Notes under the pieces: model-generated
Told to the model about the DNA's origin: nothing
The model's input: the letters and a program-made list of their open reading frames with translations, nothing else
Databases searched by the model: none
From: Clostridiales bacterium
Lineage (GTDB): Bacteria; Actinomycetota; Coriobacteriia; Anaerosomatales; SLCP01
Reading direction: 5' to 3'
Assembly (NCBI GenBank): GCA_018333995.1
Contig: JAGXSG010000021.1
Coordinates: forward strand, 7,723-71,722
DNA: 64,000 bases
Shown: positions 1 to 64,000 of the stretch, one piece after another
Layout of the letters: each line of letters begins with the position of its first letter
How positions within the stretch are numbered: the first letter of the stretch is position 1
Made by a program: the position numbers and the translations under genes

Positions 1-89
1 ATACAAATGACAACCCTGCCACTCGTCGCTGGGCGGGTCAACATCTGTTGCTTTTGCTAGACTCTCTGCGGTCCTGACATCAACGCACG

Positions 90-521
90 ATGGAGAGCAA
101 CGTGCTGAACAAACCCCAGGCACCGCCACGAGCGACGCTCGGCAGAAGCGTAGCGTGGACGGCGACTGCCGCCTGGATGGCGGTGATCTTCGCGATGTCC
201 TCGCTCCCCGGATCGGCAATCCCGGGAACCGGGAGCGAGATCGCGCACTTTGTCACGTACGGGGTTCTCGGCGGCCTGCTGTACTTGGCGATCTCGCACG
301 AAACCCCCGATCGCATCCGAGCGATCATGCTCGCCGTTCTCATCTCCTCGGCATACGGAGTCAGTGACGAGTTCCACCAGGCGTTTGTCCCCGGACGAGT
401 TCCAGACGTGGTCGACTGGGGAATCGATACGCTGGGTTCGCTTGCCGGAGCGCTCACCACGCATGCGGCGCTACGGAGGCGGCGCGAGGCTGTGCGAGGC
501 GGCGGCGACCGGGATCAGTAG
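90..521 (+). CDS. VanZ-like integral membrane protein
   Basis: 143-aa ORF with several hydrophobic segments and the VanZ-type motif SDEFHQAFVPGRVPDVVDW. Confidence 0.7.
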   Translation: MESNVLNKPQAPPRATLGRSVAWTATAAWMAVIFAMSSLPGSAIPGTGSEIAHFVTYGVLGGLLYLAISHETPDRIRAIMLAVLISSAYGVSDEFHQAFVPGRVPDVVDWGIDTLGSLAGALTTHAALRRRREAVRGGGDRDQ

Positions 522-1618
522 ATGCCGCTCTCTGCGGCGTGTTGCGATTCCACTCCCAGGTGACGGACTTTGATCTTGAAGTCGTGCGCGTTAGCCGCCA
601 TCCCGATCGCGTCGTCGAGTGTGATCATCCGGTCCTTGTACAAACGGAGCAGGCTCTGATCGAACGTCTGCATCCCGTAGTACTCGCCCTCCTCCATCGC
701 GTCTCGGATGAGGTATGTCTTCTCGGCGTCGTTGATGTACTCACGGATCGTACCGGTCATGACCATGATTTCGACGGCGGGAACAAGTCCGCCGTTGATG
801 GTGGGTATGAGACGCAAGCTGATGATGCCCTTGAGCGTGGACGCCAGCATGAGACGGATCTGCTTTTGCTGGTAGGGCGGGAAGAAATCGATGATCCGGT
901 TGATGGTTTCGGTGGCGTCTATGGTGTGGAGCGTCGACAGAACCAGGTTTCCTATCTCAGCGGCTGTAAGCGCCGCGTTCACCGTCTCGTGGTCACGCAT
1001 CTCGCCGATGAGGACGACGTCGGGATCTTGGCGCACCACGTGCCTGAGAGCATCGGCGTATGACTCGGTGTCAATGCCGATCTCGCGCTGGTTCACGATG
1101 CACTTCTTGTCGTTGTGGAGAACCTCGATCGGATCCTCGATCGTCACAATGTGCCCCTCGCGGGTGCTGTTAATGTGATCGATCATCGCCGCCAGAGTGG
1201 TGGTCTTGCCGGAGCCTGCGGTCCCCGTGACGAGCACGAGCCCACGAGGCTCATCCGCGAGACGGCGCACGATCGGAGGCAACCCGAGCTCCTCGACGCT
1301 GGCCCGCTCTGTGGCGACGCGGCGCAACGTCATGCCCACACTGCCTCGCTGATGAAACACGTTGACGCGGAAACGGCCGATTCCCGAAAGCGAATACGCG
1401 AAATCGATCTCGCGATGGTTCTCAAACGAGACCTTCTGACGATCGTCCATCATGCCGAGGGCGAGAAGGCGCGTGTCGTCGGGGCTCAGCGGCTGCATCT
1501 CGCGCATGACACGCAACTTGCCGTTAAGCCGGACCGCGGGGGGACTCCCGACCTTCACGTGCAGGTCAGACGATCCCTGTTCGGTCATCAGCCTCAGGAG
1601 TCCGTCGATCTGAGCCAT
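515..1618 (-). CDS. pilT: Type IV pilus retraction ATPase PilT (twitching motility)
   Basis: 367 aa; N-terminus LMTEQGSSDLHVKVGSPP, Walker A GTAGSGKTTT, Walker B VVLIGEMRD; PilT/GspE-family length. Confidence 0.85.
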   Translation of the reverse strand: MAQIDGLLRLMTEQGSSDLHVKVGSPPAVRLNGKLRVMREMQPLSPDDTRLLALGMMDDRQKVSFENHREIDFAYSLSGIGRFRVNVFHQRGSVGMTLRRVATERASVEELGLPPIVRRLADEPRGLVLVTGTAGSGKTTTLAAMIDHINSTREGHIVTIEDPIEVLHNDKKCIVNQREIGIDTESYADALRHVVRQDPDVVLIGEMRDHETVNAALTAAEIGNLVLSTLHTIDATETINRIIDFFPPYQQKQIRLMLASTLKGIISLRLIPTINGGLVPAVEIMVMTGTIREYINDAEKTYLIRDAMEEGEYYGMQTFDQSLLRLYKDRMITLDDAIGMAANAHDFKIKVRHLGVESQHAAESGIY

Positions 1619-1696
1619 CGCGTCTCACCCCGTGCTTCGATTTCGGCGTGCGTACAGGATACCGTACTCGAAGCGCCGCCGCGCCACATCGAGCGT

Positions 1697-2794
1697 TTAG
1701 GGCCGAGTGGCGCCAACGTAGTCCCTGCGGCCCCCCAGCGACGATATCTTGACGACATCTCCAGTACGTGGCGAGTGAATGTACTGTCCGCCGCCAACGT
1801 AAATGCCGACATGGCGAATCGGGGACCCAAAGAACACGAGATCACCTGGTTGCAGATCGGCCCGCGATACCCTCTCCCCCACCCCGTACTGCGCCCTGGA
1901 TGAGTGAGGAAGCGACACGCCGACCTGACGGAAGACGAACAGGGTGAACCCGCTGCAGTCGAACATATCGGGGCCCGATGCCGCCCAGCGGTACGGAGCG
2001 CCGAGATATCGTTTCGCGATATCGACGACCTCGCTTCGGGGCGCGCGGGTAGGTGGCGGGAACGACCGTTGGCGCACGAGCGGGAAACTGCGCGAGACGG
2101 CGGCGCGTTCGGCGGCGGCGGCGCGCGCCCTTTCAGCGGCCTCAATCGCGGCGATCTCCGTCTCGAGGCCGGCAAGCATACGTTTGCGATCAGCGAGCTT
2201 GCGCTCGATCGCCGCCTTGTTCGCCGCCATCTGGTCGAGCACCGTCTTTGCGGCCGCTTCTTGTTCGGCGAGACGCGCGTTGGCCTCCGCTAGCTCCACG
2301 TGTGCGGCCTGAAGGTTTTCAACGTTGCCGGCGTCGCTGGAGTTGATGTCTTGAAGCAGATCCCACATCGTCGAGAACTGCTCGAAATCCTGCGCTCCTA
2401 AGAGGACCTCTAGAAAGCTGAACGGCCCATTGCGATACATCGCCTCGGCGCGCGCCTCAAGACGGGTCTGCAAGTCAGTGATGACCGCTTCAGTCTCAGC
2501 TATGCGCGTGGCGGTCGCCCGCATCTCGCTGACCAGAGACTCGTGTGCTATCCGTGCCTCGTTGTACTCCTCGGCGGCCAGCTCGACTTCGACATCGAGG
2601 GCGTCGATCTGCTGTTTGACCTGCCGGGCCTGCTCACGCTTAGCCGAAGCCGGTGACGCGTACGCGGAAACAGCGCTAAACGCGAGCACGACGGCAAGAA
2701 CCAGGGCGACAGGTGTGCGTCTGCTAGAAATCAGAGCGCTACCTCCTGTTGTGGTACAACGACGATACAACCGCGCAATGATAGCACAAATCAT
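1697..2794 (-). CDS. Secreted NlpC/P60 (C40) peptidoglycan endopeptidase with N-terminal coiled coil (RipA/PcsB-like)
   Basis: Signal-like N-terminus, long Ala/Glu-rich coiled-coil region, C-terminal catalytic core DCSGFTLFVF...HVGIYVGGGQYIHSP. Confidence 0.8.
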   Translation of the reverse strand: MICAIIARLYRRCTTTGGSALISSRRTPVALVLAVVLAFSAVSAYASPASAKREQARQVKQQIDALDVEVELAAEEYNEARIAHESLVSEMRATATRIAETEAVITDLQTRLEARAEAMYRNGPFSFLEVLLGAQDFEQFSTMWDLLQDINSSDAGNVENLQAAHVELAEANARLAEQEAAAKTVLDQMAANKAAIERKLADRKRMLAGLETEIAAIEAAERARAAAAERAAVSRSFPLVRQRSFPPPTRAPRSEVVDIAKRYLGAPYRWAASGPDMFDCSGFTLFVFRQVGVSLPHSSRAQYGVGERVSRADLQPGDLVFFGSPIRHVGIYVGGGQYIHSPRTGDVVKISSLGGRRDYVGATRP

Positions 2795-2796
2795 GT

Positions 2797-3678
2797 CTAA
2801 CGAGCCATCGCGCGGCGAAGCGCGTCGAACACACGTACGGACATGCGCTGAATCTCATGGTCTTCGCCCGCGACGTCACCGAGGTCGATCGCGATCGACC
2901 CGGCGTCTTCCGGCGCGGTTTCGACAGCTGTCACGAGCCGTGCGGCCAACGCTGCGACGTCGTCGTCTCCCCCGCTCACGCACGGCCCGGTGCGCTCCTC
3001 GATCGCCGGTAAGGTTGACAAGAACACAGTGACGTCGGCCGCGCCGGGATCCTGGGCGATCTCGATCCGCGCGTGCGGGTCGGTGGCAAGCGCCACGTTC
3101 ACGACGCGCTCAGCCACCTCCGCAGCCACCAGGTCGCATCCCGCGACGGCTACGGAACGCCTTCCAAACAAGCCCCCGGGCGGCGGCTCAGATACGGGCC
3201 GTGTGTGCGTGGTCGCCGATCGGCCCTCCCATACGTGCCGTAACCGTTCGATAACCTGGATGGTTTCGGCACCGGCTATCCCATCGGCGATGTGCCCGCT
3301 GTTCCGCTGGAACTCGCGCACGGCGCGTCCGGTCGCGGGACCAAAGATCCCGTCTACCTGCCCCACAGCGAAACCGAGCGCCCCGAGCGCCTCTTGCAGC
3401 GCACGCACGTCCTGACCGTGGAAGTAAGGCAGCCTCAGGTAGAGCACTCTGTCACCGAGCTGGAATGTCGCATCGACGAGCGCCGTCCACGTCTCCCTTC
3501 CAACAACCCCGTCCTCAGAAAGCCCGTGTGCCCGCTGAAACGCCACGACCGCCTCGCGCGTCTGGCCAAGGAACACACCGTCGACCCCGGTAGGACCGAG
3601 ATCGTGGCCGAGCAGATGAAGCTTGCGCTGCACGTCCTCGACCGCCGCACCACGCTGGCCTGGCAGTATCGGTCTCAC
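2797..3678 (-). CDS. Peptidoglycan-binding (2x PG_binding_1) domain protein
   Basis: Two repeats of the D-G-x-F-G-x-x-T-x-x-A-V-x-x-F-Q type (GVDGVFLGQTREAVVAFQRAHGL; VDGIFGPATGRAVREFQRNSG); start overlaps the stop of the upstream GGDEF gene. Confidence 0.7.
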   Translation of the reverse strand: MRPILPGQRGAAVEDVQRKLHLLGHDLGPTGVDGVFLGQTREAVVAFQRAHGLSEDGVVGRETWTALVDATFQLGDRVLYLRLPYFHGQDVRALQEALGALGFAVGQVDGIFGPATGRAVREFQRNSGHIADGIAGAETIQVIERLRHVWEGRSATTHTRPVSEPPPGGLFGRRSVAVAGCDLVAAEVAERVVNVALATDPHARIEIAQDPGAADVTVFLSTLPAIEERTGPCVSGGDDDVAALAARLVTAVETAPEDAGSIAIDLGDVAGEDHEIQRMSVRVFDALRRAMAR

Positions 3679-5168
3679 GTCGCCACCTCGACTCGGTTCT
3701 TACCGGCCGCCTTCGCTTCGTAGAGGGCGCGATCAGCGACGTCAATCAACCCGGTGTGGGTCTCGGCGTGGATCGGAAACGTAGCCACTCCGAGCGAGAC
3801 CGACGTGCGAACAGGCTTGTCAACACCATCGAGCCGCATCGCCTCATCCGCGACCCGTGCGCGCACACGCTCCGCCACCGCGCTGGCGCCGTCCGTCCCG
3901 GTCTCAGGCAACAGCACGACAAACTCTTCGCCGCCATACCGCGCGGCAAGATCGATCTCGCGAAGATTGTCGCGAATGATGGCTGAGACCACTTTGAGAA
4001 CCGCGTCGCCACGCGGGTGCCCGTACGCGTCGTTAAGCCGCTTGAAGTCGTCGATGTCAAGAAGGATGATCGAGAGCGGATGTCCGAAACGTTCCGCTCG
4101 CTTGATCTCTTCGTCGAGGCGTTGCTGAAAGTGCCCGTGGTTATACAGGTCGGTAAGACGATCGGTGACGGAAAGCCGCTCAAGCTCGCCGTGGAGCAAC
4201 GCATTCTCGAGCGCGAGCGAGGACTGGTTCGCGATGACCTGAAGGCGCTCCAGCTCAGCCGTCGAAAACTCGCGCGGGTTCGCGGAAGCGATCACGATGA
4301 CACCATGCACCGTCTCGCCTGACCGGAGCGGAACCGCCACTTGGGACCGGATATCACTCGATTCGCGCATCCACGCGAGTGACGGCGATGACGGTTCCGC
4401 GCTTGCTTCTTGTACGAGCCCTTCGCGAAACGACGCGCCGAGGATGGTCTGTGCCACCGGCACCTCCGGCTCGAAGACCTCCGGCGGCCTGCCTTGGGAA
4501 GCGCGAATACGCAGGAACGACTCTTCCCGCTGCAAGAGATACACACAGCTGATTTCCGCGCCGAGGATGCCGTTGGCGCCGTCGACGATCAGGTTGCAGA
4601 CCTGGTCGACACCGGTGAACCGGGTGAGCGCCTTGAAGAACTCGTGGGTGAAGAATATCTCGGCGAGCTTGCTTTCGAACTCCTCATTGGTGCGCTCTAG
4701 CTCCCGCTTGCTGGATTGAAGGCGTCGCTCGTGGCTGCGGATCTTGTCGTAGGCGATCTGGAGCTCGGCGAACAGCCTCTCTTGCTCCTCGCCTCGCTTC
4801 TTCGCGACCAGGAGATCCCATACAAGCTCCGACCCCGAGGTCCCCACGAGTTCGATACCAGCCGGTCTGCGCGTCGCGAGCAGTTCGTGCATCTCGGCGT
4901 CCTCGGACATGTCCATGACAAGATCGAGTCCATCCAGCTGAAACACGTCATCGATGTCGGAGGCCACGAACACACCGAGATCCGCCGCAAGACGCGCGGC
5001 GGGCGAGGCCACCGGAGCACCGGCGAGCGCCGCGATACGCACGTTGCCGACTTCGCTCAGCAAGCGCAAGATCGCAGCCGCCCTCAGGCTGCCTCCGACG
5101 ATCGCTATGCTCGAACCCGCGCCTGGGCGTGTCCTCGCAAGACCGCCCATCGCTCCCGTGTCCGCCAT
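3675..5168 (-). CDS. Diguanylate cyclase: Rossmann-like N-domain, coiled coil, GAF, GGDEF
   Basis: C-terminal LLDIDDFKRLNDAYGHPRGD...RYGGEEFVVLLPET (GGEEF active site); preceding GAF-like region; 497 aa. Confidence 0.8.
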   Translation of the reverse strand: MADTGAMGGLARTRPGAGSSIAIVGGSLRAAAILRLLSEVGNVRIAALAGAPVASPAARLAADLGVFVASDIDDVFQLDGLDLVMDMSEDAEMHELLATRRPAGIELVGTSGSELVWDLLVAKKRGEEQERLFAELQIAYDKIRSHERRLQSSKRELERTNEEFESKLAEIFFTHEFFKALTRFTGVDQVCNLIVDGANGILGAEISCVYLLQREESFLRIRASQGRPPEVFEPEVPVAQTILGASFREGLVQEASAEPSSPSLAWMRESSDIRSQVAVPLRSGETVHGVIVIASANPREFSTAELERLQVIANQSSLALENALLHGELERLSVTDRLTDLYNHGHFQQRLDEEIKRAERFGHPLSIILLDIDDFKRLNDAYGHPRGDAVLKVVSAIIRDNLREIDLAARYGGEEFVVLLPETGTDGASAVAERVRARVADEAMRLDGVDKPVRTSVSLGVATFPIHAETHTGLIDVADRALYEAKAAGKNRVEVAT

Positions 5169-5299
5169 CGACTCTGCCTTTCTGGAACCGCACTCGCCGC
5201 TGTCACATTATCATGCGAACGCCAAGCGGCCGCACCGTGACGTCTGACGGATCTCACGAGCGAAGCGAGTCAGGTCGAGGTTAGCAGGCGCCAGGCCTG

Positions 5300-8200
5300 C
5301 TAGCGACTCACGCGTCCAAAGTACTCCACCTCAACCGCTTCGCCGTCCTGGGATACTTGCACGGAGACGATTTCACGGTGCTCGTGAGCGATATCTGCGG
5401 TTGTAACGCCCAAGCGATCGTATGTCGGCGTGAGTACCAGCCATTCCCCTGGGGAGGCAGACGGTTCAAGGACTACGCGCTGGCCGGGCGACGGGGGTGC
5501 GGATTCCCAGACTACTTCGATGCTCTGTGCCATACGCCGCCACCTCCCCAATCGGTTTGCTCGGGCCCGCTCCCTATAGGCAATCCATTGGTGTCTGCTG
5601 CCTGGGGTTGGCCAGGACTCGTCAGTCTCCGCCAATTTCACGGCATCTGAATCTAACCACTGCATCATCTCAGTGCGATCCCCGAAAGTCGCAGCGGTCG
5701 AGTCGATCGCGACGAAAGCAGCCGCACGAGACTCAAGGCCACTGCTCAGAAGAAGCATTGAACTGCGGTTCGCCGTGCCCGTCTCGACGGCCAACGGAGC
5801 GATGCCTGCAAGTTTCTCTGCGTCAGCTACTCCCATGGCAAGAGCATGCACTCTCACTGCTTCCATCGCCCATGGCAGTCGGTACGACAGGGCTTCCTGA
5901 AGTAGGTCGACACCATAATCGCAGAGGCTGACAATCTCAGATGCTGGCTCCCCAACGATCCAGCCGCGCAAGGCGTCCTGCCAGCGATTCGGTAGCGCGC
6001 GTGGAGCTCTAAACGGGGCCGTCTCAAGGACAAGTTCCGCGAACTCCACGATTGGCCCTGCAACAGCGGAGACGTCCATGTCGGCAACCGCCGCTTCGGC
6101 TTCCAGCAGGAGGGACACCAGAGTGTCGAGGTGTTCATCTAGGAAGTTGCCTGCTCGCAGACCCACGCCCGCAGCGTGGTATCCGCGCCGTTGTTGCTCA
6201 CTTGTGTTTGTCCACACGTGGGCCGCTCGGGCCGCGATGAAGCCTGCGAGGAGAGATTGAGTCTCTGGTGTCTTTTCAGACAGCTGCCTCGCAAACAATG
6301 ATCCCTGCAGCACATTGGTGAGCGCTTCGTCCAGACACTCGGCGGAAGTATCGGCGTCCAGGAGCGCAAGGACCGCAGAATCCAAGGATGCGATATCCCT
6401 CTCCCACTCGGCAACAGAAAGGCCCAGTTCATCAGCCTTGGCCTGAGGAATGTCCCAAGCTGAGTCGTTGCCGGCAACGTATTCAACGACCTCCTTCAGC
6501 GGAATGGCGGCAGCCTTCGCGATGCGCTGGTATACCTCCCAGGTCAACAGTAGTATCCCGCTTACGACCTTGGGGGCCTTGGCGGATGCCACCAAGTCCT
6601 CCCACGTCTTCACTGCCCTTCGGGCGCGGCGCGGCTCATCCTCCCACACCACGTGGACGACGAGTCCCTCCATGTCGACGTACGCCCGACCCGCCCGACC
6701 AGCGACGTTCGCGAACTCGGTTGTCGGAACGACTTCGCCGTTGCGCCAAACGAAAGGTACAAGCAGAACGCTGGCAGACAAGTTGAGCCCCTGCGCCAGG
6801 GTGGGCGACGCAATAACAACGGGGCACTCACGTGAACGCAGTAGCCCCTCTATCTCGCTAAGGAACGGTCTTGGTAGACCACCGTGATGCAGTGCAACGC
6901 CATAATTGAGGCATTCCACTGCGGGATGATCCACCCCAAGCCATTCCGTTCCGGTAACAATGGCATTCCGAACTCGTGCGCTTGGCTCTACTAGCGGGGA
7001 CAGAACCCCGTGTCGTATGCACCTGCTGATAGTCTTGCCGAGCGCTTCGACCGACTTCCTGAGCGAGCAGTAGACCAGCACATCCTGATTCTGTTGGGCG
7101 AAGGTCCAAGCTGCTGCGAGCGTGAGTTCCTGCTTGCCCTGAGGGAAGCTGTTTCGCCGACGGGAGCCCCCAGGTGGCTCCTGCGCCTCGACGAACCGCG
7201 GCACGAAAGGAGTTTCGTCATGCAAGCTGATTTCTAGGCGGGCGGCGCTTCCTCCCCATCGGAGCACTCCGAAACGCTGACGTGTGGGCCGCCAGGTAGA
7301 GTGCACCGGGTTGCCGGGTTGATCCTGGCGCAGCCACGCCACCAGATCTTCCATCTCCTCTGGCGTCGGGAAGAGCGCTGAGAGGCACACAAGTCTGCGG
7401 GCAGCTGCATCAGCGCGGGACAGCAGCCTCTGGACGAGCGCTTCGTATCGGACTTCGCGCTCCTGTGGGCCGAGCATGTGCCCCTCATCTAGCACTACAA
7501 GCCCAACGTCATCGATGATCGAGTCGTCGTTGCGGAGCGCGAAATCGAGCTTCTCCGGTGTGGATATGACGATATCCGCTTGGCCAAGAACCTCCGAGTC
7601 CTCCATCTCGATTCCAGCCGAACCGTAGAGAGATGAGACCGCGAATCCGAGTGGCACGAAAGTGTCGGAGAGGTCCCTCTCGACTTGTGCAGAGAGCGCC
7701 CTCAGCGGCGTGACATACACGACACGCTGGTGGCTGGCTAGGGAACGGAGAATGCACATTTCAGCGATGCGTGTCTTGCCTGCACTGGTCGGCAAAGCCA
7801 CCACCAGGTCATCATCAGCGTCCAGGACACGACCGACCGCTTGAATCTGTGATGGCCAAAGCTCAATCGAAGCACGATCACTCGCCCTCAAGCGCCTGAT
7901 GTAGTCCGTTCGCAGCGATGACCATCGGGCGTGATGAACATCATCCTCCGCAAGCTCCGGAAGCTGCTGATGTAGGCTCATTTCCCAGAGCTGTTTCGCC
8001 AAGCCTCCAGAGAGCGCTGCTGTCCACCAGTGACTGACCGCACCCAGTTCCAGTGCTGCGGCTTCCACCGACTGTAAGCGAGCGGTTGCATCTGCAACAG
8101 CGTCTCCATCTCCGATGGCTAGGCCGTGGTCAAGTAGTGCAAGGGACTTCATGAGGGAGGTGGTCAGCACTGAGTCAACGGCGTCCGGCACATCAAATTC

Positions 8201-8737
8201 GTCATCGTGCTGAAGACGCCTCGCCACTTCGCTATCCGAGTGATGCCCGCCGAGCAGCCACGCCGAGTACTCAGCGTGCATCTCGACTAAGTTTCGCCTA
8301 AGCAGATGCAGCAGTACGCACTCCGGCGGAGCGAGATTCTGTCGTTCCGCTAGAGATGGCAACATCGTGTATGCACGCGCTGAGTAGCCGGCAAGATGAA
8401 AGGCAACGGCGGCAGTCAGGCGATGGAAACCGCAGTTCGGACTGTCTTGCCCCCTGAGAACGACCGCCTCTATCGACTCCCCGGCAACCAAGAAGGCACG
8501 TTCCAGCATGTCGGCGTGTGGGTCCTGTGACTGTATCCGGAGAGCGAGCGCAGCAACACCGTGGGCATAGTCAAGCAAGTCCTCCGTCAGGGCTTCCGGA
8601 AAGGATGGGGATCCTTGCGGCAACATTCCGTCGCGCCAGATGAGTCCTCGCGCCAATCCCTTGTCCAGCAGTCGGCCGCCGTAGCCCGGGGCGACCACGC
8701 GTTCGAGAAGAGCAATCATGTCGTTCAGCGAGTGCAC
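5300..8737 (-). CDS. hamB: Ski2-like DExH superfamily-2 helicase, Hachiman HamB-like
   Basis: Motif I LPTSAGKTRIAE, Ia VVYVTPLRAL, II VVLDEGHML, V ASPTLAQGLNLS, VI VAGRAGRA; about 300-aa N-terminal and about 250-aa C-terminal extensions; GTG start 2 nt after the stop of the upstream nuclease-like gene. Confidence 0.6.
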   Translation of the reverse strand: MHSLNDMIALLERVVAPGYGGRLLDKGLARGLIWRDGMLPQGSPSFPEALTEDLLDYAHGVAALALRIQSQDPHADMLERAFLVAGESIEAVVLRGQDSPNCGFHRLTAAVAFHLAGYSARAYTMLPSLAERQNLAPPECVLLHLLRRNLVEMHAEYSAWLLGGHHSDSEVARRLQHDDEFDVPDAVDSVLTTSLMKSLALLDHGLAIGDGDAVADATARLQSVEAAALELGAVSHWWTAALSGGLAKQLWEMSLHQQLPELAEDDVHHARWSSLRTDYIRRLRASDRASIELWPSQIQAVGRVLDADDDLVVALPTSAGKTRIAEMCILRSLASHQRVVYVTPLRALSAQVERDLSDTFVPLGFAVSSLYGSAGIEMEDSEVLGQADIVISTPEKLDFALRNDDSIIDDVGLVVLDEGHMLGPQEREVRYEALVQRLLSRADAAARRLVCLSALFPTPEEMEDLVAWLRQDQPGNPVHSTWRPTRQRFGVLRWGGSAARLEISLHDETPFVPRFVEAQEPPGGSRRRNSFPQGKQELTLAAAWTFAQQNQDVLVYCSLRKSVEALGKTISRCIRHGVLSPLVEPSARVRNAIVTGTEWLGVDHPAVECLNYGVALHHGGLPRPFLSEIEGLLRSRECPVVIASPTLAQGLNLSASVLLVPFVWRNGEVVPTTEFANVAGRAGRAYVDMEGLVVHVVWEDEPRRARRAVKTWEDLVASAKAPKVVSGILLLTWEVYQRIAKAAAIPLKEVVEYVAGNDSAWDIPQAKADELGLSVAEWERDIASLDSAVLALLDADTSAECLDEALTNVLQGSLFARQLSEKTPETQSLLAGFIAARAAHVWTNTSEQQRRGYHAAGVGLRAGNFLDEHLDTLVSLLLEAEAAVADMDVSAVAGPIVEFAELVLETAPFRAPRALPNRWQDALRGWIVGEPASEIVSLCDYGVDLLQEALSYRLPWAMEAVRVHALAMGVADAEKLAGIAPLAVETGTANRSSMLLLSSGLESRAAAFVAIDSTAATFGDRTEMMQWLDSDAVKLAETDESWPTPGSRHQWIAYRERARANRLGRWRRMAQSIEVVWESAPPSPGQRVVLEPSASPGEWLVLTPTYDRLGVTTADIAHEHREIVSVQVSQDGEAVEVEYFGRVSR

Positions 8738-8739
8738 GC

Positions 8740-9522
8740 CTAGAGAGCTCCGTAGACGGTGCTAATGAAAGCACTGTGGTCTGCGACTCGCAGCCCGACT
8801 GCGTGACGCTTAGTGTGCGTCGCACAGGCCGCCAAGTGCGCAGCTAACAGGTTGCCTGGGTTGTTGCCAGACAGAACGAAGAGCAGGTGTTCTACACGGC
8901 AACCCTTGAAGCCATTGATGACGGCCGATTCGAGTCCGGCAGCAATATCGTGGCGGCCCTGCTCTCGCAACCTGTCTGCCACGAAGAGAACCGAGTGCCT
9001 AGTAGGACGACCGCGATCTCGCTCGAGGGCTGCGGCTGCTTCGTCGATGGCTGCAGTGGCAAGACTGGCACGGCTCTTGGACTCTCCTTTCAGGAAGACG
9101 AGAGCATCAAGACTCCCAGCTACACCGATGATGTCGTCGCCACGCAGTGCCATTTCGCGCCCATCCTTCCAGCGCAATCGACGCACTGGCACCGAGAAGC
9201 CAAGTGTCTGTTCCGCAAGCTCAGTTGCGAGGATCTCCCCCATGTCACCGGAGCGACTTCTCTTTCCGGTGGGAAGCTGCGCTCGAACCAGGGCTGCGGT
9301 CTGCGTTGCGCCATGTTCCTCAAGACGTCTCGCCAGAGTCTCAGGTGCGACGTAGTGCTCTCGAACCAGTTCACTCAAGTCGCCAAGAATTGCGTCGCGC
9401 GCAGCATCGCGTTCGACCAGAAGTACTAGGGAATGCTTCCCGGCCTCGGTGACAGACGAATCAAGCCATTTAGCGCAAACATGGTCTGTGCTCCATGTGA
9501 CCCCAAGTGCGGCGTCAGCCAT
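8740..9522 (-). CDS. hamA: DUF1837/HamA-like PD-(D/E)xK nuclease-fold protein
   Basis: 260 aa; motif string GDMGEILATELAE ... RGDDIIGV ... FLKGESKSR (D ... ExK); strong SD GGGGAGGG upstream; immediately precedes the helicase. Confidence 0.55.
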   Translation of the reverse strand: MADAALGVTWSTDHVCAKWLDSSVTEAGKHSLVLLVERDAARDAILGDLSELVREHYVAPETLARRLEEHGATQTAALVRAQLPTGKRSRSGDMGEILATELAEQTLGFSVPVRRLRWKDGREMALRGDDIIGVAGSLDALVFLKGESKSRASLATAAIDEAAAALERDRGRPTRHSVLFVADRLREQGRHDIAAGLESAVINGFKGCRVEHLLFVLSGNNPGNLLAAHLAACATHTKRHAVGLRVADHSAFISTVYGAL

Positions 9523-9750
9523 TCAACCCTCCCCAGTCTGTTCCGCTCAGTGGGCGCACTGCATGACCTTGGGCGGATGAGCAGCGGCCCACCCGCTTCG
9601 CTTCAGTCTAACGCTCGCGGCCGTCCGATCCGCTTCTCCTTCCCTGTCGCTGCTGGTAACAACGACAGTGTCGGCGGAGCGTCCTTTTCATGCCATCTTA
9701 TTAGTCCATTCGGGCCACACTACCCCTAGTACAGAATCGAGACGAGTTCG

Positions 9751-10884
9751 CTATGGGTCGCAGTCTCCAGAACCGTCGATGCCTGGATTCGGTGATGGTG
9801 CGCTACCATGCGCACCCCGCAGCTTTTGGAGAGTCTCCTGCCACACCTTGTTTGCCTCGATTTGGGCCTTGATGAGTTCGATTTGCTTCGCCGGCTTGGA
9901 CACGCCCCCGAGGTTGGCTAGACAAGTGACGATTTCGAAGCTGATCGGTGCGCGGCCAATCTCATGCTTGTGCGTTCGCGTGATGCGCTCCATCACACGA
10001 TGACTGCCTGCGATTCGCCTGAGGTCTCTCACCGTCACGACACTACGGCTGAACAGCGCCTTCAACAGAGGATCGATTTCCGACTGACCACAACGGATGC
10101 CGATCTTCTCCAGGACTCGCGGCAGGTTCTCCGCATTCAGCGGATCACTGTCCAGAATCTCCCTCTCCTCCTGGAACCTGGCCAGCTCATCAGCCAGGAA
10201 CTGAAAGTGCTCGTCAATGGCTTGGAGATGCGCCCCGATGATGTCGAATTGCTTCGAGACAGCGAACGACGTCTGCTTGTTTGGCTTGTAGCCCAGCTGA
10301 TGCTCGATTTCGCTCCACGTGTCCTCGGTCAGTGTGCGAACCTGAACCTCTACCCATGGCGGTTCGTAGAGACGTGACGCATCCGGCCGAACCCGAAGAC
10401 AATAGTGCACCGACGCGTAGCCGGAGTCCTTCTGTTCGCATTTCATCGAGAGCCCGATGCGCTGGGCAAGTTCCTCGTCCAGATACGCGACTGGAGGATC
10501 GTCTGTGGCCAGCTCGAGTTCCGGTGTTGACCGAATTGCCTCGTCAACGCGAGCCAAGTCCGTCAGGAAGTGCGTGACGATACGGAAGCCAAGCGTGTCG
10601 GTCATCGTTTCGATGCTCTCGGCTTTAAGTCCCAGCGGGAAGTCGGCGGGCTTTCGCGCAATCTTATCGATGACACTCTCGGGTCGCTTCACGCGATCCC
10701 TGAGACGATGGATTGGTGTCGGCAGGGGCTTCTCGGGCTCGACGCGGGACTCCCAGTAGACTGGATCCTGCCAAGGAAGGATGATCTGGAGCAGTTCGTC
10801 ACGTGCGGGGAGAAGCGTGAACTCAATGTACTCCGTGTACGCGTCTAGGAAGGCCCGTTGCTCGTCCGCTGAATGGTCTGGCAT
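9751..10884 (-). CDS. Stand-alone RelA/SpoT-synthetase-fold protein (small alarmone synthetase / toxSAS-like) with about 170-aa helical C-terminal domain
   Basis: Ordered motifs RVKRPESVIDKI, DTLGFRIV, GYASVHY, EVQVRTLTEDTWSEIEHQLGYK; no HD, TGS or ACT regions; flanked by 228 and 418 bp of non-coding DNA. Confidence 0.75.
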   Translation of the reverse strand: MPDHSADEQRAFLDAYTEYIEFTLLPARDELLQIILPWQDPVYWESRVEPEKPLPTPIHRLRDRVKRPESVIDKIARKPADFPLGLKAESIETMTDTLGFRIVTHFLTDLARVDEAIRSTPELELATDDPPVAYLDEELAQRIGLSMKCEQKDSGYASVHYCLRVRPDASRLYEPPWVEVQVRTLTEDTWSEIEHQLGYKPNKQTSFAVSKQFDIIGAHLQAIDEHFQFLADELARFQEEREILDSDPLNAENLPRVLEKIGIRCGQSEIDPLLKALFSRSVVTVRDLRRIAGSHRVMERITRTHKHEIGRAPISFEIVTCLANLGGVSKPAKQIELIKAQIEANKVWQETLQKLRGAHGSAPSPNPGIDGSGDCDP

Positions 10885-11302
10885 AGCAGCCTCCCTCCGC
10901 GCTTGTCCCGGCTTGACCGTCGGCAGATCATGCGTGTGCTATACGGCACTTGTCCCCCGGCGTCACCTGTCGCGCAACTACACCCCTATCGGAAGCCTAC
11001 AGTACGCCCGACCGCCGTCAAGTGCTGTCGGTTCAGGTCGTTGGGCGATGGGGATAACGCGGTTGCGCTTCAGCTGAAGCGCCGCCCCCGTTGCCTTGCC
11101 ACCCGTGCACACCCTACGGGCGGCGCTTTCTGCTGGAAGCGCTTCCATGAAAAGGACGCGGCTGCAAGTCGCGAGTCTGAGCTCCGTTCTTGATCGATCA
11201 TAGACCCCTCGGGCCAGCAGTCCTCATTCCTGACGGCTTCGGTGAGAGCCAAGCTTCCATTCGCGCTCTTTGAGGTTCGGCGCACGGGACCACTCCTCGC
11301 AT

Positions 11303-11776
11303 TCAGGCGATTCGCGTCAACTCTAGACTGCCTACTCTAGGTTCCCCTTCGCCCTGATGCGGGCCCAGCCAGTTGCCGACCATCGCACTACCATCCGCGT
11401 TCAAGTGAAGAAAGAACGCACCTGACATCCGGCTCCCGGGATCCATATCGGTCCAAGAGCCGGTGATGGTCGCTCCGCGCAGCACGCCCCGTACCTTGAG
11501 ACAGAACCCTCCAGGAGACGTGGGTTCGCAGATGCCGCGGACCCTGTTACCGACCTGCACTGTCCGCATCATTGCCCGCTCAGCGTGATTGCCTTCATCG
11601 TGATGAATCAGGTACTCGAAGTCCCAGTTCCCGCGCAGGTCCTGACCGGTGATGAATGCGCCAGTGTCAAAGCTCGACAGGACGGAATCGATGCGATCCT
11701 GAACTAGTGACGTCGCAATGACTCCGGCAAGCGCGCCCAGTACAAGGGTCACTACTGCCCCAAACACTTCCCACAC
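11303..11776 (-). CDS. Small N-terminally membrane-anchored protein, unknown function
   Basis: 157 aa; GTG start 6 nt after GGGGGAGG; TM helix WEVFGAVVTLVLGALAGVIATSLV followed by a Gly/Trp-rich, probably beta-rich soluble domain. Confidence 0.55.
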   Translation of the reverse strand: MWEVFGAVVTLVLGALAGVIATSLVQDRIDSVLSSFDTGAFITGQDLRGNWDFEYLIHHDEGNHAERAMMRTVQVGNRVRGICEPTSPGGFCLKVRGVLRGATITGSWTDMDPGSRMSGAFFLHLNADGSAMVGNWLGPHQGEGEPRVGSLELTRIA

Positions 11777-11889
11777 GTGAAACCTCCCCCGATCATGTGG
11801 CGAACGTCACTTGAGATGAGCGGCAACGCGAAGCGTCGTCCGCTCGATCTCAGGGCTAGCCGTCACCGTGTACAAGTTCACAGGCTCCC

Positions 11890-14800
11890 TTAGAGCGGCG
11901 TCTTCAGCTGTACGGTAGAGTCAAGCAGGCTCGGCGGAGTGCCTGACTCGGCGCACGCCTCCTCCTGATCAGCCGCGACGGCTGCGCCCAATGTCCTCGG
12001 CGGCACCACCAGCTCCCAGCACACGAGCTGAAGGTCGCGCTCGCTCGGTGGACGCGTCGCTGGCCGTGGCAGGGGCCTATCGAGGCCCTTCGCCTCGAGC
12101 CCCATCCACAGCCTCTCGAGCGCCCCTGACACCACGGCAGGATCAGCGTCAGCCACCTTCAGCGCCCTATACGCCTCCTGAACGCTGTCTTCACGCTTCA
12201 GCAGATCGCTCGGGTGAGGCTGGTCGCACCAGTCAAAGAGTGTGTCCGCGAGATTGCCCAGACGTTCTTGCACGTTGGGGTCCTGCAACCGCAAGCGGAT
12301 CTGGCGCACCAGTTCGCCGGGGTCCTGAGCGCTCATGCGACGCTGGTACTCCTGCCCCAGCTCCGCGATCGCGGTCTTCAACGGTTCGATCAGGTATTGG
12401 AAGGGGTTGTCCTCGGGGCCGAGCTCGGCACGTGCGTCTTCTGGATTGCAGGCGATTCGCGACGCAGCCTCGATCGCTGACGAGATCACCGGTGAAGCGT
12501 CTGCCGGATAGAACCGCCAAAACACCTCGCCGCCAAATTCGTCCGGCATCTTGAGCTGCACGAACACCCCAGGCTCGTCGCTCTCGCGAATGCTGTGAAT
12601 GCCGTCGGGGAGACTCCTGACGTCCTGGGTGCCGAGTGACTTCACGAGGTCGATATAGGCGCGAAGCTGGTCGAGCGCATCGTCGAACTCCGCGCGGCGC
12701 TCGCCTTCGAGGTAGACGGCCTCGGCCTCGTTGCCGCCCTGCTGGATGCGCATCATGTCGTCGAGCGCCTTCGCCTCAATGACCTCTCCAAGTACCGATG
12801 CATCGAGACCGAGCGTGGCATCGATCGCCTTCACTCGTGACGATAGCTTCTTGACGAGCTTGAGCAGATCCTCGAGGCCCTTCTCGGGCATGACGTTGTA
12901 GAAGTACACGCGCTTATGCGGCGAGAAGAGCCGGTCGATGCGTCCGGCCCGCTGGATCATACGCACCGGGTTCCAGTGAAGGTCGTAGTTGAGCAGGTAC
13001 TGGGCGTCTTGCAGGTTCTGGCCCTCACTTAGCACGTCGGTTGTGATGAGCGCGTCGATGCGCGCTTCTCTGAAAGGCGTGATCTCAACTGCAAGCTCCG
13101 GGTCATCGATGTCGCGGTCCTCGCGAAGCGCGGCAAGCGGCGCGAAGTGGGCGAGTACCTGGGCCCGCCGCCTCTTGTCGTCTGAGCCGGTGAGAACCGA
13201 CAGCCAGCGCTCTCCCGTGAGATTCGAGAGACACCGCACATCACCCTTGAGTCCGTCGGTCGGACCACCGAAGGCCTGGAACAGATGCGCCGCCGTGTCT
13301 TTGTAGTTCGTGAAGACGACCACCTTGACCGGCACTCCATTGTCGTCGAGCGCAGGAAGCCCGTCGATGACCGCGCGCAGAGCGGCGATCTTCGGATCCT
13401 TCGAGGGGTCCGCCGCCTCCAGTCCCTCGAGCGCGGCGAGGAGACCCTGCAGCGAATCTCGATCAGCGCGAACAGCCTCGGACAGCTTGCTGACGTCGCA
13501 TTGTGCGGTGTCGACCTGCTGCAGCGAATCGAGCAGCGCCTTCACGTCCTCGTCACCCCCGGCTGCCTCGAGCGCTTCGTCATCGAGTGCCCCGCCTAGC
13601 AGCACGCGGAGGCGATCCCGCTCCTTGGCGAAGAGCACCTTGCCCTGGTCGAGGAAGGACAGGAACAGGTCGAGATAATTGACTTGATTGCGGACGGTCG
13701 CCATGAGCGCCGCAACCGAGCTCTCCATGCGCTTCAGATAGATCGTTCGAATGATGCCGATATAGGCGTCGTTACGCTTCACAACGCTTTCGGTGTCTGT
13801 GCGCTTCATCCCCGGACGCTCGATGCCGTACGCCTCGAGGTTGTAGACGGCGAAGTTGAGCGACTCAATCGCCTCGATGACACGTGAGTAGACATCGCCG
13901 TAGAGCTCCTTGAGTCCGTAGGTGATGGCCTGCGGAATCTCGTGCTCAGGGAACACGAGCGGGCGCCCGTCGACTTCAAGTGGTTCTCCGGCCTCCTGGC
14001 GCTGACGGATGTCGTGGCGCGTGCGTCGTACGAGTGTGAGCAGCATCGTGTTGAGCAGCCCCGGTCCGCCGCCGGTCTTCTCGAGCGCGCGGAACTCGCC
14101 TTCGAGGTTGCCGACCGGCCCGCGCCCGGCGTACCAGCTGTTGTCGCCGCGCGTGATGAGCATGAGCTGGTGGTAGAGATCCCACAGCGTGTTGTTGATA
14201 GGGGTGGCGGTCAAGAGCAGCACACGCTTGTCCGGTTTGGCGCCGGCCCGAATGATCTCCATGAGCGCCCGGTAGCGCTTTGTGCCCGGATTGCGGAAGT
14301 TGTGGCTCTCATCCACGAGCACAATGTCGGCGTCCTGCAGCGCCCTGAGCTTGCGGCGTCTGCGCTCGCGTTCGAGGTTGTCCTCGATCTCGTCGATGTC
14401 GGCAAGCTGGGGCAGGTACTCCATGCTCACCGTCTCGCCAAAGATACCGTTGGCGTGCAGACGCTCGGACGACCAGTTGCCCTCGAGCTGGGCCGGACAC
14501 ACGACAAGCGCCCTCACGCGGTTGCTCTTACGCAGCGTGTACTCGCGAAGCACACCAAGGCCGATGTAGGTCTTGCCGAGACCCACTGAGTCGCAGACCA
14601 TAGCACCCCAGTGCCGCTCGAGCAGCTCGACGGCTCGCGAGACACCTTCCTGCTGGAAGAGCGCGAGTCGACCAGCCACCTCCTCATCGAGACCGATGCC
14701 GAGGAAGTTGCCGTATGCCGCGTGCAGAGCCTTGAGGAACACCTGCCACGGCGTGAAGCGCCGACCGAAAAGCACGCACTCTTCGAGCAGGCGGATGAAC

Positions 14801-15546
14801 TCGTCTTTGCAGTCCTGCGCTTCGTCCCACTTGCGGTCAAACCACGCCTCGAGCTCGTCGACCACCGGCGTCGGCCCGGTCTCCATCGTGATGAGGTTGG
14901 CCTCGATGTTGTCCTGCAGCCCACCCTTGGTGAGGTTGCTGCTGCCCACCGCACCGTAGGCGGCCTTCTCCTCGCGAAGGATGTACGCCTTCGCATGAAG
15001 GCGCTCGGACGTGTTCGCCGAGAGCACCTCACCTTCGGGTACGGTGCCAGTGGCCGGCCCGAGATAGCGGCAAACCTCGACCTCGGGGCGCGAGAGGAAG
15101 CGGACGAGTTCTTGGACCTTGTGCCACGCGGCGAGATCAAACTCCTTGCGCGCCTCGTAGCTCTCCTCGCCCTCATCCTCGAGGAGTTGCCTGCGCTGCT
15201 CGTGCGTCATCAGCACCCAAGGCAAGTCGCCCTCGAGGAACTCGAACCAGTCGATCGCCTCGAGCGGGCCGGCGTGCTCAGCGTCATCCGACTGGCCGGA
15301 GAGCAGCTCACCTGGGCCACGCCGCCGCATGAAGGGGCGCTCGCCGAGCAGGATACGCACCTGGTTCGCATCTTGGAGACCGGACTGGATCTCGCGGAAG
15401 CCATCCGGGGTGAAGTAGGCGGTGGCGATACGCACGCTGTCGGGCTGCACCTCGCTGAAGGCACGGGCGAGTTCGGCGAGCATCGTGCCGGTGATTTCAT
15501 CGTTGGCGATGAAGCGGCGGATATCAGTCATCTTCAGCCTCGGCAT
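11890..15546 (-). CDS. PLD-family (single HKD) nuclease domain fused to SNF2-family helicase
   Basis: HKD motif RLHAKAYIL...GSSNLTKGGL near the N-terminus; SNF2 motifs DSVGLGKTYIG, DESHNFRN, LLLTATPINN, TDVLSEGQNLQDA, NPVRMIQRAGRIDR; 1218 aa; start overlaps the methyltransferase stop by 23 nt. Confidence 0.8.
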   Translation of the reverse strand: MPRLKMTDIRRFIANDEITGTMLAELARAFSEVQPDSVRIATAYFTPDGFREIQSGLQDANQVRILLGERPFMRRRGPGELLSGQSDDAEHAGPLEAIDWFEFLEGDLPWVLMTHEQRRQLLEDEGEESYEARKEFDLAAWHKVQELVRFLSRPEVEVCRYLGPATGTVPEGEVLSANTSERLHAKAYILREEKAAYGAVGSSNLTKGGLQDNIEANLITMETGPTPVVDELEAWFDRKWDEAQDCKDEFIRLLEECVLFGRRFTPWQVFLKALHAAYGNFLGIGLDEEVAGRLALFQQEGVSRAVELLERHWGAMVCDSVGLGKTYIGLGVLREYTLRKSNRVRALVVCPAQLEGNWSSERLHANGIFGETVSMEYLPQLADIDEIEDNLERERRRRKLRALQDADIVLVDESHNFRNPGTKRYRALMEIIRAGAKPDKRVLLLTATPINNTLWDLYHQLMLITRGDNSWYAGRGPVGNLEGEFRALEKTGGGPGLLNTMLLTLVRRTRHDIRQRQEAGEPLEVDGRPLVFPEHEIPQAITYGLKELYGDVYSRVIEAIESLNFAVYNLEAYGIERPGMKRTDTESVVKRNDAYIGIIRTIYLKRMESSVAALMATVRNQVNYLDLFLSFLDQGKVLFAKERDRLRVLLGGALDDEALEAAGGDEDVKALLDSLQQVDTAQCDVSKLSEAVRADRDSLQGLLAALEGLEAADPSKDPKIAALRAVIDGLPALDDNGVPVKVVVFTNYKDTAAHLFQAFGGPTDGLKGDVRCLSNLTGERWLSVLTGSDDKRRRAQVLAHFAPLAALREDRDIDDPELAVEITPFREARIDALITTDVLSEGQNLQDAQYLLNYDLHWNPVRMIQRAGRIDRLFSPHKRVYFYNVMPEKGLEDLLKLVKKLSSRVKAIDATLGLDASVLGEVIEAKALDDMMRIQQGGNEAEAVYLEGERRAEFDDALDQLRAYIDLVKSLGTQDVRSLPDGIHSIRESDEPGVFVQLKMPDEFGGEVFWRFYPADASPVISSAIEAASRIACNPEDARAELGPEDNPFQYLIEPLKTAIAELGQEYQRRMSAQDPGELVRQIRLRLQDPNVQERLGNLADTLFDWCDQPHPSDLLKREDSVQEAYRALKVADADPAVVSGALERLWMGLEAKGLDRPLPRPATRPPSERDLQLVCWELVVPPRTLGAAVAADQEEACAESGTPPSLLDSTVQLKTPL

Positions 15547-18500
15547 TCGTGAGGTAGGCTCGCTGCGCCCTCCAGTCAGCCAGCAGCGCAGCCTCTTCGG
15601 CCGTCACCCCGTAGACATCATCTACCAAGTCATTGATGGCATCGTCTTGCGAACCCGGGGACTCCGCGCTAGCGTCTACCAGATTCTCGAGAAGCGCCGC
15701 TGTCTCCGGCCTTGGCTCAACAATCGGGAGAGGGACCATGGGGGACTTCTCCCATTCCAAGAAACCGCCCTGCTTCTCGCTCAATCGCGTTGCCGCCGCC
15801 AGCACGAACATCAGGGACGAGTTCATGACCGCCACTCCCCACTTAGGGAGCCCGGTTGCGATGTAGCACTTCTGGTTCGTGTAGAACCCGTCCTCGTCCC
15901 AAAGGAACCGGGGCTCGGGCGTGATGGTTGCCCAGACAACCTTCGGCTGCTCGAATTCCCTGTAATACGTGCACGAGCGCAGCTCCCACCACCAGCGGCC
16001 CTGATCGGCACGAGGGCGCAGTCGGTCCTCGTAGGCAGTCATGTGCCGGTGAATCGCTGGAAAGGAGTCCGCAAAGATCGCTCGCGCGTCCTTCTCGGTC
16101 GTAGCGTACTTCCAGGGGTGCGCGCAGTCGGCATCGCCCGAGTTCTGGATCGCGATGAGGTACAGGCCCGCCCATTCGGGCTTCCAACGCTTGATGTCTC
16201 GTCCACGAAGCCACGGCTTGATGAGCTCGATGCTCTCGGGGTCGGCCGCGATGAGCGCGGCGCACTTGGCCTGGTCGATGACGAACGCCTCGTTGAAGCC
16301 GGTCAGGACGCCCCGATACATCCGCCCCTGGACGAACTCGCCGAGCGGCGTACCAATCGCCATGATGCGGTCGAACAGGCGCACGAGCTGCGGGTCCTCC
16401 AAGACCCAGCCGTCTTTGCGAAGCAGCGCCTGCGGGAAGCCGTCGATGCGGTTGCGCTCGAGCAGCGAGTCGAGGTTCTCGAGCTGCTCACGCACACTCG
16501 AGACGTTCTCGGATGCTCCTGCCTCGGCAAGCGCCTGTCGCACCGGATGCGTGAGGCGAGCGACCGAGACCGTGTCAGCGGGATCCGGGGCGGTCTTGCG
16601 GCCGATGAGCACGGATGGATACGCGATTGCCGCGAACACCGCAAGGTCGCCGAAGTCAATGGCATGCTCGATCTGTAGGTCGGCTGGCAGGAGCGCCCTG
16701 AGTCCCTCTCCGTAGGCCGCCCGGTGGAACTTGTTGCTCGTGATAAAGGCGAGCCGACCGTCATCCTTGAGAATCTGCAAGGCGCGGGCGAAGAAGTAGA
16801 CGAGCAGATCGGCCGTACCCGTGTGCACCTCGGCGAAGCTCAACGCATACGTCTCTTGATCGATGGCGGCGAGCTTCTCCTGGCGTACGTACGGCGGGTT
16901 GGCGATGACGATGTCGAACCCGCCCTGCTCGAAGACCTCGGAGAACTCGACCGGCCACAGGAACGGCTTCTTGTAGGGCGCATCAGGAGACAGGCCGTCG
17001 AGAACCTTGCGAAGGTGCTCATGGCGCTCGACGAACGCGGCAGCCGCCTTCTCCTCACGCTTGAGGTCACGCGCGCTTGCGCCCATGCGCCTGAGCTTGT
17101 CCAGCCGGGTCTTCATGTCAGTGAGCGACCGCTCCACCCCGGCAAGCTGGTCGGAAATCTGGCGCGCCACCAGCTCGAGCTGCTTTCCCTTGATCTCGCG
17201 CCGCAGCTCACGGGCCCTGACCGAGTCGCGAAGCGTCGCGTACTCGGCACGAAGCGCCTCGAGCTCCCGCTCGGCCTCGGCAAGATCATCGAAGAGCATC
17301 GCGTCCTGGTGTCCGCTGCGCGGCAGCGTTTCGCGCAGGCGAGTATCCCCGATGCGGTCAACAAGACTGTCGCCCGCCTCGAAGCGGAAGTCGAGGTTCG
17401 GCAGCGGGACGGGACGCTCGGCATCGACCACCATCGAGAGCCACAGCCTGAGCTGGCAGATCTCAACCGCCTCCGGATTAATGTCGACCCCGTAGAGGCA
17501 GTTGGTGATGACTGCCTCCTTCCACTCGGCGACCTTTTGGCCACCAATCTGTACCTTCACGTCGGCGCTCTGCTCTATGCCAATGAGCAGTTGCACGATC
17601 TCCTGCAGCATGCCGACCGGGAACGCACCCGAACCGACGGCCGGGTCACAGACTGTGACCGACAGAAGCGCCTCTTCAAGCCGCTTGCGCTCCTTGGGCG
17701 TGAGGTACACGTCGGTGGCGGCCGGGTCGATTGCCTCGAGCCGCAACCGCGCGAGCGTCTCCCGGCTGACCTCGGTCCGCTCGACGAGATAGCCGTCGAG
17801 TGCCTCGCGGCACATGAAGCGGACGATCTCTCGCGGCGTGTAGAAGGTGCCCGTCTTCTTGCGGTCCTCGTTGAGGTTCTCGAACACCTTGCCCAGGAGC
17901 TCGGGATCCGGGTCGACCGAGAGGTCGTCGGGCGTGGATTCCTGCGTGGTGAAGCGGTAGCTCGACAGCAATCCGAGAAGCGTGGGCGCACGGCCGTCGT
18001 GTGCACGAGGGTCGAAGAGCTCGTTCGGGACAACGATATCGATGTGCTCGCGACCGTCGCCGTAGAGCCGGTCTTCGACGGCAGTCGGAACGAAGAGTCC
18101 GCCGTTGAGGTACGGGATGTCTCCGAGTGCTTGCGCCTTCTCGGTACGCCGCGCCGGTTCGACAGCGAGCGTGTTGAAGAACAGTGGCAGCAGCGCGTCG
18201 TTGAAGTAGTTGCGGTGGTCAGAGGCGGTGCGTCCGTAGAGATTGACGAGGTACGAGGCGTCGGCGTCGAGCCAACCCTTCGCCTGGATGAACCACAGGA
18301 AGAGCACGCGTCCGAGGTTGCGGGTCACGAAGCGTCGCAGCTCGGCTTGCGTGGCCTCGTCGTCTTCGGCCGGGTCAAGCAGCGGATGCCCGGGGTTCGA
18401 CTCCGCGAGTGCGGCGACGAAGCGGTCGCGGAGAAGGCGGAACTCCCTGTAGAAAGCGTCGGTGACCCGCTCGACGCTGAAAGCGTCGTTCCACTTGCGG

Positions 18501-19000
18501 GTGATTGCCGCGGTACCCATGCCGGGAGAGAGCTCGAGACCCTCCAGCAGCTCGAGGTGGTGCCGGTTCGGGTTCGAGCGGGCGACGATCGCGCGAATCG
18601 TTCCGAGCTGACCGTTCGTGCGCTGACGTGGCAGAACGAGTTCGATGTCGTCGACACCTTCGCCGGTGAGCGCGATAAGGATGTTGCGATCGCCGGCCGG
18701 TGCGAGTTCAACGAGCGCCTTGGCGATGCGGCGACGCGCGCGCTCACGAGCGGACGGGCGGTCGCCCCATTTGGGGATCGTAGCGACCCACAGGGCCGCC
18801 CTGCCGACCTGCTCAAGAGCGCCGACACGATGGAGGCTGGTGACCACGTCGGCGAGGCGAGTGCCGATCTCGGTGCTTGTGTCGGCGGCGAAGTCGAGTG
18901 GGGATGCCACGGGCGCCAGGCCAAGGGCTTCGGACACACCGGCCCAAGCCCCTCTTGCCGATGCCGCGAGGGCGCTTCTCAGAATGGCTCGACCGGTCAA
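15524..19000 (-). CDS. Large gamma-class N6-adenine DNA methyltransferase, Eco57I/PglX (type IIG/BREX-like) family with TaqI-C-like specificity domain
   Basis: GTFYTPREIVRFM, motif I VCDPAVGSGAF, motif IV IANPPYV, C-terminal GVLTGFNEAFVID; 1158 aa; no recognisable nuclease motif in this protein. Confidence 0.8.
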   Translation of the reverse strand: MTGRAILRSALAASARGAWAGVSEALGLAPVASPLDFAADTSTEIGTRLADVVTSLHRVGALEQVGRAALWVATIPKWGDRPSARERARRRIAKALVELAPAGDRNILIALTGEGVDDIELVLPRQRTNGQLGTIRAIVARSNPNRHHLELLEGLELSPGMGTAAITRKWNDAFSVERVTDAFYREFRLLRDRFVAALAESNPGHPLLDPAEDDEATQAELRRFVTRNLGRVLFLWFIQAKGWLDADASYLVNLYGRTASDHRNYFNDALLPLFFNTLAVEPARRTEKAQALGDIPYLNGGLFVPTAVEDRLYGDGREHIDIVVPNELFDPRAHDGRAPTLLGLLSSYRFTTQESTPDDLSVDPDPELLGKVFENLNEDRKKTGTFYTPREIVRFMCREALDGYLVERTEVSRETLARLRLEAIDPAATDVYLTPKERKRLEEALLSVTVCDPAVGSGAFPVGMLQEIVQLLIGIEQSADVKVQIGGQKVAEWKEAVITNCLYGVDINPEAVEICQLRLWLSMVVDAERPVPLPNLDFRFEAGDSLVDRIGDTRLRETLPRSGHQDAMLFDDLAEAERELEALRAEYATLRDSVRARELRREIKGKQLELVARQISDQLAGVERSLTDMKTRLDKLRRMGASARDLKREEKAAAAFVERHEHLRKVLDGLSPDAPYKKPFLWPVEFSEVFEQGGFDIVIANPPYVRQEKLAAIDQETYALSFAEVHTGTADLLVYFFARALQILKDDGRLAFITSNKFHRAAYGEGLRALLPADLQIEHAIDFGDLAVFAAIAYPSVLIGRKTAPDPADTVSVARLTHPVRQALAEAGASENVSSVREQLENLDSLLERNRIDGFPQALLRKDGWVLEDPQLVRLFDRIMAIGTPLGEFVQGRMYRGVLTGFNEAFVIDQAKCAALIAADPESIELIKPWLRGRDIKRWKPEWAGLYLIAIQNSGDADCAHPWKYATTEKDARAIFADSFPAIHRHMTAYEDRLRPRADQGRWWWELRSCTYYREFEQPKVVWATITPEPRFLWDEDGFYTNQKCYIATGLPKWGVAVMNSSLMFVLAAATRLSEKQGGFLEWEKSPMVPLPIVEPRPETAALLENLVDASAESPGSQDDAINDLVDDVYGVTAEEAALLADWRAQRAYLTNAEAEDD

Positions 19001-19223
19001 CAGGCTCTCCCTCTAAGCACACAACTCGGACTGGACCTCTGTCCATGATACTTGCACCGCCCATGCTCATGCTTACAGACTGCATCGCGGCAGCGTAAAC
19101 GGCCGACATTGAACCACTGCGCCGACGCTCCGCTCCCAACCCGAACCTGCGACACGGGGTGTGCCGTCTGTGTGGCAGCAAGGGCAGCCGTGCTACTCGA
19201 ACACCTTCTCACGCGCATCAACC

Positions 19224-19593
19224 TCAACTGTTGGACGGAGGCGTTGGGTAGCTCCTGAATGGTCTTGGAGCCATCACGCAGTGTGCGACCCATGGTAACG
19301 ATATGCAGCTGTCTCTTTGGGGTGTCGTAGAAATCACTAGGTACTTCGCGCTCGCAACCACGGTCAAATCAGGGAGAGAAACGTTCTTCTTGTTCTTGAA
19401 GAACAACTCGTAGAAGCGATCCACCGAGATCAGACAGCTGCTTGTCAATCTCATCCCACCAGTCGTTACAGAGTCGGTTCGCCAAGAAGCAAGCATCGAC
19501 GACGGAATAGTTTCTTCCGTCATCCGGCATGCAGTTGATCTTACTGGTGCGAGCCATGAGACCCCTGTGCATGGCTATCGAGCGGTTCCGCAC
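19224..19593 (-). pseudogene. Low-GC, frameshifted remnant of an unidentified gene
   Basis: Three short minus-strand ORFs in different frames read through one another (19593-19369, 19523-19224, 19293-18997); local GC about 43-50% versus about 65% background. Confidence 0.35.
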
Positions 19594-19603
19594 CGCGAAG
19601 AAC

Positions 19604-20899
19604 TCAGGCGACGCCCAGCCGCTCGAACAGGACGCTCAAGCTCTCCTGCTCAGGAACGAAGACGACAGCGACATCGAAACTCTGCCCTTCCGCACTCAAC
19701 GTGGTCCGCACAAGCGCCGCCCACGGCGCTCCCCCGGTCACCTTGGCGGTCGCCTCTTGGAGGATTGTTCCAGCAAAGTCGAGCTCGAACACCGCGTGCT
19801 CAAGGCGAGCGTCTAAACCAGCCAGCTGCGAAATAGCGCCTACATACTTCTCGGCGAGTATGGTACCCGCTTTCACGACGAGCGCCTCCTCAGCCGCGCC
19901 AAACAATCGCGTTGCGCCGGGAGCTCTGCCTTCTGCGATGTCACAGAGCTCGAGCAAGGTATCGCACGTCGCGATGATGAGCACGGCTCCGTGCATGTCG
20001 CCAGACACGCGAGCGCACGTAGCGCCTACGAGCGTCTTCGCGATCCCAAACGCGAACGATACCTCACCGGCGAGAACGGTCTGCAGCACTGGCGGGGACA
20101 ACGAGAAGCGTCGTCCAAGAATCTCCGAGAGCGCCGTTGCGGCATGTCCCGCGCCGATGTTCCCTACCTCACGAAGCGCGTCGATCTGTAACGGCGTGAG
20201 CCTCTCTGGTGTGCTGGCACTCTCCGAGACGAGCAACTGCTCCACGCTGAGTTCCGAGACCTCGTCGATCTCTCCGATCGAGTCGATTATGTCTTGCAGC
20301 GACCGGTCCGTCCGGATCGTCACGGAAAAGGCTCGCTCGAAGCGCTCTTCTTCAAGACGCGTCAGTGTCGGCTCGCTTCCCGTAATCTCGCCGAGTTCCG
20401 ACAAGCGCTTGATGACAACGTGTGCGCGGAGCGCCTTGAGCACGCACGACTCCTCCAGGGTGACATCAACGCGGACGATGGCGTGAGCGATGTCGCGCGC
20501 TGCGAGTCCGGCGGCAGACGGCATCGCGTGGTACGCGCCGTACCGGTCAGGATCGAGATCGGGCCACGGCATATCCGGAGGCGTCTGCGAGTTCATATCG
20601 GCTCCGATGAGGGGCCTCATCGCTGAAGTGGCTTCTCCCAGAGCCCCGATGAGTGCCGGGGTTACCACCGCGTCGCCCGTGTTCACCGAGTGCGCGAGCC
20701 GCTCCATGCGGGCCGCAAGCTCAGCCGATCGATCGAAGCCCATCGCTGAGCACATCCCCTTGAGTGTATGCGCCGCGCGAAAGATCTCTTCGGCCGTCAT
20801 CCGGTCATCCGGATCGTGGGCGAGCACCGCAAGCCTGCTCTCAAGCACGCCGAGGTACTCCTCGCTCTCCTCGGCGAACAGATCACGATAGGCGCTCAT
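19604..20899 (-). CDS. HPt (CheA P1-like) domain fused to CheC-like phosphatase domain
   Basis: HPt motif FRAAHTLKGMCSAMGF; CheC site DALREVGNIGAGHAATALSEILGRRFSLSPP (D-x3-E-x2-N-x22-P); no kinase or CheW domains; ATG at 20899 sits 1 nt after the cheB stop, so the longer ORF-track start at 21064 was rejected. Confidence 0.7.
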   Translation of the reverse strand: MSAYRDLFAEESEEYLGVLESRLAVLAHDPDDRMTAEEIFRAAHTLKGMCSAMGFDRSAELAARMERLAHSVNTGDAVVTPALIGALGEATSAMRPLIGADMNSQTPPDMPWPDLDPDRYGAYHAMPSAAGLAARDIAHAIVRVDVTLEESCVLKALRAHVVIKRLSELGEITGSEPTLTRLEEERFERAFSVTIRTDRSLQDIIDSIGEIDEVSELSVEQLLVSESASTPERLTPLQIDALREVGNIGAGHAATALSEILGRRFSLSPPVLQTVLAGEVSFAFGIAKTLVGATCARVSGDMHGAVLIIATCDTLLELCDIAEGRAPGATRLFGAAEEALVVKAGTILAEKYVGAISQLAGLDARLEHAVFELDFAGTILQEATAKVTGGAPWAALVRTTLSAEGQSFDVAVVFVPEQESLSVLFERLGVA

Positions 20900-20900
20900 C

Positions 20901-22055
20901 TCATTCACGCGTCGCCTCCTTCGCACGCACAGTTCTCCGGATCTCAGCCGGTATGGCATCGATGCTGATGGTCCGGTTAGAGGCGCGTTCCTTGATCGCA
21001 GAACCCGGCATCCCCCACACGATACTTGTCTTCTCATCTTGCACGATAGGGGCACCGCCCGCATCTCGGATCGCGCGCAGCCCCAGCGCGCCGTCCGATC
21101 CCATGCCAGTGAGCACTACGCCTACCGCCTGGGAACCGAACCGCTCGGCCACGCTGTAGAACAGCAGGTCGGCGGCTGGCCGGACGCCGTGCAACGGCGG
21201 CGTGAACGCATCGAACGCGATCCGGGCATCGGGCGGTTGACCCACTACAACCATGTGAACTCCATGCGGTGCGAGATATCCGCGCCCGCACTCCAGCGCC
21301 ATGTCCTCCTGCGCCTCTACGACATCGATACCGCCGGCGCGTGAGAGCCGCCTCGTCAGCGACGCCGAGAAACCGTGGGGCAAGTGCTGCACGACAAGTA
21401 CCGCCGCGGCCAGCGAAGATTCGAGCCCCCTGAAGACCTTCTCCAATGCTGGGGGACCCCCCGTCGAGGCCGCAATCGCCACCACTATCTCGCAGCCGGA
21501 TTCGATACTACCCGGCTTAGATGCCGCCCTTGACACGCGTGGCTCGGCGGCGCGTGCCGCAATCGCGGCCATCGTCCGCGCGATGGCGTTCTTGTCGATC
21601 GCCACCACGTCGGGCGAGACACGATACGCTGTCTTGATCGTTTTGATGAGCTGCTCTGACAGTTCCCCCACCGACATCGTGAACCGGCCCTTCGGTTTGG
21701 GCAGGAAGTCTACGGCACCAAGCGCGAGCGCCTGGTACGTGGTATCGGTGTCGTCCGCGGAAGAGAGCATGACCACTCGCGCATCACTGACCGAACGGAT
21801 ATGCGGCAGAGCTTCAAGTCCGCTGAGCTCGGGCATCTCGATGTCGAGCGTCACCACATCCGGATCAAACGCTCGCGCCATCTCAACGGCCTGCACGCCA
21901 TTGCGGGCGACACCAACGATCTCGATACTCGGGTCAAGCGATAGCGCCTGATGGAGCATCTGCCGCACAAGCGCCGAATCGTCGACGATGAGGACCCTGA
22001 TCGTCGCCCGCATGTGGTCTGGACGCGGCACTGCTATCGCTGGGCGCCAAGACAC
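20901..22055 (-). CDS. cheB: CheB-type response regulator / protein-glutamate methylesterase
   Basis: Receiver IRVLIVDDSALVRQML...TLDIEMP; esterase triad context AASTGGP, VVQHLPHGF, GMGSDG; the start may instead be the Met at 22013. Confidence 0.8.
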   Translation of the reverse strand: MSWRPAIAVPRPDHMRATIRVLIVDDSALVRQMLHQALSLDPSIEIVGVARNGVQAVEMARAFDPDVVTLDIEMPELSGLEALPHIRSVSDARVVMLSSADDTDTTYQALALGAVDFLPKPKGRFTMSVGELSEQLIKTIKTAYRVSPDVVAIDKNAIARTMAAIAARAAEPRVSRAASKPGSIESGCEIVVAIAASTGGPPALEKVFRGLESSLAAAVLVVQHLPHGFSASLTRRLSRAGGIDVVEAQEDMALECGRGYLAPHGVHMVVVGQPPDARIAFDAFTPPLHGVRPAADLLFYSVAERFGSQAVGVVLTGMGSDGALGLRAIRDAGGAPIVQDEKTSIVWGMPGSAIKERASNRTISIDAIPAEIRRTVRAKEATRE

Positions 22056-22402
22056 TTCGTGACGAGCTCAAGAACTTTGGCTGGCTGGAACGGCTTAACG
22101 ATAAAGTCAGCCGCGCCGGCCGCGAGCGCCTCGGCAATCATCGAGTCCTGACCCATGGCGCTGACCATGATGATCCGCGCACCGGGATCGCGCTCACGGA
22201 TGCCCCGCACCGCCTCCACGCCGCTCATCGCCGGCATGGTGATATCCATTGTGACGAGATCAGGTGTGACTCGAGCGTACTCTTCGATCGCCTGTGGTCC
22301 GTTTCCGGCCTCGTGAATCTCGTATCCGGCGGCCTCAAGGATGTCGCGAAGCATCATGCGCATAAACGCAGCGTCATCGACGACCAGGATTGTCGCACCC
22401 AT
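22034..22402 (-). CDS. cheY: CheY-like single-domain response regulator
   Basis: 122 aa; ILVVDDAAFMR, phospho-acceptor context DLVTMDITMP, C-terminal KPF. Confidence 0.85.
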   Translation of the reverse strand: MGATILVVDDAAFMRMMLRDILEAAGYEIHEAGNGPQAIEEYARVTPDLVTMDITMPAMSGVEAVRGIRERDPGARIIMVSAMGQDSMIAEALAAGAADFIVKPFQPAKVLELVTKCLGAQR

Positions 22403-22490
22403 CCCTCATGTCCTTTCGCGCCAGCGTGCCGCGTCACGGATTCCCCGTGCATAATACCTGAAACAGACGCGCGACACTGTGACGCACCCC

Positions 22491-23420
22491 TCACTTCCCT
22501 CTATACGTCCCAGCGACCAGGTATCCACCTCCTCCTCGTGCTTTCACCCGGTACATCGCACTGTCGGCTCGCTTGAGAAGCGAGTCCGCGTCGTCACCCT
22601 CACGAAAGTGTGCGATGCCGATGCTCGCCATCGCGGCATGTATTCCCTCGGTGTTCGTACGGTACGCCTGCAGCGCGGCAAGAATCTTCTCGGCCACGGT
22701 CACCGCCGCTGAAGGCACCCCGGCGTCGGCGAGCAAGACCACGAACTCGTCACCTCCCAGTCGCGCCACCGTGTCGCTCGCCCTCACCGACGAGGCAAGG
22801 ACGTGCGCGACGAGACTGAGAACCTCATCACCTCGCGCATGGCCGAGGGTATCGTTGATCCTCTTGAAACCGTCCACATCGCAGAAGAGCACCGCGGGGG
22901 TGACTCCTTCGCGACGAGCGCGAGCGAGAGCGCTTTCCAGCCGGTCACCGAGGAGCAAGCGGTTGGGAAGGCCGGTCAGTGAATCGTGGGTAGCGTGATG
23001 CTCCGCGCGCCGCTCGGCCTGTTTGCGTTCGGTGATATCGCGGATCACCGCGATGATGTAGGGTTCCACCGCCGATTCGATCACGCGAGCGTTGACCTCG
23101 ACCGGAATTTCGCTCCCGTCGGCTCGCCGGTGGACCGACTCGAACAAGGTGCCCTCGGCCGTAATCTGATTGTCGCGGGTCGCATCCGGAGGAGCGGGCG
23201 GGGCGCCATCGGGAGTGGCGATCAGGTCGTAGATTCGCGCGCCGATGAGCCTCTCGCGGGCAACTCCATAGAGGGACTCAGCTGCGGGATTCACCTGGAG
23301 GATGCGTCCATCACGCACCCTCACGAAGAAGACCACGTCACTCATGTGCTCAAAGAGCGCGCGGTATTCATCGCGTGTGTGGTCAGGACGCGACTCGGGC
23401 TTGTCCGGACGTGTTGTCAT
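22491..23420 (-). CDS. PAS-GGDEF diguanylate cyclase
   Basis: PAS-like N-half, then FCDVDGFKRINDTLGHARGD...RLGGDEFVVLL; ATG at 23420 chosen over the longer ORF start at 23522. Confidence 0.8.
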   Translation of the reverse strand: MTTRPDKPESRPDHTRDEYRALFEHMSDVVFFVRVRDGRILQVNPAAESLYGVARERLIGARIYDLIATPDGAPPAPPDATRDNQITAEGTLFESVHRRADGSEIPVEVNARVIESAVEPYIIAVIRDITERKQAERRAEHHATHDSLTGLPNRLLLGDRLESALARARREGVTPAVLFCDVDGFKRINDTLGHARGDEVLSLVAHVLASSVRASDTVARLGGDEFVVLLADAGVPSAAVTVAEKILAALQAYRTNTEGIHAAMASIGIAHFREGDDADSLLKRADSAMYRVKARGGGGYLVAGTYRGK

Positions 23421-23574
23421 GTCGGCTCTGTTTCGCGAGTGCCGGCGCCCCGTGCATCCCCCATGTAGCACATCGCGTGCCCAACGAGCTACGTGTAAGC
23501 ATTGCATCTGGCGCAGCGGCACATGTGCGCATGCGGCAGACTTCTTATTAGCGTCGATTCCGTGGTAACATGCG

Positions 23575-24654
23575 ATGTTTTCACCCTATGAACCAGTCCT
23601 TCGGGGAGCACGGATGCAGGTTCGCGTAGCCATTGTGAAGACCATCGGCGTGCTGAGTTCAATCGCCCTGTTCGCGACCTCTGGCGCGCTCGCGTGGGCC
23701 GCCACCGAAGACTACGCTGCCCGCGCACGCGTTCCGATGGGCGTGACTCTAACGGGAGGCCGTGACCTCGGCGGCATGACCGCGAGCGAAGTACGCCGCG
23801 CGCTCTTGGATGACATCGCCGCGTCGTCGCGCGAACCGCTCACCATCACCGCCGACGGCCAAACGTTCACGCTCGATTTGCGCCGCCACCTCACGATCGA
23901 CATCGAAGGCGCGGTTGCGAGCGCATTCGAACCGGTGCTCGACTCCGCGATTAACCAGCGGGTCTGGCGTACCTTGGCCGATGAGCCCGTCTACCACGAC
24001 ATCGAGCCGGCTGTCAGCGTCGACCGTGAGTCCTTGGCTTCGACGGTGCGCACGATCGCCGCGTCCGTGTACCGCCCCGCGGTCGACGCGACGATCACCA
24101 TCGAATCTGGCGCGATACTCATCCGCGAGTCGGTGCCTGGGCGTTCGACGGACGTGACGGTTGCGGTCTCCATCCTCGAGCGAACGCTTCTTGCCGGAGG
24201 TGAGCGGGTCACGATCCCGGTAGACCCGGTACCCCCCGCAGTAAGCGAGACCGACCTCGGACGTACGATCGTCGTCTCACTTCGCAGCCGCACGCTCAAA
24301 CTCTACGACGGGATCGAGGTGGACCGCACGTACCGTGTCGCGGTCGGCAAGCCCGGGTACTCGACGCCACGCGGGAGCTGGGAGATCGTACAGAAACGCT
24401 ACCGGCCTACGTGGGGCAACCCGGGCAGCGCCTGGGCCGCCGAGATGCCCAGGTTCATCCCTCCAGGACCCGGCAACCCGCTCGGCACGAGAGCGCTCAA
24501 TCTTAGCGTCCCCGGGATCCGGATCCACGGCACCTCAAACGTCGCTTCGATCGGCACAGCGGCGAGTCACGGATGCATCCGCATGGTTCGGCGTGACGTC
24601 GAAGAGCTCTACGATCTGGTCGACGTAGGCACGCGGGTGCTTATCGTCCGCTAA
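23575..24654 (+). CDS. L,D-transpeptidase (YkuD/ErfK family) with N-terminal anchor and accessory domain
   Basis: Catalytic motif IRIHGTSNVASIGTAASHGCIRM; hydrophobic N-terminus; the start may be the Met at 23614. Confidence 0.85.
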   Translation: MFSPYEPVLRGARMQVRVAIVKTIGVLSSIALFATSGALAWAATEDYAARARVPMGVTLTGGRDLGGMTASEVRRALLDDIAASSREPLTITADGQTFTLDLRRHLTIDIEGAVASAFEPVLDSAINQRVWRTLADEPVYHDIEPAVSVDRESLASTVRTIAASVYRPAVDATITIESGAILIRESVPGRSTDVTVAVSILERTLLAGGERVTIPVDPVPPAVSETDLGRTIVVSLRSRTLKLYDGIEVDRTYRVAVGKPGYSTPRGSWEIVQKRYRPTWGNPGSAWAAEMPRFIPPGPGNPLGTRALNLSVPGIRIHGTSNVASIGTAASHGCIRMVRRDVEELYDLVDVGTRVLIVR

Positions 24655-24661
24655 CGAGCAT

Positions 24662-27600
24662 CTAATTCTGGAGCCACACCCTGTCGAGGTAGAGCCGGTG
24701 GTCCTGATGGCCGCCGCTCGTATGGTCGATCTGTATCCGCAGCTCTCCGCTACCTGATACGAACCTCGGGTGAGCGATCGGATACGTGTACAATCCGTTG
24801 ACGCTCGCGGCAGGCAGCTTGCCGAGGGTGACCCAGCCCGGCGTCGCCGCTGCAAAGTCCCACGCCCGCACCACCACATTATGGCCAAGCGCCACGCCCG
24901 CCGGGTCGTAGCGGCCCCACAGCCGCAACGCCACGGGTGTGGCGGTCAATCCCGTGAAGCCGATCTCCACTCGCATCGCGGGTGAACCCTGCCGCTCATC
25001 AACGACGTAGTACGCACCGTCTTGATGGAGCACGTCGGCGAGTCCCCCCGTGACGCCATCGTTGACCGGAGCGGTGATCGCGGTTGGCCCCGCCTCCCCG
25101 ACGATACGGCTGTACGCGTTCGCGGTGCTACCGAGATGGCACGACGTGTAGCACGCACCGCCATTAGGGGCTGCGTCCACCCAGTCCACATCGGAACGAA
25201 TGAGGTAGCGGTTCACGCTTCCGTGATTGGTGTGGCATGTCTGGCAACTCAGGCGAAACTCGTCCACGTGGCGCGCGTGAAGCTGTGCGCCACTTGTCGC
25301 GTCGTAAAACCGGCTGACCTGGGGCGAACCGTCTGTGCCATCACGGTAGACCCCAGAGGCGTGACACCGGTAGCACAACATCCCCGCGTCTCCAGGCTCG
25401 ATACCGATGACCGACGCTTTGAGCAATGGAGACGCCGGACTCGTGTGCGGGCCGATCGGCTGGGACGCGCTCGCGTTACCGTGACAATCGACACAGTAGA
25501 TGCGCGCGCCCGAGGCCGGATGATCGCCCGTGACTGGATGCGCCGAGCCGCCAAGAGCCACCGAATCGAACTCAGCGGCCACGTCGCGCGGCGAGCCGCC
25601 CCACGTGGCGGGGCCGTGGCACTTGAAGCACGTCTCGTACTCGTAGTCGACACGCGGCTTGAGTGTCCCGGTCACTGGATCGTAGCCAGACGATCCTTTG
25701 AGCACACCGTAGGCGACGGGCGCGACCGCGGCCGAACCGTCGGCCACATGGACATTGTGGCAGTCGACGCACTCAACGTGGCGCGGGAACGCTCCCTGCT
25801 CCCCGGACACGTGCGCTCCCGCTACGGCGCTCGCGGGATGACGGCTACGGCCTACCGGGCCAAGATCGGCCACCACGATGCCTGGCGTCGTCCCCGCAAG
25901 CTCGACACCGCCTGCGGGGGCAGTCTCGTTAATGACGAACGTGGCACCGTCGCGGACGAGCGTCTGGAGCGATGGTGGCACGGAGACACCGGGGGTGCGA
26001 GAGAAAGTTCCCGCATTGGCAATCGCGATCTCCGCGACGCCATCGCCGTTGACGTCTCCAGCGGCTAGCGCGGCGGACGCGACTCCCATTCCCGTCTCGA
26101 CATCGACACGTGCACCGAGACCGGTCGCACCGGTCTCGAAGATGGTCACGGCGTTCATCCCCGACTCATTGCGGACCGCTACCGCGACACCCGGAACAGA
26201 TCCCGCCATGAACGGGCCAATTACCGTGTCCCACGCGCGAGCGCCGACGGTGCCAAAGACAGCCCGGGTCGCCTCGGGAACGGCGTCAGCCGATGCTGGC
26301 GCGTACACCGAAATACTCGGTGTAGCGGCGCCCGCATCCGCCACGGCGATGCCTGCGGCTCCTCCCGCGAGAACAGGGCCGATGGAGGGGCCGCGCGGCT
26401 CAGGGTGCAGCGTCTCAAATGAAGTGACCGCGACGGTCGCCGTATCCGCCTGGCTCACGACGTACACGGCCCACGGGCTGTCTGTCGCTGCCGCTGACCT
26501 TGCCGTCACCACGAGCTGATCGGGTGCGATGCCAAGACCGAGAGTGCCGCCCGCGATACCGGTTGCGTCATAGCCCAACGGAAACGACGTGGCGAGCGCT
26601 GATGTGAGCGTCGTGCCGTCGTGGCGGTAGAAGCGCAGCGTACTTGCGCCATCGGCGTCCACGCTTACGACCGCCGCCTCAGGCCTGCCGCTCGCGTCCA
26701 GCAAAAAATCCCCCGCCGTAAGCAACGAGGCGGTAGCCTCCAGCGAGTACGACGTGGCCGCGATACCGTCGAGCAGGTTGTAGCGGTAGACGTGGACACG
26801 GCCGGGGGAGCCGACGGAAGGGTCAGCGACCACGAGATCGTGCTCACCGGCCGCCGCGTCACCATCGATGCCACCGTACGCCACGGCAACGGAGCCGCTC
26901 CTGGCTTCAGGAGCGGACGGGACGTAGCGTCGCGGACCCTCGAGCGCGCGAGGGGCAGGGGTATTCGCAGGGGTCCACACGTGGAGCGAGCTATACGCGT
27001 GCGGAAGGACGAGGGGATCGTACGCGACCACGACCTCGTCTCCGGCAAGGTCAGTCGGCACCGCCATCGCCTTAAAATCGGTAGCGGCCGTTTGGCCATC
27101 ATGACAGCGATAGCACAGTTCGCGGCCCTCGGCGTCGGCGAGCGCGGTGATGACCCCGCCTCGGCCGTCCTCGCGACCCATCGGGTTGTGGCACGACTGG
27201 CACTCGCCCGCCAGACGCGTGCTCTCTCTTGACGCCCATTCGCCGAGCGGCGCGACCGTCGCTATGGTAGAACCGTGCGACGAAGCGGTGTACGTCGCCT
27301 CTCCGCTCCACGCGGTTCCCGCACCGGCCAGCGTATGGCACACGTAGCACATCGTGCGATCATTCGAAGCAATCGTCACCGTCGCCGGCGCTGACGGGGG
27401 TGAGAAACGGGTGCGGATGAGCGGAGCGATCGCCGATCCATGCGGCTCGTGGCACACACCGCACGTGATCTGCGCGGCACCTGCTCGCGGCGTGAGTCCA
27501 GCGTGTGCGGTGTCGCGATAGACGGTAAGGCCGCGGAAAGCGCTCGGCGCGCGCGCCTCGAAGTGACACGTTGCGCAGAACTCCTCGGCAGTGTTTCGCT

Positions 27601-28129
27601 CCGTCCCGTCTGAGGTCAACGCACGCAAAAGCGCCTGCCACGGTTCATCCGTCGGCGTGCGCGCTGCACCGTGAGCGTCGTGGCAGCTGCTGCACTGTTT
27701 GGGAGTGGGCCCATAGGCGGACGTGTCCGGTGCGAGCACGTGCGCCGATGCGTGCGCAAAATCATCTTGGACGCCCGTGCCCGATCCGAGCGTGTCGATG
27801 CCGTGACACGCGAAACACAGCGTCGTGTCCCCCGCGCCGGTAGGCTCGGTGATAACAAGCGCGGAGCCGGTGGTTTCCCAGGTACCCGGCATAGTGCGCT
27901 CCACCACGCCAGGCGCGGTATGGGCGCGATGGCACATCGCACACGCTTCGGGAGTGTCCGCGTCGACGACATGCGGCGCGGCGGAACCAAACGCGAGAGC
28001 GGGCGCTGCGACATAGAGGCACGCCGTGAGCACGAAAACCACGCAGCTCGCGAACGACGGCCTCACCTTACCCCGTATTCCCACCTCGGCGTACGTACGA
28101 GCCGTACGGACGCCGCGACCATCCGTCAT
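24662..28129 (-). CDS. Large secreted multihaem c-type cytochrome (13 CxxCH + 1 CxxxCH) with central FG-GAP/VCBS-like propeller region and C-terminal beta-sandwich-like domain
   Basis: 8 CxxCH in the N-terminal third and 5 CxxCH plus CYTSCH in the C-terminal third; central region with GDVNGDGVAEIAIAN-type repeats; signal/anchor FASCVVFVLTACLYVAAPALAFG; ATG at 28129 preceded by GGAAGAGG. Confidence 0.8.
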   Translation of the reverse strand: MTDGRGVRTARTYAEVGIRGKVRPSFASCVVFVLTACLYVAAPALAFGSAAPHVVDADTPEACAMCHRAHTAPGVVERTMPGTWETTGSALVITEPTGAGDTTLCFACHGIDTLGSGTGVQDDFAHASAHVLAPDTSAYGPTPKQCSSCHDAHGAARTPTDEPWQALLRALTSDGTERNTAEEFCATCHFEARAPSAFRGLTVYRDTAHAGLTPRAGAAQITCGVCHEPHGSAIAPLIRTRFSPPSAPATVTIASNDRTMCYVCHTLAGAGTAWSGEATYTASSHGSTIATVAPLGEWASRESTRLAGECQSCHNPMGREDGRGGVITALADAEGRELCYRCHDGQTAATDFKAMAVPTDLAGDEVVVAYDPLVLPHAYSSLHVWTPANTPAPRALEGPRRYVPSAPEARSGSVAVAYGGIDGDAAAGEHDLVVADPSVGSPGRVHVYRYNLLDGIAATSYSLEATASLLTAGDFLLDASGRPEAAVVSVDADGASTLRFYRHDGTTLTSALATSFPLGYDATGIAGGTLGLGIAPDQLVVTARSAAATDSPWAVYVVSQADTATVAVTSFETLHPEPRGPSIGPVLAGGAAGIAVADAGAATPSISVYAPASADAVPEATRAVFGTVGARAWDTVIGPFMAGSVPGVAVAVRNESGMNAVTIFETGATGLGARVDVETGMGVASAALAAGDVNGDGVAEIAIANAGTFSRTPGVSVPPSLQTLVRDGATFVINETAPAGGVELAGTTPGIVVADLGPVGRSRHPASAVAGAHVSGEQGAFPRHVECVDCHNVHVADGSAAVAPVAYGVLKGSSGYDPVTGTLKPRVDYEYETCFKCHGPATWGGSPRDVAAEFDSVALGGSAHPVTGDHPASGARIYCVDCHGNASASQPIGPHTSPASPLLKASVIGIEPGDAGMLCYRCHASGVYRDGTDGSPQVSRFYDATSGAQLHARHVDEFRLSCQTCHTNHGSVNRYLIRSDVDWVDAAPNGGACYTSCHLGSTANAYSRIVGEAGPTAITAPVNDGVTGGLADVLHQDGAYYVVDERQGSPAMRVEIGFTGLTATPVALRLWGRYDPAGVALGHNVVVRAWDFAAATPGWVTLGKLPAASVNGLYTYPIAHPRFVSGSGELRIQIDHTSGGHQDHRLYLDRVWLQN

Positions 28130-28235
28130 CGGCCTCTTCCGTTCTTGGTGCCTCGGCGGGTCATGCCGGCGACCAGACCCGAGAACCTTCCGGCCCAGTA
28201 TACCCGTCAAAGCCACGCACCGCACCGGTCAGGAC

Positions 28236-31200
28236 CTACTCTACCTGTGCACGCACCTGGTCGCGCGTCTGCTGAGTAAGCACGGAGGTACCGCCGAGAA
28301 AGCGGACCTCGTCGATCGCGTTCCTGTTAGCGGCAAGCGCGTCTCCCGTCACAGAAGTAAGGCTCGCCGAGTGAGTGAGAAGCATCACGGACCCAGCTTG
28401 GGCCTGCATAACGCCGCCAGCAAGCGCGTCGGGGAAGTTTTGCCCGGTGGCGAGCGCAACCCTAGTCCAGTCCAGCCCTACCGTCTCGGCAAACTGCGCG
28501 ATATCGACCGCCGTCGAGTAGCGGTCGGCGCCATAGCGACGCTCGACCTTAATCGCCCCGAACGCCGCCGCGAGCGAGTCGTACGACAGCGCGCTCACCG
28601 CGCCCTCGCCGCCCAAAACGATGACCCTCTTGACTCCGTGTCCCTTCATCGCCGCGATGGTCGCGGCATTCACCGCGTCAGATGTGTCGAACAGGTAGAG
28701 CGGCCACCCCTTTGCGGCGGCGATAGGCGCTGCGGCAAGGGAGTCAGGAAACGTGCGGCCTGTAGCGACGAAGGCGGTACCGTCCCAGCCAGTGTTCTCT
28801 GCCACAATACGCGCGGCGATCTCTCGGGCGGTCTCGTAACGGTGCGTCCCCTGGAATCGTTGCACGTCAAGACCCATCTGTGCGAGCGTGCGCGACACGG
28901 CGCTATCGACGGCCGCGCTGCCCCCGACGATGACGACCCGATCAGCCCCGAGACGCACGATCTGGTCGCGAGCTTCCGCGGACAGAAACGCTCTGCGCGT
29001 CAACAGAAGGGCCGCCCCACGCACGCCGGCTAGGCCAGACGCCGAGAGCGCGTCGGGAAACGACTCGCCCGAGGCGAGCACCACAGTGCGCCTGCCGTCA
29101 GGTCCTCGCGGCATCGGGCTGGCGGGAAACGCGATCGCGGTCGCGCGCGCGGCGGTCGCGTACCTGTTCGCACCCGCGACCTCGGTAAACGCTGGCGGCA
29201 GATCGAGCCGCACCTCACGCGTGCCCTGCGACGAGTTGCCAAGGGAGTCAGTTGCCCAAAAGTGGATGGTGTGGACACCCGAACGCGATATCACGATATC
29301 CGCCGAGGCGCCCGCGACCGGCACCCAAGGAGCACTCGGATCGAGGCGGTACGCGAGGTGCGCCACATGTCCTGCGTGCGAGTCCGCCGCCGCTATCCGG
29401 ACAGTGCCTGCGAGCGGTTGCTGCGAAACCACCGTTGCGGTGACCACAGGTGCGGTCACGTCGACACGTACCTGGACCGTTGCCGCGGCGCTCCACACAT
29501 CGGCGTCTCTGGCACGCACGTACACGGTATGGGTTCCGCTCGGGACGCCGCTCAGGGTGGCCGAGGTCTCCGTCGTCATCACCTCGAGGGCGGCTGCGGG
29601 GTCAAGCGAGTACCAGTAGCCCCTGATACCGGTGCCAGACGCTTCCCACCCAAGCGCGATCGAGTCGTTTCCGTACCACGCAGTGGAAACCGGATGGCTC
29701 GTTGAGCTCAATGCGGTTATCTCGGGCGGAGCGGGCGCGCCTGGTGAGCGCAACACGACCTCCATCGAGCCTGACCGCTCGTTTCCCGCACGGTCGGTCG
29801 CACGATACGCAAGCTCGTACGTCCCAATCGCATCGAAGTACAGCGTTGACGAGGTTCCCATGACCGGCGTCCATACGCCACCGCCAATGCGGTACTCAAA
29901 CCCGGTAACGCCCGAATGCGCATCGGAAACTGACAGGTTCACCGCGACGGGTTGCCCCTCGTAGATATAGCCGCTTGCATTGATGTCGTGCGAGAAGACC
30001 GGGGGCGCGGTATCGACACGCACTGGCAGAGGATCACTCGGCGGCCCCCACTGGCCCCACACGTCAAGCGCTCTGACCCGCACATACCACTCACCGCTCG
30101 CTTGCGCGGTCACGCCAGCGGAAGGGGAGCTCACGCCACACATCAGTGTGGTCGGCGGCACCGCTGCAGGAGAGGCATCAAGCACGTACGAGTACCCGAC
30201 GATGTACTCCGGGTTGCCGGCGTCCCACACGAGGCTCACTGCCGTTTGAGACTTCCACGCCGACGGGTCGGGATGCGACGATGAGACCAGGCCTGTGACA
30301 ACAGGCGGAGGTGCGGCGAAGTCAGCGCGTTCCCACGTCGCGCCATCGCTCGAATACAAAATGACGCCAACGCCGCCCACCGCCACGGCCTCAGAAGTGC
30401 CTGGACGCGCGGCGATTCCCCTGAGATCGAACGAGGAGACGGCCTGCGCGCTCCACGACGCGCCACCGTTGGTCGTGCTGATGATCCTCCCCGAAGGCCC
30501 TACCGCCCACGCGCGGTTCCCGTCGGACATCGCGACGCTCCTCAAGTCGACGGTCACCCCCGTCGCCGTCGCGGTCCATGCATCCCCGCCGTTCACGGTG
30601 CGCCACGCTCTGCCGCCCGCGCCCACGACCACGCCCGCGCTCGACGTTCCAAACGCGATGCCAAGAAGCGGTCCAGCGTTCGCGAACGCGGTCTTGTCCT
30701 GGGATTGCCACTGTCCAAACAGCCTGGTGACCGGATCGTACGCTCGCGTCCACACGAAACCGTTGTTGGCGACAGGAGCGTCACGGTTGGCCTGGTAGCG
30801 ATCGTGTCCAGCTACCCACGCCCTCTCAGGACCCGCCGCGCCAATTCGGACATCCACCGAATAGAACTCACCCATGCCGAGGAATACCGGCTCATTGTGC
30901 GTAATGGGGTCGAGATACTCCCTGGCCTGGAAGAGCGTCGCCCACTCGCCGTAGAGGACGGGCGGGAAGCGCCGGAACATAAGCGTTGCGGCCGATGACG
31001 ACGTTCCCTGTCGCCCCGCTGCAAGTCCCGTCATCCCTTCACCGCCGGAGAGGCTTTCGCTGATCACCGCAAGATCGAACACCGCCCCGGGACCCTGCGA
31101 AGGGAAGATGCTCTGCGCTGTTCCGGTCGAACCGTGAGGGTACGCCGGTGCCCACGTCTTGCCACCGTCGGCAGTGTGAAAGAGCACCCCCGCGCGTGAG

Positions 31201-31514
31201 ATCGTCCATCCGCGATTCGCGTCGATAAACGACACTCCCGTCAGTTCATGCGTGCCACCAGGCATGACGGCCGCCCGCACCCACGTCCCCGGCTTGCCGC
31301 CCTCAGTCGAGCGCACGACCGTTCCCGAGGACCCCACGGCAACGACAAGCTGGCTGGTCGCGTACGTTACCGCATTGAGACTGGCCGAGGTGATTCGCAC
31401 GGTGGAAGCGGTAACCGCATGGGCCTCCATTGGGGTGGCGAGCGGAAACATCGAAAGCGCGAGCGCCCATGCGAGAAGAACTCTCGCGGAAGCATCCATC
31501 ACGTGATTCAACAT
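28236..31514 (-). CDS. Cell-wall-anchored surface protein: BNR/Ycf48-like propeller repeats, Ig/FN3-like modules, 3x CWB2 cell-wall-binding repeats
   Basis: Signal peptide ending MEAHA; repeated GG-x-x-W motifs (ADGGKTW, VNGGDAW, TNGGASW, SDGATW); C-terminal triplet GANRYATAA...SGESFPDALSA / GTHRYETAR...TGRTFPDSLAA / GADRYSTAV...TGQNFPDALAG. Confidence 0.75.
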   Translation of the reverse strand: MLNHVMDASARVLLAWALALSMFPLATPMEAHAVTASTVRITSASLNAVTYATSQLVVAVGSSGTVVRSTEGGKPGTWVRAAVMPGGTHELTGVSFIDANRGWTISRAGVLFHTADGGKTWAPAYPHGSTGTAQSIFPSQGPGAVFDLAVISESLSGGEGMTGLAAGRQGTSSSAATLMFRRFPPVLYGEWATLFQAREYLDPITHNEPVFLGMGEFYSVDVRIGAAGPERAWVAGHDRYQANRDAPVANNGFVWTRAYDPVTRLFGQWQSQDKTAFANAGPLLGIAFGTSSAGVVVGAGGRAWRTVNGGDAWTATATGVTVDLRSVAMSDGNRAWAVGPSGRIISTTNGGASWSAQAVSSFDLRGIAARPGTSEAVAVGGVGVILYSSDGATWERADFAAPPPVVTGLVSSSHPDPSAWKSQTAVSLVWDAGNPEYIVGYSYVLDASPAAVPPTTLMCGVSSPSAGVTAQASGEWYVRVRALDVWGQWGPPSDPLPVRVDTAPPVFSHDINASGYIYEGQPVAVNLSVSDAHSGVTGFEYRIGGGVWTPVMGTSSTLYFDAIGTYELAYRATDRAGNERSGSMEVVLRSPGAPAPPEITALSSTSHPVSTAWYGNDSIALGWEASGTGIRGYWYSLDPAAALEVMTTETSATLSGVPSGTHTVYVRARDADVWSAAATVQVRVDVTAPVVTATVVSQQPLAGTVRIAAADSHAGHVAHLAYRLDPSAPWVPVAGASADIVISRSGVHTIHFWATDSLGNSSQGTREVRLDLPPAFTEVAGANRYATAARATAIAFPASPMPRGPDGRRTVVLASGESFPDALSASGLAGVRGAALLLTRRAFLSAEARDQIVRLGADRVVIVGGSAAVDSAVSRTLAQMGLDVQRFQGTHRYETAREIAARIVAENTGWDGTAFVATGRTFPDSLAAAPIAAAKGWPLYLFDTSDAVNAATIAAMKGHGVKRVIVLGGEGAVSALSYDSLAAAFGAIKVERRYGADRYSTAVDIAQFAETVGLDWTRVALATGQNFPDALAGGVMQAQAGSVMLLTHSASLTSVTGDALAANRNAIDEVRFLGGTSVLTQQTRDQVRAQVE

Positions 31515-31623
31515 GCGACACACCCCTTTAAGTAACGCCGGTGCGGTGCCGGCCGCACAGTACGAGCACATGGAGCACCTAACATGCACACATCAGCAAA
31601 CGACATGCCCCGCATCCGGCCAA

Positions 31624-33225
31624 TCATCCGTCTGCGTCCTCCGGGTCTCTAACAGCACGGTCCCCGTCTGGGCGTGGCGCCGAGTACGCGAACTCCTCAA
31701 CGAATCCGGCCACGTCAAGTACATCGATGCCGCTCGCGGCTGCTACCGCCGCAAGCGATGAGTGCTCGGTAAGTAAGACCCGGTGGCGCCGAGCGAGCGA
31801 GAGCGTCGCCGCGAGCTCAGACCCGAGTTCGAACCTCTCATCGAGCGCGGTCGCATCGGGATGCGAGTACTCAGAGACCTCCGCGGTGGGACCGGGACGG
31901 CGACGCGCTCCATCGGCGGTCTCGGGGGTCACGATGAGGCGCACCGGCCGCCATCCCCTCGAAGCCTGGGCAACATCACGAAGACGGTCGAGCGCCTCAC
32001 GGGAGGCGACGACACGCACGGTCCGGACGAGCGCGAGTAACGCGATTGGCGAGAGGAGAAATGGTGCCGCGATCAAACCGTACCAGCTCGGGCCACCCGG
32101 CCACGCCAAAGGCACGCGAGCGTCCGGAGGGGCCCACTCGAACACCTGAATTCGGGCGTTCCCGGTGTCCGCTACGTAGAGAGCGTCCGCGCTGACCGCG
32201 ACATCGTTTGGAAAGGACAGGCCGCCGGCTCCCAAACCGGGGCCTCCGATCCGTCCGAGTTCCGTCCCGATATCGTTGACAAGGACGACCTCGTGCGAGA
32301 ACGCGTCGACGAGCGCGAAGTGCGGGCGTCTTGCCTGCTCGCTCGGCGGCAAGAGCTCAACTCCCCTGATCAACCTGCCAAGGGGAATCGAACGGACGAT
32401 CGAACCGTCCTCGTCAAGCTCTACGAGACGGCGGCTGTTGCTGTCGGCAACCCAGGTGCGCCCGTCACGCGAGGCGATCCCGTTGGGGTGATCGAACCCG
32501 CCTGGGGTGCCAGGCAGCACGGCTGCAGGCGGTGACACGCCGAGCACCTCACCGGAGCGGTCAAGGTGCCACACACGGTGCCCTGTCTTGGCGGTATCCG
32601 TCACGTGAATCGAGCCATCCTCGGCAAACGCGACCGCTACAGGAGCCCACTCAACCGGCTGGCTTTCAGCATCAACCGGCGTGATCGTCTCGACGAACGA
32701 GCCGTCGAACGCGAACACCATTAGGGCACCTATTCCTCGATCAACGACGATGATCTGCTCGGCGGCCTCGTCGCACGCGATTCCAACCGGAACCTCTAGC
32801 CGCTCTCCTCCAATGGCGCGCGCCGAGATACCCGTGCCCTGAAACGCTACGACGTGCCCCGCGAGCGAGTCGGTGACAAAGACCGTTTCCCCTGCCACGC
32901 ACACTCCCACCGGACGCTGAAGAGGCAATTCCTCCGTCCCGGTGAACTCGTAAGCGAAACGAGGTGTCGCGATGAGCGCGCTTGCCGCGTCAGCGATCAG
33001 CTGCGGTGCCACCTCCCCAGCGAGCAACCGGCGCGCATCCGCCGAAACACCCGCAACGCCCAGTGCGAACGCCGCACATACCGCTACGACCAGCCGTCTT
33101 CGCCTGCGCCGCACTCCTGTGAGCCTGGAGGGGGGGCGGGCGCGATCATGCGCTGATGCGCGGCGGGTGGTCGCGTTCACCGGCTCACGATCCAGCGATC
33201 GCCTTGGCGGCCTCGATGATCGCAC
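31624..33225 (-). CDS. Bitopic NHL-repeat beta-propeller protein with second TM helix and cytoplasmic PIN-like (degenerate) C-terminal domain, paralogue 1
   Basis: Arg-rich N-terminus + TM, NHL-type repeats (VADSNSRRLVELD, VADTGNARIQVF), TM WYGLIAAPFLLSPIALLALV, about 150-aa C-terminal domain; a GTG at 33180 would avoid overlap with the upstream gene. Confidence 0.65.
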   Translation of the reverse strand: MRSSRPPRRSLDREPVNATTRRASAHDRARPPSRLTGVRRRRRRLVVAVCAAFALGVAGVSADARRLLAGEVAPQLIADAASALIATPRFAYEFTGTEELPLQRPVGVCVAGETVFVTDSLAGHVVAFQGTGISARAIGGERLEVPVGIACDEAAEQIIVVDRGIGALMVFAFDGSFVETITPVDAESQPVEWAPVAVAFAEDGSIHVTDTAKTGHRVWHLDRSGEVLGVSPPAAVLPGTPGGFDHPNGIASRDGRTWVADSNSRRLVELDEDGSIVRSIPLGRLIRGVELLPPSEQARRPHFALVDAFSHEVVLVNDIGTELGRIGGPGLGAGGLSFPNDVAVSADALYVADTGNARIQVFEWAPPDARVPLAWPGGPSWYGLIAAPFLLSPIALLALVRTVRVVASREALDRLRDVAQASRGWRPVRLIVTPETADGARRRPGPTAEVSEYSHPDATALDERFELGSELAATLSLARRHRVLLTEHSSLAAVAAASGIDVLDVAGFVEEFAYSAPRPDGDRAVRDPEDADG

Positions 33226-34072
33226 CCTTGTGCTCGGCCGGATTGTCCGATGTCGTGTAGAACTCGAGCAGAATCAAGATGCCACGATCGGTCATCCCGA
33301 GCCGGACGTAGTTCGGGCGCGTGCCAACAAACCCGTCGAGCGAGCCGATCCTCACGTCTTCACCTGACGTCACGAAGCGTTCACGTACCCGCTCACCGAG
33401 CATCTGTTGCGCCTGCTTTGCGTCTTTGAACTGTTCGACCTCGACGGAGAGTTGAACGATTGGACCGCTATTGACAGGCATGTAGTCACGGAACAACACA
33501 AACGGATCCGACACGAGCGACTGTCCCACGAAGCCGGGAATCTTGTCCGGCACGTAGTGAACGAGGTTCGCGATCGGACCCACTACCGGGCTGCCCTCAC
33601 CAGGAGGCGTCCCACCTCCGCCGTCGCCTGGCCCGGGCGACGTGCCGGACGTGCCGCCACCCGCAGCGCCGGTGGAGGTGCCTGTGCCCGCAGCACCGCG
33701 CTCTCCCCTGATCTCGGCGAGGCGCCTTCCGGCGCTTCTGTACTCCGCATCCAGCTCTGCCATCTCGGCCAACACCCGCTCAGCCGCTTCGAGATCGCCT
33801 GCGGCACGTGCCTTCTCAGCAGCTTCATCGAGCGCCGCGAGTTTGGTGTGAAGGTCACACGTGATCACTCGTGTGGTCACGCCATGCTCGGCCACTTCAT
33901 CAGCGGGCACCTCACGCTGCTCGACAGTGTCAGAAACGACGTGGCCCTCGGTGCAAAGAACAATCTCGCCTGACTCCACCTGCACCATCTTGCGACTGCA
34001 GCCGGGCGCAAAGGCAAGGGCCCCTGCTACCGCGATAGCGAGGATGATCGGTGTCACTCGCCTCATTGACAT
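33185..34072 (-). CDS. Lipoprotein of unknown function with Gly-rich linker
   Basis: Lipobox-like AFAPGCS after a signal peptide; low-complexity GAAGTGTSTGAAGGGTSGTSPGPGDGGGGTPPG; 295 aa. Confidence 0.6.
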   Translation of the reverse strand: MSMRRVTPIILAIAVAGALAFAPGCSRKMVQVESGEIVLCTEGHVVSDTVEQREVPADEVAEHGVTTRVITCDLHTKLAALDEAAEKARAAGDLEAAERVLAEMAELDAEYRSAGRRLAEIRGERGAAGTGTSTGAAGGGTSGTSPGPGDGGGGTPPGEGSPVVGPIANLVHYVPDKIPGFVGQSLVSDPFVLFRDYMPVNSGPIVQLSVEVEQFKDAKQAQQMLGERVRERFVTSGEDVRIGSLDGFVGTRPNYVRLGMTDRGILILLEFYTTSDNPAEHKGAIIEAAKAIAGS

Positions 34073-34094
34073 CTACCTCCTGATGTACGCGGGG

Positions 34095-35615
34095 CTAACG
34101 CTCGGCATCTGGCTCGGGGCGTCGCGATTTCCACGCCGCATGGGCGACAAGCGTGACGCACGCGACGGCGACGGCGGCAACCTGCAGTGTGACTTCCACC
34201 GGCGCAAACACGATATTCGCATACTCGGTGCCGTAATCGTGCTGCAACTCCGGGGGGATCCACGGAATCCACGTCTGGATCGGTGTGAAGCGCACAGAGA
34301 AGTACACTGCTGCGGCACAGACGCCCGCGACCGCCGCCGCCGCTCTCCCGCGGCGTCCGAGCGGACGTGCCAACGTAGCAGCCAAGAGGATCGCGATCGC
34401 CAACGCGAGCCATCCACCCGTCGTGCGAAACCCTTCCAGAACAAACTCGGCGTTAAATGCGGCACCCTCGCCTGTCCGGCCCGTGACCGTCACCGCGACC
34501 CCCGGCGCCACCAAACCGGCAATCGCGAACACCGCCGCAATGAGCGCGAGCGCGTTGCGAGCGAGCGACGCACGCATGTGCGCCCAGACTGGGGCATGCG
34601 TCGCCGTGCCCGGCACGGGAATAAATGCCGCAACCACCGCCGCGCCGATCACCAACGTCGACCACCCGGCTGCCTCAAGCAGAACCGGTCGCGGGCCGAA
34701 AACCCCCGTCGCTTCCTCCACGAACAGAAGAGCCGTGATGAGCGGCGGGCCGACAAGAAACGCGGTCCCCGTAAAGCGGGTTCCCACCGTTCGCGTCACG
34801 TGCACGGCGAGCGCGAACATCAGTCCGCCGGCCGCACCGTACGAAGCGACAGCTGGCGAGGGCGCAAGCCCGGTGAGACCGCCTGCGCCCGCGAACGTCC
34901 CTACCGCGACAGCGGCAACAACCCCGCTGATGGCCGCGGGCAGGTACACGCCGCGTTGACCGTGCTTCTGTGCGAGTCGCGCTAGGGTGTACGAAGCGCC
35001 AACGAACAGCACACCGGCAAGCAACATCGCGACTTCGCGATCGGGATACCTTACGAGCAGAGAAAACGAGCTTGGCCGCTCCCAATTACCAAGAACACCC
35101 ATCGCTCCGGCCACCCCGAGCAGAGCCGCCGCGGCGTATACGGGCATGCGGGAGGCAACCGCCCCAATGAGCAAGAACAGCGCGCCCCAGATCGCCATCG
35201 TCCAGAATGCCACCACCGCGCCGGGCGGCACGTCACTCGCACGGTTGGCCACCACAAGCGCTGGTGCGGCCGCCGCGCCGAGAACACCGGCACACGCGAC
35301 GAACGCCCCATCGCGCGCGCCAAGCGACGTCAAGTCGCCCGCACGGGGCATCCCTCCAAATACACCGAGAAAGAGTAGCGCCCCTACGGTAACCGCAGTG
35401 ACGAGCTGCGCTGTCGACGCATGCGGCACCACGGCGGTCTGCAACACAAACGCCGCCGTAGCGCACAGCGCGAGGACAAGCCACACGCCTGCCGCAAGCG
35501 GCAGCGCGGCCTTGAGGGGCGGGACATAGCGGGGAGGGCCAGGCGTGGCCCGGCCCTCCCCTCGATTGCGCTTGGCGCGCTTACGATCATGCGCAAATGT
35601 CACTTGTTGTGACAC
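34095..35615 (-). CDS. Polytopic membrane protein (about 12-14 TM), unknown function, in the FDH operon
   Basis: 506 aa, almost entirely hydrophobic Ala/Gly/Val/Leu-rich segments; start overlaps the stop of the hexahaem gene (GTG at 35615 or GTGA overlap at 35603). Confidence 0.6.
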   Translation of the reverse strand: MSQQVTFAHDRKRAKRNRGEGRATPGPPRYVPPLKAALPLAAGVWLVLALCATAAFVLQTAVVPHASTAQLVTAVTVGALLFLGVFGGMPRAGDLTSLGARDGAFVACAGVLGAAAAPALVVANRASDVPPGAVVAFWTMAIWGALFLLIGAVASRMPVYAAAALLGVAGAMGVLGNWERPSSFSLLVRYPDREVAMLLAGVLFVGASYTLARLAQKHGQRGVYLPAAISGVVAAVAVGTFAGAGGLTGLAPSPAVASYGAAGGLMFALAVHVTRTVGTRFTGTAFLVGPPLITALLFVEEATGVFGPRPVLLEAAGWSTLVIGAAVVAAFIPVPGTATHAPVWAHMRASLARNALALIAAVFAIAGLVAPGVAVTVTGRTGEGAAFNAEFVLEGFRTTGGWLALAIAILLAATLARPLGRRGRAAAAVAGVCAAAVYFSVRFTPIQTWIPWIPPELQHDYGTEYANIVFAPVEVTLQVAAVAVACVTLVAHAAWKSRRPEPDAER

Positions 35616-36748
35616 GACTGGCAGACACCCCGGTTGTCCATCCGGAGAAACGCGTTCTTGGTTCCCGGATCCACTGCGCCCACACCCGTGTCAGGCTCAG
35701 GATCCGTGGAGTTCCACACATTGGCGTACCCTGTCATCTCCGCGTCGGAACCGTGCGCGCGATGACACGTCAAACAATCGATCCAGTCAGTCGCGCTGCC
35801 CTCAGGAGTCCAGCCGCCAAACTCTTGAGCGAGCGGGAGCGCCTGGTCGGTGACTATCAGCGAACGCGGACCCTTGTAGTTGCCGAGTTCGACGTTCACC
35901 GGATGACGGTGACGTGTCACGAACCCGAACCCGTCGTTCGCGTCGTACACGCTCGAAGTCGCAAGGTCTGGACGGTGATACTGCGTGTGGCATGCGGCGC
36001 ACCATGCGCTGATGCCACGAGTGGGATCGTTGCCGGGAGCCTTGGCATACATCGGCGACGTGTAGTTGGGCTGGTACAGGCCCATCTGCACCGCTCCGGG
36101 ATCGTGAAGCAACCAACCAGAACCGGGGTAGTTGACCTCATTTGAGATCACGTACGGGTTCGGCACGTAGTTGCCCGGGGTCGGCTCCGTGTAGCCGCCA
36201 ACCGTCACACCGTTGACGACGTCTTTAAGGAGCCGGTAGTTGGAGCTGCCGTGCACATCGTGGCACGAGCCGCATGTCATCACGATCTGGTTGCCGTAAC
36301 CCGTCGAGATGATGCCCTCTCGGCCTGTGGCGCCACCGCCCCACGCACCCCATGAACCGCCAACATAGGTATGCTTGTTCCTGCCAACGACATGGTCACC
36401 AAACGCGCCGCTGTTCAGGCCCATACCTGTTGTGCCAAAAGCGGTTCCTTCATAGACACCGTCTACCACATTGGTGTCCGCACCCGCGGCCGCACCGCCG
36501 TGGCACGTGAAGCAGAACTGATAGAGCTCGGTCGCCGTCGAGAGCAAAAGCGCGCTACGACGATCGCCGTCCCGATTCGTCCACGTGATGCTGCTCGCGG
36601 CCGTGTGGGCGCGGTGACAACCGGCGCACGCGTCGGTATCCATCGAGTAGCCACCATGAACACCGAAGTTCGCTAGAGCGACACTTGGGGCGATCAGGAG
36701 CACGGACGCGACCACGGCAAACGCAAGCACTAGTGACAACTTCCGCAT
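35600..36748 (-). CDS. Secreted hexahaem c-type cytochrome encoded with the FDH
   Basis: 6 CxxCH (CAGCH, CFTCH, CGSCH, CAACH, CLTCH, CQSCH); signal peptide MRKLSLVLAFAVVASVLLIAPSVALA; SD GAGAGGTG; N-terminal haem site homologous to that of the 24662-28129 cytochrome. Confidence 0.8.
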   Translation of the reverse strand: MRKLSLVLAFAVVASVLLIAPSVALANFGVHGGYSMDTDACAGCHRAHTAASSITWTNRDGDRRSALLLSTATELYQFCFTCHGGAAAGADTNVVDGVYEGTAFGTTGMGLNSGAFGDHVVGRNKHTYVGGSWGAWGGGATGREGIISTGYGNQIVMTCGSCHDVHGSSNYRLLKDVVNGVTVGGYTEPTPGNYVPNPYVISNEVNYPGSGWLLHDPGAVQMGLYQPNYTSPMYAKAPGNDPTRGISAWCAACHTQYHRPDLATSSVYDANDGFGFVTRHRHPVNVELGNYKGPRSLIVTDQALPLAQEFGGWTPEGSATDWIDCLTCHRAHGSDAEMTGYANVWNSTDPEPDTGVGAVDPGTKNAFLRMDNRGVCQSCHNK

Positions 36749-36753
36749 TCCAA

Positions 36754-37614
36754 TCACCTCTCTCTCACTTCGGCTGGCTCTTCAATGTTTGCTTGACGGC
36801 GTGCGATCACGGCAAGCAACCCGCCAGCGAGCAGGGTCGGCACTAGGGCCGCCTTCGCGAACGGTCCGTTCAACAGGTTCGACACCATCGGTGTGATGTG
36901 GTCTTCGATGAACGGATCAGCTTTTGGCTGGATGATGACTGCCTTCTTGCTCGCCCAGTACACGTTTCCGTCACCTTGCGCCGACACGTACCCGTTGGCC
37001 GGGTCGTTGATGTAGGCGCGGATGCGGGAACGAGTATCCCACTTCATCGCCTTGGCGGGACAGGTGTAGACGCAGCTCGGCTCGTGATCCATCTCGGCGA
37101 CGTGTGCTGAGCCAGGTAGATTGTTGCCGTTTGAAGGAAGCGGTGTGCCGTACGACCTGCCGCGTTGCGTGGTCGCGGATGCGATGGCAGCAGCGGAGCC
37201 GGCTCTCCCAAAGCACATCGTGCACTTCCATGCTTTGGCGGAGGCGAACTCGTCGCTTCCCACACCGATCTTCGGGTAACCGGCCCGGTTGCAATCCAGC
37301 TGACACTGACGATTACAGCGACTCGGATCGCAGCGATCCGGATCGATGGAAACCGCGCCATTCGCCTGCTTGGCAAGCGCCCCAAACGGACAGCGCTTCA
37401 CGCAGGGTGGATCAGGACAGTGCCAGCAACTGAAGCGGATGAACGGACCATTGTCGATCCGCTTTTGCGACTTGATGATCACGCGCGAATCGGGCGCGAC
37501 CTTGTGTATGCCGGGGTCGTCAGCCTTCATCCTCCACGTGCGCTTGCAACTCAGAACGCACCCGCGACACCTCATGCACTTGTCGACATCTTGGAAGATC
37601 GCCATCTCACTCAT
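36754..37614 (-). CDS. fdhB: 4Fe-4S ferredoxin-type beta subunit (FdhB/FdnH/DmsB-like) with C-terminal TM anchor
   Basis: Cys clusters CMRCRGCVLSCK, CWHCPDPPCVKRCP, CDPSRCNRQCQLDC, CTMC...CVYTCP; C-terminal helix AALVPTLLAGGLLAVIA; SD AAGGAGGTG. Confidence 0.8.
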   Translation of the reverse strand: MSEMAIFQDVDKCMRCRGCVLSCKRTWRMKADDPGIHKVAPDSRVIIKSQKRIDNGPFIRFSCWHCPDPPCVKRCPFGALAKQANGAVSIDPDRCDPSRCNRQCQLDCNRAGYPKIGVGSDEFASAKAWKCTMCFGRAGSAAAIASATTQRGRSYGTPLPSNGNNLPGSAHVAEMDHEPSCVYTCPAKAMKWDTRSRIRAYINDPANGYVSAQGDGNVYWASKKAVIIQPKADPFIEDHITPMVSNLLNGPFAKAALVPTLLAGGLLAVIARRQANIEEPAEVRER

Positions 37615-37629
37615 CGTTCACCACCTCCT

Positions 37630-40600
37630 TTACGTATTGATCTTCCGGATCTTGCACAGACACGCCTTGTACTCGGGGATCGTCGTGTTGGCGTCCCCCG
37701 CGTCGACCGTAAGGTCGTTCGCGCGCGAACCAACAGACAGTCCTCGCTCGCCCCAGTGCCATGGGATCGCGACCACGCCTGGACCAACCCGCTGATTGTC
37801 AGCCATGCCAACACCCACGCGAGCCACAAAACCCTTGGCGAACGTGCCGGCGTTAGGCGACAGTACCGCCTGGCTCGCCTGTGTCGACTCACCGCGGGCC
37901 GTGATGACGTTGACGTAGTCTCCGGACGTAATCCCCCACCTGTTTGCGTCGACCGAGTTAATCTCGATCCACGGCTCGGGCTCAGCTTCATGGTTCCACG
38001 GATTGTTGCGCGTGATGGGACCGCCCTGGAAGTGCTCGACACACCTGATAGTGGTGAGCACCAGGTCGAAGCTCGAATCGGCCACGTTCTTGCCCACAAT
38101 CAGCGTGTCCGTCGGCGCGAGGTTCCACTGCGTGCCGCCAGGACCGCCAAACCCCGTGCCCATCGTGGTGTTGCGCCCAAATTTGGGGAGCAGACCTTTC
38201 GGGTCACTCTGCGCCAACGGAGTCTCGTATGGCTCGGTATGGGCTGGGAAGCGTCCCGGAATAACATGGACACTCTGCGGAGAGCCTACATTGTCCGGCA
38301 TGTCCGACAGCCGATGGTAGAAACGGTACCACCTCGCGTAGTTGAGATTGATGCCCGCAAGTGCCGTGTCCGTTACAAACAAGCGAGAAATCGAATCAGG
38401 ACTCATGTAGAAGTCGAGCACGTCACCGGGAACGTCGCCATTGTTGTAGAGAACGCGGCGATTGACGAGCCACGCGTAACCCCAGCCCGGGTAGGCAAGG
38501 GTGCCGTTAGGATCACTGGTGTCGCGGCTCTTGGCGCGGTTGAAGACCTTCCACGCCTGCTGGTTGGGGTGAGTGTTCGCAAAGAGCCGTTGCTCCCGGG
38601 TGTCGGTGCCGCTGATCGGACTGCTGCTCGCGTTGTACGCGCCCGTGTAGAGCCACGAGGCGCCGACCGCGGGGGTGCAAAGCTCACGATAGATGCGCTC
38701 GGCGATCCATTCGCTGCCGGTGACGGTGCCCGAATGCGGCGCGGGATCGTCACCGCGCCATATCTCCGCGGTTCCGCTGAGCGACTCGAACGACGGGGAC
38801 ACGCCGGGCTTGTAACCGTAGCGGTTGTAGTAGAAGACGTCGTACGCGCTTGTCTCGGGACGGCCAATCGCAGACCACCGTGCGGTGATGTGCGAAAACG
38901 CGCCGGCCTGGTCGAACGCGTAGGCGAGCCGGAACAGTAGCTCGAGATCTGACTTACTGTTGCCGATGGGATTCACGGCCTTCTCGCGCCACTGCAGGAC
39001 ACGGCCGGAGTTGGCGGTGCTGCCTGCCTCTTCCACATGTGAGCACGATGGAATCAAGAAAGTCACGCTGCCGGGCTTGCGATCGCACGCAGCGGTCTCC
39101 GTCTCGAAGAGGTCGGTAACCGCTAACAGGTCGAGCTCTCTTAGCCCTTTGCGGACCGCGCTCAGATTGGCTTGAGTGACTGCGGGGTTTTGCCCCCAGA
39201 TCACCGCGGCCTTGATGGTTCCCGCGGCCATCTTGCGGAACATCATCGTGTGCAGATCGCCGTTGGTCTTGGGCCACAGGTCGTATAGCGCGTTTGTGAC
39301 CGTACGGTCGAGACCGGGGGTGGTCATCCAAGACCCATCCCCAAAGAAATTGTAGGTAAGGTTGGTAAAGCCCCGCTGCTGGCCGCCCATTGCGGTCGTC
39401 ACGTACGCGCGATCGTAGGTGCCCCCTGAGTTAACCGAGTTGCCCCAGAGGGTGTCCATGTACTTGCCAAACGCGTTTGTATCGTTGGTGGGGGTGGTGC
39501 CCGGAAGCGTATATGTCCCGCCCGCGGTCATCTGCGTGGGGTTCCCCGAGTAGAAGGGGATGAGGTGCGCGAGCACTCCCATGTCGGTCGAGCCCTGGAC
39601 GTTGTGGATGCCGCGAAGCGCGTTGATACCGCCGCCGGCGCGACCCACATTTCCTGTGATCGACTGAAGCACAGCGAACGCTTTCACGTTCTGAGCGCCG
39701 TGCGTGTGCTGGGTCAGACCCATGGCATAGAGCATCGTGGTGACTCGGTAGCCACCCGCAACACCTACCCTGGGATCCTGCGAACCAGTACCCGTGACCG
39801 GCCCAACGCTAGCAGCGCGACTGTGGTCGATGTAGGCGTTGACCATGAACTCAAGATCCGCCGGACTCACACCTGATACATCCTCGACGATCTGGGGTGT
39901 GTACGGTGCAACATGGTCCCAGAGCCGGTTGTAGACCGTATCGGGATTCGCATCAACAGTCGCTGCTTTGACCGGGAAGTTTGAAAACGTGTTCGCTCCG
40001 TCGGTTTTAGTCTCGCGCACGTAGTCCGTTCCCGCAGGATTGACGACGAAGCGGGCGTCCGTGTACTTGGAGCCGCCCGGAACAGAAACCGTCGCGGTAC
40101 CGCCGTCAGGGAAGAACAGATTCGCACTCGTCTCGTTGAGAAACTCGAAGAACTTCGCACGAACCGCCGGTGCGACTCCAGTGCCGGTGTTCATCCTCTC
40201 CATGATTCCACGAGTGATGCCGTTGATGATCGCGACATCGGTTCCGGGCCGGAAACGGATGAAGCGCTCGCCTTTCGCGGGATCGCACTGCAGCGCCGTT
40301 CGTGTCTTGCGGGGATCAAGAACGACGAGCTTGCCTCCCCTGTCCCGAGCGTGGTTGATGTGAGCCATGCACGCCGGGTGGTTCTCGGCGGGGTTCGCTC
40401 CCATGACCACGATCAGCGAAGCGTTGCCTATGTCGCTCCAGTTGTTCGACATGGCGCCTCGTCCAAACGCGGCGGCCAGACCGGCCACCGTGGACGAGTG
40501 TCAAACACGCGCCTGATGCTCGATGTTTGTCGTTCCAAACTGAGCGATCAAGCGGCGATACGTGAAGTTCTGCTCGTTGTTCAGGTGTGATGAGCCAAAG

Positions 40601-41142
40601 AACGCCACCTGCTTGGAGTTGTAACCGTTCTCAACCGACGGCGCTCTACCATTCGCGTCACGAGCCGCCTTCATCCCAGTAGCGATTTCGGTCATGGCGG
40701 CATCGAGGCTCACCTTGTTCCATGGCCCGTTGCCCTCGCGGCGATACGCCACGCCATCAGTGAAGCTCGGGTCGTAGTTAAAGACCGGGTTTTCAGGATG
40801 GCTCGAAAATGCGCCTATGCGGCGCGGATTGGTCACGAGCTGGTACGCGCCGGCGCCCTTAGCGCACAATCCTCCATCGTTCATCGGCGACATGTGATCG
40901 CCGTATACATCAAGCACGTTACCTGCGGAATCAACATCCACGAGCTGTCCACAGCTCGCCGAGCAGTACGGACAAGTGGTGTGGTAGGTGGCCGCTACCG
41001 TCGCAGCAAAGGCGCTTGAAGGTTTGGCCGCGAACTCAAGACCCGCGGCGCCAACAGCCGCGGTGGCGGCGCTTGCCTTCAAGAAATCCCTGCGCGATAG
41101 GTGCAACTTCCCTCCATCCTTGCCCTTGTCGTGAGTACCCAT
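37630..41142 (-). CDS. fdhA: Tat-exported molybdo/tungstopterin (bis-MGD) formate-dehydrogenase-like alpha subunit containing selenocysteine; in-frame UGA at 40503-40501
   Basis: Two ORF-track ORFs (40501-41295 and 37630-40488) are one frame joined by TGA. The junction reads IEHQARV-U-HSSTVAGLAAAFGRGAMSNNW, matching the FDH Sec-site signature. Tat motif SRRDFLKASAATAAVGA; FeS motif CPYCSASCG...GGLCAKG; ATG at 41142 after GAGAGGG. Confidence 0.85.
40471..40489 (-). promoter_or_regulatory. Bacterial SECIS apical hairpin
   Basis: GGUGGCC-GGUCU-GGCCGCC (7 bp including one G-U, 5-nt GGUCU loop) starting 11 nt after the UGA; same V-A-G-L coding context and loop type as I recall for E. coli fdhF. 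Confidence 0.7.
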
Positions 41143-41283
41143 GCGTTTACCCTCTCTTCTCTTCCGCGCTTCTCTCATGAGACCTCGCGGATCGTCCTTC
41201 GAGCGGCCAGTCCGCCCGCATCGCGCGTCGCCGTAGAACGCCTCCTTCCCCTCGCACATCGTGGGGGTTGAGAGAAGAAACAC

Positions 41284-41332
41284 AAAAACCGGCACAGAAG
41301 ACGACCGCTCATGCGGCTGCCACTGAACCGGT
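41284..41332 (-). terminator. Candidate intrinsic terminator / expression platform in the fdhA leader
   Basis: Long imperfect hairpin (ACCGG...CCGGU outer helix enclosing CCGC-AUGA-GCGG) followed by UUUUUGUGUUUCUUCUC; a competing helix GAAGAC/GUCUUC is also possible. Confidence 0.4.
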
Positions 41333-41411
41333 CTTCATCTCATCTCCGCTCCCTTACCCCGCGCACCGACCACCGCAGGCCCCTATGCCGGGGAGCCCGC
41401 TAGATGCATCA

Positions 41412-41508
41412 GTTCCCTTTCCGCCGGGAGGCGCCGCAGTTTCCCACGACACCCTATCGGCCCCGCCACCATGACCATTCCGGTTTTAGGTGAACGGAGC
41501 TCGGGAAC
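41412..41508 (-). promoter_or_regulatory. Moco/Tuco (molybdenum/tungsten cofactor) riboswitch-like element, copy A
   Basis: GUUCCCGAG...CCGGAAU...CCGAUAGGG...GGGAAAC...CGCCUCCCGGCGGAAAGGGAAC; closing helix GUUCCC/GGGAAC; the 3' block GCCUCCC-N-GGAAAGG matches my recollection of the E. coli moaA Moco RNA; paralogous to copy B with compensatory P1/P2 changes. Confidence 0.65.
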
Positions 41509-41554
41509 AATGAGCCATTTGTCACTTTCGAGCTACGTACTTGCTGTATCGAGC

Positions 41555-41580
41555 GGTATTGTAACAAATGTTACAATACC
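41555..41580. promoter_or_regulatory. Perfect 12+2+12 palindrome GGTATTGTAACA-AA-TGTTACAATACC (operator site 1)
   Basis: Read directly; AT-rich in a GC-rich genome; 47 nt upstream of riboswitch copy A; core TTGTAACA-N2-TGTTACAA shared with the sites at 49134 and 59621. Confidence 0.7.
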
Positions 41581-41714
41581 ATCCACGGATAGGATACCAT
41601 ATGGCGCACCCGTGTCAACCGATGGATCACATACCCTGTACCGTATTCCGCAACGCCGGGGCGCCGCTCGGCCAGGCAGACCGTTGCGTGTGAGACCGTT
41701 CGCGCCTCGTCCCC

Positions 41715-43244
41715 TTATCGGGACCGTTCAGGTGAGGTCCCGAGTACCCGCTCCGCGAACAGGCGCGCATCGTACGCGTCGATGCCGAGCGCGCGAGCTA
41801 CACGCGCGATCTCCGGGTCTTGGGTGCACAACGTCTTCGCGCGCCGGGCAAGCACGAGCAATGCCGCTACGTCATGTGACACGCCGCTTCGATCCATGAG
41901 GTTCTTCGTATCCGAGTCGGAGTAGACCTCCGGGGTGAGCAGATCACCGAGCGCCACGCCGTTGATCTCGCGGCCCTTGTAGCGCTCGAACTCCTCGGCG
42001 GGAACGATCCACCGCCAACGCTTCCTCTCGGCCATCTTGCCGATGAGACCGGCGGCGGCGATCTGCTCGAGGAACTCCTCGGTCACTACGAAACGGCGGC
42101 GGCGCGCCAGGAGCAGCAGGGGAAGAAGCACGAGCGGGCTCAGACAAAACGCCCACTGCACGGGAGTCTCCGGCACGATTGGGACAGGCGCGATAGGATC
42201 AGGCCACCCCCACACCTGCACCTGATGGTTCACCCTGTCGGTGAGGAAAATGAAGCCTCGAGTGTCGACCGCCAGATCGTTGGTGTAGCGGAACTGCCCA
42301 GGCCCCACGCCAGGACCGCCAAAGCTCGCGATCCGCTCACCAGCCGCATCGTAGATGTCGCCCTGGTGAGCAAGCGCATCGGCGACGTAGAGGCGCCCCT
42401 GTCCGTCCATGTCGATGCCGCGCGGAATGCCGGATGTGCGAATAATGCGCTCGAACGCACCCGTCTCGTCGAAGACTTGGATGCGCCTGTTGTTGCTGTC
42501 GGCCACAAACACCAAGCCATCTCTCACCACAATCCCGTTTGGAAAGTAGAAGCGCCCGGGGGCGTCGGTGATCTCCTCGGCGGCCGCGAATCCTCCAAAC
42601 CGCCTGATCTCAACTCCCTGAGGGTCGAATACGATGATTTGGTGAAGGTCGTTGCGGCCCACGTCGCTCACCCAAAGATTGCCCGCATCGTCGAAAGCGA
42701 TCGCAAGCGGTGCCCAAATGCGGGCCTCTTCGGCGTCAGCGGGCTCGACCTTGCGCAGGTACTCGCCGGACGGGCTGAACACGTAAAGCGACCGGTGGCG
42801 GCGGTCCGTGACGTATACCTCGCCGTTGGGAGCGACCTCGACGTACACGGGCGTAACGAGCGACGTCGCGTCTTCGTCATTGATGCCGGAAAACGAGAAC
42901 CGATACTCGCCTTCGACCGTGTAGACCTTCACCTCGCCCGCAGTGGGATCGGTGACGTAGACGAGTCCCTCGGCCGAGACGTCGACACCGAGCGGTTCGC
43001 TCAAAGCGCCATCCCCCTCGGGTCCGGTGATCGAGTACAAGTACTCGGGAGGGGTAACGACCTCCTCGGCGCCTCCCCCGATACCAGGCACGGGAAGGCG
43101 CCGGTAGGTGTTGTGGTAGTAGATCGCCCAAAGCGCCGTGCCGAGAAGGGCGAGGAGCACCAGCAGAGCGACGATCTTGCGTCTGGAGGCCGGCGCGTTA
43201 GAGCGGCCGAAAGGATCACTTTCGTATGTGGGATCGTTTACCAT
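41715..43244 (-). CDS. Bitopic NHL-repeat beta-propeller protein with second TM helix and cytoplasmic PIN-like C-terminal domain, paralogue 2
   Basis: Same architecture as 31624-33225: TM, NHL repeats (VADSNNRRIQVFD, LTDRVNHQVQVW), TM FCLSPLVLLPLLLLA, C-terminal RFVVTEEFLEQ...LCTQDPEIARVARALGIDAYD. Confidence 0.65.
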   Translation of the reverse strand: MVNDPTYESDPFGRSNAPASRRKIVALLVLLALLGTALWAIYYHNTYRRLPVPGIGGGAEEVVTPPEYLYSITGPEGDGALSEPLGVDVSAEGLVYVTDPTAGEVKVYTVEGEYRFSFSGINDEDATSLVTPVYVEVAPNGEVYVTDRRHRSLYVFSPSGEYLRKVEPADAEEARIWAPLAIAFDDAGNLWVSDVGRNDLHQIIVFDPQGVEIRRFGGFAAAEEITDAPGRFYFPNGIVVRDGLVFVADSNNRRIQVFDETGAFERIIRTSGIPRGIDMDGQGRLYVADALAHQGDIYDAAGERIASFGGPGVGPGQFRYTNDLAVDTRGFIFLTDRVNHQVQVWGWPDPIAPVPIVPETPVQWAFCLSPLVLLPLLLLARRRRFVVTEEFLEQIAAAGLIGKMAERKRWRWIVPAEEFERYKGREINGVALGDLLTPEVYSDSDTKNLMDRSGVSHDVAALLVLARRAKTLCTQDPEIARVARALGIDAYDARLFAERVLGTSPERSR

Positions 43245-43256
43245 GAGCGCTTCCCG

Positions 43257-44264
43257 TCACTTCGTGTCTGATAGACGCTCTACGGCCGAGGCGGCCTCGG
43301 CGTCGTCCGGTGCCAGATCGAGTACGCGCTGCCACGCGTCCATTGCCGCATCGAGGTCTCCAGTACTTTCATATAACGTGGCGACCAGCCGCGCGGACTC
43401 AAGATCGGTCGGCTCCAAGGCGCGCGCGATGCGCGCTTCCGTGAGCGCGGCCACTGGGTCGCTCGAGACGAGCGCGCGCGCGGCCTCGAGACGATCCGCG
43501 TGCTGACCAAGCTTCTCAAGCTCCTGAAACGGTTCGCGAACTCCCGGAGGCGCGCCATCCGCCGATGTGCGGAAGCGCTCGGCGGCGGCGGCCACGTATC
43601 CCTCGGCCAGTAGCAGGAGTCCGTAATCGTAGTTGGCCTCGGGCATCACCGGATCGAACATGAGCGCGCTCTCAAGGTAGGTGCGCTGATTCCGTTCCGA
43701 GCCGATCTCCCGATACGCGACTGAGAGCGCGTAGTGGGTGTCGGCGGCCGAGCGGTTGATGCGGAGCGCCTCGTGCAAGGATTGGGCGGCCTCCTCGTAG
43801 CGCTTCTGCTCGAGGAGCGTCATGCCGAGCTGGTGGTACCCGGTCCCGAGCCGCTGGTCAAGGCGTGAGAACTGCCCGCCTTCGAGCTCATCGACGAGCG
43901 TGCGCCAGTATCCCTCGGCGGTCTCCCACTCACCTTGGAACATGGCGATCAGGCCAAGTCCCGTGAGCGCGTCGGGATGGTTCGCCTCAAGCTCCAACGC
44001 GGCGTTGAACTGATCGATGGCCTCCCGTGGCTGTCCTGCCGCGGCGTAGGCCTCGGCAAGCGCGATGCGCAAACCTGCGTCATCCGGACTCTCCTCGATC
44101 GCCGCGATCAAGTTGTCGACCGCACGCGAAGCGGGCGCCCCGCGGCGCTCGGCTGACTGCGTGATCACCACAGAGTACGCAAGGTATCCCACCGCGACGA
44201 CAACAAGCACCGCCGCGCCCTTGATCCCCACATCGAGCCATCGCACGTTGTCAAACATTCTCAT
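43257..44264 (-). CDS. Membrane-anchored TPR-repeat protein
   Basis: N-terminal TM GAAVLVVVAVGYLAYSVVI, then repeated TPR-like helices (A-x3-Y-x-x-A-G...A-x-x-x-F-x-x-A-L). Confidence 0.65.
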   Translation of the reverse strand: MRMFDNVRWLDVGIKGAAVLVVVAVGYLAYSVVITQSAERRGAPASRAVDNLIAAIEESPDDAGLRIALAEAYAAAGQPREAIDQFNAALELEANHPDALTGLGLIAMFQGEWETAEGYWRTLVDELEGGQFSRLDQRLGTGYHQLGMTLLEQKRYEEAAQSLHEALRINRSAADTHYALSVAYREIGSERNQRTYLESALMFDPVMPEANYDYGLLLLAEGYVAAAAERFRTSADGAPPGVREPFQELEKLGQHADRLEAARALVSSDPVAALTEARIARALEPTDLESARLVATLYESTGDLDAAMDAWQRVLDLAPDDAEAASAVERLSDTK

Positions 44265-44309
44265 GACTCACTCACCTCGTCAGCGACGGCCGGGCAGGCG
44301 CACGGCGTT

Positions 44310-45908
44310 TCAGATGTTCAGGTCAGCATGGCACCGGCGGCACAGCTGAGAGCCGGGCCACGGCGCGATTTCGACGTTACGGAAATCGAGAGCACCATGA
44401 CAGTCATAGCAGACACGCAAATCGTGTGCCCCGGTGTCGTACGCTTGACGTCCCGCACCCCGCACCCGCGCGACAGTCAGGCCGATGTGGCAGTCGTCGC
44501 ACACGTACGAACGGCCGACCCGCTCGGCGACATCGAAGTGCACCGCGTGGGAGACGAAGCCCATCCGCCGTATCGCGGTCGGCGGCTCGGTGGTCGCCTC
44601 GGGGTGACACTCGACGCAGTTCTCTGCTCGCAGCTCAGCGTCGCGCACGGACACATGGTGGCACTCCTGACACGTCGCACGGTCGGTGTGGCACACCCCG
44701 CAATCGTCGCGCGAGTAACCGTTGGCCGCGTGCGACGCCAGCCACGCGGTCGGGTGCGGCATGGCCGTCTGGTGACAGCGAGAACACGATTCGCTCGTGT
44801 GACATATCGAACACCCGCCGCGCCCGCCGAGATACGGCGCGCCGTGTTGCGCAATCCACTCGACACGCTCGTGGGTGTCAGGGATCACCTGCGCGCTCAA
44901 GGAGCCATCGGCAAGTTGCCTCTCGCCTCGATGGCATTCGGCGCAAACCGGCGATGTATGACACATCGTGCAGTTGACGAGGTCCTCACCTGCCGGTCCG
45001 CTGTGGTCGCGCGCTATGAAATCAGGTGTGTGATCGGCCGGGACGAGGTTGAAATCGGACGGATGGCACGCAAGGCATTCTTCCGGCGCCACCTCGCCCT
45101 TCCCCGCATGCTGGACGCTGTGGCACCGGTAGCACGAGCGCATCGTAGGCAGCGCGGTCTCGTCGGGAGTGTGGGGAAACGCCTCGTGGCACACCTCGCA
45201 TCGATAGTCACGCTCGAGATGGACGGTGTGGGTGAAGATCAGGCCGTCTTCCGCTAGCCCCTCATCAATCCCCGAGTGACAGAACACGCACTGCCCGATG
45301 GCAACCGGATCCTCCGTACGCACGACGAGCGAGGGCCGGGGTTCCGGCGCTGGAACGACGCGGAGGTAAATCGGCGGAGTGGGAGGAGTGTCGACCTCCA
45401 TCTCCTGGTGACACGCATCGCACTGGGCACGCGCGTCGTGGCACATCAAGCAATCATTGAACCCGCCGCGCGAAACCGCCCGGGCGTGCGGTTGGGCGAT
45501 CCAGTCATCGCCGTGATACGCGGGCCGCAAGCGGAACGCACTTGTGTGGCAGTAGCCGCAGTCATCGGCGGCGATAACTCCCGCGCCACTGTGCGCAAGA
45601 CCATGGCACGCGAAACACGTCCGCATCGAAGGAGAGTACGTCACGCCCGCCTCGTGAGCCGGACGGACGTGACACACTGAACACTCGAGCTTGATGTGAA
45701 CGCCGTGACTGAACACAAGCTCAGGGTTAGGGGACTCGGCGATCCGCGCATGACACGCCGAGCAGGTACTCGCGGTAACCGGTCCAGTGAGATCGATCTC
45801 ACTGGGTATCGTCGTGCCTGCGCCCTGTACTGAGCCGGACACGGCGAAGATGGCCGCCATGATGGCGACCGCCGCAATCGTGTGCGCATGTCGGCGGCGG
45901 ATGCTCAT
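44310..45908 (-). CDS. Secreted 20-haem c-type cytochrome built from repeated about 6-haem modules
   Basis: 20 CxxCH motifs counted; modules 1 and 2 are collinear (CSACH..FSHGVH..CSVCH..MRTCFACH..CGYCH..CLMCH..CDACH versus CVFCH..FTHTVH..CEVCH..MRSCYRCH..CLACH..CTMCH..CAECH); signal peptide. Confidence 0.85.
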   Translation of the reverse strand: MSIRRRHAHTIAAVAIMAAIFAVSGSVQGAGTTIPSEIDLTGPVTASTCSACHARIAESPNPELVFSHGVHIKLECSVCHVRPAHEAGVTYSPSMRTCFACHGLAHSGAGVIAADDCGYCHTSAFRLRPAYHGDDWIAQPHARAVSRGGFNDCLMCHDARAQCDACHQEMEVDTPPTPPIYLRVVPAPEPRPSLVVRTEDPVAIGQCVFCHSGIDEGLAEDGLIFTHTVHLERDYRCEVCHEAFPHTPDETALPTMRSCYRCHSVQHAGKGEVAPEECLACHPSDFNLVPADHTPDFIARDHSGPAGEDLVNCTMCHTSPVCAECHRGERQLADGSLSAQVIPDTHERVEWIAQHGAPYLGGRGGCSICHTSESCSRCHQTAMPHPTAWLASHAANGYSRDDCGVCHTDRATCQECHHVSVRDAELRAENCVECHPEATTEPPTAIRRMGFVSHAVHFDVAERVGRSYVCDDCHIGLTVARVRGAGRQAYDTGAHDLRVCYDCHGALDFRNVEIAPWPGSQLCRRCHADLNI

Positions 45909-45917
45909 CAGTCGACG

Positions 45918-47180
45918 CTAACTCCCACCCCTCACCGAACGCCACCACCTGAGAAGCGGGTTCTCGTCCCTCGCGACGCTCTGGCCGTGAATGAGCCCCG
46001 CCGAGTGTTCTATGAACGCCTCTCCGGAACCGCGATGGCACTCCCCGCACGTCGCGACGGCGTTGACCGGGTACATCATCGAGTTCGGGTCGCTTACCGG
46101 CAGCGCCTCGTGAGAGCCGTGGCAGTCCCAGCATGAAGGGGTGTCTCGGCCAGCGCGGCGCTTGTAAGGCGCACCGTGATAGTAGTCATCGTACGTGGCC
46201 CACTCGGCCGAGTGACACTGAGCGCACATCCGCTCCGACGCGAAGTGCAACTCGCGCCTCGCGGCGTCCGTATCGAGGCGCGCGATACTGTGTCCTCCGT
46301 GACACGAACCGCACGTCGCGGATGTGTAGTCGCCCTCGGCGATCAGTGTCCCGTGAATCGACGCTTCGTACGCCGAGACGAGTTCAGCCTGCGCGGGCCG
46401 CTCGCCGTACGCACCCTCGTGGCACGCGAGACACGCCAGGCCCGCATTCACCTGCCACAGCGGTGTCGCCCCACGCTCGCCGGTGTAGTTGAAGTCGACG
46501 TGGCACTCGACACACGTGATGTCTCGATGCGCTGACCAGTCGAGAACGTCTTCATCGACGAAGTACGACTCCGAGCCGCCTCGCGACGCTTTGGCGAGAT
46601 CCGGATTGCCGTGACACGCGAGACATCCGTCGCCCACGTCGTACGTCAAGCCGTCAGAGCGCCATTCGACGTCACGCTCGGCATGGCACGTATCACAATC
46701 GGCACGATCGTGGCACATCGCACACTCCGTGCGAAGAGCGTTCTCGGCGGGATCCACGTGAGGCGTCTCCGCCCACTCGGCAACGTGGGACTCGGGACGC
46801 AGCCGTTCGACGCGCGCACCATGGCACTTCTCACAGGTGTCCCCCGCGATCAATCCCATCGGCCCATGCTGGAGGCCATGACAGTTCCAGCATTCGACCA
46901 TCGCCGGAACATCCGTTCCGGCCGGGGTGTGGGGGTAGCTCAAGTGACAGTTGGAGCACGCGAACCACATGTGCGTCGCGTGAGTGAAGTCGACAAGATC
47001 GCTCTCCACTTCCGCGATCTGGCCGTGGCAGACCTTGCACGCGCTCGCAACCACGGGAGCGCCAGTGTCGATCGTCACCTGTTCGGCGTACGCATGCGGA
47101 ACTCTCGTGAGTGCCGCCACGCACACAAGCGCGACGGCGAAGGCGAGGATGCCGGTCCACGCCTTGAGCCTGTAGGTCAT
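45918..47180 (-). CDS. Secreted/anchored 13-haem c-type cytochrome (6-haem module + 7-haem module)
   Basis: 13 CxxCH; the N-terminal six align with the 20-haem module and the C-terminal seven align with the 7-haem protein (shared YDDYYHG/YNDYYHG, CWDCH, IHGQ); ATG at 47180 after GGGGAG; TM GILAFAVALVCVAAL. Confidence 0.85.
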   Translation of the reverse strand: MTYRLKAWTGILAFAVALVCVAALTRVPHAYAEQVTIDTGAPVVASACKVCHGQIAEVESDLVDFTHATHMWFACSNCHLSYPHTPAGTDVPAMVECWNCHGLQHGPMGLIAGDTCEKCHGARVERLRPESHVAEWAETPHVDPAENALRTECAMCHDRADCDTCHAERDVEWRSDGLTYDVGDGCLACHGNPDLAKASRGGSESYFVDEDVLDWSAHRDITCVECHVDFNYTGERGATPLWQVNAGLACLACHEGAYGERPAQAELVSAYEASIHGTLIAEGDYTSATCGSCHGGHSIARLDTDAARRELHFASERMCAQCHSAEWATYDDYYHGAPYKRRAGRDTPSCWDCHGSHEALPVSDPNSMMYPVNAVATCGECHRGSGEAFIEHSAGLIHGQSVARDENPLLRWWRSVRGGS

Positions 47181-47238
47181 CTCCCCTACCCTTTCTGATT
47201 CCGTGTCAAATACTGACCGCGGGACACCTCCCGCGAGC

Positions 47239-48138
47239 TCATCGGCTGAACATGTCAGCGACCGCGGAGCGGAGCCGCTGGATAAGGCTGTAGAGGGGGT
47301 TGGCGGCGAGCATCTCGCCCTGGCCATGTATTAGCTCGGCGTACTCAAGATACCCCTCGTTGACATCGCCCAGATGACACGCGCCGCACGTCTGGGCGAG
47401 GCGGTCGGGGTGCACTCGCGAGCGTCGGTCGTCCGACGGATATATGTCGTGGTAGCCGTGGCAATCCCAGCACGCGGGGGCATCGAGCGCACCCCTGTGG
47501 TAGGCCCTGCCGTGGTAGTAATCGTTGTAGTTCTCCCAGTGCTCCTCATGACAGCGCCCGCAGACCTCCCACCCGTTGGCGTGCATACCGCTCTGTCCTG
47601 CGGGGTTGTCTGTGAGCGCGACGATGTCGTGCCCGCCGTGACAATCACCGCACAGCGGGACGATCGTCGTTTCAGCTGACGGCGTCACGCCGCCAGCGTC
47701 CACTTCTCCCCTGTGCACGCCTTGACCCAACGCGCGGTTCTGATCCTGGTGACAGTTCTTGCACGCCGAGCGGGACACTCGTTGCCAATCCTCACCGGAT
47801 TGGACGTGAGGCGCCGTAAACGCGAAGTCAAGGTGGCAGCCAGCGCACTGAACGGCAGCGTGGGGACCCGCCTCTAGCTGCGCGGGGTCCACGTAAAAGC
47901 TTCTAAGCCCATCCTCTTTCAGGCGGATGAGGTTCTCGTCGCCATGGCAGACCATGCACCCGGCTTTCGCAGCGGTCGGAAGGGTGAAGTCGACGTCGTA
48001 GCCGTTCACCGGCACCACGTGAGTCCGCGTCGCGTCGTCTTCGACAGCATGAGCGGACCCGTGAACCGCGACCATCGCGCACGCGAACGCCAAACTCGCA
48101 ATCGCAGTCGCCGCGTATGCGCGCGCACTGAGCTTCAT
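47239..48138 (-). CDS. Secreted heptahaem c-type cytochrome
   Basis: 7 CxxCH (CMVCH, CAGCH, CKNCH, CGDCH, CGRCH, CWDCH, CGACH); signal peptide; start overlaps the stop of the cytochrome b gene. Confidence 0.85.
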   Translation of the reverse strand: MKLSARAYAATAIASLAFACAMVAVHGSAHAVEDDATRTHVVPVNGYDVDFTLPTAAKAGCMVCHGDENLIRLKEDGLRSFYVDPAQLEAGPHAAVQCAGCHLDFAFTAPHVQSGEDWQRVSRSACKNCHQDQNRALGQGVHRGEVDAGGVTPSAETTIVPLCGDCHGGHDIVALTDNPAGQSGMHANGWEVCGRCHEEHWENYNDYYHGRAYHRGALDAPACWDCHGYHDIYPSDDRRSRVHPDRLAQTCGACHLGDVNEGYLEYAELIHGQGEMLAANPLYSLIQRLRSAVADMFSR

Positions 48139-48998
48139 TCACGCTCACCCATCGACGGCGCGAGTGCCCCGGTGCCGCTAGCGTGAGTGGACGTAGGCGG
48201 GTGATCGTGGCCGCCGTGGCTGTCGTGAGAGCTTGGGAGACCGAAGAAGCTCTGAAACGCCGGAAAGTCCTCGGTCATCGAAAGATACGCGTGGATCGTC
48301 GTCAATATGATGAACAGCCACGTGATGATGTAGTGCACCGTCCGAGCGTACCACCCCGCGAGATCAGTCGAGCCGAGAAGGGCGCCGAGCCACCAGCCGA
48401 GGAGAAGGTCGCGAGGACTCATGTCGATCAGCGGAAGTGGCGCCACGACGAGCGCAAAGCCGGTGAACGCTTGAACGATCAGGAGCGGCACAAACAAGGT
48501 GTACGTGCCCTTCTGCATGACGTTGTACTTGCCGAGATGCGGCTTGGAACTCTTCACAAAGATGTAGTAGAGGACGACTTTGGGCGCGGTCACGATGTCT
48601 TGCTTGGTGATCGCGAACTCCCTGTAGTCGCGTTGCTTCGCGAAGAACGCATACCACAAACGCCAGATCAGGTTGATCGTCACGATGATCATGAACACGT
48701 AGTGGATCCACCGCATGGCGGTACGGCCGCCGTCAAAAAACGGGAACCGGATGTAAAGACCGGTGAATCCAAGCGCGAACATCGAGAACACGTGCTGGAA
48801 ATGGAGGAACTTCGGGAGGAACGGAATCGGCGGGCCGTCGTGGTGCGGCCACTGCTTGTGGACAAACCTCTTCTTGATACGCCCGCTAAGGATATTGCCG
48901 AAGAAGTGGACCGTGAGCGCCACGACCATCACGACATACAATGCCGTGAATCCGACATCCAGCCAGACGTTCAGTTCTGTCAGTGCGATCTCTGACAC
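48135..48998 (-). CDS. Membrane dihaem cytochrome b (HydC/FdnI/PhsC, PF01292-like) - probable quinol/quinone-interacting subunit
   Basis: 287 aa, 4-5 TM with conserved His (VHFFGN, FLHFQHVF, RWIHYVF, TVHYIITW...TTIHAY); GTG start after GGGAG; His-rich C-terminal tail. Confidence 0.7.
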   Translation of the reverse strand: MSEIALTELNVWLDVGFTALYVVMVVALTVHFFGNILSGRIKKRFVHKQWPHHDGPPIPFLPKFLHFQHVFSMFALGFTGLYIRFPFFDGGRTAMRWIHYVFMIIVTINLIWRLWYAFFAKQRDYREFAITKQDIVTAPKVVLYYIFVKSSKPHLGKYNVMQKGTYTLFVPLLIVQAFTGFALVVAPLPLIDMSPRDLLLGWWLGALLGSTDLAGWYARTVHYIITWLFIILTTIHAYLSMTEDFPAFQSFFGLPSSHDSHGGHDHPPTSTHASGTGALAPSMGERE

Positions 48999-49097
48999 CC
49001 CCTACTCCCTATCGCCGCCACGCACGCTGAAACAATCGCGTTCGCAGCCCATCGGACAAGCCCCCGTGCCAGACGCGCTCGCACGCTCACGATCTGG

Positions 49098-49126
49098 AAG
49101 CCGGGTGTGTGCCGGACACCCGGCTT
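49098..49126. other. Perfect 11-bp GC-rich stem-loop (7-nt loop) in the intergenic region
   Basis: AAGCCGGGTGT-gtgccgg-ACACCCGGCTT; no adjacent U/T tract on either strand. Confidence 0.5.
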
Positions 49127-49133
49127 GAGGGGC

Positions 49134-49151
49134 TAGTAACAACGGTTACAT
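49134..49151. promoter_or_regulatory. Operator-like palindrome site 3: TAGTAACA-AC-GGTTACAT
   Basis: 15/18 identity to the tup-leader site, including the AC spacer; about 136 nt upstream of the cytochrome b start. Confidence 0.5.
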
Positions 49152-49202
49152 TTCAACACAGCGCCCCCGTAAGGGCAAGGTGACAACTCACCGCCGCGAC
49201 GC

Positions 49203-49451
49203 TCACAAATCCGCCACCTCTACGCTGCGCGCGACTTCGATTCCCGCGCGGTCCAGGTACTCGGCGGCACGCACCGCGTCAGCCACATCCAGCCTCAGCC
49301 CGATGCCACATAGCGCCCCGAAACCCTTGGGGGCGGGTACCGGGATAAGCGGCACTCCCAGGTCAAGTAACACACGCTCCGCGTCGAGCGCAGCATGTGT
49401 GGTGGTAAACCCAAAGATCACGAAGTGGTGTTGGCAACGTGCGGCCATCAC
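49203..49451 (-). CDS. DUF3343-like small protein (putative S/Se-handling accessory)
   Basis: 82 aa; FVIFGFTTTHAALDAERVL...LIPVPAP...CGIGLRL pattern typical of DUF3343; start overlaps the desulfurase stop. Confidence 0.6.
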   Translation of the reverse strand: MMAARCQHHFVIFGFTTTHAALDAERVLLDLGVPLIPVPAPKGFGALCGIGLRLDVADAVRAAEYLDRAGIEVARSVEVADL

Positions 49452-50662
49452 GCGACCGTCCCCGCGAGCACCTCGAGGACGCGATCAACTTGGGCTTGCG
49501 TGGTGTCCCACCCAATGCCAAACCGGACGGCCCCGCACGCAAGCGTACCCACGGTGTCGTGCGCCCATGGTGCGCAGTGAAGGCCCGCTCGCACCGCGAT
49601 ACCGTGCGCACGGTCAAGCTCGAAGGCTATCCTGTCTGCCTCGACCTCCGCATGCACCGCCGCAACGAGCGGCACACGGTCGACTTTGGGTGGAGGGCCC
49701 AAGACGCGAAACCCGCGAATACCCAGTATCCCCTCGTGGAGGCGCCGGGCAAGCGCCGCCTCGCGCTCGCGTTGCGCGCTGCCCTGAGCGGCGAGAAATC
49801 GCACCCCCGCACCTAGGCCTGCGATCCCCGGCATGTTCGCGGTTCCCGCCTCGTAACGGTCAGGAAGCTCCGGGGGCATCTCTAGTGACTCCGACGCGCC
49901 TGCGCCGGTACCGCCCTCGATCTGTTCGTCGAGGATGAGGCCGGGCCTAACGTAGAGAAGGCCAACCCCTTGCGGGCCGAGCAATCCCTTGTGACCGGAA
50001 GCTGCGTACGCATCAGCTCCCAGTTCACCCAGATCGACATCGAGGTGCCCGGCCCCTTGAGCGCCGTCGACGAGCAACAGCGCCCCCGCTTCGCGCGCGA
50101 TGTCGGCGAGGTCCTGAAGCGGCTGGATCGCACCGGTGACGTTGGAGGCGTGCTGACAGACGACCGCCCGGGTGGGAGCGGCGCGCACCTCGCGCTCGAT
50201 GTCTCCAGGGTCCACGAGGCCCGACGGGTCCGCTTGAACGACGACGACCTCAACACCCGCTCGTGAGGCGAGGCGAGCGAGCGGGCGAGCGATGGCGTTG
50301 TGCTCCATGGATCCGACAACAACGCGCTCCCCTTCCCTCAAGCTCCCCTTGAGCATGAGGTTGCATGCGGCCGTGCAGCTAGGCTGAAATACCAGGCGGG
50401 ACGGATCGGCCACGCCGAGGAGAGCGGCGCACTCGCGTCTCGCCTCGAACACGGCGCGAGACGCGGCGAGCGCCATCTGATATGCGCCGCGTCCCGGGTT
50501 GCCGCCGAGGTGCGTAAGCGCGTGGGTCACCGCTTCGATCACCGGTTGCGGCTTAGGCCACGACGTCGCGGCGTGATCCAGGTAGATCGCGGGCCGCGGA
50601 TCGATGCCCGGTGTGCGCGGGGTGGCGGGAGCGCGCCGCGCCGCGTGACCACGACGTGTCAC
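49448..50662 (-). CDS. Class-V aminotransferase: cysteine desulfurase / selenocysteine lyase family
   Basis: PLP-lysine context ASGHKGLLGPQGVGLL; catalytic Cys loop RAGLHCAPWAH; 404 aa. Confidence 0.8.
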   Translation of the reverse strand: MTRRGHAARRAPATPRTPGIDPRPAIYLDHAATSWPKPQPVIEAVTHALTHLGGNPGRGAYQMALAASRAVFEARRECAALLGVADPSRLVFQPSCTAACNLMLKGSLREGERVVVGSMEHNAIARPLARLASRAGVEVVVVQADPSGLVDPGDIEREVRAAPTRAVVCQHASNVTGAIQPLQDLADIAREAGALLLVDGAQGAGHLDVDLGELGADAYAASGHKGLLGPQGVGLLYVRPGLILDEQIEGGTGAGASESLEMPPELPDRYEAGTANMPGIAGLGAGVRFLAAQGSAQREREAALARRLHEGILGIRGFRVLGPPPKVDRVPLVAAVHAEVEADRIAFELDRAHGIAVRAGLHCAPWAHDTVGTLACGAVRFGIGWDTTQAQVDRVLEVLAGTVA

Positions 50663-51153
50663 GCGTGGCCCCCGCCCGCGATCATCTCGGCCGCGTGCTC
50701 AAGCTGGTCGGCGACGAAGCCAAACGTCTCGCGGGCTGCCTTCTCGCTTCCGGGCAGGTTGATCACGAGCGTGCGTCCCCGCAACGCCGCGGTCGCTCGA
50801 GAAAGCATCGCGCGGCGGGTGATGCGCATGCTCTCGGCGCGCATCGCCTCGACAATGCCGGGCGCGACCCGGTCGCACACATCAAGCGTCGCCTCGGGAG
50901 TGACATCGCGAAGGCTCAATCCGGTGCCTCCACAGGTGAACACGGTGTCCGCCGCAAGATCGTCAGCGTACTCGACGATCGTCTCGGCGATCCTCGACCG
51001 GTCATCGGGCACCACGCGGTGCGCTACTACCTCCCACCCGCGAGCTCGGCAGAGCTCCGCGAGCGCCGTTCCCGCCGAGTCTTCTGCGAGCGGGCGCGTG
51101 TCAGAACAGGTGAGGATCGCGATCCTGAGCGCTCGCTCACCCATCGGAGCCAT
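50659..51153 (-). CDS. moaB: MoaB/MogA-family molybdopterin adenylyltransferase-like protein
   Basis: IAILTCSDTR...TCGGTGLSLRDVTPEA...LPGSEKA; start uncertain (51153 or 51144; the ORF track gives 51213). Confidence 0.75.
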   Translation of the reverse strand: MAPMGERALRIAILTCSDTRPLAEDSAGTALAELCRARGWEVVAHRVVPDDRSRIAETIVEYADDLAADTVFTCGGTGLSLRDVTPEATLDVCDRVAPGIVEAMRAESMRITRRAMLSRATAALRGRTLVINLPGSEKAARETFGFVADQLEHAAEMIAGGGHA

Positions 51154-51673
51154 CCGCGAGTACGTCATCTGGCCTCGGGACGCGGTCACACGTGCCATCG
51201 CCGAGCTCCACAACCGTCACGGAATCATCGACGTTTACCTCACCGGGAGCGCGCACGATTGCGAAGATGCCTTCGCGGGGCATCACGCAATCGCCGGCCT
51301 GGTAGTAGATGGCGCACTTCGTGTGACACACCTTGCCGATCTGACTGATCTCGAGCACCGCATCGGCGCCTATCTTGAGCACAGTGCCAACCGGAAGCGC
51401 GAGCAAATCGACACCGGCGGTCGTGATGTTCTCGGCGAAATCGCCCGCGCCCACGTCGAGCCCCTTGGCTGCCATCGTGTCGATCGACTCCTGCGCGAGT
51501 AGCGAGACCTGGCGGTGCCACTCGCCGGCGTGCGCGTCATCGGCGAACCCGCGATCGAACACGAGCGTCCCGCTTCTTCCAGGAGTCTTGCGAACCGTCT
51601 TTTTCTCGGAGAGATTGACCGAGACTACCCGGCCAAAACCGGGTACGTTGTTGACACAACCGGAGCCGCTCAC
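51137..51673 (-). CDS. MOSC-domain protein (Moco sulfurase C-terminal-like)
   Basis: VSVNLSEKK...[13 protein letters not shown]...[11 protein letters not shown]...[11 protein letters not shown]; start overlaps the moaC stop. Confidence 0.75.
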
Positions 51674-52209
51674 ATCTCCTCCTCACGAACCCAGCGGCCA
51701 GAAGCGCCGCCTGACTTCTCCGCTAGCATGATCTCGCCGAGGACCATCCCGCGGTCGATTGCTTTGCACATGTCGTAGAGGGTAAGGCCCGCTACCGCAG
51801 CGGCGGTCAGCGCCTCCATCTCCACACCGGTGGGACCGGTGGTCTCACACGTGGCCGTGATCAACACACGAGCCCATCCGTCAGCCCCGGCTATCCCGTC
51901 ATCGGCAGCGGGCGCGATCTCGACGCTTGCGTGCGTGAGCGCGATTGGGTGACACATCGGGACGAGGTCTGCCGTGCGCTTGGCGGCCATGATACCGGCT
52001 ATGCGCGCGGTCGCCAGCACGTCGCCTTTGGGAGCGCGACCCTCGACGATCATCGACAGTGTGGACGGCCGCATCATCACCGTCGCGGACGCGACCGCTC
52101 GGCGGCGCGTGGCTGGCTTGCCTCCCACGTCAACCATCCGCGCCTCGCCTCGATCGTCGAGGTGGGTGAGACGGCCGTGAGCGTCGGTGATGGGACTCTC
52201 CTCTCGCAT
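51670..52209 (-). CDS. moaC: Cyclic pyranopterin monophosphate synthase MoaC
   Basis: [23 protein letters not shown]...[21 protein letters not shown]...[10 protein letters not shown]...YDMCKA; ATG at 52209. Confidence 0.9.
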
Positions 52210-52216
52210 TGGCTCG

Positions 52217-53236
52217 CTACCCTCCAATCTGTGACATGCCGCGCGCGGTACCCACGCGCATGCTGTGGCTCTCCGGTTTGGAGGCGAGTGCGGCGCGGAT
52301 CGTGGCAAGCACCTCCGCGTCGCTGCCCGCGCGCAACACCGGACGCACGTCTATCTCGGCGTCTGAGAACAGGCACGCGCGCAGCCTGCCGTCCGCAGTC
52401 AGGCGAAGCCGGTTGCACTCGCCGCAGAAGTGGTGCGTGAGCGGGGTGATGACGCCGATTGTTCCCTGCGCCCCGTCGAACCGGTAGTAGCGGGCCGGAC
52501 CCCATCCGCCTGGCGCGTCGTTTCCCGCAACAGCTGCCAAGCTGCCGAGACCCGCCTGCTCGCCTCCTGCCGCGACGCGCTTGAGGATCTCGCTCGCCGG
52601 GACGTGATCGCCGCGCGTCCAACCCTCTCCGCCCGGCTCACACTCACCCTCGGCGACGCCCCCGACCGGCATGTACTCGATGAAGCGGACGTGCACCGGG
52701 CGATCGAGGGTCATACGTGCGAAACCGGGCAGATCTTGGCCGAGCGAGCGGACAACGACCACATTGATCTTGACCGGTCCCATTCCCGCGGCAAAGGCGG
52801 CATCGATACCCGCGAGCGCGTCTTCTAGTCGGCCGCCCCGCGTGATGCGCGCGAACACCTCAGGGTCGAGTGAGTCAAGCGAGATGTTGACCCGGCTCAG
52901 GCCTGCATCGGCAAGTTGCTCAGCGTAGCGTGCGAGGAGCGTGCCGTTGGTCGTGAGCGCGATCGCTTCAAGGCCGGTAAGCGCGCGCAACCGACGCACG
53001 TGGCCAACCACGCCCTTGCGCACGAGCGGCTCGCCGCCGGTGAGACGGATCTTCGAGATACCCTCCCCCACCGCGAGGGCGCAGAAGCGCTCGATCTCCT
53101 CGAACGCAAGGATCTCACGAGGCTCCTTCCATGCCACACCCTCAGGGGGCATACAGTAGACGCAGCGCAGGTTGCACCGGTCAGTGAGCGAAACTCGCAG
53201 GTAATCGATGCGCCGCCCAAACGAATCGGTCGCCAT
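52217..53236 (-). CDS. moaA: GTP 3',8-cyclase MoaA (radical SAM)
   Basis: [20 protein letters not shown]-terminal [18 protein letters not shown]; ATG at 53236 overlaps the mobB TAA by 1 nt. Confidence 0.9.
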
Positions 53237-53814
53237 TAACGCTCTCCGTCCCCGCGGGCAATCCGATCGGCATGGCCGAGACACGCGTCCTCAATGAGGT
53301 CCGCGACACCGGCGATGTCATCGAGCGCAAAGACCGGTACACGGCCGAGGTCCAAGCCTTCAACATCGGTCGCCAGCGCGAAGAGCTCCTCCGGATCGCA
53401 GATCGGCACCGTCGAACGTTCGGTGCGAACCACCTCGATCAATCTCGGAGAGGTCGCCCTGAAGCCCTCGGTCAGGACAATGTCGACGTCGCCGGCCTCC
53501 TCGGCAAGTTCAACCAGGGTCCGCTCACGCTCGACACGGCGAAAAACAGCGTATCGGTCCGGCGCACTCACCATCGTCACGTACGCACCTGCGCTCCAGT
53601 GGCGCCACGAGTCTTTGCCCGGCGTATCGATGTCGGTCTCGTGAGCGTGATGCTTGACCGCCGCGACACGGTATCCCCGCGCGGTCAGCTCCGCGATGAG
53701 CCCCTCGAGCAACGTCGTGCGCCCCGAGTCGCCCCTTCCGACGACCGAGACGACCGGCACCGGAGGCATCCTGGGCGCGTTGGCCACGGTGCCGCTAGAA
53801 GCAGCCGAGGTCAC
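53236..53814 (-). CDS. mobB: Molybdopterin-guanine dinucleotide biosynthesis adapter MobB
   Basis: P-loop VVGRGDSGRTTLL, AAVKHHAH motif. Confidence 0.8.
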   Translation of the reverse strand: MTSAASSGTVANAPRMPPVPVVSVVGRGDSGRTTLLEGLIAELTARGYRVAAVKHHAHETDIDTPGKDSWRHWSAGAYVTMVSAPDRYAVFRRVERERTLVELAEEAGDVDIVLTEGFRATSPRLIEVVRTERSTVPICDPEELFALATDVEGLDLGRVPVFALDDIAGVADLIEDACLGHADRIARGDGER

Positions 53815-54013
53815 AGTTTTTGACCCTTATGCCAGCGAGGTCAGCCGCGGCGCCCGCGACTTTGTACGGCACACCGGTGTCCTCGGCGAGCTTGCGCAGC
53901 ACCGGACACGTGAGGGTGCCGTCACTCGACTTGTCCAAGACAGCGGCGGTCAACTCCGGCGTGACCTGTTCGGCGAAGCGGGGGTCGATCCGTTTGGGGG
54001 ACGAACCGCTCAT
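53795..54013 (-). CDS. Small conserved-looking protein of unknown function ending CDLGCF
   Basis: 72 aa, embedded between moeA and mobB with overlapping start and stop; Cys at TLTCP and CDLGCF. Confidence 0.45.
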   Translation of the reverse strand: MSGSSPKRIDPRFAEQVTPELTAAVLDKSSDGTLTCPVLRKLAEDTGVPYKVAGAAADLAGIRVKNCDLGCF

Positions 54014-55263
54014 ACGATACCTTCTTCCATGTCGAGTCTGATGAGCTCAACCACGCTGCCCGCGGCGAAGGACTCCTCTCCTTCCGGCAGCACCAATAGG
54101 CAGTTACCCTTGTGCGCCGCGGTCAGCAGCGCCGAGGACTGGCTCCCTGAGAGCGCAACCTCGCGTACGCCATCCACCGCCACCGAGACACGCGCGCGCA
54201 GGTAGTACCTGCGATCCTGCTTCTTCGTGACATCGTGGGCGAGCCGAGCCGTCTGTCGTGGGCGATCGAGAGCGCCGTAGCCCTGCATGTAGCGAAGCGC
54301 GGGCCGAACGAACAACTCGAATCCCACGTACGCCGATGTCGGGTTGCCCGGCAATCCGAAGAGGGGCACGCCACCTATCGATCCGAGCGTCTGAGGGTTG
54401 CCCGGTCGCATCGCCACCCTGCAAAACTCCATCTCGCCGAGCTCCTCGAGCACCGGCTTGACGTAGTCGAAATCGCCAACGCTCACGCCGCCGCTGGTGA
54501 CTATGAAGTCGGACTCCTCGGCCGCGCGCTGAAACGCTTCCCGTGTGGCGGCAGGATCGTCACGCACGATCGGGTAACGAAGAGGCACTCCGCCCGCCGA
54601 GAGAACCTGCGCGGCGATGGAGTAGCTGTTGGAGTTTCGGATCTTGCCCGGTCCGGGGAACTCGGCCACCTCCACGAGCTCATCGCCGGTAGAGAGCACG
54701 GCCACGCGAGGGCGGCGGTACACCGGAACAGTGGCGTGACCGGTCGAAGCGAGCAGGCCGACGCCAGCAGGGCCGATGACCTCACCAGCCGCAAGAACGA
54801 GATCCCCCGCTTTGCACTCTTCGCCACGACGGCGGATGTGCTCACCGGCAACCGGCGCACGCATGATGCGAACCGTACCGCCCGCCGAGCGGCCGGCATC
54901 GCCACCCTCGGTGTGCTCGACCATCACGACCGCGTCCGCACCCGGCGGGATGGGCGCGCCGGTCATGATTCGCGCCGCCTGACGCGAACCTACCGCGACG
55001 GTGGGGTGCTCACCGGCCGCGATGTGCGAGATGACATCGAGCGTGACCGGCTCTGAGGCCGAGGCGTTTGCGCAGTCGACCGCCCGGAGAGCGTAGCCAT
55101 CCATCGCGGAGTTGTCGAAAGGCGCGACATCGATGTCGGAGTACGCGTCTGTCACGAGCACCCGGCCGAGCGCGTCGAGCAAGCCGGTTTGCTCAGCCTC
55201 GAGCGGGCGGCATCGCGCGAGCACTCGTTTCAGTGCCTCCTCGACACTCATCGTTGTACTCAT
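54010..55263 (-). CDS. moeA: Molybdopterin molybdenum/tungsten transferase MoeA
   Basis: 417 aa; FDNSAMDGYA, TGAPIP, LSTGDELV, TSGGVSVGDFDY, GLPGNPTSA. Confidence 0.9.
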   Translation of the reverse strand: MSTTMSVEEALKRVLARCRPLEAEQTGLLDALGRVLVTDAYSDIDVAPFDNSAMDGYALRAVDCANASASEPVTLDVISHIAAGEHPTVAVGSRQAARIMTGAPIPPGADAVVMVEHTEGGDAGRSAGGTVRIMRAPVAGEHIRRRGEECKAGDLVLAAGEVIGPAGVGLLASTGHATVPVYRRPRVAVLSTGDELVEVAEFPGPGKIRNSNSYSIAAQVLSAGGVPLRYPIVRDDPAATREAFQRAAEESDFIVTSGGVSVGDFDYVKPVLEELGEMEFCRVAMRPGNPQTLGSIGGVPLFGLPGNPTSAYVGFELFVRPALRYMQGYGALDRPRQTARLAHDVTKKQDRRYYLRARVSVAVDGVREVALSGSQSSALLTAAHKGNCLLVLPEGEESFAAGSVVELIRLDMEEGIV

Positions 55264-56708
55264 CGGCGATCCTCTCCAGCGGTGTGTGGCGTGTCTGAGG
55301 TGAGTACCCGGTGCGGGTGCGTATAGACGGTTATCTTGCCTCCACGAGCGTACCCGGCGAGCGTGATACCGAGCTCGGCGGCTATCTCGGCGGCCAGATC
55401 GGTCACCGCCGTGCGCGAGACCACGATCGGAACGCGCGCCTTGGCGGCCTTTACCGCCATCTCGTAGGAGACGCGGCCTGTGGAAAGCAGGACCGCGTCA
55501 CTCACAGGAATTCGGTCGAGCCACGCACGTCCGAGCAGCTTGTCAAGCGCGTTGTGCCGCCCGACGTCCTCCCGGACGAGCAGGAGGACACCGTCTCGCG
55601 CGAGCCCGCACGCGTGTGTGCCCCCCGTGTCCCGGTAGGCGCTCGCCGCGCGCGCCATGTCGCCCATCAGGCTGTAGAGGACCGCGCTCTCAACGGCAAG
55701 GCCGCTCGTCACGCGTGCAAGCCCACGCGCGTGACCCACTGAGGAGAAGGTGACACCTTTGCCACATCCGCTCGTCACGTAGCGGGTCTTGTGGATCATA
55801 TCTTCAGGGACCTCTTCGGTAGTCCATACGTAGACGAGTCCCCGCTTGTGATCGACATCGACAGCTGATAGCGCGTCTCGATCGGCGAGAAGCCCTTCCG
55901 CAACCATGAATCCAACCGCCATCTCCTCAAGATCGACTGGAGTGGCCTGGACGGTAGCGACCTCGACTTCGTTCATGTGGAGCGTCACCGGACGCTCGGA
56001 AGGCATGCCCCGCGGACGGCGGGTTCCGACCTCGACCACCGAGACCTGCACGCGACCGGCGGGGACATCATCCCGGCGCGATTCTGCCGCACGAGCGGGG
56101 ACAGCCGGCTCACGCACCTCGGCAAGGTCCTCGGGCGTGTTCACATTGAAGAAGCTGGCAAGGTCCGGGTCGACCGTCCGCAGGGATTCCAGCGGCACCT
56201 CAACGACCTTGATCTGTCCAAAAACGGCGACGATGCGCCGACGGCCGCTCGCCAGGACGGCTCTTGCCGCCGGAAGCGCTGACCTGGCATAAAGCGCGAG
56301 CAGCGGCTCGGGGCCACGCTCGCCAATCGGCACGACAGCGTCCGCGTCGCCGCGCGCCTCCCACAGGGCGCGAATCACCGCTGGCGACAGGTGCGGCATA
56401 TCGGCGGCGACCGCGAGCACCCACTCGTCTTCGGCCGCAGCGAGCGCGGTCACAAGCCCACCAAGTGGTCCCTGGTACGGTACCTCGTCAGTGAGCACAC
56501 GTACGCCGTGAGGCAGTCCGGCGCCTGCCAGCGCCTCGGGCCGGTTAGTCACCACGACTGTGTGAGCGCAGACGTCGCCGACCACCTCGGCCACACGCGC
56601 AACGAGTGACTGCCCGTCCACTGGTAGCAGCGTCTTGTCCACACCCATGCGCATGGACCGTCCTCCAGCGAGAACCGCGGCGGTGATCGGTAACACACCG
56701 GGAGCCAT
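55260..56708 (-). CDS. Fusion of MobA (Moco guanylyltransferase) and FdhD (formate dehydrogenase sulfurtransferase/chaperone)
   Basis: N-terminal LAGGRSMRMGVDKTLL...; C-terminal half YVTSGCGKG...GRHNALDKL...VLLSTGRVSYEMAVKAAKARVPIVVSRTAVT (FdhD); 482 aa in one frame. Confidence 0.8.
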   Translation of the reverse strand: MAPGVLPITAAVLAGGRSMRMGVDKTLLPVDGQSLVARVAEVVGDVCAHTVVVTNRPEALAGAGLPHGVRVLTDEVPYQGPLGGLVTALAAAEDEWVLAVAADMPHLSPAVIRALWEARGDADAVVPIGERGPEPLLALYARSALPAARAVLASGRRRIVAVFGQIKVVEVPLESLRTVDPDLASFFNVNTPEDLAEVREPAVPARAAESRRDDVPAGRVQVSVVEVGTRRPRGMPSERPVTLHMNEVEVATVQATPVDLEEMAVGFMVAEGLLADRDALSAVDVDHKRGLVYVWTTEEVPEDMIHKTRYVTSGCGKGVTFSSVGHARGLARVTSGLAVESAVLYSLMGDMARAASAYRDTGGTHACGLARDGVLLLVREDVGRHNALDKLLGRAWLDRIPVSDAVLLSTGRVSYEMAVKAAKARVPIVVSRTAVTDLAAEIAAELGITLAGYARGGKITVYTHPHRVLTSDTPHTAGEDRR

Positions 56709-56731
56709 GCTCAGCTCACTTTCATCATGTC

Positions 56732-57874
56732 TCAGCGGACTCTAAACCGGACTGCGGTCGCCTTGAACACGACCTGTACTTGGGAATCAGGCGCGAGTCC
56801 CATCTCGCGCACGGAGGAGCGAGAAACCCGAGCTGCCATCCGGACACCTTCAATTTCTACAACGAGATGGTACATGACCCCCCACGCCTGCGCCTCGACA
56901 ACGGTACCGGTGAAGCGATTGCGCGCCGTAGAGCGGGGAATCTCGGAGTCGCTGTCGAAGAGGAGCACGTCTTCGGGACGGACGCCGGCCACAACGCGCG
57001 TCCCCGGCGGCAATCCTCCGGTCGCTTGGATGACCGGTCCGCCGACATCGATCTCGACGATGCCATCCGCCGAATTCACCACGCTGCCGTGGAGCGGCGG
57101 CTCAGAGCCGAGGAAGCACGCCGTCCACGCGTCAGGAGGTAGACCCATGACTTCGTCGACCGGGCCGTGCGCGACAGCGCGCCCGTCTCGGAGCACCATC
57201 ATCGTGTCCGCGATCGCCACCGCCTCGTTTTGGTCATGCGTAACGTAGAGCGTCGTCACCGCTTGTTCCCGGATGATACGCGCGAAGTCCTGAGCCAGCC
57301 GACTCTTGATAAGCGGGTCGAGAGAGGAGAGCGGCTCATCGAGCAAGAGTACCCGTGGCTTCAAGACGAGCGCCCGTGCGAGCGCGACGCGCTGCGCCTC
57401 TCCGCCAGACAACGTGAGTGCCGAGCGACGCTCCCAGCCAGCGAGACCCGCACGCTCGAGCGCTTCCGCGACCGCCGCCGTCCTCTGCCCGGCAGGCACT
57501 CGCCTTAGCTTAAGACCGTACGCGACGTTCTCGGCGACCGTGCCCTTGAACAAGAACGGGTTCTGGAACACCGCCGCCATGCGCATTCGAGCGCTCCGGT
57601 TCCTCGCGCTCACAGGAATCCCGTTGAGATAGACCTGTCCTGTGTCCGGCGCTTCGAGCAAGCCGAGGATCGCGAGCAGCGTGGTTTTCCCCGCTCCAGA
57701 CGGACCGAGAACCGCACGCGTTTCACCCGCCTCGATGCGCACATGCTCGATGTCGAGGACCGTCGACTTGGCGTAGGTCCGGGTGATACCGGTTCCCTCG
57801 ATTGAGAGTGCGGAGGGTGTGGACACCGCCTCTGTCACGCTCGACCGTACCGTTCGTTGGAGTGCTGGTACCAC
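56732..57874 (-). CDS. tupC: ABC transporter ATPase with C-terminal TOBE/Mop-like domain (tungstate/molybdate uptake)
   Basis: GPSGAGKTTLL, LSGGEAQRVALARAL, LLLDEP; C-terminal NRFTGTVVEAQAWGVMYHLVVE...VVFKATAVRF; exact start uncertain. Confidence 0.75.
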   Translation of the reverse strand: MVPALQRTVRSSVTEAVSTPSALSIEGTGITRTYAKSTVLDIEHVRIEAGETRAVLGPSGAGKTTLLAILGLLEAPDTGQVYLNGIPVSARNRSARMRMAAVFQNPFLFKGTVAENVAYGLKLRRVPAGQRTAAVAEALERAGLAGWERRSALTLSGGEAQRVALARALVLKPRVLLLDEPLSSLDPLIKSRLAQDFARIIREQAVTTLYVTHDQNEAVAIADTMMVLRDGRAVAHGPVDEVMGLPPDAWTACFLGSEPPLHGSVVNSADGIVEIDVGGPVIQATGGLPPGTRVVAGVRPEDVLLFDSDSEIPRSTARNRFTGTVVEAQAWGVMYHLVVEIEGVRMAARVSRSSVREMGLAPDSQVQVVFKATAVRFRVR

Positions 57875-58542
57875 GTGAGAAACCCGTTCATCGCAAACGT
57901 GATGAGCATGAGGACGAAACCGAACGCGAGCGCGAGCGCGAAGTCGCCCTTCCGCGCCTCCTGCACGATCGCGGTCGTAAGCACACGCGTCTCTCCTTCG
58001 ATGTTGCCTCCCACCATCATGACCGCCCCTACGCCCCGCACGACCGCGCCAAACCCGCTCGCCACAGCGGCGAGCACGCCGAGCCGCGCCTCCTTGAGCG
58101 CAAGCAGAGCCTCGTCAATGCGTGACGCACCCAGGGAGCGAGCTTGCAGCCGAAGCTTGTAGGGGACAGAAGCAACCGCGGCGGCGGTAAGTCCCGCGAT
58201 GATAGGAGTCGAGATCAACGTCTGCGCGATCGCCATCGCGTCAACTGAATACAGAAGTCCCATGAACCCCAGCGGTCCCCTTCTGGAAAGGACCATCATC
58301 ACGATGAGGCCGATGACGACCGGGGGCACAGCCATGCCGGTGTTCGCGAGGGTGATCAGAAGCCGTCTCCCCCGGAACCGGGACGCCCCCATTACAAACC
58401 CCATGGGGGCACCGAGCAACATCCCGGCTGCCGTGGAAACGACCGCCACCTCGAACGTTGTCGCAACCACGTTCCAGAACTCAGGCGATCCGGAAACGAG
58501 AAGCCGTCCCGCCGTCACGAGCGCTTCGACAAACACCTGCAT
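57835..58542 (-). CDS. tupB: ABC transporter permease (TupB-like)
   Basis: 235 aa, 5-6 TM, EAA-like loop ARSLGASRIDEALLALKEARLG. Confidence 0.75.
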   Translation of the reverse strand: MQVFVEALVTAGRLLVSGSPEFWNVVATTFEVAVVSTAAGMLLGAPMGFVMGASRFRGRRLLITLANTGMAVPPVVIGLIVMMVLSRRGPLGFMGLLYSVDAMAIAQTLISTPIIAGLTAAAVASVPYKLRLQARSLGASRIDEALLALKEARLGVLAAVASGFGAVVRGVGAVMMVGGNIEGETRVLTTAIVQEARKGDFALALAFGFVLMLITFAMNGFLTWYQHSNERYGRA

Positions 58543-58575
58543 GACCGCACACCACTTCCCGACTGAGCCGCGCGG

Positions 58576-59457
58576 CTACTTGGCGTTGGGCACGAACAAC
58601 GGCTCCCCGAACTTGTCCACACCGAACTCACCGATGATGGCTTGCGCCTCCGCCGAGACGACCCAATCGAAGAACGCCTGCGCTCCATCCGCGTTGCTCG
58701 CGTCGGTGACAACGATTACACCGTACTGGTTGAACAGGCGCTCATCGCCCTCGACGGCAATGGCGAGCTCCAGACCGTCACGCATCGACAAGAAGGTGCC
58801 GCGGTCCGTAAGAGTGTATCCCGCGACCTCAGATGTCATCGTGAGAGTGTCGCCCATGCCTTGGCCGATCGACTTGTACCACTCACCGGCCGGTTCGATC
58901 TCCGCGGCCTTCCACAACCTGAGTTCGGCCTTGTGCGTACCGGAGTCATCCCCACGGGACACGAACGTGTGCCCTCCCTGCGAGATGGCCGCAAGTGCCG
59001 CGGCAACATCCTTGCCGCCCGCGATGCCCGCCGGATCAGACTCGGGGCCAACGATGACGAAATCGTTGTACATGACGTCACGGCGTTCGTAACCATATCC
59101 CTCGGCCACGAACTTCTCTTCGTCGGCTTTCGAGTGAACGAACACGACATCGGCGTCTTTCGCGCGACCGATCTCAAGCGCCTGCCCGGTTCCCACAGCG
59201 ACAACGCTCGCGCGGAACTCGGGATTCGCGTCCGTGAACGCTGGCAACAGCACTTCAAACAAGCCGGAATCCTCGGTCGAAGTCGTCGACGCAATTACGA
59301 CTTCGGTCACCTCGGCGGGCGCTTCGGCGGGCGCTTCAGGTGCGGCAGCATCCTGGGTAGCTCCACCACATCCCACGATCGTGGCCAGAAACGCTGCCGC
59401 GATCAGCACCAGTGATACCCGTTGTAGCGCGGCGGGCACCGTCATTCGCTCGAGCAT
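58576..59457 (-). CDS. tupA: Tungstate/molybdate-binding lipoprotein (TupA-like)
   Basis: Lipobox LATIVGCGG; IASTTSTEDSGLFEVLLPAF oxyanion-binding motif; ATG at 59457 with SD AAGGAG. Confidence 0.7.
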   Translation of the reverse strand: MLERMTVPAALQRVSLVLIAAAFLATIVGCGGATQDAAAPEAPAEAPAEVTEVVIASTTSTEDSGLFEVLLPAFTDANPEFRASVVAVGTGQALEIGRAKDADVVFVHSKADEEKFVAEGYGYERRDVMYNDFVIVGPESDPAGIAGGKDVAAALAAISQGGHTFVSRGDDSGTHKAELRLWKAAEIEPAGEWYKSIGQGMGDTLTMTSEVAGYTLTDRGTFLSMRDGLELAIAVEGDERLFNQYGVIVVTDASNADGAQAFFDWVVSAEAQAIIGEFGVDKFGEPLFVPNAK

Positions 59458-59464
59458 AAGTCTG

Positions 59465-59565
59465 TCTCCTTTCCACCGGGAGGCGAGGAGGTTTCCCGTC
59501 CCCGCCCTATCGGTCCGGACCCCGTGGCCCGCTCGGCTGGGCTGTAGGGATTCCGGACTCGGAGA
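59465..59565 (-). promoter_or_regulatory. Moco/Tuco riboswitch-like element, copy B (RBS-sequestering)
   Basis: UCUCCGAGUCCGGAAU...UCCGGACCGAUAGGG...GGGAAAC...CGCCUCCCGGUGGAAAGGAGA; closing helix UCUCC/GGAGA contains the tupA SD (AAGGAG) 8 nt before the AUG; P2 GUCCGGA/UCCGGAC. Confidence 0.7.
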
Positions 59566-59620
59566 TATGCGGCCGTCTCCTGCGGACGGCCTCACTTGAA
59601 ACGATACCGTACCAGGTGAC

Positions 59621-59647
59621 TTGTAACAACTGTTACAACTGTTACAA
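59621..59647. promoter_or_regulatory. Operator site 2: palindrome TTGTAACA-AC-TGTTACAA plus an extra tandem half-site (CTGTTACAA x2)
   Basis: Read directly; about 56 nt upstream of riboswitch copy B; a possible -35/-10 (TTGTTA-N17-TATCGT on the minus strand) overlaps it. Confidence 0.65.
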
Positions 59648-59704
59648 CTGAAGGCGCGGGGTTTTGTCCGCCGGGTCTACGCAGCTCGGCTCGGCGCGAT
59701 GACG

Positions 59705-60604
59705 CTACCGTGTCCCAGCCAGTTGGGTGCGCAGGAATACAACAAACTCTGATGCGGCGCGGGTAGGCGTCGTGCGCGCGGTGACGAGGTACAGCGGGCG
59801 AACGGCCGGAAACCCTGCCGTGTTTACAGTCGCAACCGTGCCGAGTTTGAGCGCTTTCTCGGCCACCCAAGAGCTCACCATGCCAAGCCCCATACCGCCC
59901 TCGACCGCGTTCACGATCGCCTCGCCGGTACCAAGTTCAGTGACGACATGCAGGTCACCCGCTTCGATCCCAGCTGAGCTGAGCGCCTCCTCGGCGATTT
60001 GACGGGTTCCCGACCCCTCTTCGCGCAGGATGAACGGCTCGGCCGCCACCCGCTCGGCGGTGATGGCCTTCTCCTGAGCGAACGGGTGGTCCACCGGGCA
60101 GATCATGACGATCTCATCGGTGCCGAGGCGCTCGAACTCCACGCGCGCGCCTTTGGGCGCCGCTCCTACCATGCCGAGGTGGGCTCTGCCCGAGAGCACC
60201 GCCTCAACGACGTCCGCCGTGTCGGCGACGGTGAGCAATATGTTGACCTCGGGGTTTGCCGTTAGGAAACGTCCCAGTATCCGCGGGAGCAGGTACTGCC
60301 CGGGCGTGGTGCTCGCGGCGACGGAGAGCCGGCCCGTCACGGTCTCGGCGAGCATCGCGATCTCGCGCCTGGCGGAATCGATGTCTACCAGGACTCTGCG
60401 CGCATGAGGAAGAAGCGCGCGGCCCGCCTCGGTCAGTTCGACCTTCCGGTATGCACGGTCTAACAGGGTTACGCCAAGTGTCGACTCGAGACCCTGTACC
60501 TGCATGGTCACGGCGGGTTGCGAGACCCCGAGCTCGCGTGCGGCCGCGGAGAAAGACCCTCGCTCGACGACTTGAACAAACGCCACAAGCTGACTAATGT
60601 TCAC
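59705..60604 (-). CDS. LysR-family transcriptional regulator
   Basis: N-terminal HTH NISQLVAFVQVVERGSFSAAARELGVSQPAVTMQVQGLE; LysR substrate-binding-like C-terminus; GTG at 60604 five nt after GGAGG (TTG at 60607 also possible). Confidence 0.85.
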   Translation of the reverse strand: MNISQLVAFVQVVERGSFSAAARELGVSQPAVTMQVQGLESTLGVTLLDRAYRKVELTEAGRALLPHARRVLVDIDSARREIAMLAETVTGRLSVAASTTPGQYLLPRILGRFLTANPEVNILLTVADTADVVEAVLSGRAHLGMVGAAPKGARVEFERLGTDEIVMICPVDHPFAQEKAITAERVAAEPFILREEGSGTRQIAEEALSSAGIEAGDLHVVTELGTGEAIVNAVEGGMGLGMVSSWVAEKALKLGTVATVNTAGFPAVRPLYLVTARTTPTRAASEFVVFLRTQLAGTR

Positions 60605-60631
60605 CAACGCCTCCAGAGGTAGTGCTCATGA

Positions 60632-60647
60632 AGATATCAGGATATCT
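60632..60647. promoter_or_regulatory. Palindrome AGATATC-AG-GATATCT in the lysR / fur-like divergent intergenic region
   Basis: Read directly; AT-rich; about 25 nt upstream of the lysR start. Confidence 0.4.
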
Positions 60648-60725
60648 AATAATACCACATCAGATAAGCGCCGAAAATGTGTTCTCCGCACGATAGCGAC
60701 CTGCCCGCTTGGGTAGTATCTCGGC

Positions 60726-61226
60726 ATGCACATGAATGAGAATCATTATCATTCTTCCGGCGACCGTGGTGCCCACAACCGTGACGCGACGGAACCTGGA
60801 CACTCGCCTCGCATGACGCGCCAGCGAACAGCGGTACTCGAGGCAGCCGTCGAGATCGGCCGTGCGTTCACCGTCGAAGATCTTGCCGCGCACCTCCGCC
60901 GACGCGGTTCCGGCGCGGGGCTCGCCACGGTGTACCGCGCGGTCGCCGCACTCGTGGACGCCGGGACGATCGCTCGAGTCGGCGAGCGGGGCGGCAGCGC
61001 GCTGTGGGTGCACTGTGCGGTACCGGGGCACCATCACCACCTCGTGTGCACCGAGTGCGGGCGCGTCGCACACTCCACATGCGAACTCGGCGAAACCACG
61101 GCCGCGGCCGCTACCGCTGCCGGATTCTCCATCACCGGTCACGATCTCACGCTTTGGGGCGTATGCGCCGAGTGCGCGGCTACCACACCTTGGACGGCCA
61201 ACCGAGAGGACGTGCGCGAGCGATGA
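60726..61226 (+). CDS. Fur-family metalloregulator (Nur/Zur-like)
   Basis: RQRTAVLEA...LATVYRAVAALVDAG...HHHHLVCTECG...GVCAECA; the true start may be the ATG at 60813, which would place the Fur box in the promoter/leader. Confidence 0.8.
   Translation: MHMNENHYHSSGDRGAHNRDATEPGHSPRMTRQRTAVLEAAVEIGRAFTVEDLAAHLRRRGSGAGLATVYRAVAALVDAGTIARVGERGGSALWVHCAVPGHHHHLVCTECGRVAHSTCELGETTAAAATAAGFSITGHDLTLWGVCAECAATTPWTANREDVRER
60732..60754. promoter_or_regulatory. Fur-box-like operator
   Basis: ATGAATGAGAATCATTATC matches the classical GATAATGATAATCATTATC at 15/19 positions; outer arms GAATGA/TCATTC are inverted repeats. Confidence 0.6.
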
Positions 61227-62089
61227 CACACATCCACATCCCTGATGGCGTGCTGCCGCTGTGGCTCTGGGCGCTGGGCTGGGCGGTGACGCTCGCCGCG
61301 GTCACGCTTACCGGGCGTCTCGCGGCGCGAGACGAGGCGCGTCGCAAGGTCCCCCTCATCGGCGTGGTAGCCGCGCTCATGATCGTTGGCATGTCGGCTG
61401 AGATCGTTCCGATCGCCTACCACGTGAACCTCGCAGTGATCGGCGGCATCCTTCTTGGGCCGAGACTTTCCGTCATCGCCGCCTTCATCGTCGTGCTCGT
61501 GCTCGCGCTCCTCGGGCACGGAGGAATCACCGTGCTTGGCCTGAACACAATCGTGATCGGCGCGGAGATGCTCCTCGGCTGGGCGCTGTTCCAGGGGGCG
61601 ATGAACGTTCTCGGGAAGAAACGTGCAGCTCTTGGAGCTGCCAGCTCCACGGTACTCGCGCTTGCGACGACAACCGCGCTCGTCGTCGGGATCGTATGGA
61701 TTGGCGGGGCAGGCGAGGCGACCGCGCGTGAGACAGGGGCGCTCGACCCGGCGACGCTCCGTTTCGAAAGCCCCTGGGAGCACGGCGTCTTGAAGATGGG
61801 ACTGTTTGGTGCAGGTCATGAGGACGAAGAGGGTAACGCCGAAGAGGCCGCTTCGCCTGCCGTCGAGGCCGAGGAGCACGCGGAGGAAGACTCGGGGCGC
61901 TACCTGTCGGCTGAGCGGTTCGCCGCCGTGGTGTTCACGCTCGGTCCGCTCGGATGGCTGATCGAGGCCCTCGTGACGGCGGGTGTAATCGGGTACACGG
62001 CACGGGTGCGCCCCGCACTCGTGTTCGCCGGACCGCTCGCTCGGCAAAACGGGCGCCGAATCCCGGGTGACGAGAGCGGGGGCCACTAG
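61223..62089 (+). CDS. cbiM: ECF-type Co/Ni transporter substrate component CbiM/NikM with acidic/His-containing C-terminal extension
   Basis: N-terminus MTHIHIPDGVLP; multiple TM; ATGA overlap with the fur-like stop; extension GAGHEDEEGNAEEAASPAVEAEEHAEEDSG plus an extra TM. Confidence 0.75.
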   Translation: MTHIHIPDGVLPLWLWALGWAVTLAAVTLTGRLAARDEARRKVPLIGVVAALMIVGMSAEIVPIAYHVNLAVIGGILLGPRLSVIAAFIVVLVLALLGHGGITVLGLNTIVIGAEMLLGWALFQGAMNVLGKKRAALGAASSTVLALATTTALVVGIVWIGGAGEATARETGALDPATLRFESPWEHGVLKMGLFGAGHEDEEGNAEEAASPAVEAEEHAEEDSGRYLSAERFAAVVFTLGPLGWLIEALVTAGVIGYTARVRPALVFAGPLARQNGRRIPGDESGGH

Positions 62090-62893
62090 GTGCACATCGG
62101 CCGGATCGACGAGTCCGCCACCCTTGGCGACTCATGGCTGCACCGAGTCTCCCCGGCAAGCAAGCTCGTCGCGCTGGCTTTCGTGCTTGCCGCGACCATC
62201 CTTACTTGGAACGTGCTCGTGGTCCTGGGCCTCTTGCTCGCACTGCTCGCCATCGCGGCGTCAGCGAACCTGCGGTGGCGCCTTCTCCTGACGCTCGCCG
62301 GATACCCGGCGCTGTTCGCGCTCGTGTTCGCGGTGAGTGCGGCCACAAGCTTGCTCGGCGGGGTCGTGATCGTGCTCAAAGCGGTCACCGCTGCCCTCGG
62401 AGCCGTTGTGCTCGTACTCACGACCCCCTACCCGTACATCTTCGCGCCGATCCAACGAATACTTCCCGTTATCGTCGGCGACGCGCTGCTCATGACGTAC
62501 CGATCGCTCTTTCTGCTGCTCGAGAAGTTCGGCAACCTGCTCACAGCCGCCAAGCTTCGTGCGGGCCTGTCGGCGGGACATCCCATCAGGACAGCCCGGG
62601 CGACGACCCGGGCGCTCGGCGGACTCCTGCTCTACGCGCTCGACCTCTCTCAACGCTCCTACGACATCATGCGCGTGCGGGGCTACCAGGGACGATTGCG
62701 CGTCACCATGCCGAGAAGCGCGGCACCAGCCGTTGACGGCGCGCTCATCGCTGGCGCCGCCGCGCTGCTGGCGGTCTCACTCACCTGGCGCCTCGAGTGG
62801 GCGGCGCTCAACCCCTACAGCTGGGTCGTGCCACTGGCCTCGGCCCTCGCACTCGCAGGCGCGCTCATCGCCGGACGGAGGTCGTCCGCGTGA
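62090..62893 (+). CDS. cbiQ: ECF transporter transmembrane (T) component CbiQ
   Basis: 267 aa, GTG start, hydrophobic, position between cbiM and cbiO. Confidence 0.7.
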   Translation: MHIGRIDESATLGDSWLHRVSPASKLVALAFVLAATILTWNVLVVLGLLLALLAIAASANLRWRLLLTLAGYPALFALVFAVSAATSLLGGVVIVLKAVTAALGAVVLVLTTPYPYIFAPIQRILPVIVGDALLMTYRSLFLLLEKFGNLLTAAKLRAGLSAGHPIRTARATTRALGGLLLYALDLSQRSYDIMRVRGYQGRLRVTMPRSAAPAVDGALIAGAAALLAVSLTWRLEWAALNPYSWVVPLASALALAGALIAGRRSSA

Positions 62894-63735
62894 GCGCGGA
62901 GCCCGTCGTCTACGTGAGCTGCATCCGCCACTCCTACGAAGACGGCACCACCGTGCACCTCTGCGGACTCGACTTCGTCGTCGAGCGCGCTAAGCGCGTC
63001 GCCGTCCTCGGCCCCAACGGTTCGGGCAAGACGACGCTGCTCTACCACCTACTCGGCCTGCTCGAAAGCCGGGAGGGAGAGGTCCGCGTGTTTGGCGTGG
63101 ACCCCGCGAGGGAGTGGCCACGCATACGCCAGCGTATCGGCGCCGTGCTCCAAAACGTCGACGAGCAGCTGCTCGCGCCAACCGTAGCCGACGACGTCGC
63201 TTTCTCGCCCCGCCAGTACGGCATGGCCGATGACGAAGTCGCACGGCGCGTGGAGCGCACGTTTGACATGCTCGGAATCGCGCACCTGCGCGACCGAGTG
63301 CCGCACAACCTCTCGGGAGGCGAAAAGCGAAAAGTAGCGCTTGCCGGCGCGCTCGTGATGGAGCCCGAGCTGCTCGTGCTCGACGAGCCGTTTGAAGGAC
63401 TCGATCCCGCCTCCCGCGCCGCGCTCATCGCGTTGCTGGAGCACCTCTCGGTAGAAAAGGGCGTGACCGTGGTGATGTCGACGCACGACATCGATTCCGT
63501 GCCGGAGATGGCTGACTACGCCTACGTACTTGCCCCCGGCGGCGCGATCGTGTTCTCGGGCACGCCAGAAGAGGTCTTCAGCCAGGCCGAACTGCTCGCA
63601 GCGGGCAACATCAAGCCGCCGATCCTCGCCGAGCTATTCGCCGCACTCGCGCGGGAGGATGAGAGCGCGCCTGGGCCCGCGCTTTCGGTCGAGCGCGCGG
63701 TCGACGCACTCGTGGCGTGGAAACGAGGCGGGTAG
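62890..63735 (+). CDS. cbiO: ECF transporter ATPase CbiO
   Basis: GPNGSGKTTLL, LSGGEKRKVALAGAL, LVLDEPF; GTG at 62890 overlaps the cbiQ TGA. Confidence 0.85.
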   Translation: MSAEPVVYVSCIRHSYEDGTTVHLCGLDFVVERAKRVAVLGPNGSGKTTLLYHLLGLLESREGEVRVFGVDPAREWPRIRQRIGAVLQNVDEQLLAPTVADDVAFSPRQYGMADDEVARRVERTFDMLGIAHLRDRVPHNLSGGEKRKVALAGALVMEPELLVLDEPFEGLDPASRAALIALLEHLSVEKGVTVVMSTHDIDSVPEMADYAYVLAPGGAIVFSGTPEEVFSQAELLAAGNIKPPILAELFAALAREDESAPGPALSVERAVDALVAWKRGG

Positions 63736-63742
63736 CGACGCC

Positions 63743-64000
63743 TTAGACCATCTCGCGCACGGCACGCGCGTACTGCGCCCCCCAGGCACGAGCCGCCTCG
63801 ATCTCGTCTGCTGACGGGCGATACTTCTGCGTGTAGGGCGCAAACGGCAGCTCAAAGCCCATCTCCTCGAGACGCCCAAGTATCTGCTTGCACGCCCCGC
63901 TCGACCAGCCGTAGCTGCCAAACGCGCCCCCAAGCTTGCCTTGAGGCTTGAGTCCCGAAAGGTAGTGCAGGTAGCCCGCGACCCGGTAGAGCATCCCGTG
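63743..64000 (-). CDS. Flavodiiron protein (FprA/ROO-like), C-terminal flavodoxin domain; 5' part lies outside the window
   Basis: KLGGAFGSYGWSSGA motif typical of the FprA flavodoxin-like domain; the frame stays open to the window edge. Confidence 0.6.
   Translation of the reverse strand, partial: HGMLYRVAGYLHYLSGLKPQGKLGGAFGSYGWSSGACKQILGRLEEMGFELPFAPYTQKYRPSADEIEAARAWGAQYARAVREMV

Follow-up and report, generated by a model that had tools for sequence, protein, structure and literature searches.

Within the 64,000-nucleotide stretch of DNA analysed here (the window), three operons are each preceded by a similar short palindrome. These operons encode a selenocysteine-containing formate dehydrogenase, a block of cytochrome b and multihaem cytochromes, and tungstate uptake together with molybdenum cofactor (Moco) biosynthesis. 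The question raised by this locus is whether the palindromes form one shared control element and, if so, at which level they would act and what kind of protein would bind them. The original prediction grouped the three sites into a candidate regulon, found in them no likeness to familiar operators and named a neighbouring LysR-family gene as the obvious source of the binding protein.

Genes around the palindromes

The gene assignments underlying that prediction were confirmed with Pfam and NCBIfam (Table 1). All genes from the LysR gene to the fdhA operon are encoded on the minus strand. In the direction of transcription, the order is the LysR gene, site 2, a Moco riboswitch, the tup/Moco genes, site 3, the cytochrome block, site 1, a second Moco riboswitch and fdhA. 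The fdhA gene starts with the ATG at 41142 and carries its selenocysteine codon as an in-frame TGA at 40501-40503 (context HQARV*HSSTVAG). The tup/Moco string comprises tupABC, mobA-fdhD, moeA, mobB, moaA, moaC, a MOSC-domain gene and moaB/mog, followed by a cysteine-desulfurase/SclA-like gene and a Se_S_carrier-like ORF (49203-49451).

Several other features of the neighbourhood were observed. Divergent from the LysR gene, a Fur-family gene (60726-61226, plus strand) is the first gene of a cbiM/N/Q/O-type Ni/Co transporter operon. A Fur-box-like sequence, TGAGAATCATTATCATTCT, at 60736-60754 overlaps the start of this gene, and a similar box (TGAGAATCATTATCA, TGAGAATCATTCTCA or TGAGAACGCTTCTCA) occupies the same place in L208, L210, L014 and L008 (contigs and loci from elsewhere are designated by L numbers). 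Two short contigs, L006 and L007 (1-357), carry an identical LysR gene with another upstream gene (118 aa, same strand) in place of the Fur/cbi operon, a difference that could be a strain-level rearrangement or an assembly variant. Elsewhere in the window, a gene for a HamA-domain (Hachiman-type defence) protein (8740-9522, minus strand) adjoins one for a RelA/SpoT-domain protein (9751-10884, minus strand), and an ORF of 1145 aa (5300-8737) lies upstream of this pair.

Table 1. Features of the window, and fdhA dyads of the window and seven other genomes
Feature	Position	Strand	Basis or sequence
Multihaem cytochrome, after Fe-S subunit	35600-36757	-	Pfam
Fe-S subunit, after fdhA	36754-37614	-	Pfam
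fdhA, TAT-exported molybdopterin formate dehydrogenase with selenocysteine	37630-41142	-	Pfam, translation, SRRDFLK TAT motif
Terminator-like hairpin (GACCGG...CCGGT) with T-run, between aptamer and fdhA ATG	41277-41333	-	Partly detected; also in relatives
Moco/Wco riboswitch aptamer, fdhA leader	41398-41518	-	RF01055, 68.8 bits (gathering score 36)
Site 1, candidate operator dyad, fdhA promoter region	41555-41580	-	Palindrome; GTAAC-N4-GTTAC at the same place in 6/7 other genomes
Predicted sigma-70-type fdhA promoter	41591-41618	-	-35 TTGACA (41618-41613), 16-nt spacer, TG before -10 TATCCT (41596-41591)
Cytochrome b (48135-48998), three multihaem cytochromes c, TPR protein, NHL-repeat protein	41715-48998	-	Pfam
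Site 3, candidate operator dyad upstream of cytochrome b/multihaem operon	49134-49151	-	Orthologous dyad in L210, L212, L213
Putative promoter of cytochrome b (cytb) operon	49150-49178	-	-35 TTGCCC (49178-49173), 17-nt spacer, -10-like TGAAAT (49155-49150)
tup/Moco gene string	49203-59457	-	Pfam and NCBIfam matches, L001 gene table
Moco/Wco riboswitch aptamer, tupA	59453-59576	-	RF01055, 55.2 bits (gathering score 36)
Putative tupA promoter	59601-59629	-	-35 TTGTTA (59629-59624), 17-nt spacer, -10 TATCGT (59606-59601)
Site 2, three 9-bp units, perfect and overlapping imperfect dyad	59621-59647	-	In all 7 same-species contigs
LysR-family regulator	59705-60604	-	NF040786, 267 bits (cut-off 250)
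fdhA dyad, window			TTGTAAC-ATTT-GTTACAA
fdhA dyad, L212			ATGTAAC-AATC-GTTACAA
fdhA dyad, L213			TTGTAAC-AATC-GTTACAA
fdhA dyad, L214			TCGTAAC-AAAC-GTTACGA
fdhA dyad, L215			TTGTAAC-AAGC-GTTACAA
fdhA dyad, L216			TTGTAAC-TCGCG-GTTACA (5-bp spacer)
fdhA dyad, L217			TTGTAAC-GTTT-GTTACAA
fdhA dyad, L218			TTGTAAC-TTTT-GTTACAA

A non-random element shared by three operons

All three palindromes were found at their predicted positions and in their predicted form. Site 1 reads GGTATTGTAACA-AA-TGTTACAATACC, a 12+2+12 palindrome with no mismatch, and its core 18-mer spans 41559-41576. Site 2 (TTGTAACAA CTGTTACAA CTGTTACAA) is built from three 9-bp units, of which the first two form a perfect 8+2+8 dyad at 59621-59638 and the third creates a second, overlapping and imperfect dyad. 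Site 3, TAGTAACAACGGTTACAT, has mismatches at three of the 16 specified positions.

When TTGTAACANNTGTTACAA was searched with up to three mismatches, four matches were obtained in the 64-kb window against an expectation of 0.01, and this number was reached in none of 100 shuffles. The core GTAACNNNNGTTAC, with at most one mismatch, occurs five times in the window against 0.37 expected; the fifth of these matches, at 35389, is located within a coding ORF and looks like a chance occurrence. Sites 1, 2 and 3 each contain the 10-base core GTAAC-N4-GTTAC without a mismatch. In addition, all five occurrences of the heptamer TGTWACA in the 64 kb fall within site 1 or site 2. The match counts, compared with expectation and with shuffles, support the proposal that a non-random cis element is shared by three functionally linked operons. 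An origin as a mobile element or repeat was considered and rejected, as there are only three copies, all at promoters, with flanks that lack similarity to each other.

Conservation in related genomes

The nearest relatives of the window are metagenome-assembled genomes labelled Coriobacteriia or Anaerosomatales. Metagenome contigs matching the window were found in ENA ERZ27300252 and in several Logan runs, and closer syntenic contigs were found via protein homologues. For fdhA, eight genomes of a Coriobacteriia/Anaerosomatales-like clade were compared, with FdhA proteins 56-68% identical to that of the window. One upstream layout is common to all eight: TTGAC(A/G), 16-18 nt, TAnnnT, 11-17 nt and the dyad. 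In an alignment of six of these upstream regions (A1, mean column identity 60%), invariance is confined to GTTGAC, TA...T, GTAAC and GTTAC, and the same layout is present in L217 and L218, whose FdhA proteins are 56% and 60% identical to that of the window. The spacing is informative as well. The distance from the -10 hexamer to the dyad is constrained to 11-17 nt. The spacing of dyad and riboswitch, in contrast, differs by about 9 nt when L212 is compared with the window, and the dyad is thus tied to the promoter. The pattern is a textbook phylogenetic footprint.

At the cytochrome b operon, orthologues of site 3 were found in L210, L212 and L213, reading AATGTAAC-TCGT-GTTACGAG with diverged flanks. 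In L214 the dyad has decayed, and the flanking TTGCCT-N17-TGTAAT is kept. The cytochrome block is syntenic in L212-L214; L215-L218 retain the cytochrome-TPR-NHL block, with no cytochrome b gene seen. Phylogenetic footprinting, which the original prediction had proposed as a check, was successful for site 1 (eight genomes) and for site 3 (four genomes).

Site 2 is found in all seven contigs of the window species and nowhere else. The corresponding position in L008, L014, L208, L209 and L210 has an ordinary promoter and no dyad; L210 has, instead of site 2, a dyad ATGTAACA-GA-CGTTACAAT in the tupC-mobA spacer. Across approximately 190 kb of close relatives (L208-L218), GTAAC-N4-GTTAC occurs 10 times, nine times at fdhA or cytb promoter positions and once in this L210 spacer, and there were no occurrences in 844 kb of more distant tupA loci. 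Also, a TupA-based scan of GTDB genomes yielded 80 loci (best 52-71% identical) in which the motif was absent throughout, and site 2 is thus regarded as lineage specific. Taken by itself, the TupA scan would have misled toward a verdict of 'not conserved'. The shared regulon therefore stands at fdhA and cytb, where the motif is conserved, and shrinks at tupA to the window species. The regulon would accordingly be described as a conserved core (fdhA, then cytb) with a variable periphery and, judged by their conservation, the palindromes are real, evolutionarily conserved and functional cis elements.

The L210 locus differs from the window in a further respect. At 8507-9792, the interval from LysR to tupA has an insertion with genes for a small TOBE/Mop protein and an extra regulator (HTH_20 plus PBP_like, 330 aa). 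The inserted genes look like an additional molybdate/tungstate-sensing module, which the window does not have.

Promoters and the sign of regulation

The fdhA promoter was called by a consensus scanner with 10 of 12 matches (0.1 expected), and its -35 and -10 hexamers are invariant in the six genomes of A1 and present in L217 and L218. No call was made by the scanner for the cytb promoter, in which the second position of the -10 hexamer is not A, or for the tupA promoter. At cytb, the putative hexamers are marked by the pattern TTGCCY/TTGCTT-N17-T(G/C)(T/A)AAT, kept in five genomes including L214 with its lost dyad (alignment A2). The putative tupA promoter was placed by its likeness to L208 (TTGAGC-17-TATCTT-9 nt-hairpin) and L210 (TTGTTC-16-TATGGT-9 nt-hairpin); in the window, the -10 hexamer is likewise followed by 9 nt and the hairpin that precedes the aptamer.

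Relative to the predicted starts, the dyads are centred at approximately +16.5 (site 1), -35.5 (site 2) and +0.5 (site 3). The perfect dyad of site 2 covers the putative -35 hexamer, and site 3 overlaps the putative -10 hexamer and start. Activators of the CRP/FNR family bind sites centred at -41.5 or -61.5, and none of the three sites has this spacing from its predicted start. A protein bound at about +16, over the -35 hexamer or over the -10 hexamer and start would block RNA polymerase, and these positions, reckoned from predicted starts, suggest repression.

The position of site 1 downstream of its promoter leads to a different reading, in which the palindrome works as RNA, as a 5'-terminal leader stem-loop with a role in mRNA stabilisation or in recognition by an RNA-binding protein. 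The fdhA dyad lies within the predicted transcript (+8 to +25) and a stem of 7-11 bp is possible, and a hairpin would fit both the 5-nt spacer of L216 and the symmetric change in L214 (TCGTAAC...GTTACGA). The stem, however, keeps an invariant sequence, with no covariation, at unrelated loci (fdhA, cytb, tupA and mobA), and the exact 18-mer also occurs upstream of CRP/FNR genes in other contigs. Furthermore, the dyads of sites 2 and 3 overlap a -35 hexamer or a -10 hexamer and start and would be incompletely transcribed, so that the RNA reading fits site 1 alone and is considered extremely unlikely. An element acting at the DNA level is preferred because sites 2 and 3 overlap promoter hexamers, at least part of each dyad being untranscribed.

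Three further promoter models were rejected. On inspection, TGTAAC could not be read as the -35 element of an ECF sigma factor, since no consistent CGTC-like -10 element occurs at 16-18 nt. The palindrome's own TGTTACAAT was discarded as an extended -10 element, as TACAAT is not conserved (e.g. ...GTTACAACG, ...GTTACGAAC) while the upstream TTGACA/TAnnnT is. Class II activation was set aside because L212 and L213 have no conserved -10 element about 30 nt 3' of the dyad.

Directly downstream of site 3, the cytb leader contains a hairpin (49098-49123, minus strand; GCCGGGTGT-CCGGCAC-ACACCCGGC). An equivalent hairpin with a ...GTCCGGC... loop is kept in L210 and L212-L214 (alignment A2).

Moco riboswitches in two of the leaders

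The elements originally described only as riboswitch-like are Moco RNA motifs (RF01055), both scoring above the gathering score. They had been placed 47-56 nt from the palindromes, which is approximately right: the distance from the dyad centre to the 5' end of the aptamer is 49.5 nt at site 1 and 53.5 nt at site 2. The 3' end of the tupA aptamer overlaps the tupA ribosome-binding site. At fdhA, the aptamer is followed by a terminator-like hairpin, with an equivalent hairpin and TTTTG in L212-L214, L217 and L218, which is probably the riboswitch expression platform. The same interval contains, at 41350-41360, GGGGTAAGGGA, an instance of a conserved GGGGTAAGG(G/A) box that recurs in L212-L214, L217 and L218. 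The conserved box and the terminator-like hairpin with its T-run in the relatives suggest that the fdhA riboswitch acts by transcription attenuation, unlike the tupA riboswitch that overlaps the ribosome-binding site.

With Moco riboswitches found downstream of both site 1 and site 2, dual protein and RNA control of these two operons, as first proposed, is a reasonable reading. The E. coli moaABCDE operon is controlled by ModE/FNR and a Moco RNA motif, that is, by transcription factors and a riboswitch together. Sites 1 and 2 resemble this system, since in each case a putatively protein-controlled promoter precedes an operon related to the Mo/W cofactor whose leader contains a Moco riboswitch. 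They differ from it in regulator and motif, and in that the arrangement here also heads a selenocysteine formate dehydrogenase operon.

Which protein would bind the palindromes

The original prediction stated that the motif resembles no FNR/CRP operator. This was wrong: GTAAC-N4-GTTAC, the invariant core, coincides with the consensus published for HcpR2 (PMC1274295) and has the geometry of the Clr site (PMC10187061). The HcpR2 branch of the CRP/FNR family has the consensus GTAACnnnnGTTAC, which has been ascribed to a Pro in place of CRP Glu181 (Rodionov et al. 2005, PMC1274295), and sites 1, 2 and 3 contain this core exactly. HcpR2 is known from Clostridia, Bacteroides, Thermotogales and Treponema, always with hcp (PMC1274295). 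Clr of Sinorhizobium meliloti, another CRP-family protein, recognizes HGTYHC-N4-GRWACA, was crystallised on TGTTAC-N4-GTAACA and has the recognition helix R-P-K-V-N-R (PMC10187061). An even-centred GTnAC-N4-GTnAC layout (equivalent to TGTnA-N6-TnACA) is present in the three window sites and in ten sites of relatives, with the N5 variant of L216 as the exception.

HcpR2 operators and the sites described here are identical in invariant core and spacing, and both are two-fold symmetric dyads suited to a dimer. The settings differ, since HcpR2 hosts and targets come with hcp, whereas here the host is an actinobacterium with no hcp seen, the targets are formate dehydrogenase, cytochrome and tup/Moco operons, and the positions are repression-like. 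The Clr site shares the 6+4+6 geometry and the conserved C and G beside the 4-bp spacer, and Clr has an R-P-x-V-x-R recognition helix. Its half-site TGTTAC differs from TGTAAC in the swapped central base, and Clr is a cAMP/cGMP-dependent regulator of an alphaproteobacterium, in contrast to the actinobacterial host here.

The exact 18-mer was found in at least 120 metagenome contigs. Among the matches listed, 11 contigs encode a CRP/FNR-like protein and, in eight of these 11, the 18-mer lies at most 250 nt upstream of the CRP/FNR gene; by estimate, chance would produce this adjacency in well under one contig. Such an arrangement reads as a signature of autoregulation. Pfam analysis of six of the 11 proteins identified a cNMP_binding domain in all six and HTH_Crp_2 in five. 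The recognition helix of these metagenome proteins is R-P-S-[VIL]-[AG]-R and thus has Pro where CRP has Glu181, a signature tied to this motif in the literature. The matches listed come almost entirely from unrelated, AT-rich contigs, mostly Bacteroidota-like, some of the matches probably lie inside coding sequence, and the scan speaks to the nature of the motif in those organisms and not in the window organism.

Three GC-rich contigs containing the 18-mer (L199, L128 and L174) were inspected and proved to be unrelated. In one of them, L128 (1-1836, GC 0.60), the exact 18-mer lies directly downstream of genes for an NrfD-like membrane subunit and a MoaD-like protein (C-terminal GG), so that this unrelated contig presents another GC-rich, molybdoenzyme-related setting. 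In the AT-rich, Bacteroidota-like L194, GTAAC-N4-GTTAC occurs at 595, 1452 and 3165 around CRP/FNR, YeeE/YedE-like, TauE-like sulfur-transport and ArsR genes, and the contig looks like a small sulfur-related CRP/FNR regulon.

No CRP/FNR gene was found in the 64-kb window or in approximately 190 kb of the loci of close relatives, and the regulator would therefore be encoded elsewhere. HcpR-type regulators are described as controlling hcp, and an HcpR regulon proper is linked to hcp and nitrosative-stress genes. No hcp gene was found in the window or related loci, and the sites are thus classed as HcpR2-type operators only, not as an HcpR regulon. The 5-bp spacer of L216 speaks against a rigid dimer, which may not tolerate this spacing. 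Small and unannotated ORFs near the sites, including a 232-aa ORF divergent from cytb in L212, were considered as hidden regulators and gave no Pfam match, and a literature search with the literal 7-mers returned mostly primer sequences.

The neighbouring LysR protein, which would bind the palindromes and control selenium- and tungsten-dependent formate metabolism, is the sole regulator adjoining any site. Its match to NCBIfam NF040786, 'selenium metabolism-associated LysR' (267 bits), suits the neighbourhood, and the proposed targets include a selenocysteine enzyme and the SclA-like/Se_S_carrier gene pair. Orthologues of this LysR nevertheless adjoin tupA in four relatives, L008 and L014 (55-60% identity) and L208 and L210 (phmmer E ~1e-120), and GTAAC-N4-GTTAC is found neither upstream of the LysR gene nor in the LysR-tupA interval in any of them. 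L210 has two sites elsewhere in the locus and none at its LysR and tupA upstream regions. The helix-turn-helix region is very similar where it was aligned (L008 and L014) despite the absence of the motif. The LysR gene also runs in the same direction as its neighbours and is not divergent from them. The binding box of LysR-type regulators is typically an odd-centred T-N11-A, whereas the dyad here is even-centred (T-N10-A). Another palindrome, AGATATC-AG-GATATCT (60632-60647), occupies the LysR gene's own upstream region. The LysR protein, far from being the obvious binder, is quite unlikely to be the binder at all. This other palindrome is perfect, lies approximately 25 nt upstream of the LysR start codon and is absent at the LysR genes of L008, L014, L208 and L210; in the window species, the LysR gene may itself be controlled through it.

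A Rex-type NADH/NAD+-sensing repressor is a serious alternative on functional grounds, given the respiratory targets and the repressor-like positions. Such a protein, recognizing an altered half-site (TTGTAAC for TTGTGAA), would make formate oxidation and the synthesis of cytochromes dependent on the redox state. The Rex operator TTGTGAA-N4-TTCACAA (PMC2883068; PMC6391272) is of equal 18-bp width and has the outer TTGT...ACAA in common with the sites; it too lies over promoters for repression and serves a respiratory/redox regulon. In addition, Parvivirga hydrogeniphila, a cultured strain of the Anaerosomatales, has a Rex-type repressor gene in a cluster of multihaem cytochromes (PMC9686372). 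The original prediction had found no match to Rex, and this was upheld, as every site has AAC/GTT where the Rex operator has its inner GAA/TTC. Half-site positions 5 and 7 are G and A in Rex operators and A and C here, so that two of seven positions depart from the consensus, including the bases most conserved in Rex sites (PMC6391272). GTAAC is present in all 14 dyads (four in the window, ten in relatives) and in the N5 variant of L216, and GTGAA in none. No rex gene was found in the window, and the exact core instead has a published CRP/FNR match (PMC1274295). A Rex-type binder is therefore judged unlikely. The absence of a match to ModE was also borne out, since its consensus sequences, cgGTCACg-N14-cGTGACCg or, in delta-proteobacteria, atCGnTATATA-N6-TATATAnCGat, bear no resemblance to the sites (PMC545781).

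The core could also have been reached by coincidence by a dimeric regulator of another family, such as an ArsR, TetR, Xre or NarL-type 7-2-7 binder. Operators of 12-2-12 and 7-2-7 layout also occur with ArsR/SmtB and NarL regulators, and no cognate gene was seen in the window or related loci. Nothing positive was found for any of these four families, however, and the half-sites of ArsR, TetR, Xre and NarL-type regulators differ from the GTAAC dyad. This alternative has a low probability.

A CRP/FNR-class (HcpR2/Clr-type) repressor of the three promoters, encoded outside the window, is the preferred reading, with slightly better than even confidence. The palindromes would be DNA operators for a homodimeric helix-turn-helix regulator of the CRP/FNR family with the HcpR2/Clr specificity (half-site GTAAC, 4-bp spacer). 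This regulator would gate the promoters of the selenocysteine formate dehydrogenase operon and the cytochrome b/multihaem operon and, in the window species only, that of the tungstate-uptake/Moco-biosynthesis operon. Bound at its operators, it would occlude RNA polymerase and so repress transcription. The Moco riboswitches downstream would add cofactor-dependent control to fdhA and tupA, in series with the operator. With only a small chance, the binder is no ordinary CRP/FNR paralogue but a regulator that senses a novel signal (such as formate, the tungstate/selenium status or the availability of extracellular electron acceptors), or else the selenium-associated LysR, and would then form with the Moco/Wco riboswitch a two-input gate that turns on formate-driven extracellular electron transfer in Anaerosomatales-like Actinobacteria.

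Biological significance

As a whole, this is a sound regulon prediction of a familiar sort that involves no new mechanism, and E. coli moa already provides, in principle, an example of a transcription factor paired with a Moco riboswitch. The value of the prediction lies in a cis-regulatory code that can be tested in the OPB41/Anaerosomatales-like Coriobacteriia, a subsurface lineage that is largely uncultured and whose respiration of Fe(III)/sulfur, driven by formate and hydrogen, was described only recently (PMC9686372). The fdhA operator, kept in eight genomes, offers a handle for finding the regulator through a search for an autoregulated gene, and can delimit a regulon that joins selenocysteine formate dehydrogenase and multihaem cytochromes with the supply of W/Mo cofactor. 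CRP/FNR-type sites of the GTAAC-N4-GTTAC class would also become known from a new phylum and in an apparently repressive function. If the two-input gate proved true, it would be the first transcriptional circuit to be defined for multihaem-cytochrome respiration in the Actinobacteria phylum.
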